DNA of 34,390 nt from an uncultured Chloroflexia bacterium (lineage in GTDB: Bacteria; Chloroflexota; Limnocylindria; Limnocylindrales; CSP1-4). Below, in pieces: positions 1 through 34,390 of this stretch. Where the stretch lies: positions 1-34,390 of the forward strand of contig CAVYBU010000024.1 of the NCBI GenBank assembly GCA_963766735.1. Reading direction: 5' to 3'. The position numbers and the translations under genes are program-made. How positions within the stretch are numbered: position 1 is the first letter of the stretch; every line of letters begins with the position of its first letter. The notes under the pieces were generated by a model. It was not told where the DNA came from, searched no databases, and worked only from the letters and a program-made list of their open reading frames with translations.

Positions 1-198
1 CGCTCCGGACCAGCTCGCACGGCTCTGGAGGCTCGGCGAGCCGCATCGTGATCGGAAGGTCGTTGGTGGCGGGGCTATCCCTCTCGCCCCGACCGAACTG
101 ACCTTCTTTCACGCGGACGACGCCGGTTCCGAAGGCCGCGTGCCAGCCTCGCGCCGAGGGCGACCCGGGGAAGCCAGGGATGGACGGGCACGCACACG

Positions 199-921
199 TC
201 AGGTGGTCGGTGGGACGGACCTGCCCGGGAACAGTAGCCTGAACTGCTTCGCGTACTGGCGCTTGCCCACGAGGCGCCAGAGCACCCTCACGGAGAGGGG
301 CATGCCCGCGTAGAAGATCTGGCGGTCCGCCGGCGTGGAGTTCGCAAGCAGCATCCCGATTTGCGGCAGGAGTCGACTCTTCGGGATCGCCCCGACACTA
401 TGGGCGGCCATCGCCGTCCACTCTTCCGTGGTCACCACCCGCTCCGCGACCGGGATGACCTCAACCACTTCACGGCGCAGGTGCACCTTCAGCACATCGA
501 GCATCCGGTCGTAGGCTTCGGCCAGCTGTTCGCCGACCGCCGGGTCGGCCGTCGCGCGCCATCGGGCGAGGAGCGGACTCGCCTCCTCGAGCAGTCCCGC
601 GACCTGCGCGTGGTGCGCGCGCATCTGGCCGACGTGCAGCGCGCAGGCGGGAGCGCGCTGCTCGAGCTTGTCCCACAGGAGTTCGTCCTCGCTCTCGTGA
701 TGCGTATGCAGCGTCGCGTCGAGATCGGCGAGCCACTCCCCGAGGAACTCGCTGCGCGCCACGTCACCGGCGGGAGCGCCGCGCACCAGTCCGGGCGCCT
801 CTTCGTATGCCCACAGGAACGCGTTGTGCAGGATGCGCATGTCCTCGCCGTTGCACAGCTTCGGCCCGTCAGGAACGGGCGGAGCGGTCTCACCGGGCAG
901 GGGGACGTACTCCATGGTCAT
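199..921 (-). CDS. Hemerythrin (HHE) domain-containing protein
   Basis: Motifs LHNAF, LHTHHESED, MRAHH, HLRRE. Start moved to ATG at 921 because AGGAGG lies just upstream. Confidence 0.85.
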   Translation of the reverse strand: MTMEYVPLPGETAPPVPDGPKLCNGEDMRILHNAFLWAYEEAPGLVRGAPAGDVARSEFLGEWLADLDATLHTHHESEDELLWDKLEQRAPACALHVGQMRAHHAQVAGLLEEASPLLARWRATADPAVGEQLAEAYDRMLDVLKVHLRREVVEVIPVAERVVTTEEWTAMAAHSVGAIPKSRLLPQIGMLLANSTPADRQIFYAGMPLSVRVLWRLVGKRQYAKQFRLLFPGRSVPPTT

Positions 922-956
922 GACGGACCTCCTGGGGGCGCGATGGGTTGCACCCA

Positions 957-962
957 AGTGTA
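957..962 (-). promoter_or_regulatory. Putative -10 element (TACACT) for the hemerythrin gene
   Basis: TAnnnT hexamer about 35 nt upstream of the ATG at 921; no clear -35. Confidence 0.35.
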
Positions 963-1025
963 GGTCCACGATCCTGCGTCGCCAACCGGCTGGCAACGAC
1001 GTCGGGGAGGCGCGGACCCATCGGG

Positions 1026-1184
1026 TCAAGACTTCGGAGCGGCCCGCGATCTGTTTGCTTCGGCCACACCTTCAGGCTCCGGCAGCCGCGTCGCCAAGAT
1101 CCACACCAGCTGCGCCGTGGTCGTCGCGCCCACCTTGAAGCGAGCGCTCGCCAGGTGGTGCTTCACGGTCGAGTGCGACAACCC
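1026..1184 (-). pseudogene. 5'-truncated LuxR-type C-terminal HTH remnant
   Basis: Manual translation GLSHSTVKHHLASARFKVGATTTAQLVWILATRLPEPEG...* resembles the LuxR recognition helix (TVKxH...K.G....QLV). An in-frame TGA lies a few codons upstream. Confidence 0.6.
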
Positions 1185-1439
1185 GGACCGAAGCTCGTTG
1201 CCTCATGCCAGCCGCCTCGCCGCGCGGCTGGTGACGACACCGCAGACCGTCACAGCTTCACCCGCGAATCGTCGTTGGGCGCAGGCGTTGCGGTCTATTC
1301 GCTCCTGGTGCCACGTCTGCGAGACCACCCTCGGAGCGCACCGGGCGTCCGGGGCCGTTTGCCTCTGGTCCGGCGCCCGTCCGCCGCCCACAATCAGCGG
1401 CAGGCGGGAAGCATCGATACGCGGTCCACGCTCCGTCCG

Positions 1440-1474
1440 CCGGGGCCGCGCCGGGCCACTGACGAGACCGACCC
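1440..1474 (+). repeat. 35-bp dispersed direct repeat, copy 1
   Basis: ccggggccgcgccgggccactgacgagaccgaccc; 31/35 identical to 3575-3609. Confidence 0.75.
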
Positions 1475-1539
1475 CGCGCCGTTGCGACGATGCCTGGGGT
1501 TTCTTGTTGCGGATCTCCCCCTGGAAGCATCTATAGGGT

Positions 1540-2079
1540 ATGAACGGTCAGGCGATGAGCAGTCCGACAGTCGCCGCCACCGTCACCCTCGCGGGGGCGG
1601 GTGACGAGGCGGCCTTCGCCCAGCTTGTCGCGACCTACCACGCCGACATGGCCCGGGTCGCCTTCGCCGCATGCGGCGACCGCGACCTCGCCGCCGACGC
1701 CGTCCAGGCGGCATGGCTCGTCGCCTGGCGCAAGCTCCGCTCGCTCCGCCACCCCGACCGGGTCCGTCCGTGGCTCCTCGCGGTGACCGCGAACGAGGCC
1801 CGCCAGCTCCTCCGCCGCCGCCACGGCCCGGTCGTGGAGATCGACGTCGACGTCGCAGCCGACCGGCGGGCCGATCCATCGACGGGCATCGAGCGTCTCG
1901 ACCTCCGTCGGGCGCTGGCCCATCTCTCGCCGGACGACCGGGCCCTCGTCGCCATGCACTACGTCATCGACCTCAGCTCCGACGAGCTCGGGGCGGCCGT
2001 CGGCACCTCGCCGTCCGCCGCCCGCATGCGTCTCTCCCGGGTCGTCGACCGCCTCAGGAAGGAGCTCTGCGATGGCTGA
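1540..2079 (+). CDS. ECF (sigma-70 group 4) RNA polymerase sigma factor
   Basis: Region 2 AFAQLV...AADAVQAAWLVAWRKL...PWLLAVTAN; region 4 LSPDDRALV...LSSDELGAAVG...ARMRLSR. Confidence 0.93.
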   Translation: MNGQAMSSPTVAATVTLAGAGDEAAFAQLVATYHADMARVAFAACGDRDLAADAVQAAWLVAWRKLRSLRHPDRVRPWLLAVTANEARQLLRRRHGPVVEIDVDVAADRRADPSTGIERLDLRRALAHLSPDDRALVAMHYVIDLSSDELGAAVGTSPSAARMRLSRVVDRLRKELCDG

Positions 2080-3421
2080 TCGCGATCGCTTCGAGCTCGA
2101 CCTCGCCGCCGCCCTGCGGACGTACCTGGAAGAGGCACCGACGGAGGTCCGCCCGACCCAGCTCGCCCGGCACTTCGCCACGGACTACCCTCCGGGACGG
2201 ACGTCGATTGGCCTGCGGCGCTTCGCCGCCATCCCGCACCCGGCCTGGGTGCTGCTCGTGGGAGCGGCCTTGCTCGCCGCGCTGCTCGGTGGTGCGCTCC
2301 TCGTCGGCTCGCAGGTGCAGCGGAAGCTCCCGGCCGTGGTGCCGCCCGTCGCCCCGTCCGCCGCCCCGGCGTACGCAGGAACCTGGGATCCCATCCTGGC
2401 CACCACCCGAGCCAGACCCGCTCCAGCCGCCGCCACCTGCCCGCCGGACACCGATCCGGCAACTCCTGGTGCGGCCGACCAGGAACGCCCCAAGGCGGGC
2501 TGGACGGGCAACCTGGCCGCAGCCTTCGACCGGCACACAGGCCGGATCGTCTATGTCGACACCCTCCGAGAAACCTGGACCTTCGACGTCTGTACCAGCA
2601 CCTGGCATCGCATGAATCCGACCGGGGCGATGATCGGTGAGCTCAGCGCCGGACTGGTCTACGACGTCGACTCAGACCGCACCGTCGCCCTTGGCTTCGA
2701 ACACATCTCGGTCTACGACGCCAACACCAACACTTGGACGCAGCCAGGCAACGACACCGTCGGTATTGGTGAAGGCCTCATCGTCCCCATGGGTGCTGCG
2801 TACGACCCGATCTCCGGCTTGATTCTCACCACGCGGTTCTCGGGTTGGGATGAGCAGGGCGAGACCGCCGGCGGCTGGGAGCTATGGGCCTACGACGTTG
2901 ACACGAACGACTGGACATTGGTCGGGACAGCCTCGTTCGAGCCGTCGCAAGCTCAGCGCCAGGGTAATGACACACAACCGCTGGAGCTCCTCGGGTACTC
3001 GCAGATGATCGATCGACTCATCTTCGGCTCCGGTCTCGAGACGACAGCCCTCGTCGACCCCCGCACCGGAGAAGCCACCCCTGTTTCCACCGACACCCCG
3101 CATGTCGACCTGGTATGGCCCAGCGGCGTCTACGGGCCTGCCGGCGACACCGTCTACGTCAAGCTGGGCTCAGAAGACGTCTGCGGGTTCGACTCCGACA
3201 GCCTGACCTGGAACGCCTGCTTCGACGCACCGGTCGCCCTGCCGAACTGGCCGAACTGGGCGTCCGTGTTCGCCGCCATGGTCGGCGACCCGATCAACCA
3301 GCGACTGATCCTGATCAACGGTGTCGGTGGCGCCTGGTGGTCCGAAGCCATGGACGACGTCTGGGCAATCGACCTCGACAACGGCGAATGGACCCAGCTT
3401 CTCGAACCATCAACTCAATGA
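2072..3421 (+). CDS. Putative single-pass anti-sigma factor with extracytoplasmic Kelch-like beta-propeller
   Basis: Overlaps the sigma stop. Short cytoplasmic N-terminus, TM helix (WVLLVGAALLAALLGGALLVG), Pro/Ala linker, repeats such as YDVDSDRTV, YDPISGLIL, WAYDVDTNDW, WAIDLDNGEW. Confidence 0.75.
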   Translation: MADRDRFELDLAAALRTYLEEAPTEVRPTQLARHFATDYPPGRTSIGLRRFAAIPHPAWVLLVGAALLAALLGGALLVGSQVQRKLPAVVPPVAPSAAPAYAGTWDPILATTRARPAPAAATCPPDTDPATPGAADQERPKAGWTGNLAAAFDRHTGRIVYVDTLRETWTFDVCTSTWHRMNPTGAMIGELSAGLVYDVDSDRTVALGFEHISVYDANTNTWTQPGNDTVGIGEGLIVPMGAAYDPISGLILTTRFSGWDEQGETAGGWELWAYDVDTNDWTLVGTASFEPSQAQRQGNDTQPLELLGYSQMIDRLIFGSGLETTALVDPRTGEATPVSTDTPHVDLVWPSGVYGPAGDTVYVKLGSEDVCGFDSDSLTWNACFDAPVALPNWPNWASVFAAMVGDPINQRLILINGVGGAWWSEAMDDVWAIDLDNGEWTQLLEPSTQ

Positions 3422-3574
3422 ACCGTGACCTCACCTCCGGCCCTTGTACGAGCCCTGGCTTGTCCCGATCCCGGAAGGCGGGGCGGGTCGTGGGGTGACT
3501 GTTCTGCTGCGGGGTGGTTTCTGATACGAGACCGGACTATCTGAATGGCGGCACCTACGCGTTAGGGAGGCCAC

Positions 3575-3609
3575 CCGGGACCGCGCCGAGCCACTGGTGA
3601 GACCGACCC
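3575..3609 (+). repeat. 35-bp dispersed direct repeat, copy 2
   Basis: ccgggaccgcgccgagccactggtgagaccgaccc; 31/35 identical to 1440-1474. Confidence 0.75.
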
Positions 3610-3638
3610 GCTGCCAAGCGTTCCAAGGATGGTGACTC

Positions 3639-4655
3639 ATGTGGAGCCGAACGTTGACCGCACTGGCCCCCGCGATTGCGCTGCTGCTTGCGGCCTGTGG
3701 TTCCGGCACCGCGGGATCGACACCGGTGACCACGACGCCTCCCGCCACGGCCGCGGCAACGGCCGCACCCAGCCCGGCCACGCCTGCACCGGTAGCGGGG
3801 GACGAGCCGTTCGCGCTGCTGACCGACAGCGTCGTGTACCACGAGGACGACGCTGGGGCCTGGTCGATGGACGTCTTCTATCCCGACGCGGAGGGTCCGT
3901 GGCCGCTCGTGATCGTCTACAACGGCATGAGCACATCCACGGCCGCCGGGGAAGCCCGGGAGATCGCCGCGCGCGGTGCCGTTGCCGTTGCCCCGCAGTG
4001 GCTGAAGGTGAAGCCTCCGGAGTTGACTCTTGAGGACTACATCGACGGAGGGCTGTTCGACCGCGCTGCATGCGCCGTGAACGCTGCGCAACACCTCGCT
4101 GCGGACTACGGCGCCGACCCGACGCGGACGACGGTCGCCGGCTTCTCCGCGGGTATGCACCCCACCGGATGGGTCGGCCTGGGCGTCGTGCGCAACGACG
4201 TGTGCCAGACACCGCAGCTGTATCAGCCGGTGGGGCTGGTCATGGGCGACAGCCAGTTCCTCTTCTACGAGCAGGGGTGGGACAGCTCGCTTGCGGACCC
4301 CAAGTCACCGGCGGCCGACACCGTTGACCGCTTCGTCAATCCGGAGCGATGGGACGTCCCCGACAACCTTGCCGTCTATCTGTGGACGTCGGACTACCCC
4401 TACGGGCGAGACATCGAGAATCCGCCGTCCGCGGAGTCCTGGATCCAGTCACGAGACACGACGGGCACGCTGATCAATGATCTGACGATCCTCGAGGCAT
4501 TCGACGACGAGTGGGTCGACTGGATGGACAACGGCCTGCTCATGGAGATGCGCATGAAGGGGGCCGGCCTCGGCGTGATCCATGAGGCCGTCGGCGGCGA
4601 GCACGCCTACAGCTCACGGGTGTTCGATGCCATCGAATCGCTGATCAGCCGCTGA
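3639..4655 (+). CDS. Lipoprotein, alpha/beta-hydrolase fold (esterase/lipase-like)
   Basis: Lipobox LLAAC, Thr/Ala/Pro linker, PWPLVIV strand, nucleophile elbow GFSAG, C-terminal GGEH. Confidence 0.8.
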   Translation: MWSRTLTALAPAIALLLAACGSGTAGSTPVTTTPPATAAATAAPSPATPAPVAGDEPFALLTDSVVYHEDDAGAWSMDVFYPDAEGPWPLVIVYNGMSTSTAAGEAREIAARGAVAVAPQWLKVKPPELTLEDYIDGGLFDRAACAVNAAQHLAADYGADPTRTTVAGFSAGMHPTGWVGLGVVRNDVCQTPQLYQPVGLVMGDSQFLFYEQGWDSSLADPKSPAADTVDRFVNPERWDVPDNLAVYLWTSDYPYGRDIENPPSAESWIQSRDTTGTLINDLTILEAFDDEWVDWMDNGLLMEMRMKGAGLGVIHEAVGGEHAYSSRVFDAIESLISR

Positions 4656-4694
4656 CCCCAGCCGGTCCCACTCCCCGGCCGGCGTCGAGTCCGG

Positions 4695-4826
4695 CTAGGG
4701 CTCCAGGCTCGCCACCACCAGCCACCCCTCCGCCCGCCCGCTGTTGATCAGCTGCTCGGTGGTGAGGCCCGAGCGCGCTCGACGGTCCGCCATGTGGCGC
4801 TTCGCGGTGCTCGCCGGACGCCAACC
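4695..4826 (-). pseudogene. Second 5'-truncated LuxR-type HTH remnant
   Basis: Translation GWRPASTAKRHMADRRARSGLTTEQLINSGRAEGWLVVASLEP* aligns with the 1026-1184 remnant (STxKxHxAxxR...GxTT..QL). Confidence 0.5.
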
Positions 4827-4839
4827 CCATGTGCTCCGT

Positions 4840-6192
4840 CTAATCCGTGACTTGACTCGAAAGCTCCTGGTGGACGTGCCGGTAGATGGCCAGGCGGTTG
4901 GCCTTGAACTTCGTCTTGAGATACAGGAGATAACGAACGCCTCCGCCACTCGTCTTTCGGTCGAGCGTGTGAACGTAGTCCCGAGCGATCTTGAGGCCAC
5001 CCTGGCGGGCCAGCTCGAGTGCGATCCAGTCAGATGGGCTGGCCCATTGCTTGATTTCCTGGACGATCCGGCGGGCGACCAGAGTGTCGTCGGGTTCCGG
5101 AATGAGACCGTATCCGTAGACAGGGCGCCCGAGGATCGGGTCTCTACCAACAATCCAGATCGAGTCATCCGGGATCTTGACTGCCATGCTGGCAATGCCG
5201 TCCGCCACGATGCGCTTCAAGAACCGCCGCATGGACTTCTGGACCCCCGCGCGAAGCGCGTTGATCCAGTTCGTGGCCATCTGGTAGACGGCCTTCGCCG
5301 GACCGCTGCCAATGTTGCGCCACCACTTCTCATTGTCGATCCCGATCTTCTTGGGCTTCCCCACCGCCTTGCCGAGTTCGCTGCGGGCACCCCGGGGGGA
5401 GCGGGGCGGTGTCAGACGATCTCGCCGGCCTCCTGGCGTGCTGCTGGTGTTGGGGGGGACCCCCACGCCCGGAGTTCTGGCTCCGGCACCGCGACGCGTT
5501 CGCGTCGTCCGCGTACCCGCCGCCCTACCCGACTTCTCCGTCACCAAGTAGGAGCCCCACCACTCGATCATGTGGAACGGCGAGATGCCCTCGGGAATGC
5601 CGGCGAGTGACTCCGACGACCAGTGCGTTCCCACTGGCGCGGGCGGTGTCCCCACGGGCAGGCGCTTCCCCGCCGCGGCCTCTATCCGCCGGCCCATCTC
5701 AGCGTGCATCTCAACCAGTGTCGTGGCCACGGCCTGCTGGACCGTCACGCCGTACCTCTGGCCCTCGCCCCGCAAGAATGCGTCCTTCCTTGAGGCTGAG
5801 GCCACGAGATCCGCGTTGCTGAGCATCGGGATCAGGACTCGATCGGCGGCGTCCTTGCCCAGGATCCGCGGAAGGGCACGCCGGGCTGGCGTCGATCCGC
5901 CAGCTTGGCGCTGGGTCGTCCGGACGGATCCGACAGGTTGGCGCGTCGGAAGATCGGCGATGAGCCTCGCGACGACGGCGTTCCCGACGACCGCCTGCAG
6001 TCTGAGGATTGCGTCAGCGCCTAGCCGAAGCTCGCGTTGCCCGACGGGGCGCCTACCTGGCTCGGAGTCCGCCCGGGCAAGGTCAGCAATGGGCCCGGCA
6101 ACCCCTGTTGACGCGTTTGGCCTACCCCCGGCAAGCCTCAGTGACGAGGATCCTCTGCCCCAGATGGGTGGCGTCCCTATCGCGCGGTCCAT
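4840..6192 (-). CDS. Hypothetical protein (about 450 aa) with LQxxxGNxxVxRL/QR leader; possible secreted effector or toxin
   Basis: ATG at 6192 with GGAGG RBS. N-terminal AILRLQAVVGNAVVARL then TQRQ; basic, aromatic-rich C-terminal domain; visibly more AT-rich than its neighbours. Confidence 0.65.
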   Translation of the reverse strand: MDRAIGTPPIWGRGSSSLRLAGGRPNASTGVAGPIADLARADSEPGRRPVGQRELRLGADAILRLQAVVGNAVVARLIADLPTRQPVGSVRTTQRQAGGSTPARRALPRILGKDAADRVLIPMLSNADLVASASRKDAFLRGEGQRYGVTVQQAVATTLVEMHAEMGRRIEAAAGKRLPVGTPPAPVGTHWSSESLAGIPEGISPFHMIEWWGSYLVTEKSGRAAGTRTTRTRRGAGARTPGVGVPPNTSSTPGGRRDRLTPPRSPRGARSELGKAVGKPKKIGIDNEKWWRNIGSGPAKAVYQMATNWINALRAGVQKSMRRFLKRIVADGIASMAVKIPDDSIWIVGRDPILGRPVYGYGLIPEPDDTLVARRIVQEIKQWASPSDWIALELARQGGLKIARDYVHTLDRKTSGGGVRYLLYLKTKFKANRLAIYRHVHQELSSQVTD

Positions 6193-6550
6193 GACCCTCC
6201 AGCGATCACGGGCGCCCGTCGCGTGATGGCCGCCCGCCAGGCGCCAGGGGCACGCAGACTGCGTCAGCCGCACGAGTGCGGGGCGTCCAGGTGTGTACTC
6301 CGCTGAAGACTATGGTGCGTATTGTCCCCCCCCAGCAGGGGTCCAGCAACACGCGGTCGCCACATCTGCCCCGATGGTTGTCTCGTTGCCCTTTCGAGCA
6401 GTTGTGGACGTCTGCTCACTCCCCCTCCTCGTACGGCGAGGCTCGGTCGATGGGCCAACAGGAGCGCCGAGCGGCGCGCTCCGACGGCCAAGAGGCGAAT
6501 GGATGCCACGGGGATCGGCGCACGGGCGGGTGGCCGGATGCCCTCGCCGA

Positions 6551-6599
6551 GACGTGAGCGAAGCGCCGGCGTGTCGTTCGGCGCTTCGCGAGCTCAGTC
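6551..6599. other. Long intergenic inverted repeat (hairpin)
   Basis: gcgaagcgccg (6558-6568) pairs perfectly with cggcgcttcgc (6579-6589); the stem extends with bulges to about 6551/6599. Confidence 0.6.
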
Positions 6600-6885
6600 A
6601 GCCTCCCGGAGCCGTCGCAGCCACTGGTCTCGCCCCTCAGCCTTCACATGCACGCTTCCCCGGGTGCCTCCTTGGGCTGACGCTCGCCTGATACCTGTCG
6701 GGCGCGCCAGACTTCCCGCCTGCCGAACCCGTTGAAGCCGGCCTAGGTGGGAACCCGAGCTGCGGGACATGGTGCCCCTCGGCGTGGCTGCTCCGATCCA
6801 AGACACCACGCGCGGGTTGTCATCGATCACGAATGGCTCGAGGCCCGGGACGGCCGGAACCACGGCAACAGCGCGCCCCCACGGC

Positions 6886-7389
6886 CTACAGCAATTCGAG
6901 GTCCTGGTGGTCGAGAGCTCGCGCCAGTGCGGCCTCCTCGACCGGAGTCAGGCGGTCCTCGAGGATCGGGATGTACAGCTCCTCCTCGGCCAGGTGCGTC
7001 TTGAGCAGGGCGTGGAGGCGCAGCAGGATCCGCCGCAGTGCCAGCACCGACGAACGATCGACGTGTGACGGCAGGTCCTCCATGAACAACCCAAGCCTCG
7101 CCACCAGGCGGCTGATCTCCCGGTGCTCCTTGACCATCACCACCGTGGTTCCGCTCGAAGCGGCGAGCCGATCGAGCGTCGGGAAGACCGCTGCCTCGAC
7201 CGTCTCCATGTGGGGGATCAGGTGATCCGTCAGGCCGTCGTGCGCCTCGCGCAGCAGCGGCAGGTGGCCGACGAGCCCCGCCGTGTCGAGGCAATCGCAG
7301 CCCAGGCAGTCTGCAAGGTCGTTGAGCAGGCCGACGTAGTGCCGGAGCAGGTGGTGGTGCTCATGCGAGACAGCGGTCAGCGGTTGCAT
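6886..7389 (-). CDS. Hemerythrin domain-containing protein
   Basis: HEHH, HLIPHMETVE, EHREI, HLAEEE motifs; GGAGG RBS; CxxCxC insert. Confidence 0.85.
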   Translation of the reverse strand: MQPLTAVSHEHHHLLRHYVGLLNDLADCLGCDCLDTAGLVGHLPLLREAHDGLTDHLIPHMETVEAAVFPTLDRLAASSGTTVVMVKEHREISRLVARLGLFMEDLPSHVDRSSVLALRRILLRLHALLKTHLAEEELYIPILEDRLTPVEEAALARALDHQDLELL

Positions 7390-7461
7390 CGTTTCCTCCC
7401 GGGGACGCTACGTCAGCCTGGTCGCCGCCCGCGCCACGAAGGACGCGAGCGCCGGAGACCG

Positions 7462-7737
7462 TCACTCGAGGTTGCCGCCCTCCCCGGAACTGCCGAGCGC
7501 CAGGATCTCGGCCTCGATCTCTCGGACCATCAGGCGCAGTTGCTCGAGGCGCGCGCCGAGGTCCTCGGTGGCCAATTCCGGGTCGGGCTGCCGCGGTCGG
7601 CGATATCGACGTTCCATGGGCAATCCGGCCTCGTCGAGCCAGCCGACGCGGCGCCATGAGACGTGGTCGCAGGGACCTCGGCCATACGACTCGTGGGCAT
7701 GGGTTCCACACCCGTGCCGGTCATATCCGCAGCTCAT
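7462..7737 (-). CDS. Small Cys/His/Gly-rich protein with C-terminal coiled coil (DUF5320-like)
   Basis: ATG at 7737 with GGAGG RBS, directly after the PadR stop; MSCGYDRHGCGTHAH...LGARLEQLRLMVREIEAEILAL. Confidence 0.65.
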   Translation of the reverse strand: MSCGYDRHGCGTHAHESYGRGPCDHVSWRRVGWLDEAGLPMERRYRRPRQPDPELATEDLGARLEQLRLMVREIEAEILALGSSGEGGNLE

Positions 7738-7738
7738 C

Positions 7739-8152
7739 TCAACCTCCCGGGTCATCAGGCACGCCATCGATCCCATCGAGGAAGACGTCGATCAGGCGGG
7801 CTCGCTCCCGCATCACCGAGATCCATTCGTCGAGCGCCCGATGGCCCTCGTCGGCCAGCCGGTACGTCCGCCGCGGCGGCCCGTCGTTCGTGACCCACGT
7901 CGACACCACGAGACCTTCCGCCTCGAACTCGCGGAGTGCGCGGTAGGCCATCCCCTCGTCGACGCCGTCCGGTGCCAGGCAGAGGTCGTCGAGCTGGGTG
8001 ATGAGGGCGGCGCCGTGCACCTCTCCCTCGGCGATCAGACGCAGCAGGAATGGCTCGAGCCAGCGACCGCGCCGGCCGCCTTCTCGAACCCAGCCCCGAT
8101 GCGCGTCGTGGTGGTCGTGTGGGTGCGCGTGGTGAACGTCATCCTGATCCAT
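7739..8152 (-). CDS. PadR-family transcriptional regulator with His-rich N-terminus
   Basis: LEPFLLRLIAEGEVHG...YRALREFEAEGLVVSTW...GPPRRTYRLADEG; N-terminal HHAHPHDHHDAH. Confidence 0.9.
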   Translation of the reverse strand: MDQDDVHHAHPHDHHDAHRGWVREGGRRGRWLEPFLLRLIAEGEVHGAALITQLDDLCLAPDGVDEGMAYRALREFEAEGLVVSTWVTNDGPPRRTYRLADEGHRALDEWISVMRERARLIDVFLDGIDGVPDDPGG

Positions 8153-8167
8153 GCCAATAGCATCCGT

Positions 8168-8180
8168 CTGCCACTGGCAG
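8168..8180. promoter_or_regulatory. Candidate PadR operator palindrome CTGCCA-C-TGGCAG
   Basis: Perfect 6-bp inverted arms about 15 nt upstream of the PadR start. Confidence 0.4.
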
Positions 8181-8222
8181 TTGCCAAGTGCCGCATGACC
8201 CCCCCGGATCGAACCGACCGGG

Positions 8223-9512
8223 TCAGCGGTGGAGATTCTCGGCCGCGACGAAGCTCAGGCCGTGCTCGGTCAGTGACCGCGCGGTGTGGTTCGTGGCACC
8301 GACCTTGTCCATGAAATTGGACTGGAGCGCCTCCCAGTCTCCGCTGGCGATCACCTCGGCCTTGTCCCGGAAGTAGTCGAGGATGTCCGAGGGGTGGGGG
8401 TTCGCCGCGTCGACGTCCGGATCGCCGCCTTCGTGCTTGGCGGCGATGTTCGCCACGTGGTCGGCGAGCTCGACCAGCTCCGCGCGCCGGTCGTACGGCT
8501 GGCGCACGATGCTCTTGTAGGTCTCGGTGATGTGGTGCTCGAAACGGACAGCGTCCTGGAGCCCCAGCGCCCGGCGGATCTGTGCCGAGATCTCGAGCGT
8601 CCGGTTGTCGACCGAGTTGCCCCAGTTGAAGCCGACCAGCGGGGTCGTGCCGTCCTCGCGCGCGAACAACCTCGCGCCCATGAGCGTCCACAGCCCGGAG
8701 AACGGGTTGTCATTGCCCATGAACACGGAGATCTTGAACTCGATGTCCACCCCCAGCCTGTGGAGCAGGTAGCCGGCCAGGACGGTCCCGGGGTTGATGT
8801 TCAGGACCTGTTGCACGCCGTACGTCGTGTAGTAGTGGAGGAACTCGTCCACCCACATCAGCGGATGATCGTTGGGCTGCCCGATACCACCAAAGTAGCC
8901 GGTGATCGTCGCAGGGCCGTCGAGGTGGACGTTGGAGCCGTCGGTGCCCTTCGTGTCCAGGGTCTCGACGACGCTGGCGCCGATGATCTGCATCGCGGCC
9001 GCAACCGCCGGCAGGTCCCCGTCCGCCTCCTGCTCCGCCATCTTCCGGACGCGGATCCAGCGGCCGGGCATCAGCGACCGGTCGGCGATCGCGCGCCGGG
9101 CCGCCTCGATCACCCACGGGAAGTACTGGAGCGAGCTGACCTCGAGGGTCACGGCCAGATCGTCGCGGAAGGCCATCGAATCGGCCCGGTCGCCCACGAC
9201 GCCGCGGCGGAAGTCCGCGACGCTCACGAAGGCGTCCCGGTCGCGCTGCTCGGCAAGCCAGTCCAGATCGGCCAGGTAGGCCGGCTGGATCTCCCTGACC
9301 CGGTCCAGGAGCGCCGGCAGCTGGCCCGCCTCCAGCGCCCGGCGGTTGATCTCCTCGGGGGTGCCGTACCGGGCCACGATCTCGAGCAGGTCGTTGACGA
9401 TCCGGGCCTCCGGGTCGAGCAGGAACGCGTTGAGCTCGTCCAGCCGGTCGGCCGGGATCGCCAGCCGGGCCCGGAGGTCGGTCTCCGGATCCGTGCGGGA
9501 CACCGTGGTCAC
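8223..9512 (-). CDS. Uncharacterised enzyme-like protein (429 aa) downstream of panB
   Basis: Own GAGGAG RBS and GTG start at 9512. Globular composition with motif-like stretches [47 protein letters not shown]. The 751-aa ORF fusion with panB is a frameshift artefact. Confidence 0.85.
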
Positions 9513-9550
9513 AGTCGTCTCCTCTTGAGCACCGGGGCGGGTGGCGATCG

Positions 9551-10406
9551 TCAGTCGAGCAGCGCGAGCAGCTCGTCGTACTCGTCGTCCTTCATGCCGA
9601 ACCAGTTTGCCGGGGCCGGAAAGGTCCGCTCGGTCACCTCGCCGACGTAGGCCGCGAGACCCTCGCGGATGACGGCCCCCGCGTCTGCGAACACCTTGGC
9701 CATCCGCGGCGTGAACTTCGGGTAGAGCCCGAACGCGTCGTGGTAGATCAGCAGCTGGCCGTGGGCGTCCGGCCCGGAGCCCAGGCCCATGATGATGGCG
9801 CCCTGGGCCCGATCCTTGATCAGGCCGCACAGGCGATCGGGCACCAGCTCCAGCAGGACGCAGAACGCGCCGGCCTCCTCGAGGATCCGGGCGTCGTCGA
9901 CGATCTTCTTCGCCTTTGCGGCGCTCTTGCCCTGGAGCCGGAAGCCGCCGAGGGAGCTCGCGCTCTGGGGGGTGAGCCCCAGGTGGCCGATGACGGGGAT
10001 CCCCGCCCCTGCGATGCCGGCCACGCGGTCCGCCATCTCGGCACCGCCCTCCAGCTTCACCGCAGTCGCAGCCGGTCTCGGCCATGAACCGGCCGGCGTT
10101 GCGGATCGCTGTCTCCACGCTGGGCTGGTAGCTCATGTAGGGCATGTCGCCCACGACCCACGCGTTGGGCGCCCCGCGCCGCACCGCCGCCGTGTGGCGG
10201 ATCATGTCGTCCATGGTGACCGGCAACGTGCTGTCAAACCCGAGCATCGTCATGCCCAGGCTGTCGCCGACGAGGATCATGTCCACCCCGGCCTCGTCCT
10301 GCAGGTACGCGGTCGGGTAGTCGTAGCACGTCAGCCAGGTGATCGGGGTGCCGGCCGCCGCCTTGTCGATCAACGCCGGCAGGGTCATTCGCTTGCGCTC
10401 CGTCAC
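9551..10406 (-). CDS. panB: 3-methyl-2-oxobutanoate hydroxymethyltransferase (one apparent frameshift near 10062-10064)
   Basis: [23 protein letters not shown], then after +1 nt [25 protein letters not shown] start at 10406 with AGGAGG RBS. Confidence 0.93.
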
Positions 10407-10489
10407 CGTGGCCTCCTGTCCAGCAATCGTGTCGTCATGCTTCATCGTCCGCGCCCGGGGCCGGCGGAACAGGTCCATTGGGCCCGAAG

Positions 10490-10541
10490 GCCGCGGCGGG
10501 GACGCCCGGTCGCGTCGAAGCGGGTCTGTGTCCGCCGCGGC
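10490..10541. other. Intergenic hairpin between the DUF4405 gene and panB (terminator or leader RNA)
   Basis: gccgcggcgg (10490-10499) pairs with ccgccgcggc (10532-10541), with inner gcccg/cgggt pairing. Confidence 0.5.
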
Positions 10542-10557
10542 ATCGCGGCAGAGGTGA

Positions 10558-11199
10558 TCAGCGCCGGACGCGGCGGGGAGCGCTGCGCTGGCCGGTGACG
10601 AGCAGGCGCACGTCAGACACGAGGCCGGACCTGACGACCACCACGTGGGTGGCCGCGATCAGGATCACACCCATCGCGATGGCGGTGTGGATGTCCGCCC
10701 AGCCGTGCTTGGTCACGGCGAAGAGCAGGATCTGCTGGCCCGCACGCCGGCCGTCTGCCGCCAGCCAGTGAACGACTCCGCTGCCGAGGATGATGGGCAC
10801 GAGGATGGCCATCGCCATCACGACGACGGCGCGGACGTAGACGATCGCCCTCGGCCGCCGGGCCGCTCGCGAGGCGGCGCTCCGCTTGCCGGTGAGGATG
10901 AGACGCGTATAGGAGAGGACCCCGCGCCGCATCACGGTCACGTGGACGAGCGTCAGGACGACCGCCAGGACCGAGGCCACGACGTGGATGTCGTTCCAGG
11001 CGTGCCTGGTCAGGCCGAGGAGCGAGGGCAGCTGGTCGGCGCGCCATCCATCGACCGCCAGCCAGAGAACGATCCCGCTCAGGGCCGACACGGTCCAGTT
11101 GGCGATCATCGCCAGGGCGACGACGGATCGCACGTAGAAGATCGTCTTCGCCCGGGGGGCTGCGGACGTGGTGGTGGTGGAGAGCGGGATCGCGGTCAT
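10558..11199 (-). CDS. Membrane protein with two DUF4405-like repeats (cytochrome b-like His ligands)
   Basis: Duplicated unit SGIVLWL...WNDIH...LVHV and SGVVHWL...WADIH...ATHV. Confidence 0.8.
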
Positions 11200-11249
11200 G
11201 GTCGGAGCTCCGGTACGGGTCCTCGGGATCTGTGCGGGCGGTCGGCGGT

Positions 11250-12149
11250 TCAGCCGGCCCGACCCTGCCCGGTCGGCGAGCCGATGATCGACTGGAAGTC
11301 GCCCACGGAGATGTGGGTCGGCGTGTAGGTCACGCCCTGGCGACCCAGGTTCCTCACGAACGCACGGAGGTGGTTCTCGGAGCCGTGCTCCAGGTCTGCG
11401 TAGACCAGCGCGATGTCCGGGGTATCGGTCGCCCGCTCGCGCAGGTCGCTGATGTCGAGATCCTCGATCAGCGCCCCCACGGTGAGGGCATCCACGAGCG
11501 ACGTCTTCCCGCGCGCCACGAGGTCGTCGTACAGCGTCTGGAGGTCCGGGTTCGTGAACACCCCCGCCGGCTGACCGGCGGCCGGATCAGCGATCCCGTA
11601 GCGATCCAGGAGGGTCCTGACGGCCTCCATGTGGGTCGTCTCGGCACGGGAGATGTTCTCGAAGACCTGCCTGCCCCAGGTGTCTCCGAGCGTCACGTAC
11701 ACGTCGTGGGCCAGCTTCTCCTCCTCACGCATCCACACCAGGCCATCGACCTCCTCGGCGGTCAGCGTGGCGACCGGCAGGGCCGCGATGCGGAGCGAGA
11801 CGTCCCCGTTCTCGCCTGCACCCCGCTCAACGTCGCCCCCCGCGTAGCCCCCGCCGCCCCCGGCCCCGCCGCCGTAGCCGCCCCCGGTCCCGCCGACGCC
11901 AGCGCCGCTGCCGCCTGCAAGCCTGCCGCCACCGGTCTCGGCCCCGCGCCCGAAGCCGCCGCCGTCGCCGGCAACGCCGAGCCCGATCCCGGCCTCGTGG
12001 TCGGACCGGACCACGGCGGGGTCATTGCTCACCGCCCCGAGGGAGTAGGCCCCAACAGCCAGGACCGCACCGAGACCGGCGACGAGCGCAACGACCCGGC
12101 GTCGGCTGCCGTGGTTGACCGTGGGTTGAGTCGGCGTCTGAACAGACAT
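11250..12149 (-). CDS. DUF2202 ferritin-like protein with N-terminal membrane anchor and Gly-rich linker
   Basis: MREEEKLAHDVY, FENISRAETTHM, GALIEDLDI, GSENHLRAF; ATG at 12149 with AAAGGA RBS. Confidence 0.87.
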   Translation of the reverse strand: MSVQTPTQPTVNHGSRRRVVALVAGLGAVLAVGAYSLGAVSNDPAVVRSDHEAGIGLGVAGDGGGFGRGAETGGGRLAGGSGAGVGGTGGGYGGGAGGGGGYAGGDVERGAGENGDVSLRIAALPVATLTAEEVDGLVWMREEEKLAHDVYVTLGDTWGRQVFENISRAETTHMEAVRTLLDRYGIADPAAGQPAGVFTNPDLQTLYDDLVARGKTSLVDALTVGALIEDLDISDLRERATDTPDIALVYADLEHGSENHLRAFVRNLGRQGVTYTPTHISVGDFQSIIGSPTGQGRAG

Positions 12150-12348
12150 GGACGAGGATCCTTTCGAGTCGAGTCGCGGTCCGCTCACTGGCGAACCGAC
12201 CACGCCATGAGTTGACTCCATGCAGGTGGAGCGTCGGTGGACGCGCGATGGAGTCTTCGCGGAGCTATCGCCAGGTCGCTGCGCTCGAGCCCTCGCCACC
12301 GAGCGCGCCGAACCCGCGTCCAGGCTGGCCCTCGCCCGTATCGCTGGC

Positions 12349-12411
12349 GGAGACGCGCTGCGTGACGAATGGACACGCCCAAGCCCATGTATCCATTCGT
12401 CGCGTCGTCTC
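12349..12411. promoter_or_regulatory. Back-to-back inverted ECF-like promoter pair
   Basis: Minus strand gtgtccattcgtcacgcagcgCGTCTc; plus strand gtatccattcgtcgcgtCGTCTc. Perfect 10-bp inverted repeat at 12364-12373/12392-12401. Confidence 0.4.
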
Positions 12412-12415
12412 GTCC

Positions 12416-12600
12416 ATGGAGTAGAAGCGGGCGACCACCCGCCCCCAGGAGAACCCGGCAACACCGGCTCCAAGGGACGGCGCCGTCGCCGATGCGTTCG
12501 CAGACCAGCTGGTGACGGAACTGCCCCGCCTGGTCCGACTCGCCATCCGCCTGGTTCGCGACGCGGGCCGGGCGCAGGGATGTGCCCAGGAGACGTCGGT
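12416..12600 (+). pseudogene. ECF sigma factor remnant (region 2 fragment)
   Basis: ATG GAG TAG (nonsense at codon 3), then in frame DAFADQLVTELPRLVRLAIRLVRDAGRAQGCAQET, resembling ECF region 2.1-2.2; similarity then ends. Confidence 0.6.
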
Positions 12601-12647
12601 CGGCAGCGCGGCCGTGCTTCGGCGTCGGCAGGGTCCGGTGAAGACCC

Positions 12648-13115
12648 CTATCCGGATCGGGGCGACAGGATGACGACGGCGGTCTCCCGGGAGCGGCGCG
12701 CCGCGAAGGCGTCGAGGTCCTTGTCGTAGGCGGCCCACCTGGCCCACAGGCGGGGCCGCTCATCAGGGCTTGCCGCGCGTCCGTGGACGGCGCGGGACCC
12801 ACCGGGCAGGTCGACGGTGACGTCGGGCTGCGCCTGCAGGTTGAGCCACCACGCGGGCTCGGCATCGGCCCAGCCGTTCATGGCCATGGTGACCAGGTCG
12901 GGCCCGTCCTCGAAGTAGCCGAGGATGGCAACGCGCTCCTCGCCGGTGCGGCGCCCGACCGTGCGCAGGCGCATCATGCCCCAGCGGTCGGCCCTCGCGG
13001 TCCGGAGGCCGAACCGGCCGCCGGTGACCGAATATGCGGCCCGCTGCACCGCCCAGAACGTGCGCACGAACCAGCGCGGCGGCAGGGACGGTGACTTCTT
13101 CGACGGTTCCGACAT
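12648..13115 (-). CDS. F420H2-dependent (deazaflavin) nitroreductase-family oxidoreductase, Ddn/DUF385-like
   Basis: LRTVGRRTGEER, MAMNGWADAEPAWWLNLQAQP, RETAVVILSP. Confidence 0.9.
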   Translation of the reverse strand: MSEPSKKSPSLPPRWFVRTFWAVQRAAYSVTGGRFGLRTARADRWGMMRLRTVGRRTGEERVAILGYFEDGPDLVTMAMNGWADAEPAWWLNLQAQPDVTVDLPGGSRAVHGRAASPDERPRLWARWAAYDKDLDAFAARRSRETAVVILSPRSG

Positions 13116-13137
13116 GGTGTGCTCCAGTCCGGCGTGG

Positions 13138-13539
13138 CTACGCAGCCGTGGAGACCCACGTCCATGCGTACCAGGCGGTCAAGGCGTTGAAGACGATGCT
13201 CACGAGGATCAGGAAATTGTCGTACATGCCCACGTACGGCAGGCCAGCGAGATTGAAGAGAACGACGAGCACGGCCACGACGATGTTGACCCAGCCGATT
13301 GCGGGATACGGCAACGTCAGGGACAGGACGACCATGACGATCGGGACCAGCATGATCACCGCGATCCCCAGCCACATTCCCTGGCCCGCCTTGCGGCCCC
13401 CGATCTCCCCCGGCGTCACGTGGCCGGCCATCAGGCGCAGCACATCCCCGAGGAGGTAGGTCAGCATCACCGCGACCCACAACCCCGAGAGAATGATCCT
13501 CACATCCGCCATGGTTTCTGTTGCCTCGCTCTGCTTCAT
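13138..13539 (-). CDS. Small four-TM membrane protein (DUF6326-like)
   Basis: LSGLWVAVMLTYLLGDVL followed by three more hydrophobic helices; co-oriented in the operon. Confidence 0.75.
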   Translation of the reverse strand: MKQSEATETMADVRIILSGLWVAVMLTYLLGDVLRLMAGHVTPGEIGGRKAGQGMWLGIAVIMLVPIVMVVLSLTLPYPAIGWVNIVVAVLVVLFNLAGLPYVGMYDNFLILVSIVFNALTAWYAWTWVSTAA

Positions 13540-13557
13540 CGTGGTGGTGGCCGGGCC

Positions 13558-14535
13558 TCAGATCGTGACGACGACCTTCCCTCGTGCGTGCCCCGCCTCG
13601 ATGTGGCGGATGGCCGCCGCCGCCTCGGGCAGTGGATAGGTCGCGTCGATGACCGGCCGGAGCGTCCCCTCCTCGACCATTGACGTGAGGACCTCGAGAT
13701 CCTGCCGGTTCGGGACGGAGAAGGGCCGGCGCAGGCTGTGCTTCACGAAGGGGTTCAGCACGACCGGCCGGATCAGCCGGACCAGCAGCCGCAGGCCACT
13801 CGCGCCCGTGCCACTCATGAGGACGAGGGTGCCCTCGGGCGCCAGGACACGTCGAGTGTCCGCGAGGGAGTGGTTCTCCATGTTGTCGAGGATCACGTCG
13901 TAGCGTTCCGTGCCCCGGGTGAAGTCCTCCCGGGTGTAGTCGATGACGTGGTGCGCGCCAAGCGAGCGGACCAGCTCCACGTTGTTCGGGCCGCACACGC
14001 CGGTGACCTCGGCGCCGAGGTGCCGCGCGATCTGCACCGCGTAGGTGCCCACGCCGCCCGACGCGCCGTTGATGAGGACCTTCTGACCGGCCTGCAGCCG
14101 GCCCGCATCGCGGAGGCCCTGGAGCGCCGCGGACGCCGACGTCGGGATGGCCGCGGCCTGCTCGAAGCTCATGCCGGACGGCTTGAGGACGAGCGTGTCC
14201 TCGGCGGCCCGCGCGTACTCGGCGCAGGCGCCCGACGACGGCCAGCTGCAGATGCCGAAGACCTCGTCGCCGGGTGCGAACCGGGTCACGGCGCTGCCGG
14301 TCGCCTCGACCGTCCCGGCGATGTCGGACCCGGGCACGCCGAACTTGGGCCCGCGCAGGCCGCTCGTGAACCGGACCGGGAACGGCGAGCCCCGGACGCC
14401 GAACACGTCACCGATGTGGAGCCCCGCGGCGTGGACGCGCACGAGCACCTCCCGGTCGCCGATCCCGGGCTTGTCGATCTCCCGGCTGACGAGCACCTCC
14501 GGCCCGCCATACCGCTCCTGGACGATTGCCTGCAC
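13558..14535 (-). CDS. NAD(P)-dependent alcohol dehydrogenase / quinone oxidoreductase (MDR family)
   Basis: GPEVL, PGSDIAGTV, INGASGGVGTYAVQIA, HARGKVVV; GAGGAG RBS. Confidence 0.93.
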   Translation of the reverse strand: MQAIVQERYGGPEVLVSREIDKPGIGDREVLVRVHAAGLHIGDVFGVRGSPFPVRFTSGLRGPKFGVPGSDIAGTVEATGSAVTRFAPGDEVFGICSWPSSGACAEYARAAEDTLVLKPSGMSFEQAAAIPTSASAALQGLRDAGRLQAGQKVLINGASGGVGTYAVQIARHLGAEVTGVCGPNNVELVRSLGAHHVIDYTREDFTRGTERYDVILDNMENHSLADTRRVLAPEGTLVLMSGTGASGLRLLVRLIRPVVLNPFVKHSLRRPFSVPNRQDLEVLTSMVEEGTLRPVIDATYPLPEAAAAIRHIEAGHARGKVVVTI

Positions 14536-14565
14536 CGGTCTCTCCTCATGAACGTTGATAGCGTG

Positions 14566-14595
14566 AGCTTATGACATAAGCATATGTCATAAGCT
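14566..14595. promoter_or_regulatory. TetR operator: perfect 13-bp inverted repeat made of two CTTA-N5-TAAG-type sites in a divergent promoter
   Basis: agcttatgacata-agca-tatgtcataagct. Sites CTTATGACATAAG (14568-14580) and CATATGTCATAAG (14581-14593). Overlaps candidate TTGACG-18-TATGCT (minus) and TAGAAT (plus). Confidence 0.85.
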
Positions 14596-14629
14596 AGAAT
14601 GGCGTCAAGAGCAATCGAGGAGAACATCC

Positions 14630-15292
14630 ATGACGCCCCGTACGACCAGGAAGCGAGCGCCGCTCAGCCGGGACCGCGTGCTGCGCGCCGCGCTTGAGCT
14701 GGCCGACGAGGGCGGAATCGGGGCGCTGACGATGCACCAGATCGGTCGACGGCTGGGCGTGGAGGCGATGTCGCTCTACCGACACGTTCGCAACAAGGAC
14801 GACATCCTCGACGGGATCGTCGATCTCGTCTTTGCCGAGGTCGAGCTGCCAGCCGATCGCTCAAAGTGGCGAACGGTGCTCCGTGCCCGATCGACCTCGA
14901 CCCGCGCGGCCCTGCGGCGGCATCCCTGGGCGATCACGCTCATGGAGTCGCGCATGGCGCCCGGCCCGGCGAACCTCCGCAGTCACGAGGACACGCTCAC
15001 CGCCCTGCTCGACGCGGGGTTCTCCGCGACCACGGCAACGCACGCCTACAACCTCGTCGACAGCTACGTCCTGGGGTTCGCGCTCCAGGAGGTGAACCTG
15101 CCGTTCAGCAACGCCGAGGAGCTGGCAGCGGTGGGTGAGGAGCTGATCGCCCAGATGCCCGCCGACCAGTACCCGAGCACCGTGCGTGTCGCCGGGGAGC
15201 TGCTCGCGTCCGGCTTCGCCTACGGCGACGAGTTCGAGTTCGGTCTCGACCTCATCCTCGACGGCATCGAGCGGGCTCTGCGAGAAGCGTGA
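14630..15292 (+). CDS. TetR/AcrR regulator with TetR_C domain
   Basis: LSRDRVLRAALELADEGG...LGVEAMSLYRHVRNKDDILD...FEFGLDLILDG. Confidence 0.95.
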   Translation: MTPRTTRKRAPLSRDRVLRAALELADEGGIGALTMHQIGRRLGVEAMSLYRHVRNKDDILDGIVDLVFAEVELPADRSKWRTVLRARSTSTRAALRRHPWAITLMESRMAPGPANLRSHEDTLTALLDAGFSATTATHAYNLVDSYVLGFALQEVNLPFSNAEELAAVGEELIAQMPADQYPSTVRVAGELLASGFAYGDEFEFGLDLILDGIERALREA

Positions 15293-15360
15293 TCGCCGGG
15301 ATTCGACACAGGATCTGCCGGATTCAGCCGCCGGACATCGTGGCGGCGGTGCACGGCTCG

Positions 15361-15939
15361 TCAGACCTGCTGCGCCGCCAGCGGCCGGGTCGCGTCCGCG
15401 GAGGGGATCCTGACGCCTTCGCCTGATGGCGCACCGGTGACCTGCGCACCGGCTGCCTCCGGCTCGAGCCGCCGGACCCGGAGCGCCTGGTCGACATGGA
15501 GCACACGGAAGCCCTGCTGATCGCTGCTGGTGAACCGGGTAGCGACCGCCTCCATCGGGATGAGTGCCGGCTGGTCGACCTCGTAGGTGTGACCCTCGTG
15601 GACGATGGTGGCGGATCCGCTCGCCAGGACGTTCTGGAGCCAGTTCGTGCGTGACCCGTACATGATTGCGATCAGGAACCCGTCGTCGGTGGCCACCACC
15701 CCGACCGGCGTCTCGTACGACCGCCCGGAGGTCCGGCCGCGATGCCGGATCACGGATGCGTACGCTCCGGGAGTGCCCGCCGATCGCATCTGCTTCGGGT
15801 TGATGATCGCGCGCTGGAGCCGGATGAGGGGGCTGAGCACGAGGGGGGACTTCGCCCGCCACCCCAGCAGGAACAGGAGCGCGATCGCCGCGACTCCCAC
15901 GAACAGGGCTCCCACGAGGATCGCCACTTGCATGAACAT
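15361..15939 (-). CDS. Membrane-anchored deazaflavin-dependent nitroreductase-family protein
   Basis: N-terminal TM helix, HRGRTSGRSYETPV, YGSRTNWLQNVLASG; ATG at 15939 with GGGAGA RBS. Confidence 0.85.
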   Translation of the reverse strand: MFMQVAILVGALFVGVAAIALLFLLGWRAKSPLVLSPLIRLQRAIINPKQMRSAGTPGAYASVIRHRGRTSGRSYETPVGVVATDDGFLIAIMYGSRTNWLQNVLASGSATIVHEGHTYEVDQPALIPMEAVATRFTSSDQQGFRVLHVDQALRVRRLEPEAAGAQVTGAPSGEGVRIPSADATRPLAAQQV

Positions 15940-15967
15940 CGGTGTCTCCCTGGCTGGTGGTATCATC

Positions 15968-16019
15968 GACTACACTGTAAGCCTGCGGCTATCCTATGAC
16001 TACACTGTAAGCCTGTCAA
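15968..16019. promoter_or_regulatory. Two identical 18-bp TetR operator repeats with a sigma70 promoter
   Basis: gactacactgtaagcctg at 15968-15985 and 15998-16015 (core TACA-C-TGTA). Minus strand TTGACA(16019-16014)-17 nt-TAGGAT(15996-15991) brackets one copy; plus strand TGnTATCAT at 15958-15966. Confidence 0.85.
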
Positions 16020-16033
16020 GAGGTGAGATTCGG

Positions 16034-16717
16034 ATGACGAAACCGCCGACGCCGCCCGCTCGAACCGCGGCTCGCCGGAGACCGCTCAGCCGGGACCGCG
16101 TCCTGCGGGCTGCCATCGGCCTGGCGGACGAGGGCGGCCTCGAGTCCCTCTCGATGCGCAAGCTCGGCCAGGTGCTGCGGGTCGAGGCGATGTCGCTGTA
16201 CAAGCACGTGGCCAACAAGGACGACATCCTCGACGGCATCGCCGACCTCGTCGTGGGCGACTTCGAGGTGCCGTCCGGGGACGTGGACTGGAAGACGGCG
16301 GTTCGGCGGAGTGCGATCTCGGCCCACCAGACCCTTCTGCGCCACCCCTGGGCAAGCAGCCTGATCGAGTCGCGTCTCAACGCCGGTCCCGCGAGGATGC
16401 GCTACCTGGACGCCATGATCGGCGTCCTCTCGGCGGCGGGGTTCGCGCTGCCGCTGGTCATTCGCGCGATCATGGCGCTGGACAGCCACACCTACGGCTT
16501 CGTGCTCCAGGAGATGGCCTGGTCGTTCGACACCGAGAACGCTCCGGAGATGGCGGCGGCCTTTGCCCAAGGCCTTCCGGCAGGCGGCTACCCGAACCTC
16601 GCCGCGATGGCCGAGATGGCCGCCACGGCCCCGGGCGGCGCCCCGGTCGACTTCGAGTTCGGACTGGACCTGATCCTCGACGGCCTCGAGCGACTCCGGG
16701 AGACCGCCGGACACTAG
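16034..16717 (+). CDS. TetR/AcrR regulator with TetR_C domain (paralog of 14630-15292)
   Basis: LSRDRVLRAAIGLADEGG...VEAMSLYKHVANKDDILDG...FEFGLDLILDG; ATG at 16034. Confidence 0.95.
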   Translation: MTKPPTPPARTAARRRPLSRDRVLRAAIGLADEGGLESLSMRKLGQVLRVEAMSLYKHVANKDDILDGIADLVVGDFEVPSGDVDWKTAVRRSAISAHQTLLRHPWASSLIESRLNAGPARMRYLDAMIGVLSAAGFALPLVIRAIMALDSHTYGFVLQEMAWSFDTENAPEMAAAFAQGLPAGGYPNLAAMAEMAATAPGGAPVDFEFGLDLILDGLERLRETAGH

Positions 16718-16824
16718 CCAGGTCGGCGCGACACCCGATGATGGCCCATCGGAAGCCCACAATCGGTACGCTGTCCGGGCGTGCGCGTCCCGGTGTGCGC
16801 GCAGGTGACGGGAGACACTGATCT

Positions 16825-19326
16825 GTGACGCAACGCTGGCTCGGCGCCCTCCAGGCCGCGTTCGCGCCCCACCAGGTGACGACGGCTCCGGGCGACCTGA
16901 CGGTCCTTGCGTCCGACGGCCTGACCGCATACGCAGCCCGACCCGCCGCGGTGGTCTACGCCGAGACCGAGCGTGACGTCGTCGATGCGGTGCGGATCTG
17001 CCATCGCCACGGTGTTCCGTTCGTCGCCCGCGGCAGCGGCACGAGCCTGTCGGGTGGCGCGATGCCCCACCCGGACGGTGTCGTGATCGCCCTCAACCGC
17101 CTGCGGCACCTGGCCATCCAGCCGGATCGGAGGCTCGCGACCGCCGGGCCGGGTGTCTGGAACCTGGATGTATCCCGACACGCCGCCGCCCATGGGCTGT
17201 ACTACGCGCCGGACCCGTCCAGCCAGCAGATCTGCAGCATCGGCGGCAACGTCGCCTTCAACGCGGGCGGCGCCCACTGCCTGAAGTACGGCACGACGGG
17301 CAACCATGTCCTGGGCATTCGCGTCGTGCTGCCGGATGCCACGGTGGTCGAGCTCGGCGGGGAGAGCCTCGAGAGCGTGGGGCCTGGTCTCGTCAACCTG
17401 TTCGTGGGCTCGGAGGGCCTGATGGGCGTTGCGCTCAACACGACGCTGCGGCTGCTGCCCAAGCCCGAGAGCGTCCGGACGGTCCTCGCCGCGTATCCGA
17501 GCCTCGAGGCCGCCGGCGACGCCGTCTCGGCGGTGATCGCGGCCGGTCTCCTGCCGGCCGCGATCGAGGTCATGGACCGGCTGGCCATCAAGGCCGCCGA
17601 GGCGGCCGTCCACCCCAACTACCCTGCCGACGCCGCGGCGCTCATGATCATCGAGCTGGATGGCGAGGAGCAGCAGGTCGCCGCCGAGTGGGACATGCTG
17701 GACGGCGTGCTCGCCGACTCCAGGCCGTCGTCGACGCGCCTGGCGCGCGACGACCGGGAGCGAGCGGAGATCTGGAAGGGGCGCAAGAGCGCGTTCTCAG
17801 CGGTCGGGCGCCTGAGCCCGGACTTCCTGGTCAACGATGGCGTCGTCCCACGGACGAAGCTCCCGGCCGCGCTGGGCGAGATCGAGGCCCTGTCCGGCAG
17901 GTTCGGCCTCTCGGTCGCCAACGTGTTCCACGCCGGCGACGGCAACCTCCATCCGCTGGTGCTGTTTGACGGTCGCCGCGACGGGGAGGGCGAGCGCGCA
18001 GAGGCGCTGTCCAGCGAGATCCTGGACATGTGCATCAGCCTCGGTGGCTCGATCACCGGCGAACATGGGGTGGGGCTCGAGAAGCGGGCACACCTGGAGC
18101 GCCTCTACGACGCGCCGGACATCGAGACCCTGCGCCGCGTCCGGCTGGCGGTTGACCCGGGCGAGATCGCCAACCGCGGCAAGGTGCTGCCGGCCGGGCC
18201 GCTCGCAGCGCCAGTGGCCAAACCTGTGGCCGACGCGCCGCAGGGCGGGTCGCGTGGCTCGGCGCCGACGACGGTGGAAGGTGTCTGCGAGGCGGTCGCC
18301 CACGGCGGCCGCGTCCTGCCGCGCGGCGGTGGGACCAAGCCCGTCCTCTCCACGCCCGCCGATCCCGGTATCGCGGTCATCGACCTGTCCGGGCTCGCCG
18401 GGATCATCGAGTACGAGCCCTCTGAGCTCGTCATCACCGCGCTCGCCGGGACGCGCGTCTCCGACATCGAGGCGCTGCTCGGCAGCCACGACCAGACCCT
18501 GGCCTTCGATCCGGTGCTCGCCGCAGCCGGGGCGACGCTCGGAGGTACGGTCGCGAGCGGGCTCAGCGGTCCGGGTCGGTACCGCCGGGGCGGCGTCCGG
18601 GACTTCGTGGTCGGAGCGAGGTTCGTCGACGGTCAGGCGCGCCTCGTTCGAGGCCGCGGCAGGGTCGTGAAGAACGTGGCCGGCTTCGACCTGCCCCGGC
18701 TGCTGGTCGGCAGCCTCGGCCAGCTGGCCGTCCTGGTGGAGATCAGCCTGAAGGTCTTCCCGCGTCCCGAGGCACATGGAACCGTTCGCCTCCGCGGGTC
18801 CATCACCGAGATGCTTGCGAGCCTCGAATCGCTGGCGCGATCCACGTTCGACATCGAGTGTCTCGATCTCGTTCCCGGCGAGGATTCCGCCGAGCTGCTG
18901 ACCCGCCTGGCCGGGCCGGCCACCGTGCTGCCGGCGCGCCTGGACCGTGTGCGGCGTCATCTCGGCGGTGGGGACGTGATCGGCGACGACAGCACCCTCT
19001 GGGAGCATCCACGAGAGCTCGACTGGGTTCCCGATGGGTGGGATCTCCTCCACGTGCCGGTCACGCCGCGACAGATCGTCCTCCTCGAGCCCGTCCTGCG
19101 CGAGCTCGGAGCCGTCCGTCGCTACTCGGCTGGGGGCCAGGTCGCGTGGGTCGCGGTCGGGCGAGCCGGTGAGCTGGAGCCGCCGCTGACCAGCCAGGAC
19201 CTGACCGGGCTCCACATCCTCGGCCGGACAACGGGGCGCAGGGTCATCGGTCGCAGCCCCGACAACGAGCTCGGCCGGCGCGTGCGGGCGGCCCTGGATC
19301 CATTCCATCGCTTCGCGGGGTGGTGA
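16825..19326 (+). CDS. glcD: Glycolate/D-2-hydroxyacid dehydrogenase FAD subunits, GlcD-GlcE fusion
   Basis: GlcD motifs [36 protein letters not shown], then a Pro/Ala linker, then GlcE motifs [35 protein letters not shown] in one frame. Confidence 0.88.
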
Positions 19327-19327
19327 G

Positions 19328-20596
19328 ATGCGCCACACGATGCGACCCGATCTGCTGCCCGAGCAGCCGTCCGCGATGACAGGCGCTGTCGAGGCGTGCG
19401 TGCACTGCGGGTTCTGCCTGCCGACCTGTCCGACGTACCGCGTCCTCGGGCTCGAGACGGATTCGCCGCGCGGCCGCATCGTGCTGATGAAGGAGGTCTT
19501 CGAGGGAACGCTCCAGACGGCCGACGTGCTGCCGAGCCTGGACGCCTGTCTCGGCTGCCTCGCGTGCATGACCGCGTGCCCCTCGGGCGTGCGGTATGAC
19601 CGCCTCCTCCAGGGCTTCCGCGATACCTCCCGGAACACCACGAGCCGTCCGCTGGTCAGCCGTCTCCGCCGACGGGGTCTGCTCCGGACGCTGCCCCACC
19701 CTCGCCGCCTGCGGGCCGCGGCCCGCGTCGGGAGGCTCGCTCGACCCGTGCGCCGCCTGATGCCCGCCGCCGTCAAGCCGATGCTGGAGCTGCTGCCCGG
19801 CCCCGGTCCCGACCTGGGCCCGCTGCCCGCCACCTATCCTGCGGTGGGACCCGTTCGGGCACGCGTCGCGCTGCTCTCGGGGTGCGTGCAGCAGATCATG
19901 GCGACGGAGACCAACTGGGCGACGCTCCGCGTTCTCGCGCGCAACGGCGTCGAGGTCCTGGTCCCGCCGTCCCAGGGCTGCTGCGGCGCGCTGGCGCTCC
20001 ACCTCGGCGAGCTCGACACCGCCCGCCGGCAGGCAGCCTGGAACATGGAGGCCTTCCCCCGGGATGTGGATGCCGTGATCTCGAACGCGGCCGGCTGCGG
20101 GTCAGCGCTCCGCGAGTACGGCGAGCTGTTCGAGGGACGCGCGGAGGCCGTCGCCGCCGCCGGGTTCGCCGAACGCGCCCTGGACATCTCGGTGTTTCTC
20201 GACCAGCTCGGGATCGATCCGCCGCCCGGGCTCCGGGAGCCACGACGGGTGGCCTACCACGATGCCTGCCACCTCGCCCACGCGCAGGGGGTCACGGCTC
20301 CGCCGAGGCGACTGCTCGGGCAGATCGAGGGCCTGGAGCTGGTTGAGATCCCCGATGGCGCGATCTGCTGCGGGTCGGCCGGGACCTACAACATCGAGCA
20401 GCCTGCGATCGCCGGCACGCTGGGGGCCGCAAAGGCTGCGGCCATCGCGAGCGCCAGGCCCGACGTGGTTGCGCTGGGCAACGTGGGCTGCATGGTCCAG
20501 ATCCGTGCGCAGCTGGAGCTGGCGGCAACCCCCCTTCCCGTGCTGCACACCGTCGAGATCCTCGATCGAGCCTACCGGGGTCTCCCCCTGGCGTAG
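19328..20596 (+). CDS. glcF: Glycolate oxidase iron-sulfur subunit
   Basis: CVHCGFCLPTCP, CLGCLACMTACP, CCG domains (QGCCGAL, HDACHLAH, CCGSAGTYN). Confidence 0.92.
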   Translation: MRHTMRPDLLPEQPSAMTGAVEACVHCGFCLPTCPTYRVLGLETDSPRGRIVLMKEVFEGTLQTADVLPSLDACLGCLACMTACPSGVRYDRLLQGFRDTSRNTTSRPLVSRLRRRGLLRTLPHPRRLRAAARVGRLARPVRRLMPAAVKPMLELLPGPGPDLGPLPATYPAVGPVRARVALLSGCVQQIMATETNWATLRVLARNGVEVLVPPSQGCCGALALHLGELDTARRQAAWNMEAFPRDVDAVISNAAGCGSALREYGELFEGRAEAVAAAGFAERALDISVFLDQLGIDPPPGLREPRRVAYHDACHLAHAQGVTAPPRRLLGQIEGLELVEIPDGAICCGSAGTYNIEQPAIAGTLGAAKAAAIASARPDVVALGNVGCMVQIRAQLELAATPLPVLHTVEILDRAYRGLPLA

Positions 20597-20692
20597 GCGG
20601 CACCTCCTCGAGACGGGAGGACGAGGTCGCCTCGGGCGCGACCGAACCGGCCGAGCCGATCGCGCTCAAGCTGACGACGGCTGGAGTATCAT

Positions 20693-20708
20693 TTCACAAA
20701 TTCCAGAA
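20693..20708. promoter_or_regulatory. Candidate operator TTCA-N8-AGAA just after a TATCAT -10 (20687-20692)
   Basis: AT-rich imperfect palindrome upstream of the MarR/GbsR gene. Confidence 0.35.
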
Positions 20709-20736
20709 CTCTCATGCAGATGCAGGGTGTGGACCG

Positions 20737-21324
20737 GTGAACGATCACGAGGCCACCTTCGTCGAGCAGCTTGGCCAGCACCTCTCTGCCCGGGGTATGC
20801 AGCGGATGGCGGGGCGCGCATGGGCGTGGCTGCTGATCTGCGATCCGCCGGAGCAGACGGCCGAGCAGCTCGCGGAGGCGCTGCACGCGAGCCGCGGGGC
20901 GATCAGCGGTGCGATGCGTGTCCTCACCAGTGCGGGCTTCGTCCACCGTGGCCGGCGGCGCGGTGACAGGCGCGAGTTCTTCAGCGCCCCGCCCGGTGCC
21001 ATTCGCCGCCTGGTCGCCAACGGCGGCACGGTCATGGCGCACGGGCGCGAGATCGCGGACGAAGGCCTGGCGCTCCTCGCCGGCCGCCCGCCCGAGGACC
21101 GGGCCAGGCTCCTCGAGTTCCGTGACCTCTACGCGTACTACGAGCGCGAGTGGCCCATCCTCGTCGCTCGCTATCTCGCGGACCGGACGGAGCCCAATGG
21201 TGGTGTGGTACCGGGCACCGACCGGGCACAGCCCCCGCCCGGGTCGGCCGTTGAGGAGCCACCGATACCGCCCAGCAGGACGCATCAGGTCGCCAGCGCG
21301 CCGGAAGGGAACCGATCCATATGA
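20737..21324 (+). CDS. MarR/GbsR-family winged-helix regulator
   Basis: GMQRMAGRAWAWLLICDPPEQTAEQLAEALHASRGAISGAMRVL...RRGDRREFF. Confidence 0.88.
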   Translation: MNDHEATFVEQLGQHLSARGMQRMAGRAWAWLLICDPPEQTAEQLAEALHASRGAISGAMRVLTSAGFVHRGRRRGDRREFFSAPPGAIRRLVANGGTVMAHGREIADEGLALLAGRPPEDRARLLEFRDLYAYYEREWPILVARYLADRTEPNGGVVPGTDRAQPPPGSAVEEPPIPPSRTHQVASAPEGNRSI

Positions 21325-22235
21325 CCGCAATCATCGAGGCCGAGCGCCTCACCAAGAGCTACGGGAGCCACCGCGGCATCATCGACGTGGATCTCGAGAT
21401 CCAGGAAGGCGAGGTCTTCGGCTTCCTGGGCCCAACGGTGCCGGCAAGACGACGACCATCCGCACCTTCCTCGACCTGATCCGGCCGACGAGCGGCGTCG
21501 CCCGGGTGTTCGGCATCGAATCGTCGGTCGACCCGGTGGCGATCCACCGCCGGGTGGGCTACATCCCCGGCGAGTTCGCGCTCTACGACCGCCTCACCGG
21601 CGGCCAGACCATCCAGTACTTCGCGAACCTGCGGGGCGGGGTCGACCCGCTCTACCAGCAGGACCTCATCGCACGGATGGATCTCGATCCGTCACGCCGG
21701 TTCAAGGAGTACTCGAAGGGCAACAAGCAGAAGGTCGGCATCGTCATCGCGCTCCAGCACCGCCCGGACCTGCTCGTGCTCGACGAGCCGACGTCGGGTC
21801 TCGATCCCCTCGTGCAGCAGTCGTTCTTCGGCCTCGTGCAGGAGGCGAAGGCGGAGGGCCGGACGGTCTTCCTCTCGAGCCACATCCTGGGCGAGGTCGA
21901 GAAGACGTGTGCCCGGGTCGCGATCATCCGCGAGGGCCGCATCGTGAAGACGGACACGGTCGAGGCCCTGCGCGACCTCGCCCATCACCAGGTGGAGCTG
22001 CGCTTCACCGACACGGTGCCGGTCGCGGCCTTCGAGAGCCTGCCCGGCGTGAGCGACGTGGTCGCCGATGACCATGTCCTGCGGCTTCGCGTCACCGGCG
22101 CGATCACCCCGGTCGTCCGGGCCGCCGCGCAGTACGACCTGCTCGACTTCGTCAGCCGGGAGCCGAGCCTCGAGGAGACGTTCCTCGCGCAGTACGGCCG
22201 GCAGGCCGTCGGGGAGAGCCAGCAATGTCAGCTAG
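21321..22235 (+). CDS. ABC exporter ATP-binding protein (apparent frameshifts near 21431 and near its 3' end)
   Basis: MTAIIEAERLTKSYG...GEVFGFL/GPNGAGKTT (one C missing in a C run), YSKGNKQK, LDEPTSGLDP, SSH. The end at TAG 22233-22235 is inferred. Confidence 0.88.
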
Positions 22236-23909
22236 TGCCGGCGCGCCGCCGCTGGCGGCAGCCCGTACCCAGATCCACACGCCTGAGCCGGATCTACGGT
22301 CTCGGCAGCATCTACGGCAAGACGATGCGCGACTCGCGCCTCGCCTTCATCATCGCCACCGGCTTCCTGCAGCGGCATGGCGCTCGTCATGGGCGCGGCC
22401 ATCTCGACGGTGTTCCCAACGCCGGCGGCCCGCCTCGAGGTGGACGCGCTCATCGGGAGCATGCCGGCGTCCATGGTCAACCTGTTCGGCAGGCCGGTCG
22501 GATCTCGGCACGCTCGGCGGCTACATGACGTTCAAGTACGGCGCCATCTTCGCCCTGGGCGTCGCGCTGTGGTCGATCATGGCCCTCTCCGGCACGCTCG
22601 CGGGCGAGGCACGTCGCGGCAGCCTCGACCTGGTCGCCACCACGCCGTTCGGCAAGCGCCGCATCGCCCTCGAGAAGCTGGCGGCCCACCTGACGGTGGT
22701 GTGGCTGGCGCTGGCGATCTTCGCCGTCGTCACCACGCTCAGCTCGACGATCTTCGGGGATGCCGCCCTCGGCGACACCATCCCGCTCCAGTCCTCCGTC
22801 GCCTTCGCCCTGTGGGTCGGGTTCCTCGCCATGTTCTTCGGCGGGATCGCGTTCGCGCTGTCGCCCATCCTCGGCCGCGCCGGCTCCGCGGGAGTCGCCG
22901 GCATCGCCATGGTCTTCCTGTGGGTCGCCGCCGGCATGGAGATCGGCGGACCGCTCGTGGTCCTGAGCCCGTTCGCCTGGACGGCGGACCACATCGGGCT
23001 CGTGGGCATGTACGACTGGCCGGCGCTGGCGCTGGTCGGCATCGTCGGCGTCGTGTTCCTGGCCATCGGTATCGAGCTGTTCGTGCGCCGCGATCTCGGG
23101 GTCACGGCCGGACTCTCGCTGCCCGGCCTGCCGGCGGGCATCCTCGGGCGTCCGCGGACCCATCAGCCGGGCGTTCGGCGACCAGCTGCCGCGGGCGACC
23201 TCGTGGGGCATCGGTCTCGGGCTCGCCGGCGCGCTGCTCGCGTCCCTGGTCGGGCCGATGGCAGACCAGATCCGGTCCAGCCCGGACATCCTGGGGGTCT
23301 TCCAGACGATCTTCCCGGACTTCGACCTCGCCTCGGCCGGCGGCTTCCTCCAGCTGTACGTGGCGCTGCTGTACATCGCGGCCGGGTTTGCCGCGGCAAC
23401 GTTCGTCTCGAAGTGGGCATCGGACGAGACCGATGGGCGCCTCGAGCTCGTCCTCACCTCACCGGCGAGCCGGGCCCGGTGGGCGCTCGCCGGCGGCATC
23501 GCCGCGCTGTTCGCGATCGTGGTGATGAGCGTGCTGTTCGCGGGCGGCATCGGGCTCGGCGCGGCGTCGAGCAACGTCAGCGCCGAGTGAGGCCATGCTC
23601 GGTTCCGCCGCGCTCGGCCTCTATGCCGCGGCCGTCGTCGGGATCGGGGTCGCGGTCGGCGGGCTGTGGCGGACGTCACTCGCTGCGGAGATCGCCGCGC
23701 TGTTCGTGGTGGCCACCTACCTCGTCGACCTCCTCGCGCCGGCGCTCGGCCTCCCGGACTGGGTGCATCAGCTGGCCCTGACCGCACACCTGGGCCAGCC
23801 GATGGCCGGCAGCTGGGACCTGGTCGGGGTTGGCGCCTGCCTCGTGATCGCCGTCGGCGGCGTGCTGCTGGGGGCGTGGGGCATGAAGCGGCGCGACGTC
23901 ACCGGGTAG
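22225..23909 (+). CDS. ABC-2 type permease with two domains (about five apparent +1 frameshifts)
   Basis: Segments in successive frames: SIYGKTMRD / MALVMGAA / LAGEARRGSLDLV / ASDETDGRLELVL / MKRRDVTG*. Paralogous to the intact 24894-26552. Confidence 0.8.
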
Positions 23910-23988
23910 GCGAGGGGTCGGCCCCGGGTGTCTCCCGGGCCGGCCCAAGCGCCCCGCAACACGGGGTCGCGAATCGACAAGGAGCCGC

Positions 23989-24897
23989 ATGACCGACCAG
24001 ATCGCCATTCACATCGAGGGCCTGACCAAGCACTACGGCAGCGTCCACGCCCTGGTGGACCTGGACCTCGACGTTCGCGCCGGCGAGGTGTTCGGCTTCC
24101 TCGGCCCCAACGGCGCCGGCAAGACGACGACGATCCGGACCCTGCTCGACGAGATCCGCCCAACGGCAGGCCGGGCCACGATCAAGGGCCTCGACACCCA
24201 CGAGAAGGTGGTGGAGATCCGGCGCCACGTCGGCTACGTGCCCAGCGACCTGGCGATGTATCCGAGCCTCACCGGGCGCGACACGCTGACCTACTTCGCG
24301 AACCTCCGGGGGGGCGTCGACTGGGCGTATGTCGATGTCCTGGCCGAGCGGCTCGACGCCGACCTCTCGCGGAAGGTCGGTGACCTGTCCTCCGGCAACC
24401 GGCAGAAGGTCGGCGTGATCCAGGCGTTCATGAACCGGCCCGACGTCCTGATCATGGACGAGCCCAGCGCCGGCCTGGACCCGCTCATCCAGCGCGAGTT
24501 CCAGGCGATGATGCGAGAGGTCGCCGCCGAGGGTCGGACGGTGTTCCTCTCCAGCCACACCCTCTCGGAGGTTCAGCGCGTCGCGGACCGGGTCGGGATC
24601 ATCCGCAGCGGCCGCCTCGAGGCGGTCGAGTCGGTTGCCGACCTGCGCTCGAAGTCGATCCGACGGGTCGAGTTCGAGTTCACCGAGCCGGCGGACGCCT
24701 CTGTGTTCGCATCCCTGCCCGGCGTCCGGAGCGTGGCGGTCGAGGACCACCGGGTCGTCCTGTCCTACGACGGCCGGATGGACGTCCTCCTCAAGACCGC
24801 GACCGCGCGCTATGACGTCGTGGACATCACGTCCCAGCCGGCCGATCTCGAGGAGATCTTCCTCACCTACTACAGCGACGAGGCGGTGGCCGGGTGA
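23989..24897 (+). CDS. ABC exporter ATP-binding protein
   Basis: GPNGAGKTT, LSSGNRQK, MDEPSAGLDP, SSH; AAGGAG RBS. Confidence 0.95.
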   Translation: MTDQIAIHIEGLTKHYGSVHALVDLDLDVRAGEVFGFLGPNGAGKTTTIRTLLDEIRPTAGRATIKGLDTHEKVVEIRRHVGYVPSDLAMYPSLTGRDTLTYFANLRGGVDWAYVDVLAERLDADLSRKVGDLSSGNRQKVGVIQAFMNRPDVLIMDEPSAGLDPLIQREFQAMMREVAAEGRTVFLSSHTLSEVQRVADRVGIIRSGRLEAVESVADLRSKSIRRVEFEFTEPADASVFASLPGVRSVAVEDHRVVLSYDGRMDVLLKTATARYDVVDITSQPADLEEIFLTYYSDEAVAG

Positions 24898-26552
24898 TGC
24901 TGGCCGGCGTCCTGACCAAGACAGTCCGCGACCGCTGGGTGGCGTTCGTCGTGGGGTCGGTCGCGATCGGCCTGTTCACCGTCTTCGGCATGGCCGTCTA
25001 CAGCGGGATCGATCTCTCCTTCTACGCCGGGCTGCCGGAACCACTCCTGGGGCTGATGGGCATCTCGGATGTGACCGACCTCAGCGGGCTCTCGTATGGG
25101 GCCATCTTCAGCTTCATGGGCGCGATGACCCTGGCCGGGCTCGCCGTCTGGGTGGGCGCCGGCGTTGTGGCCGGCGAGGAGCGCAACGGAACCATCAGCC
25201 TGCTGCTCGGCAACCCGAAGAGCCGGACGCATGTGCTTCTCGCCAGCGCGGGAGCCCTGGTCCTCCTCACCGCGCTGGGCGCGCTGATCATGCTCGCCGG
25301 CGGCCTTCTCAGCCCGGTGATCCTCGATGTCGACATCGGGGGCAGGGATATCGGGGCGCTGACGTTCCACCTGTTCGCCAACGCGCTGTTCTACGGCTTC
25401 ATCGCGCTCGCAATCGGAGCGTGGACGGGCAACGGCGGGCTCGCGACGGGTGTCGCCGCTGCCGTGATGGTCGTCTCCTACATCGCCGTCGGCCTGCTGC
25501 CGCTGTTCAAGGGGCTCGAGGACGTCGCCCGGGTGTTCCCCTGGTACTACTTCGACGGCAGCGACCCCCAGTTCAACGGCATCGACTGGGGCCACATCGG
25601 CGTCCTGGCCGCCGGTTCCGGGATCCTCGCCGGGCTGGCGGTGATCGGCTGGAACCGCCGCGATCTCAGGGGTCGGAGCACGGGGCGGACGATGGTCGAC
25701 CGGCTCCGGAGCAGCCCGATCACCCGCAGGATCGTGGACCGGCTCGCTGGCTCCGCGGCCGTCTCCCACGTCTGGACCAGGACCATCTCGGAGCACCAGG
25801 CGCTCCTCGTGGTCACCGCCTACATCATGGCCCTCGTGGGCATCTTCTACGGTCCGCTCTACTCGTTGCTCCCGGCTGAGGTCCTGGGCATGGCCGACCA
25901 GCTTCCCAAGGAGCTGCTGGCCCTCGTGGGCAATGCCGACATGAGCACGCCCGAGGGCTTCTACACGATCGAGGGCTTCGGCCTTGTCGTGCCGATCGCG
26001 ATGATCCTCGTCACCGTCACGGTCGGATCCCGCGCCCTGGCCGGCGAGGAGGGGAACCGCACGATGGGCCTCCTCCTCGCGAACCCCGTCAAGCGCTCGA
26101 GCGTCGTCGTGGAGAAGACCGTGGCGCTGGTCATCATCGCCGCGGTCCTCGGGCTCGTCGCATTCGGTGCGACGGTCCTGGGGTCCTATCTCGGTGGACT
26201 CGGCATGGATGCGGGCCACATCGCGGCGATCTGCCTCCTGGCCGTGCTGCTCGGGCTGGTCGTCGGCGGGCTGGCGCTCCTGCTGAGCGCCGCCACGGGC
26301 CGGGTGCGGTGGGCCGTGGAGGGCTCGATGGGGTTCGCGCTGATCGCCTGGCTGTTCAACGCCTACCTGCCGCTCAACGACAGCGTTGCCCGCTTCGCGG
26401 AGCTGTCCCCGTTCTACTACTACCTGGGCAATGACCCACTCGTCAACGGGATCCACTGGGGTCATGCAGCGCTGCTGGCCGCGCTGTTCCTGACGACGGC
26501 GGCTCTGTCCGTGGTCCTCTTCGAGCGCCGGGACCTGCGCCAGACGAGCTAG
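24894..26552 (+). CDS. ABC-2 type permease with two domains
   Basis: Duplicated unit AGEERNGTISLLLGNP...NRRDL and AGEEGNRTMGLLLANP...ERRDL; about 12 hydrophobic segments. Confidence 0.92.
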   Translation: MMLAGVLTKTVRDRWVAFVVGSVAIGLFTVFGMAVYSGIDLSFYAGLPEPLLGLMGISDVTDLSGLSYGAIFSFMGAMTLAGLAVWVGAGVVAGEERNGTISLLLGNPKSRTHVLLASAGALVLLTALGALIMLAGGLLSPVILDVDIGGRDIGALTFHLFANALFYGFIALAIGAWTGNGGLATGVAAAVMVVSYIAVGLLPLFKGLEDVARVFPWYYFDGSDPQFNGIDWGHIGVLAAGSGILAGLAVIGWNRRDLRGRSTGRTMVDRLRSSPITRRIVDRLAGSAAVSHVWTRTISEHQALLVVTAYIMALVGIFYGPLYSLLPAEVLGMADQLPKELLALVGNADMSTPEGFYTIEGFGLVVPIAMILVTVTVGSRALAGEEGNRTMGLLLANPVKRSSVVVEKTVALVIIAAVLGLVAFGATVLGSYLGGLGMDAGHIAAICLLAVLLGLVVGGLALLLSAATGRVRWAVEGSMGFALIAWLFNAYLPLNDSVARFAELSPFYYYLGNDPLVNGIHWGHAALLAALFLTTAALSVVLFERRDLRQTS

Positions 26553-26665
26553 GTTCGGGGCGACGCGTTCGGCAGCGGGGCGTCGTCCTGCCGTGGCCCG
26601 GCCGACGGCCCGTCAGACCGCGCGGCGGCGCAGCTCGTGGACGGCGTCGTGCAGCTCCGCGGTGC

Positions 26666-28183
26666 TCAGGTCGGTCGTCGCGCGAACCAGCTCGTGCGGT
26701 CGCCCGCCCGCGAACGCGACTCCGGCTCCAGATCCGGACGCGTGGGAGTACGTGCGGAGGTCCGCTGGTCGTGGTCGTCCTCGTGCACGTCGGGCGCCCA
26801 CGGGACGCCGAGCGGGAACAGCTCCGCGAACATCTCCACGAGCTCGGGATCGAACTGGACGCCGGCCTGGCGGCGCAGCTCCGCGATCGCCTCGTCGTGG
26901 GTGATGGCGACACGGTATGGACGCCCGCCGATCATCGCCTCGTAGGCGTCCACGATGGACACGATCCGGGCTCCGACCGGGATCTCCGTGCCGGCCAGCC
27001 CGTGCGGGTAGCCGCGCCCGTCGAACCACTCGTGGTGGTGGAGCACGATCGTGGCAGCGTCACGCAGGGCGCCCGCCTGCTCCAGCACCACCTGGCCGAT
27101 CTTGGGATGCTCGGTGACGACCCGCCACTCGGACGCGGCGAGGTCACCGGGCTTGGCCAGGATCTCGTCCGGGATCGCCAGCTTGCCGAGGTCATGGAGC
27201 AGGCTTGCGGTCCGGATGCGGTCGAGCTCGCCTTCGGGCAGGTCGATCGAGCGGGCGAGCGCCACGGAGGCCTCCGCGATCAGGACGGAAGGCCTGCCTG
27301 CCCAGGACGCCCGGCCGACGAGCGTCCGGAGGAGCGCGTCCTGGGCCGCCGCCATGGCCGCGCGGCCCACGTCCACGGCCTGCGAGCGGGCCTCCGCGCC
27401 GATCGGAGAACGTCGGACGGTGTCCTCGTCGCCGGTCTCCCGGAACACGAACACCTGGTTTCGCCCGAGCGCCTTGGCGGAGTAGAGCGCGGCGTCCGCA
27501 TCGCGGACCAGGGCGTCCGCCTCGAGGACACTGCCCAGCCCGCCGGCCACGCCGGCGGACAGCGTGATCGTCGCGACCTCGCCATCCGGCAGGCGGATCT
27601 CGCTGCCCGCGACGATCCGGCGCAGCTTCTCGGCCAGCGACGCGGCCGCGTCGACATCCGTCTCCGGCAACACGACCAGGAACTCCTCGCCGCCGTACCG
27701 GCCGGCATGGTCCACGGCCCGGACGTTGACGCTCAGGAGCTGGGCCACGTGCCGCAGGACGACATCGCCCGCGGCATGGCCGTGCGTGTCGTTCAGCCGC
27801 TTGAATTGGTCGAGGTCCACGAGGATCACTGACAGAGGGCGGTAGTAGCGCGTCGCACGGGCGATCTCGTCGTCCACGCGGCTCAGCACTGCCTGGCGGT
27901 TGGGGATGCCGGTGAGCTGATCCACCGTGGCCAGCCGCCAGGTGTCGGCGACCCGGTCCGCGAGGCCACGGAAGGCGGCGCGCAGGCGCGGGTCCCTGAT
28001 CCGTCCTGCGTCGAGCGCGACCAGGGCGCCCTCGTCCGCGGCATCCGTGAGACGCTCTGCGAGCGTGGCGAGCCGGCGGTCCTGGCGGCGCACGACGAAC
28101 GCGGAGAAGCCCGCTGTCCCGGCGAGCGCGCCGATCAGCGCGATCGCGACGGCAAGGGCCAGCGCGACGGTCTGGGCATCCAA
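26666..28183 (-). CDS. Membrane-anchored diguanylate cyclase with HD-GYP domain
   Basis: N-terminal TM, DQLTG, DLDQFKRLND, RAVD I-site, RYGGEEF, LHDLGK, HHEWFDGRGYP. The true C-terminus may shift frame and end at 26613. Confidence 0.92.
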   Translation of the reverse strand: MDAQTVALALAVAIALIGALAGTAGFSAFVVRRQDRRLATLAERLTDAADEGALVALDAGRIRDPRLRAAFRGLADRVADTWRLATVDQLTGIPNRQAVLSRVDDEIARATRYYRPLSVILVDLDQFKRLNDTHGHAAGDVVLRHVAQLLSVNVRAVDHAGRYGGEEFLVVLPETDVDAAASLAEKLRRIVAGSEIRLPDGEVATITLSAGVAGGLGSVLEADALVRDADAALYSAKALGRNQVFVFRETGDEDTVRRSPIGAEARSQAVDVGRAAMAAAQDALLRTLVGRASWAGRPSVLIAEASVALARSIDLPEGELDRIRTASLLHDLGKLAIPDEILAKPGDLAASEWRVVTEHPKIGQVVLEQAGALRDAATIVLHHHEWFDGRGYPHGLAGTEIPVGARIVSIVDAYEAMIGGRPYRVAITHDEAIAELRRQAGVQFDPELVEMFAELFPLGVPWAPDVHEDDHDQRTSARTPTRPDLEPESRSRAGDRTSWFARRPT

Positions 28184-28379
28184 AGGGCTGTCACCGCCTG
28201 TTGTTCGGGGCGCGGCACGGACCAGGTGGCCGAATGCGCTCTCTGGAGGCTACGCTGCGGGACGGGGACAACCATGGGGTGATGGTCCCGGTGGCGGACG
28301 CACCGCACACCCGCCCACCAGGTCGTGGCCCGTAAGTACCACGGCAACCCGCCAATGCGGGAGCGCGCGATCCGTCCGG

Positions 28380-29223
28380 TCAGATGGCCTCCCGTCCGTC
28401 CCGGTTCACCCGGCCGCGCGCGAGGTCTCGTCCGCCGTCGTCACGCAGCCGCCACGCCCACCCGTCGTCGGCCCCGGCACCCTCCGGCCACGCGGTGCCC
28501 GTCAGCGCAGCACCGGGCGCCGCGGCCGCCACGTACTCGAGCCTGACCCGGCGCGGAACCGCGGCGAGAATCCGGCGGCCGGGCTCGCCCGCGGCATGCA
28601 GCGCCTCCTCGAGGTAGTCCACGTAGGCGGCGTTGTTGACGTGGCCCATCGGGTCGATGTCCTGCGGACGGACCGTGGACCGGTGGGCGGACGCATCGGG
28701 AGGCGCCGGAACCAGGGAGACGCGGCTCGGTTCGAACGTGCCGGGTTGGACGGCAAACCGGGCCGCGAACTCGGGTGGCACGCGTCCGGGCATGCCCCGG
28801 TGGTCCGTCATCACCCAGTCCGTGTGGCCCCAGAACGCCAGGGTGCCGTCGCCCAGGCGCGCCTCGGTGCGGCGCCGCGCCCACACGCGGCGGATCCCCG
28901 TGACCGCGGTGGAGATCGCCAGGGTCGTGCCCAGGGGGATGGTCGCGAGGATCACCAGGTCCGCCGCACGCACCACCCAGGCGAGTCCGCGCCCCGCATA
29001 CCAGGCACGGTCAAAGCCCAGCCGCTCGGAGTGGACCCAGGCGATGTCCTGCGCGTAGCGGAGCAGGGCGGAGGTTCGCACGATGCCGTCGGGGCCGCAC
29101 TCGTCGAACCGGGTCCGATAGCGGATCGTCAGGCCTGCGACGGGGGCCGGCGCGGCGTCGGAGGGCGCGGCCTGCTTGCTCTCGGGATCCTTGATCCTCG
29201 CGCTCGGCGGGATCGCCGCTCAT
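28380..29223 (-). CDS. Acyl-ACP thioesterase (double hot-dog), apparent frameshift near the 5' end
   Basis: YRTRFDECGPDG, LLRYAQDIA, DIDPMGHVNNAAY. The ATG at 29223 overlaps the upstream TGA (ATGA) but is one base out of frame with the domain. Confidence 0.85.
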
Positions 29224-29906
29224 GCCGGCTTGCGTCCAGCCAACCGGTCCAGCCCCTCCAGGGCGATCAGCTTCAGGCTGTCGACGGCGACCGGGCCGCG
29301 CTCCCGGACCAGCCGTACCTCGCACGAGCGTCGGGCATCGAAGACGACCAGCCCGGCCAGCAGCCGCACGCCCTCGTCGGCAGCGCCCCGGCGCGCGTCG
29401 TCGAGCTGGTGCAGGACATCCGCCTTGATTCCGCGCGCGCCCCACTTGCAGTCCCACACCTCGCCGGCGCCATCCCGCTCCACCGTGACGTCGTAGGGGT
29501 GGATCTCCGCCGGTCGCCCGTCGAACAGGATGCGGCGCTCACGCCGGACCGGGCCGGTCCGGGCGGCGAGCAGGAGCTCGGTGAGCGCCTCCACGATGGC
29601 TCCGCGGAACTGGCTGCGCGTCTGGTCCCCGCGGTCCGCCACGGCCAGCGACACGGCCAGGATCGCATCGGAGCGATCCCTGGCAGGATCTCCGGGGAGC
29701 GGGGCGGCCGGACCGAAGAGGGTCGGAAACATCGTCCGCCACGAGACCGGATCCAGGGACTCGCCGTTCATCACGGCCCGCGCCAGGAGACGCTGGACAG
29801 TCGTGGCTTCGGCCAGCAACCCGGCCGCTCGCACCACGAGCGGGTCCGCCTGGATGTGCGCGTAGACGACTGCCCTCCCGTCTGGCCGGGCCTCCATGTA
29901 CCGCAT
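29220..29906 (-). CDS. Hypothetical protein with PD-(D/E)xK nuclease-like motifs
   Basis: RGAIVE...HPYDVTV...EVWDCK...DVLHQL; ATG at 29906 overlaps the upstream TGA. Confidence 0.7.
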   Translation of the reverse strand: MRYMEARPDGRAVVYAHIQADPLVVRAAGLLAEATTVQRLLARAVMNGESLDPVSWRTMFPTLFGPAAPLPGDPARDRSDAILAVSLAVADRGDQTRSQFRGAIVEALTELLLAARTGPVRRERRILFDGRPAEIHPYDVTVERDGAGEVWDCKWGARGIKADVLHQLDDARRGAADEGVRLLAGLVVFDARRSCEVRLVRERGPVAVDSLKLIALEGLDRLAGRKPA

Positions 29907-30205
29907 CAGGAGGGTTCTCCCAGGGCAGCGAGAGCCACCTGCGGAAGCGTGGACAACCAGTCGATGGCGCGGTGCGGATCCGTGACGCGACCGGCCTCGT
30001 CGACCAGCGCGGTCAGGGCCTCGTCGGTGCCCGGCGGCGCAGGCTCGCTGCCGCGCGCATCGGCGACGGCGCGCAGGCGGGCACGCCAGACCGTGCCCAA
30101 GTCGGTGACGTACTGGTACTCGTCCTCGATGGGCTCCGCGGTCGCACACAGGACGGTGAACCCGGCGAGGGCGCGGTCGATGAGATCGGCGACTGTTGCA
30201 GGCAT
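29906..30205 (-). CDS. Hypothetical alpha-helical protein (99 aa), probably leaderless
   Basis: MPATVADLIDRAL...DPHRAIDWLSTLPQ; TACGCT -10 (30213-30218) 7 nt before the ATG; coupled to the next gene. Confidence 0.7.
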   Translation of the reverse strand: MPATVADLIDRALAGFTVLCATAEPIEDEYQYVTDLGTVWRARLRAVADARGSEPAPPGTDEALTALVDEAGRVTDPHRAIDWLSTLPQVALAALGEPS

Positions 30206-30275
30206 GCCCCGCAGCGTACGACGCGCAGCCGGATCGCGGAGCGCCCCGTGGGACCAACTGCCCGGCGGACGAGGA

Positions 30276-30536
30276 TCAGGCTGGGTCGCCGCTCCGCGAG
30301 AGGACCGTCGTCGCGGCCGCGCGCGGGCTGGCCGCCAGGCGCTGCTTCGCTTCCTGCTCCAGGCGCCCCAGCTTGCGACGGCCGTGCTCATCCCAGCGCG
30401 TCGAGTAGACCCGCAGGGCCTTGCGCCGGATCTCGTATGCGGCCTGCCGCTCGCCGGCGCGCTCGAGGCGTGCGACGCCGTCCAGTACGGCCCGGTAGAG
30501 CCCGGGGAGAACCTCGGCAGGGTTCTGATCATCCAT
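30276..30536 (-). CDS. Hypothetical helical protein (86 aa)
   Basis: MDDQNPAEVLPGLYRAVLDGVARLE...YSTRWD; amphipathic, with high-GC codon usage. Confidence 0.65.
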   Translation of the reverse strand: MDDQNPAEVLPGLYRAVLDGVARLERAGERQAAYEIRRKALRVYSTRWDEHGRRKLGRLEQEAKQRLAASPRAAATTVLSRSGDPA

Positions 30537-30693
30537 CCAGAAGATGGTGGCCGCGGCGGGGACCGACGGGTATGGGTGGGATGTCCCGGGCGGACCCGCC
30601 GGGAGTCCGGGGTGCGTTGCCCGAGCGCACCGCGGTGCCATCCGCGGGCCTAGGATCCAGGTCTCGCGACCTGCGGGCGCTCCGCGGCATCGC

Positions 30694-31020
30694 TCAGTCG
30701 CCCCGGTGAGCCCCGCTCTCGATCCGGAAGCCACGACCGATCCCCCTGGCGGGCTCCCAGCGAACGATCACCCGGTCCACGTATCCTGCCGGAGGCCCGG
30801 CCTCCAGCCGCGCGACCAGCGCATCAAGGTCCGTGCGTCGTCCCTCGGCCACAACCCGGACGCTGCCGTCCGCCTCGTTGGCCACGAACCCGTCGAGCCC
30901 GAGCGCGCCCGCCTCCCGAAGGGCGAACACCCGATACCCGACGCCCTGGACTCGCCCGCGGACGCTCGCATCCAGGCGGGAGCGCCCGCCGGCGCCATCG
31001 GGCGCGCCAGAGCCGGTCAT
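30694..31020 (-). CDS. acyP: Acylphosphatase
   Basis: VRGRVQGVGYR, GFVANEADGSVRVVAEG, GPP. Confidence 0.95.
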   Translation of the reverse strand: MTGSGAPDGAGGRSRLDASVRGRVQGVGYRVFALREAGALGLDGFVANEADGSVRVVAEGRRTDLDALVARLEAGPPAGYVDRVIVRWEPARGIGRGFRIESGAHRGD

Positions 31021-32240
31021 GCCGCGTGGTGCCGGCGCGGCCAGCGAACCAGGAGCACGTCGAGGACCAGCTCCGGGCTGACGTTGCCCGCGACCAGCTC
31101 ATCCGCCCGCACCAGGCGGGCGAGCATCGCCGCGGCCGCGTCCGGCGGCAGGTCCTGCGCCGCGGCCTCGATCTCCTCGATCAGCGCGATGTCCCGGATC
31201 GAGCCGGGCGCGCCGCGCTGCGCGAGCGCGAGGTCGTGTGCGATGGCGCGCCAGACATCCAGGAGCAGCAGGAGCGCCCTGCGGCGGGCGGCTGCCGGCG
31301 TCTTCCTGACAGGACCCTCGTCGGCGAGCTCCTCCGGCACGTCGTCGGCACCGTCACCACTGCCAGCGGCCGTGCCCTGTGCGGGCACGGCTGGCGCCAT
31401 GCCGGGGACGCCGCGTCTCCGGGCTTCCTCGGGCGGCACCACGGCCGGCACCACGGCCGGCACGAGCAGCGCGTCGAGCTCCATCGCGCGGGCGATCAGC
31501 GGCCTTGCAGCAGCCAGGCGGCGGGACGGACCCTGCGCCAGCAGGTCAAGGAGCGTGCGAGTCAGCTCCCCACGGATGACCTCGGCACCATCCGCGGCGG
31601 CATACGCGACGGCCAGGCCCGGGCGGCCGCCGGTGAGGCGGGCGAGTCGGGCAGCGGTCGGGGCATCGGCCAGGCCCCGCTCCACCAGCAATCGCTCGAT
31701 CTCCCGTACCCCGAGGACCCCGAGGCGGATCCGGGCACACCGGGACCGGATCGTCGGGAGCAGCAGCTCCTCGTCGTCGGCACAGAGGATCACCGTCGTC
31801 CCGCTCAGTGGCTCCTCGAGCGTCTTGAGCAGGGCGGACTGGGCATCCTCGTTCGCACGGTGGGCATCACGGATGATCGCCACCCGCCCGCCGCCTTCCA
31901 CGGGCAGCAACGAGAGCTCGGTCACGAGGTCCCGGACGCCACGCTGCTTCGCGCCGGGTCCGCCGATGACGACCTGGGCGCCGATCCCCTCGGGTCCCAG
32001 CCGGTGGAGGTCGGGGTGGTTGCCGTGCTCGACCATCCGGCACGTGCGGCACGTACGGCACGGTCGGCCTGCACCGGTCGCGCCTGTGCACAGCAAGCCG
32101 GCTGCCAGGTCCAGGGCGAGGGACACCTTGCCCACGGACGCAGGTCCGCTGATGAGAAGCGCGTGTGGGACGCGCGAGGCCAGCATCGCGTGGACGGCCG
32201 TCACCGCGGCCGGGTGGCCGACGGTCAGGAAGCCGTCCAC
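31017..32240 (-). CDS. holB: DNA polymerase III subunit delta'
   Basis: HALLISGPASVGK, zinc site C...CRTCRTC, HPD, AQSALLKTLEEP, LPTIRSRC. Confidence 0.92.
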   Translation of the reverse strand: MDGFLTVGHPAAVTAVHAMLASRVPHALLISGPASVGKVSLALDLAAGLLCTGATGAGRPCRTCRTCRMVEHGNHPDLHRLGPEGIGAQVVIGGPGAKQRGVRDLVTELSLLPVEGGGRVAIIRDAHRANEDAQSALLKTLEEPLSGTTVILCADDEELLLPTIRSRCARIRLGVLGVREIERLLVERGLADAPTAARLARLTGGRPGLAVAYAAADGAEVIRGELTRTLLDLLAQGPSRRLAAARPLIARAMELDALLVPAVVPAVVPPEEARRRGVPGMAPAVPAQGTAAGSGDGADDVPEELADEGPVRKTPAAARRRALLLLLDVWRAIAHDLALAQRGAPGSIRDIALIEEIEAAAQDLPPDAAAAMLARLVRADELVAGNVSPELVLDVLLVRWPRRHHAA

Positions 32241-32266
32241 GTCGCTGGCGCTGGTTCTGCCCGGAC

Positions 32267-34390
32267 TCAGTCCTCGGCGGGCTGAGCGGCCGGCTTCCTG
32301 GTCGTCCGGCGCTTGGGGGCCGCGGTCCCGGCGGCAGGAGCCGTCTGGGCCGGAGCCTCAACTGCCGTGGCCGGAGCCTCGGCTGCCGCGGCCGGCTTGC
32401 GCGTGGTCCGGCGCTTGGGGGCCGGCTTGGCGACCGGCTCGGCCGGGGCCTCGGCGACCGGGGCCGGAGCCTCGGCTGCCGCGGCCGGCTTCCTGGTCGT
32501 CCGGCGCTTGGGGGCCGCGGTCCCGGCGGCAGGAGCCGTCTGGGCCGGAGCCTCAACTGCCGTGGCCGGAGCCTCGGCTGCCGCGGCCGGCTTGCGCGTG
32601 GTCCGGCGCTTGGGGGCCGGCTTGGCGACCGGCTCGGCCGGGGCCTCGGCGACCGGGGCCGGAGCCTCGGCTGCCGCGGCCGGCTTCCTGGTCGTCCGGC
32701 GCTTGGGGGCCGCGGTCCCGGCGGCAGGAGCCGTCTGGGCTGGAGCCTCAACTGGCCGGGCACGCTGCAGCTGCGCGCGAAGCATCTCTTCGAGCTCCGG
32801 CGGAACCTCGCTCCACTCCGCGCCGCCCGTGCGCGGCGCACGATCGATGCGATCCTGGCGCTCCGGCCGCGGGCCGCGCGGGGACTGCTGCCCACCGCGA
32901 CCGCCCCGGCTGCCCTGGCTGCCCTGGCTGCCGCCTCCACCCTGACCGCCACTGCGACCGGGGGCAGGTTCGGCGAAGCGGTTCGTGCCGCCGCCGCGAC
33001 CGCCACCGTAGCGCTCGCGCTCGATGGCCGACGTGTAGGCGCTGCGGCCACCACCACCGCGACCGCTGCGGCCACCACCGCCGCCCCGGCCACCCTGGCC
33101 GCGGCGCTGCTCGGTGAGCAGGTACTCCGGGATCGCCGGCTCCTCGAAGTCTTCCTCATCGTCGGGGAGCGGCGCCAGTTTGGCGGCCGGCAGTGCGACC
33201 GGGGTCCCGGGCTGGCGGTCCCACACGGAACCGAACGGCGTGGACCGCGGGGAACGCGGCGGGGCCGAGAGTGCCTCCAGGTCGTCGAACGGTGTCGGCA
33301 GGTCGCCGGACGGGGTTCGGGACCGACCGCCACGTGCCGGCCGCTCCGGGGGCGCGGTGGCCGCGACGGCCTCGCCCTGCTCGACGTCATCGGCCTCTTC
33401 GACCTGGGCGTCCGCGACGCCCTCGATCTCCTGGCCTTCGACATCCGCGACCGCGTCGACACCGCCGGCCTCGACCGGCTCACCGCCCTCGACCGGCTGG
33501 TCGTCGCGACGGCCCCGGCCACGGCCACGGCCACCACGGCGACGGCGGCGGCGGCGGCCATCGCCCTCACCCTCGCCTTCGCCCTGGAGATCCTCGCCCG
33601 GGACGACCTCACCCGCGGCAATCTCGAGACCTTCCTCGAGCTCCGGAGCGTCCTCGACGGGCGCAGCGGCGGCCCGGGACAGCTTCTCGCCGGGCAAGGC
33701 CACGAGCCCGACGGTCGAGATGCCGATCGGGGCGACAACCGCCTCGCGACCCGGCTCACGACCGGCTCGCGACCGGAATCACGACCGCGGTCCCGCCCTG
33801 AGGACGAGCGCCCGCCGCGCGAGCCGCTGGCATAGCCGCCCTCTCGATCGGACCGGTCGCGACCGCGACCGCGACCGCGACCGCGACCCGAGCCTTCCGA
33901 CAGCTTGTCCGGGACCTCGGTCATCGACAGGTCCTCGTCGTCGCCTGCGACGCGGCGCCCGGAGACCGTGGATCCCCTGTCAACCTTGGCGATGTGGATG
34001 ATGTCGGTGAACAGGTCCGCGACCTCGATCAGGTCGGAGGACGTGTTGCCGCGGAAGCTGACCACCTCGACGCGGACGCCCATCTCCTGGACGGCGCGGA
34101 TGGCTGACGCGAAGTCCCCGTCGCCCGACACGATGACGGCGACGTCCAGGTTGCGCGCGGTCTTCATCAGGTCCACGACGAGCTCGATGTCGAGGTTCGC
34201 CTTGACCTTGCCGTCGCCGTACTTCCGGATGTCCTTGCTGACGACCTTGTACTGGTGCCGCGCGAGGAACTGGTGGAAGTTGCGCTGGTTCTCATTGTCC
34301 GGGTCCAGCCCGGTGTAGGCATACGCGCGGACGAAGTCTCGTCCGGCGGTGACCGACTTCAGCAGGGTGACATAGTCGATATCCACGCCG
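32267..34390 (-). CDS. NYN (LabA/DUF88, PIN-like) domain protein with long disordered C-terminal tail; 5' end outside the window; frameshift near 33762
   Basis: RAYAY, KANLDIELVVD, SGDGDF, EMGVRVEV, SSDLIEVAD. Restoring one G in the REPG-REPG repeat (gagccggtcgt vs gagccgggtcgc) joins the 478-aa ORF 32267-33703. Confidence 0.87.
32286..32754. repeat. 195-bp near-perfect tandem repeat (about 2.4 copies) encoding five APKRRTTRKPAA motifs
   Basis: ggagcctcaac starts at 32352, 32547 and 32742 (period 195 bp = 65 aa). Confidence 0.93.

Follow-up and report, generated by a model that had tools for sequence, protein, structure and literature searches.

What is the enzyme that follows panB in this genome, and does it take part in the synthesis of pantothenate? 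The window, the whole stretch of 34,390 nt analysed here, carries on its reverse strand an open reading frame with a GTG start (8223–9512) whose translation is a protein of 429 aa from an uncharacterised family, here called X. It is preceded on the same strand by a gene of the ketopantoate hydroxymethyltransferase family (9551–10406), a PanB paralog here called PanB2. Read from the sequence, the panB stop codon ends at 9551 and the GTG of X begins at 9512; the reverse-strand spacer of 38 nt between them (9513–9550) holds a ribosome binding site whose sequence, AAGAGGAG, lies 7 nt before this start codon. The coordinates and the ribosome binding site agree with an earlier note on this DNA, which had described a co-oriented gene 38 nt behind panB with a ribosome binding site of its own, and the motifs quoted there were all found in the 429-aa translation of 8223–9512. 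The note's main suggestion was that X takes over the role of PanC, PanD or PanE in making pantothenate; its alternative was a partner in a different PanB-dependent pathway.

The same note had rightly placed panB upstream of X but had missed that this gene is not one open frame. A single extra base, indistinguishable from the others of the run at 10060–10064 (reverse strand), divides it into two frames. The N-terminal part (10065–10406) corresponds to positions 1–109 of Pfam PF02548 with 144.8 bits and the C-terminal part (9551–10063) to positions 110–258 in the other frame with 167.6 bits; via these two frames the gene matches the PanB/KPHMT family over its whole length. With NCBIfam TIGR00222 the two halves score 122.4 and 138.9 bits and reach the cut-off of 207.55 only by their sum, and the PanB of locus L018, an intact and X-linked relative, scores 280.2 bits. 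The assembly contains the locus a second time, on contig C9, where the extra base is missing; this copy differs from the window by 9 indels within 2.25 kb, some of them elsewhere in the locus. Furthermore, short-read contigs lack one base at 10060 (runs X1 and X2, from one sample) or at 10063 (run X3). Because the extra base is missing from the C9 copy and from the contigs of three runs, the frameshift reflects either an assembly artefact or a rare variant rather than a fixed pseudogene, and the break probably has no biological basis. As a whole the window is a redundant haplotig, with 1–14512 matching C9 at 97.2% and 21141–34390 matching contig C3 at 97.8%.

The X gene is real, since all 8000 of the 8000 scored candidates were homologous and the best 120 of them are 80–100% identical; the family comprises at least 8000 database proteins. 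Identity amounts to 57–95% across Chloroflexota, Asgard archaea, Deltaproteobacteria and Bacillota, and to 57–72% between the bacterial phyla and the archaea. This abundant and conserved family lacks a family assignment, a solved relative and an assigned function. Comparison with Pfam and NCBIfam gave zero matches at E ≤ 1, the PDB searched by sequence gave a single chance-level match (E 0.52), a profile of 38 X sequences found no PDB chain at E ≤ 10, and the ESM Atlas yielded no usable match for the whole protein or for its barrel alone. In the open-access literature we found nothing on the X family and no described panB partner or route of this kind. The label 'PrlF antitoxin/regulator', given by JGI to some members, fits neither the fold nor the context. 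The sole longer fused form found is P0274, a single record of 759 aa with a DHDPS-like domain and a complete X; P0100 (631 aa) has no extra Pfam domain, and P0137 and P0129, in which a partial X stands beside unrelated BKACE and M16C_assoc pieces, look chimeric or mis-called.

The AF2 model of X (pLDDT 93.2, pTM 0.91) predicts an N-terminal helical domain (approximately residues 9–111) followed by a TIM barrel (approximately 116–429). At its strand ends the barrel bears conserved acidic residues together with His, Lys and Arg, and polar residues there are invariant, as in active sites. Foldseek ranks class II (metal-dependent) aldolases and sugar epimerases first, as weak matches, with class II fructose-bisphosphate aldolase barrels at the top (E 2e-5, probability 1.00). 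The barrels of ThiC and of glutamate mutase GlmE stand no more than about 1–2 Z units from generic barrels, at 7–8% identity to X, and the neighbour listings show neither an Fe-S (radical SAM) gene nor a B12-binding gene that is conserved beside X. Enolase-type barrels appear only among the generic fold matches, and none of the acid-sugar dehydratases (enolase superfamily, UxuA, IlvD/Edd) has a sequence family match to X. That X might be a distant relative of PanB, as hinted by KHEGG versus VKLEGG, was rejected: hhalign of 38 X against 26 PanB sequences gave a probability of 0.1 over 17 columns, and this profile-profile comparison does not place X in the ICL/PEP-mutase/PanB superfamily.

With regard to pantothenate synthesis, the lack of a PanC, PanE or PanD signature in X, already claimed in the earlier note, was borne out. 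There is no match to PF02569, and the predicted TIM barrel is not the Rossmann-like nucleotidyltransferase of PanC; there is no match to ApbA or ApbA_C (PF02558, PF08546) as in PanE, and the N-terminal domain is all-helical; nor is there a match to PF02261 (PanD). Of 201 genomes sampled across the phylum, 19 contain a strong match to X, as do 2 of the 9 of its own family, with none in genome G072 of the same genus; X is accessory and patchy. PanC is found in 13, PanE-type ApbA_C in 17 and PanD in 2 of the 19 genomes with X. All nine genomes of the family have PanB and PanC and none has PanD, so that seven of them keep PanB and PanC with neither X nor PanD. Conversely, X is present in G002 and G015, both without any PanB or PanC match, and in the Asgard chromosome G202, which is without a PanB match. 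No anti-correlation of X with panC, panD or panE is seen among the 19 genomes or in the family. The own genome, 93.85% complete, has no PanD and no ApbA_C match, which together with the position of X behind panB would suit a replacement; however, it carries a canonical panB–panC pair on contig C4. This pair, the patchiness of X and its occurrence in genomes with no PanB or PanC match make it extremely unlikely that X substitutes for PanC, PanD or PanE.

The association with PanB as such is widespread. Within 3.5 kb and on the same strand as X, a PanB is found in 53 of 78 genome loci, in 11 of 18 loci from an unbiased sample of the phylum and in 20 of 79 metagenome loci, three collections independent of one another in which the tallies count related genomes and not independent events. 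In most loci the gap between both genes measures from roughly –4 nt up to roughly 120 nt. In a tree, 61 X-linked PanBs and two unlinked ones from genomes with X form a group separate from 36 further PanBs, among them the housekeeping copies carried by these genomes; the broken panB of the window, not itself a row of this tree, is assigned to the separate clade by its position beside X and by 70–80% identity to the PanB of L018. With the X-linked copies in a clade of their own, the window gene does not qualify as a housekeeping PanB. The panB on C4, which adjoins panC, clusters with the housekeeping PanBs of the family, and also in other genomes the PanB2 clade occurs together with a housekeeping PanB. 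Linkage in three collections and a separate PanB clade thus support the earlier note's alternative, a partner in a different PanB-dependent pathway.

Compared with known PanB, the clade is conservative in its catalytic centre and altered around it. The alignment positions D45, D84, K114, E116, H138 and E183, which we take to be the metal-binding and catalytic residues, are invariant in 26 PanBs from both clades, the intact PanB2 members thereby keeping the catalytic Asp, Lys, Glu and His. In contrast, the pocket shows clade-specific changes, among them changes at the equivalents of E. coli I202, I212, V214, V179 and D209. According to PMC7611260, mutations at the I202 and I212 positions alter the 2-oxo acids that KPHMT accepts. 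Conservation is unusually high for both X and its linked PanB.

Where PanB is missing, X neighbours DHDPS-Fae genes, a homoserine dehydrogenase set, an amino-acid dehydrogenase, or TRAP or ECF transporters. DHDPS-type enzymes are class I aldolases, and Fae is the formaldehyde-activating enzyme. Two DHDPS-Fae fusion genes follow X after 10–111 nt in L170, L177 and L182, and such a pair lies 2.4 kb downstream of X in L093, from genome G002 with no PanB match; the first of the two genes narrowly passes the dapA equivalog cut-off (218.4 > 206.15). A homoserine dehydrogenase, itself above its NCBIfam equivalog cut-off (429.8 > 373), begins 3–7 nt after X in 14 loci and overlaps X by 61 nt in a fifteenth; behind both genes come an aldehyde:ferredoxin oxidoreductase (15 loci) and an aminotransferase (11 loci). 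In 9 + 4 loci X adjoins an amino-acid dehydrogenase of the ELFV type that carries a CBS pair, and in L039 a methionine gamma-lyase. In a search of 201 genomes with six candidates scored per genome, the ELFV-CBS protein gave no match at E ≤ 1e-40, a sampling too shallow to count as evidence. In archaeal loci a threonine synthase stands divergently beside X, and 13 of 14 archaeal loci have an ECF S-component directly upstream of X. TRAP systems adjoin X in L039, L042 and L158; in L042, as in the archaeal loci, the transporter is the only companion of X. The TRAP binding protein of L039 is nearest to the PDB group 4p47, 4pdd, 7bbr, 4pdh, 4nq8 and 4p9k/4pak, members of which are described in PMC11668362 and PMC5812351 as binding pantoate, erythronate or 2-keto-3-deoxygluconate. 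PanB–X pairs are flanked by 2-oxoacid:ferredoxin oxidoreductases and by an oxaloacetate-decarboxylase beta subunit, and at some Anaerolineae-type loci the oxidoreductase after PanB–X scores as VorB, the 2-oxoisovalerate type (499.5 > 399). Lrp-type regulators occur at some X loci, M20 amidohydrolases in L039, L029, L043 and L045, and EamA-type exporters near PanB–X in 9 of the 78 genome loci. Among the 16 sampled loci that could be evaluated, five lack an informative neighbour. A NAD_binding_2 (HIBADH-like) gene near PanB–X in 15 of 78 loci was set aside as lineage synteny, being always on the opposite strand and seen only at the Chloroflexota loci.

Our preferred reading, held tentatively and with somewhat less than an even chance of being right, is that X and PanB2 belong to an undescribed module for small hydroxy acids in which X makes or uses a 4-hydroxy-2-oxo acid and PanB2 splits it. 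Substrate, direction and chemistry of X we infer as follows. X would mark, as signature enzyme, an accessory module that is horizontally mobile and serves small hydroxy and oxo acids of the C4 type. Most likely a metal-dependent TIM-barrel enzyme, it may convert an imported 2,4-dihydroxy or 2,3,4-trihydroxy acid into a 4-hydroxy-2-oxo acid; the favoured product would be 4-hydroxy-2-oxobutanoate, formed by dehydration of erythronate or threonate, with the conversion of pantoate to ketopantoate as an alternative. PanB2 would interconvert the 4-hydroxy-2-oxo acid with a 2-oxo acid and a one-carbon unit on tetrahydrofolate, a job apparently done in other lineages by the DHDPS-type aldolase fused to Fae. 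The product of X might either be split by PanB2 or the aldolase-Fae fusion to pyruvate and methylene-tetrahydrofolate, or be transaminated to homoserine and oxidized via aspartate semialdehyde to aspartate. We count for this explanation the PanB linkage, the PanB2 clade with its pocket changes, the DHDPS-Fae genes as replacement partners, the neighbours around the homoserine node, TRAP and ECF uptake, the catabolic flavour of the oxidoreductases and the decarboxylase, and the fold. Against it we count that ECF transporters usually carry vitamins, not carbon sources, and would suit pantoate or pantothenate better than erythronate; that VorB and Lrp point away from pyruvate and towards 2-oxoisovalerate and ketopantoate, on which PanB normally acts; and that DHDPS-Fae, because it narrowly passes the dapA cut-off, may use aspartate semialdehyde instead of releasing formaldehyde. 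The DHDPS–X fusion is moreover one record, five of the 16 loci are uninformative, and related genomes enter the tallies.

Some of these objections would turn into arguments if X interconverts pantoate and ketopantoate, either as a non-orthologous ketopantoate reductase or as a pantoate dehydrogenase in catabolism or salvage. A reductase would complete a second pantoate module, from valine over 2-oxoisovalerate and ketopantoate to pantoate; a dehydrogenase would lead from pantothenate or pantoate over ketopantoate to 2-oxoisovalerate and methylene-tetrahydrofolate, with PanB2 working in reverse. Ketopantoate is the known product of PanB, the TRAP binding protein of L039 falls into a group crystallised with pantoate or erythronate, the ECF S-components would be typical vitamin carriers, the M20 amidohydrolases could cleave pantothenate, and the VorB-type oxidoreductase, the ELFV-type dehydrogenase (possibly a valine dehydrogenase) and the Lrp regulators would find their place. 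However, X matches no nucleotide- or flavin-binding family, ApbA_C-type PanE is already present in nearly all X genomes and a housekeeping PanB in most, and the pocket residues of PanB2 are unlike those of housekeeping PanB. The homoserine dehydrogenase, aldehyde oxidoreductase, aminotransferase and DHDPS-Fae neighbours would be left unexplained, and class I DHDPS-type aldolases normally use pyruvate. We therefore regard a pantoate/ketopantoate enzyme as unlikely.

The pathway could also be anabolic: a folate- or pterin-bound C1 unit would be added to pyruvate by PanB2 or the aldolase-Fae fusion, giving 4-hydroxy-2-oxobutanoate and then homoserine, and X would convert one of these two into a further product. 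The homoserine-node neighbours, the archaeal threonine synthase, the EamA-type exporters and the C1 handling implied by the Fae domain would agree with this, but TRAP and ECF uptake and the ferredoxin-linked oxidoreductases suggest breakdown, no candidate product is known, and a transporter as sole companion of X would be hard to place; such a synthesis appears decidedly unlikely. That X looks after the folate or pterin used in the PanB reaction, by repair or recycling of the folate cleaved by PanB or by supply of the C1 carrier, is very unlikely: a folate-family match does not reach threshold, X matches no pterin-binding family and is present in genomes without a PanB match, and the homoserine-related neighbours would again be unexplained. 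Tight gene coupling and the high conservation of both partners might finally point to X as a putative non-catalytic or regulatory subunit binding PanB2. We give this hardly any credence, as X stands without PanB in many loci and genomes and has invariant polar residues at its barrel strand ends.

Returning to the preferred module, its proposed logic resembles the non-phosphorylative sugar-acid pathways of the Dahms type, in which a dehydratase turns an acid into a 2-keto-3-deoxy acid that a DHDPS-type aldolase splits into pyruvate and an aldehyde (outlined in PMC12994016), and DHDPS-type genes indeed follow X or are fused to it. In contrast to these pairs, X falls by sequence into no known dehydratase family, and the aldehyde would here be formaldehyde, which PanB2 or the fused Fae would trap on a pterin; a description of such capture in Dahms-type pathways was not found in the open-access literature. 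L-threonate and D-erythronate catabolism (2-dehydrogenase, OtnI, OtnK and OtnC, leading to DHAP) shares the candidate substrate class and the TRAP binding proteins of the pantoate/erythronate group. In the passages of PMC12994016 on these known routes, they run via 2-oxo-tetronate and phosphorylated intermediates, and no dehydratase route to 4-hydroxy-2-oxobutanoate is described there. Specified to the full, X would be the first of a new family of cofactor-independent, metal-dependent dehydratases making 4-hydroxy-2-oxobutanoate from C4 sugar acids, and PanB2 a formaldehyde-safe retro-aldolase that releases pyruvate and hands the C1 unit directly on to tetrahydrofolate; with a methanopterin-type carrier, DHDPS-Fae would do the same, and a side branch would lead from homoserine over aspartate semialdehyde to aspartate. 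In this detailed form the proposal is speculative and has a rather small chance of holding in all its parts.

The second panB copies of anaerobes and soil Chloroflexota are a distinct paralog and probably act outside vitamin B5 synthesis. Their annotation bears on metabolic reconstructions and on predictions of vitamin auxotrophy from metagenome-assembled genomes. The gene context of X is sufficient for the design of an assay, in which a few hydroxy and oxo acids of the C4 type would be offered in coupling with PanB2 and folate. Should the C1-capturing retro-aldol reading hold, sugar-acid or homoserine metabolism would be newly linked to the folate C1 pool, and formaldehyde-based synthetic pathways would gain natural enzymes. 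A dehydratase acting with a PanB2 retro-aldolase would give the synthetic homoserine-cycle chemistry a widespread natural counterpart, and a PanB-family enzyme its first physiological role outside pantothenate synthesis.

Downstream of X by 70 nt and on the same strand lies a gene for a PadR-family regulator (7739–8152; Pfam PF03551, E 4e-15). Its membership in the panB–X unit is doubtful, and it is absent from the conserved neighbour clusters around X loci. In archaeal loci a PadR domain is fused to the threonine synthase adjoining X, which may be coincidence. Between 7600 and 10800, no promoter- or terminator-like site was found and there was no excess over shuffled sequences, and the predicted RNA fold of the spacer was not more stable than shuffles (z +1.2). 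Contigs from the RNA run X19 span parts of both the panB and the X gene, but as carry-over of DNA is possible we do not count them as a sign of expression. The contigs of runs X1 and X2 have one additional A behind 9546, within the panB–X spacer.

The gene of X, a 429-aa protein of an uncharacterised family, lies on the reverse strand of the window (G+C content 66–76%) at 8223–9512, with a GTG start at 9512, a frame of 429 codons and AAGAGGAG ahead of the start. A panB-like gene on the same strand, with the end of its stop codon at 9551, is located 38 bases upstream. Its frame is broken: the codons for positions 1–109 of Pfam PF02548 are found at 10065–10406 and those for positions 110–258 at 9551–10063, also on the reverse strand, in a register which is off by one base. 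By chance the N-terminal frame stays open past panB into the X gene, and the 751-aa ORF that results is meaningless. Hence the gene pair described in the earlier note is real and all six motifs quoted there occur in the translation of X, but the frameshift in panB had been overlooked. The pair is flanked by a PadR regulator on one side and by DUF4405 and DUF2202 genes on the other and otherwise stands alone. Within these flanking genes (10558–12473, reverse strand, upstream of panB), the DUF4405 membrane protein has N- and C-terminal halves that look similar by eye, and the ferritin-like DUF2202 protein has a long low-complexity, Gly/Ala-rich N-terminal region. Contigs from RNA libraries overlap parts of panB and X, for which a carry-over of DNA is possible.

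The window (contig C24 of the source assembly) is a redundant haplotig, matching the end of contig C9 with its positions 1–14512 (97.2% identity) and the start of contig C3 with 21141–34390 (97.8% identity). It bridges these two contigs, so that genes in the matching parts enter the assembly's gene count twice; scattered single-base indels occur in both copies. In C9, the copy of the two genes shows 47 substitutions and 9 single-base indels relative to the window over 2.25 kb; the extra base at about 10060 is missing from it, but its X is broken at three other places. The extra base is also absent from Logan short-read contigs, at 10060 in sequencing runs X1 and X2 (one sample) and at 10063 in run X3 of another study. 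Since the base is missing from the C9 copy and from the short-read contigs of three runs, the break in panB is probably an assembly indel or a rare variant and not biological. Similar scattered frameshifts are present in a few other assemblies (loci L051, L053, L078 and a second copy in L083). This second, frameshifted panB-X copy (L083:10353–12456) is found downstream of the intact pair at a distance of about 1.7 kb and reflects either a tandem duplication or an artefact of assembly. Two repeats were also seen in the window. At 32280–32761, within long ORFs near the 3' end, offset self-matches against C3 reveal a tandem-like repeat, a stretch of about 289 bases present twice, about 190 bases apart and 98% identical. 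Positions 1–94, at the contig edge, recur on contigs C19, C8 and C26 with 88–96% identity and may be a short dispersed repeat or the end of a mobile element.

X gave no match at E ≤ 1 in Pfam and NCBIfam, one match of chance level only among PDB sequences (none at E ≤ 10 with a profile of 38 members), and no usable match in the ESM Atlas. At least 8000 proteins are homologous to X (8000 of 8000 scored candidates). The best 120 of these 8000 share 80–100% identity, all are named 'hypothetical protein' in their sources and a precomputed Pfam domain is given for none. A search of 1.84 billion representatives at 50% identity found only 533 matches, mostly fragments, and only about five of them are near full-length relatives (42–71% identity). 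Relatives are encoded in 536 stretches of species-representative genomes. As named in the records, the carriers are bacteria (Chloroflexota, with Anaerolineae, Limnocylindrales and Caldilineaceae; Deltaproteobacteria; Zixibacteria; Synergistales; Bacillota) as well as archaea (Thor-, Hermod- and Promethearchaeota), with 57–72% identity of X between these groups. The family is large, very tightly conserved and part of no known family. In the protein cluster P0124, some JGI records name members 'bifunctional DNA-binding transcriptional regulator/antitoxin component of YhaV-PrlF'; this label is at odds with fold and context and looks like a propagated mis-annotation.

An AlphaFold2 model built from 38 sequences (pLDDT 93.2, pTM 0.91) shows seven N-terminal helices (residues ~9–111), followed by an eight-stranded beta/alpha barrel (~116–429); a loop at residues 190–210 is of lower confidence. 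Invariant or near-invariant polar residues are placed at or just past the strand ends (E124, R151, R156, D186, K188, N238, K260, D268, N296, E325, H326, H327, K359, H360 and E361), as would be expected for the active site of a barrel enzyme. The best Foldseek matches were class II aldolases (E 2e-5, TM 0.33–0.45) and sugar epimerases, that is, non-specific matches of a generic barrel. X was also considered as a distant relative of PanB, for which a profile-profile comparison remained negative.

The earlier note had suggested for X a possible pantothenate/CoA step in the position of PanC, PanD or PanE. However, its own genome (completeness 93.85%) has a canonical panB adjoining panC on contig C4; matches to PanD and ApbA_C were not found in it. 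We surveyed 201 genomes of the phylum, each at least 85% complete and including three flagged as unpublished. Strong matches to X occur in 19, and there are two further weak ones, a 31-residue remnant and a match with E 4e-4. The distribution is patchy, X being present in 2 of the 9 genomes from the window's family versus 11 of 13 from family f9, and no X was found in the same-genus genome G072. PanB was matched in 172 of the 201 genomes, PanC in 170, ApbA_C (PanE type) in 113 and PanD in 56. Sixteen of the 19 genomes with X have at least two PanB matches, G012 has only the X-linked one and G002 and G015 have none; PanC is present in 13 of them, ApbA_C in 17 and PanD in 2. In the family to which the window belongs, PanB and PanC are present and PanD is absent in all nine genomes, irrespective of X. 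One Thorarchaeota chromosome has PanB 440 kb distant from X, and another has X and no PanB match. These tallies show X as neither a requirement of the known pantothenate genes nor a complement to them, and do not support the proposed replacement of a pantothenate/CoA step. The linkage to PanB and a separate PanB clade support the note's other suggestion, that X is the partner of PanB in a different pathway.

In a tree of 100 PanBs, 61 X-linked copies and two unlinked ones from X genomes form one group (SH-aLRT 86; 97 for its Chloroflexota part), here called PanB2, apart from the housekeeping PanBs of the same genomes, including the C4 copy. A Zixibacteria PanB is nested within this group, and long branches sister to the group lead to the copies of Bacillota and Proteobacteria, which indicates a transfer of the panB2-X pair as a unit. 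PanB2 keeps the catalytic positions, and 21 positions are fixed differently, including, by alignment, the equivalents of E. coli V179, I202, D209, I212 and V214. PMC7611260 reports that the variants I202A and I212A change the 2-oxo acids accepted by E. coli KPHMT. With both equivalents among the differently fixed positions, a changed substrate of PanB2 is plausible. PanB-family matches number six in the Bacillota genome G203 that contains locus L039 (e.g. C7:351–2005), two of them in tandem, and three in a Synergistales genome; PanB paralogy seems common in these anaerobes.

Partners within 3.5 kb of X were counted, with simple longest frames as ORFs, at 78 genome loci, 18 loci of an unbiased sample and 79 metagenome loci; the last set was seeded with one deltaproteobacterial X and is biased to its relatives, and all counts take in related genomes and are not independent events. 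PanB on the strand of X was found at 53/78, 11/18 and 20/79 loci, respectively (22/80 in a looser listing of the metagenome loci). An ELFV-type amino-acid dehydrogenase with a CBS pair occurs at 9/78 genome and 4/79 metagenome loci, always on the strand of X, together with PanB or, in L022, L025, L167, L168 and L220, without it. This protein of about 620 aa, with the CBS pair C-terminal, adjoins X or PanB2 (L018:9317–11188 and 12 other loci) and scores far below all NCBIfam cut-offs. A homoserine dehydrogenase above its NCBIfam equivalog cut-off is present at 17/79 metagenome loci (15 same strand), starting 3–7 nt past X in 14 and overlapping it by 61 nt in the fifteenth; these loci belong to a low-GC lineage (31–39% G+C). 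Also in the metagenome set are aldehyde:ferredoxin oxidoreductase (15/79, 13 same strand), aminotransferase (11/79) and subunits of 2-oxoacid:ferredoxin oxidoreductases (13/79, 4 same strand; 2/78 in genomes). An ECF S-component was counted at 12/78 genome loci; in 13 of 14 archaeal loci it immediately precedes X, the fourteenth being without upstream sequence. TRAP transporters (2/78 genome; 3/79 metagenome, 1 same strand) adjoin X in L039, L042 and L158 and are nearby in L185 and L189. The operon of L039 (Bacillota) reads sigma-54 activator, methionine gamma-lyase (above its cut-off), X, PanB, M20 deacylase, TRAP DctPQM, M20. Regulators of the Lrp/AsnC type are located ahead of PanB-X in L046, L104 and L109 and behind X in L022, and loci of the Anaerolineae type have an oxaloacetate-decarboxylase beta subunit before PanB-X and a VorB-type 2-oxoacid:ferredoxin oxidoreductase after it.

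In L170, L177 and L182, X is followed at 10–111 nt by two genes, each fusing a class I aldolase of the DHDPS family to a formaldehyde-activating-enzyme (Fae) domain, a fusion of which we know no description. Such genes were counted at 1/78 genome (opposite strand), 1/18 sample and 3/79 metagenome loci; the tandem pairs are at L182:8270–11168, L170:3911–6809, L177:3736–6649 and L093:9713–13119, and the first gene of each is narrowly above the dapA equivalog cut-off. In G002, one of the genomes with no PanB match, such a pair lies downstream of X, 2.4 kb away. A DHDPS-like domain is joined to a complete X in one 759-aa protein, and this domain has the GTTG and lysine motifs that define its family.

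PanB and the aldolase-Fae fusion are different proteins which would formally do the same job, making or breaking the C3–C4 bond of a 4-hydroxy-2-oxo acid, and either may hold the C1 piece on a pterin carrier with no free formaldehyde released. The alternation of the two beside X, and the single case of an aldolase fused to it, argue that X acts in this reaction on the side of the 4-hydroxy-2-oxo acid. The amino acid that corresponds to 4-hydroxy-2-oxobutanoate is homoserine, and homoserine dehydrogenase, the aminotransferase or ELFV dehydrogenase, threonine synthase and methionine gamma-lyase would all touch this node, with the aldehyde oxidoreductase possibly converting aspartate semialdehyde to aspartate. 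Uptake systems and ferredoxin-linked oxidoreductases as neighbours suggest that the module may break down an imported acid. For the TRAP binding protein of L042, the nearest relatives are proteins that bind lactate and keto acids; for that of L039 they are PDB entries 4p47, 4pdd, 7bbr, 4pdh, 4nq8 and 4p9k/4pak. Liganded homologues of the latter group were bound to pantoate or erythronate, and 7BBR to 2-keto-3-deoxygluconate, according to PMC11668362; 'pantoate/D-erythronate' is a TRAP ligand class in PMC5812351. Pantoate and erythronate, as candidate ligands, are both 2,4-dihydroxy acids, and their 2-oxo or dehydrated forms are PanB-type substrates.

We favour a dehydration of erythronate or threonate to 4-hydroxy-2-oxobutanoate by X, which would explain why DHDPS-Fae and homoserine-related genes are neighbours and why the pocket of PanB2 is altered. 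An interconversion of pantoate and ketopantoate would account for the ECF transporter, the VorB-type oxidoreductase, the Lrp regulators and the M20 amidases; it is less favoured, since X has no nucleotide- or flavin-binding signature, and a cofactor-free metal barrel suits a dehydratase. The known routes for C4 sugar acids lead through 2-oxo-tetronate to DHAP, as far as the accessible text of PMC12994016 describes them, whereas the dehydratase route proposed for X would be new, if true. X is read here as an uncharacterised, very conserved TIM-barrel enzyme that would act at a 4-hydroxy-2-oxo acid/homoserine node, where a PanB paralog of its own would serve it.

A divergent branch of the X family (P0128/P0282) is 42% identical and 422 aa long. 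One sequence of this branch occurs on 616 contigs from four sources; its carrier is therefore an organism that is sequenced often, and this organism could provide a cultured entry point for experiments.

What the first reader, a model, noticed from the sequence alone, without database searches (positions are those of the whole stretch)
32267..34390. NYN ribonuclease with an RNase E-like disordered scaffold: candidate alternative degradosome/condensate organiser
Seen: after repairing one indel, a NYN domain with catalytic-type acids (LDIELVVD, SGDGDF) is followed by over 500 aa of low-complexity sequence. It alternates RG/RGG-rich and acidic blocks (e.g. EGEGEGDGRRRRRRRGGRGRGRG) and contains short hydrophobic islands: LVALPGEKLS, TPFGSVWD, DFEEPAIPEYLL, SAYTSAIERERY, WSEVPPELEEMLRAQL. 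Established: this layout of catalytic domain plus charge-patterned tail with microdomains is how RNase E scaffolds degradosomes and BR-bodies; typical LabA/DUF88 proteins lack such tails. Inference: a NYN nuclease has convergently become the RNA-decay scaffold in this lineage, encoded in core context directly upstream of holB.
Basis: partly seen in the sequence, partly recalled or inferred. Interest (0 to 1): 0.8.

Follow-up and report, generated by a model that had tools for sequence, protein, structure and literature searches.

The report
NYN nuclease with long disordered tail
A core gene of one group of uncultured Chloroflexota bacteria joins a predicted RNA-cutting NYN domain to a floppy, charge-striped tail of about 570 residues studded with conserved short motifs, a layout otherwise known from the RNA-decay organiser RNase E, but no binding partner has been shown.

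Summary
The window's two minus-strand ORFs are one gene broken by a 1-nt deletion between 33766 and 33767. A 97.8%-identical contig of the same assembly (C3) carries the intact 728-aa ORF. Covering contigs from 4 of 4 public metagenome runs carry frame-restoring indels. Residues 4-151 are a NYN domain (Pfam E 3.8e-34; nearest folds 2qip and MARF1 NYN) with all acidic active-site residues invariant. Residues 161-728 are disordered and charge-patterned. The gene is single-copy and was found in every sampled genome of three families of Limnocylindria (40 of 40). It sits in a fixed GNAT-NYN-holB-acylphosphatase order. The strong reading, a NYN-based degradosome or condensate organiser, is untested. 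RNase E/G is missing from the whole phylum sample (1 of 301), so its absence is not specific. RNase Y, RNase J and PNPase are all present. No partner contact could be shown. The same clade alone has a PNPase with an inserted DEDDh exonuclease and lacks a PSP1/RicT-like gene. Verdict: a real and unusual new variant of a NYN ribonuclease; the RNase E-like hub role is plausible but unproven.

The parts
32267..34390 (-). Whole gene as held in the window. It is 5'-truncated by the contig end and frameshifted. The intact allele is G000:C3 (L002:68-2254:-), 728 aa.
34000..34389 (-). NYN (PF01936) domain, residues 22-151 of 4-151. Acidic residues D88, D94, D111 and D113 lie in the window. D10 and N13 lie beyond the contig end.
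33904..33963 (-). Invariant post-NYN motif SGRRVxxDxEDLSMTEVPDK (residues 164-183). It is disordered in the model of residues 1-190.
33853..33894 (-). RG-dipeptide repeat (residues 187-200), encoded by a CGCGAC x5.2 repeat.
33766..33767 (-). Site of the 1-nt deletion private to this contig, inside the 12/23-nt tandem repeat at 33738-33788.
33677..33706 (-). Island LVALPGEKLS (residues 250-259). P254 G255 E256 L258 are invariant in 116 sequences.
33506..33556 (-). Arginine block RRRRRRRGGRGRGRGRR (residues 300-316), flanked by acidic stretches. It was found in 21 of 22 loci of f1, f2 and f3.
33269..33301 (-). LPTPFDDLEAL (residues 385-395). It is conserved in only part of f1. FDDL-like acidic motifs also occur in f2 and f3.
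33206..33241 (-). Island TPFGSVWDxQxG (residues 405-416).
33110..33151 (-). Acidic island DFEEPAIPEYLLTE (residues 435-448). A short helix is predicted at 444-451.
33005..33043 (-). Island SAYTSAIERERYG (residues 471-483), predicted helix 471-481.
32768..32815 (-). Island WSEVPPELEEMLRAQL (residues 547-562), predicted helix 552-565. This is the best-scored part of the tail (pLDDT 82 for residues 551-560).
32286..32754 (-). C-terminal basic repeats, five copies of APKRRTTRKPAA, encoded by a 195-bp tandem repeat x2.4 at 99% identity.
31017..32240 (-). holB (DNA polymerase III delta', PF13177), 26 nt downstream. No terminator-like site lies between the two genes.
30694..31020 (-). Acylphosphatase (PF00708), overlapping the holB stop by 4 nt. 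It is the last gene of the conserved order.

Best explanation
The locus encodes one housekeeping protein of 728 aa. It has an N-terminal NYN (LabA/COG1432-type, PIN-like) metal-dependent endoribonuclease domain joined to an intrinsically disordered tail of about 570 aa. I read the arginine block, the RG repeats and the C-terminal APKRRTTRK repeats as nucleic-acid (most likely RNA) binding segments that capture and concentrate substrate. I read the short conserved hydrophobic/acidic islands, three of them predicted helices, as docking motifs for a small number of protein partners. On this reading the protein works in RNA processing or decay alongside RNase Y, RNase J and PNPase, which the genome keeps. 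It is organised like the C-terminal half of RNase E without being related to it. Shown here: one gene, the NYN fold, intact acidic residues, disorder and charge patterning, motif conservation, core single-copy status, and fixed gene order. Inferred: RNase activity, RNA binding by the tail, and partner docking. The break in the window copy is a private 1-nt deletion in a slippage-prone repeat (assembly error or rare allele), not the natural state of the gene.
For: One gene: an intact 728-aa ORF lies on C3 of the same assembly. The two copies differ by one missing base plus 8 substitutions, 5 of them synonymous. Covering contigs of 4 of 4 runs carry frame-restoring indels. NYN: Pfam 118.7 bits against a cut-off of 24.2; 2qip matches by sequence at E 1.2e-15; the AF2 model of residues 1-190 has pLDDT 81.4 and pTM 0.77. 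Foldseek gives 2qip at E 7.3e-15 (TM 0.83) and MARF1 NYN 5yaa/6fdl at E 2e-7 to 2e-6. D10 N13 D88 D94 D111 D113 are invariant in 27 NYN domains of the phylum. NYN domains with shown RNase activity include B. fragilis CRISPR-associated NYN, a Mn-dependent ssRNase (abstract read), and MARF1 (search listing only). Tail: disordered apart from helices 444-451, 471-481 and 552-565; composition and charge blocks as computed. Island conservation is seen in 24 and in 116 sequences. The island profile finds 208 representatives among 1.84 billion proteins. Of 25 odd-looking hits examined, 5 carry NYN, 4 carry holB/acylphosphatase stretches and 16 carry nothing, so none has another catalytic domain. Core gene: an ortholog was found in f1 17/17, f2 3/3 (genomes of 1.1-1.2 Mb) and f3 20/20. 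It is the only PF01936 gene in its genome. The order GNAT-NYN-holB-acyP is conserved in f1 and f3, and NYN-holB in f2. Precedent: an arginine run (RRRRRRSSA) in cyanobacterial RNase E is a protein-docking site (passages read, PMC3964918).
Against: There is no direct evidence of nuclease activity or RNA binding. For LabA-type NYN proteins the 2017 PIN-superfamily survey states that none had been studied as a nuclease (PMC5499597, passages read). The genome has a full RNase Y, RNase J and PNPase, so no obvious vacancy exists. FGSxWD, RERYG and WSEVP occur only in f1 (12/12) and not in f2 (0/2) or f3 (0/8), so any partner set is not fixed across the clade. The conserved neighbours are a replication gene, an acetyltransferase and an acylphosphatase, not RNA-metabolism genes. 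No expression data could be obtained; all listed runs are DNA.
Confidence: 0.55

Rival explanations
1. The protein is the organising hub of an RNase E-independent degradosome and/or a BR-body-like condensate. Its islands recruit PNPase, RNase J, a DEAD-box helicase or glycolytic enzymes, and its charge-patterned tail drives RNA-dependent phase separation.
For: The anatomy matches RNase E C-terminal domains: catalytic domain, then arginine-rich segments, then conserved short motifs in a long disordered region. For comparison, only the abstracts shown in the search listings of PMC4435900 and PMC11964227 were seen. RNase E/G was not found in the genome. The invariant R-run resembles the PNPase-docking RRRRRRSSA of cyanobacterial RNase E. 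The same clade, and only it, has a remodelled PNPase with an inserted DEDDh exonuclease domain. The gene is retained in streamlined genomes of 1.1-1.2 Mb.
Against: Absence of RNase E/G is phylum-wide (over cut-off in 1 of 301), so it does not single out this clade. RNase Y, the usual organiser in RNase E-less bacteria, is complete in 61 of 61 class genomes. None of the islands occurs in any other protein of the genome (for the motifs whose patterns were well posed). Most islands are family-specific. The co-distribution with the PNPase insert is one clade, hence probably one event each.
Confidence: 0.2
2. It is a ribosome- or stable-RNA-directed nuclease (rRNA/tRNA maturation or ribosome quality control). 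The basic and RG-rich tail anchors it to ribosomes or rRNA, as basic extensions of ribosome-associated factors do.
For: Bacterial NYN genes have been linked by gene neighbourhood to tRNA/rRNA processing (PMC5499597). The NYN domain is almost invariant over about 160 residues in 116 sequences, as expected for an enzyme acting on a conserved substrate. The gene is core even in reduced genomes. The upstream neighbour is a small GNAT acetyltransferase, the family that includes ribosomal-protein acetylases (recalled, not tested).
Against: No rRNA, tRNA or ribosomal-protein gene lies beside it in any locus examined. The acidic blocks and hydrophobic islands are not explained by rRNA binding alone.
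Confidence: 0.12
3. It is a DNA-side function tied to replication: a PIN-like flap or primer nuclease, or a nucleoid-associated protein, co-expressed with the clamp-loader subunit holB. The K/R repeats would bind DNA.
For: The operon-like arrangement with holB is fixed across f1, f2 and f3, with a 26-nt gap and no terminator-like site. The f2 tails end in AKPAAKPAAKP-type repeats like DNA-binding histone-like tails (the likeness is recalled).
Against: The genome already has three FEN-type 5'-3' exonuclease domains over the Pfam cut-off. NYN domains characterised so far cut RNA. RG/RGG blocks are typical RNA binders (recalled). holB also neighbours RNA-related genes elsewhere: in the sister families it is followed by a PSP1/RicT-like gene.
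Confidence: 0.06
4. It is a non-catalytic regulator. Like cyanobacterial LabA, whose biochemical activity is unknown, the NYN domain serves as a binding module and the tail as a regulatory or sequestering region.
For: No LabA/COG1432 member had been shown to be a nuclease as of the 2017 survey. 2qip is annotated as of unknown function.
Against: All acidic residues of the NYN site are invariant across 27 divergent domains, which argues for retained catalysis.
Confidence: 0.05
5. The two ORFs are truly separate genes, or the locus is a decaying pseudogene.
For: The window sequence itself is frameshifted. The tail ORF has a GTG at 33703.
Against: An intact allele lies in the same assembly. Covering contigs of 4 of 4 runs are frame-restoring. 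Hundreds of full-length homologs of 600-740 aa exist. Substitutions between the two copies are 5 synonymous to 3 non-synonymous. The deletion lies in a short tandem repeat.
Confidence: 0.02

Closest known systems
RNase E C-terminal scaffold (E. coli, Caulobacter, cyanobacteria)
   Same: An endoribonuclease domain is followed by a long disordered region with arginine-rich segments, alternating charge blocks and short conserved motifs. An arginine run is a known PNPase site in cyanobacterial RNase E.
   Different: The catalytic domains are unrelated: NYN/PIN-like here, no PF10150. No membrane-targeting helix was recognised. No partner is shown. Oligomeric state is unknown.
LabA / VPA0982-type NYN proteins (NYN.COG1432; PDB 2qip)
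   Same: Same domain family and fold, with the same acidic residues.
   Different: Those are proteins of about 160-250 aa, or carry OST-HTH domains. This one adds 570 disordered residues, and no OST-HTH was detected. The NYN domain is under far stronger constraint here.
MARF1 (eukaryotic NYN RNase with RRM and LOTUS domains)
   Same: A NYN nuclease is coupled to RNA-binding accessory regions. It is the second-best structural match.
   Different: Its accessory regions are folded domains, it is eukaryotic, and identity is only 16-17%.
RNase Y of Firmicutes with its RicT/Y-complex
   Same: It is the endonuclease-centred network in RNase E-less bacteria. RicT forms a stable complex with RNase Y (abstract in the listing, PMC10470536). 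A PSP1/RicT-like gene sits beside holB in the sister families that lack the NYN-tail gene.
   Different: RNase Y is itself present here. The NYN-tail protein shares no domain with RNase Y or RicT.
CRISPR-associated NYN ribonuclease of Bacteroides fragilis
   Same: It is a prokaryotic NYN domain with shown Mn-dependent, sequence-nonspecific ssRNA cleavage (abstract). The PADLOC NYN model matches residues 6-148.
   Different: It is a defence-island accessory protein without a disordered tail. The present gene is core and lies in a housekeeping context.

Membership tests
NYN domain, PF01936 / COG1432 (LabA-like) | Match to the family profile above the curated threshold | tested here: met
   118.7 bits against a cut-off of 24.2, residues 4-151 covering profile positions 1-144 of 145.
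NYN domain, PF01936 / COG1432 (LabA-like) | PIN-like alpha/beta fold as in 2qip | tested here: met
   The AF2 model has pLDDT 81.4, with residues 1-157 folded. Foldseek gives 2qip at E 7.3e-15, TM 0.83 and 30% identity, and MARF1 NYN at TM 0.72-0.76.
NYN domain, PF01936 / COG1432 (LabA-like) | Four conserved acidic residues predicted to bind one metal ion (PMC5499597) | tested here: met
   D10, D88, D111 and D113 (plus D94 and N13) are invariant in 27 domains and aligned to the same motifs in 2qip. The mapping to the metal site follows the paper's statement, not a solved complex.
NYN domain, PF01936 / COG1432 (LabA-like) | Ribonuclease activity | not testable with these tools
   This needs an enzyme assay.
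NYN-OST-HTH (LOTUS) architecture common in bacteria | OST-HTH domain C-terminal to NYN | tested here: not met
   Pfam reports only NYN at E up to 0.1.
RNase E/G family | RNase_E_G catalytic domain (PF10150) | tested here: not met
   There is no match in the protein or anywhere in the genome. It is not a member; any likeness is in layout only.
Degradosome-type scaffold (functional class, RNase E CTD-like) | Long intrinsically disordered region attached to an endoribonuclease | tested here: met
   Residues 161-728 have pLDDT under 50 except for three short helices. The composition is 11.8% hydrophobic.
Degradosome-type scaffold (functional class, RNase E CTD-like) | Arginine-rich RNA-binding segments | tested here: inconclusive
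   The sequences are present and invariant (R300-R316, RG repeat, KRRTTRK x5). RNA binding itself was not tested.
Degradosome-type scaffold (functional class, RNase E CTD-like) | Conserved short linear motifs (microdomains) | tested here: met
   Invariant residues occur in five islands over 116 sequences. The islands are family-specific beyond f1.
Degradosome-type scaffold (functional class, RNase E CTD-like) | Physical recruitment of PNPase, helicase, RNase J or enolase | not testable with these tools
   This needs pull-downs or equivalent. No usable computational verdict was obtained.
Condensate (BR-body-like) scaffold | Alternating charge blocks in the disordered region | tested here: met
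   There are about ten + / - blocks of 15-55 residues, with net charge +4 over 568 residues.
Condensate (BR-body-like) scaffold | RNA-dependent phase separation | not testable with these tools
   This needs purified protein or imaging.

The most novel reading that the evidence does not exclude
One clade of Limnocylindria rebuilt its RNA-decay machinery on a single branch. It gained a NYN endonuclease whose RNase E-like disordered tail serves as hub and condensate scaffold. It gained a PNPase with a built-in DEDDh exonuclease, and it dispensed with the RNase Y adaptor RicT/PSP1. The NYN-tail protein would then be the first degradosome organiser built on a PIN-like nuclease, a convergent counterpart of RNase E.
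Probability: 0.15. Interest if true: 0.85.

Novelty: new variant of a known kind. Interest (0 to 1): 0.62.

Why it matters
Long disordered, motif-studded scaffolds are a hallmark of RNase E and are central to current ideas on bacterial degradosomes and RNA condensates. Finding the same layout on an unrelated NYN nuclease would show that the architecture evolves convergently. This one is conserved as a core gene even in 1.1-Mb genomes of a lineage sampled from sediments and waters. It would also give the large LabA/COG1432 family its first concrete, testable cellular role. The co-occurring PNPase-exonuclease fusion suggests that the whole decay apparatus of this clade is unusual. The protein offers defined reagents for experiment: a 160-aa domain with four acidic residues and five short peptides.

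Tried and rejected
1. Co-fold of PNPase (alignment A4, 861 aa) with tail residues 375-455 (A3): no answer, score 0.00 against a mark of 0.32. This is not evidence either way. Only one of the many island/partner pairs could be tried.
2. The full-length AF2 model is poor (mean pLDDT 46.5, pTM 0.29). It therefore cannot say whether islands dock on the NYN domain.
3. ESM Atlas on tail residues 235-570: the best score was 0.87, to unnamed clusters. The nearest named clusters were PF12300 RhlB at 0.81 and PF12111 PNPase_C at 0.79. All are below the level at which shuffled sequences also score.
4. NCBIfam: nothing near a cut-off. PADLOC: only the generic NYN model.
5. Search for the islands in other proteins of the genome: none were found. 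My pattern for the IPEYL island was mis-written and missed even its own gene, so that motif is not covered.
6. I rejected absence of RNase E/G as support, because the absence is phylum-wide.
7. I rejected the idea that NYN replaces a missing flap nuclease. Three FEN domains are present.
8. The idea that NYN-tail replaces PSP1/RicT: the two are exactly complementary in the class sample. However, PSP1 is also missing from 140 of 301 phylum genomes, which have no NYN-tail. I keep it as a lead only.
9. My first reading 'class-wide' was wrong. Families f69 and f70 of the same class lack the ortholog (0/19, 0/1). They have a 22%-identical NYN paralog with a differently built C-terminal part that matches no Pfam family and was not further examined.
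11. The literature search was badly posed (any term) and told nothing about Limnocylindria. Searches listed no paper on a bacterial NYN protein with a disordered scaffold. One search listed none on a PNPase with an inserted DEDD domain. These are searches of the held library only, and supplements were not seen.
Their small shares are no evidence of habitat.
Full report
**What is in the sequence**

The finding lies on the minus strand. In the window it reads as two frames. One is open from the contig end (34389) through a NYN domain and RG-rich sequence. The other is a 478-aa ORF (32267..33703) that holds the low-complexity tail.

The window is an entire 34,390-bp contig (C24) of a 35-contig, 3.62-Mb assembly that is 93.85% complete and 4.22% contaminated. 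It is a variant copy of sequence held twice. Bases 1-14512 match the end of contig C9 at 97.2%. Bases 21141-34390 match the start of C3 at 97.8%.

On C3 the same gene is an uninterrupted 728-aa ORF (L002:68-2254:-). The two copies differ by one missing base in the window, between 33767 and 33766, and by 8 substitutions (5 synonymous, 3 not). Five of those substitutions lie within 35 nt of the deletion. The site falls in a 12/23-nt tandem repeat at 33738-33788.

I laid contigs of four public metagenome runs on 33300-34390. Every contig covering the place carries a frame-restoring difference. X1 has +1 (depth 2.7 of 2.7). X2 has +1 (6.72 of 6.72). X3 has +1 (4.49 of 4.49). X4 has -11 (21.5 of 21.5), which together with the window's -1 is an in-frame -12. 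These are assembled contigs from other samples, not raw reads of the source. They show that the gene is normally whole. They do not show whether the window's deletion is an error or a rare allele. The window also lacks the first 21 codons and part of codon 22.

**The catalytic domain**

Residues 4-151 match Pfam NYN (PF01936) at E 3.8e-34 and 118.7 bits, over profile positions 1-144 of 145. The only solved relative by sequence is 2qip, a Vibrio protein of unknown function (E 1.2e-15).

I built an alignment of 27 NYN domains from across the phylum. With it, AlphaFold2 folds residues 1-157 confidently (mean pLDDT 81.4 over residues 1-190, pTM 0.77) and leaves 158-190 disordered. Foldseek finds 2qip (E 7.3e-15, TM 0.83), then the NYN domains of mouse and human MARF1 (E 2e-7 to 2e-6, TM 0.72-0.76).

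D10, N13, D88, D94, D111 and D113 are invariant in those 27 domains. The PIN-superfamily survey describes NYN domains as binding one metal through four conserved acidic residues. It also says that, as of 2017, no NYN.COG1432 member had been studied as a nuclease (PMC5499597, passages read). A CRISPR-associated bacterial NYN protein has since been shown to be a Mn-dependent ssRNase (abstract read). For MARF1 I saw only the search listing.

**The tail**

Residues 161-728 are 17.4% A, 14.6% G, 13.0% R, 11.1% P and 9.9% E. Only 11.8% are hydrophobic, against 37.5% in the NYN domain. Net charge is +4, and basic and acidic blocks alternate about ten times.

The full-length model is poor (pLDDT 46.5) and predicts no structure in the tail apart from short helices at 444-451, 471-481 and 552-565. 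The last 160 residues are five APKRRTTRK-type repeats, encoded by a 195-bp tandem repeat of 2.4 copies at 99% identity.

The following residues are invariant in 116 homologs that are 57-91% identical overall (the 24-sequence alignment is shown):
- P254 G255 E256 L258
- R301-R306, G307 G308, R309 G310 R311 G312 R313
- F407 G408 W411 Q414 G416
- E438 P439 P442 E443 Y444 L445 E448
- Y473 A476 R479 E480 R481 G483
- W547 V550 P551 E553 Q561
- the post-NYN stretch S164 G165 R166 R167 V168 ... D174 L175 S176 M177 T178 E179 V180 P181 K183

The linkers between these islands vary freely in length and sequence.

**Who has it**

A search of 5.8 billion clustered proteins returned 2235 hits at E <= 0.001 among the 8000 candidates scored, within lengths of 400-1274 aa. 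The named hits are called 'LabA-like NYN domain-containing protein', with organism names Candidatus Limnocylindrales or Chloroflexota (lineage).

In a sample of 300 other Chloroflexota genomes, strong orthologs (65-88% identity over the NYN part, open frames of 386-785 aa) occurred in families f1 (15/15), f2 (2/2) and f3 (15/15). Elsewhere there were only NYN domains of 30-51% identity. These had short tails, or the NYN domain sat at the C-terminal end of another protein.

A denser sample of the class corrected my first impression of a class-wide gene. The counts were f1 17/17, f2 3/3 and f3 20/20, but f69 0/19 and f70 0/1 at E <= 1e-20. Families f69 and f70 have a different NYN protein. It is 22% identical, and its C-terminal part is built differently and matches no Pfam family.

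The gene is the only PF01936 gene in its genome. It is kept in the 1.1-1.2-Mb genomes of f2.

The tail changes between families (22 loci):

| Motif | f1 | f2 | f3 |
|---|---|---|---|
| R-block | 12/12 | 2/2 | 7/8 |
| PEYL | 12/12 | 2/2 | 0/8 |
| FGSxWD, RERYG, WSEVP | 12/12 | 0/2 | 0/8 |
| C-terminal GIWxRF | 0/12 | 0/2 | 7/8 |

I also built a profile of the f1 islands (157 positions) and ran it against 1.84 billion representative proteins. It found 208 at E <= 0.001. I picked 25 hits for odd length or odd match position. Five carry NYN. Four carry stretches of holB, one of them acylphosphatase as well, and look like run-on gene calls. Sixteen carry no domain and look like fragments. None has another catalytic domain.

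**Context**

Directly downstream lie holB (PF13177) after a 26-nt gap, then an acylphosphatase overlapping holB by 4 nt. Upstream on C3 is a small GNAT acetyltransferase. No terminator-like or sigma-70-like site was found across L002 1-3000.

The order GNAT-NYN-holB is seen in the f1 loci wherever the 1.5-kb flanks reach. NYN-holB is seen in f2, and GNAT-NYN-holB-acyP in four f3 loci. It is not seen beside the nearest outgroup NYN genes.

**The decay machinery around it**

RNase E/G (PF10150) was not found in the genome. But it is over the cut-off in only 1 of 301 genomes of the phylum sample. Its absence therefore says nothing particular about this clade.

The genome has RNase J (598 bits), a full-length RNase Y (668 bits, profile positions 4-514) and PNPase. 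RNase Y is present in 61 of 61 class genomes, 60 of them over the cut-off.

Three FEN-type nuclease domains are present, so a missing flap nuclease need not be invoked.

**Two things found on the way**

First, PNPase here is 861 aa and carries a PF00929 (RNase T/DEDD) exonuclease domain at residues 255-407, between its two PH domains (E 3.6e-28). D258, E260, D341, H394 and D399 are invariant in 27 orthologs.
- In the class sample the insert-bearing form (one contiguous match over residues 1-861) occurs in f1 17/17, f2 3/3 and f3 19/20.
- The insert-less form (two pieces, ORFs of about 740-770 aa) occurs in f69 19/19 and f70 1/1.
- In the phylum sample, the listed genomes outside the clade almost all give two pieces.
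- The distribution thus equals that of the NYN-tail gene.

Second, in f69 and f70, holB is followed by a PSP1/RicT-like gene that ends in an arginine run.
- PF04468 is found in f69 19/19 and f70 1/1, but in f1 0/17, f2 0/3 and f3 0/20.
- RicT forms a stable complex with RNase Y in B. subtilis (abstract in the listing, PMC10470536).
- Both patterns concern one clade, hence probably one event each.
- PSP1 is also missing from 140 of the 301 phylum genomes, which have no NYN-tail.
- I therefore treat both as leads, not as support.
- The phylum tallies include five genomes flagged unpublished (G272, G145, G173, G227, G038).

**How it most likely works**

The best-supported reading is a housekeeping NYN endoribonuclease whose tail supplies multivalent RNA binding (R-block, RG repeats, basic repeats) and a few docking motifs. 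It would work beside RNase Y, RNase J and PNPase. The layout is that of RNase E's C-terminal half.

One element has a direct precedent as a protein site. The RRRRRRSSA nonapeptide of cyanobacterial RNase E binds PNPase (PMC3964918, passages read).

The stronger claim is that this protein is the organiser of a degradosome or condensate. It is compatible with everything seen, but it rests on analogy. I put it at about 0.2.

**Comparison and novelty**

The protein is a member of the NYN/LabA family by profile, fold and active-site residues. It is not a member of the RNase E/G family. It lacks the OST-HTH domain that commonly accompanies bacterial NYN domains.

Public records call it only 'LabA-like NYN domain-containing protein'. 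Two full-text searches listed no paper on a bacterial NYN protein with a disordered scaffold. One search listed none on a PNPase with an inserted DEDD domain. These cover the held library only, and supplements were closed.

I class it as a new variant of a known kind. It has real potential interest for the field of bacterial RNA decay, pending enzyme, RNA-binding and partner assays.

Noticed in passing
G000:C7:167321-169903 (-) (L046:1474-4059:-): PNPase of 861 aa with a PF00929 RNase_T/DEDDh exonuclease domain inserted at residues 255-407 between the two PH domains. The DEDDh residues are invariant in 27 orthologs. The insert-bearing form occurs in f1 17/17, f2 3/3 and f3 19/20. The insert-less form occurs in f69 19/19 and f70 1/1, and nearly all listed genomes outside the clade in the phylum sample also give two pieces. 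This is the same distribution as the NYN-tail gene. One search listed no paper on it.
   Followed up: partly
window 1-14512 and 21141-34390: The whole window contig (C24) is a second, 97-98% identical copy of the C9 end and the C3 start of the same assembly. It is a strain variant kept beside the main contigs, and it ends inside the NYN gene. In the same-genus genome G079 the gene is likewise split over two contig ends.
   Followed up: yes
L077-L081 (e.g. G305:C64:48670-50126): In the sister families f69 and f70, holB is preceded by a ~376-aa ORF that looked by eye like a glycosyltransferase (not run through Pfam) and followed by a PSP1/RicT-like gene whose product ends in an arginine run. PF04468 is exactly complementary to the NYN-tail gene in the class sample, but it is also missing from 140 of 301 phylum genomes.
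   Followed up: partly
L092:1043-2647:- (G305:C127): Families f69 and f70 carry a different NYN protein of 534 aa. Its NYN domain is only 22% identical to this one. It has a C-terminal part that does not look low-complexity and matches no Pfam family, and a short RG-rich end.
   Followed up: partly
proteins P0215, P0175, P0126, P0243: Public gene calls fuse the tail islands to stretches of holB, and in P0215 to acylphosphatase as well. They are most likely run-on ORFs in high-GC DNA or frameshifted contigs, not real fusions. They do repeat the tail-holB-acyP order in other metagenomes.
   Followed up: no
window 26669-28249 (-): An ORF of 527 aa with GGDEF (PF00990) followed by an HD_5 / HD domain, i.e. 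a cyclic-di-GMP synthase/hydrolase-type signalling protein.
   Followed up: no
window 202-1071 (-), 6889-7407 (-), 1537-2076 (+): Two hemerythrin-domain ORFs and an ECF-type sigma factor lie in the part of the window that duplicates contig C9.
   Followed up: no
window 32286-32754: The 195-bp tandem repeat encoding the basic C-terminal repeats is 99% identical between copies. Homologs carry different numbers and spellings of the repeat, which suggests recent expansion or contraction.
   Followed up: no
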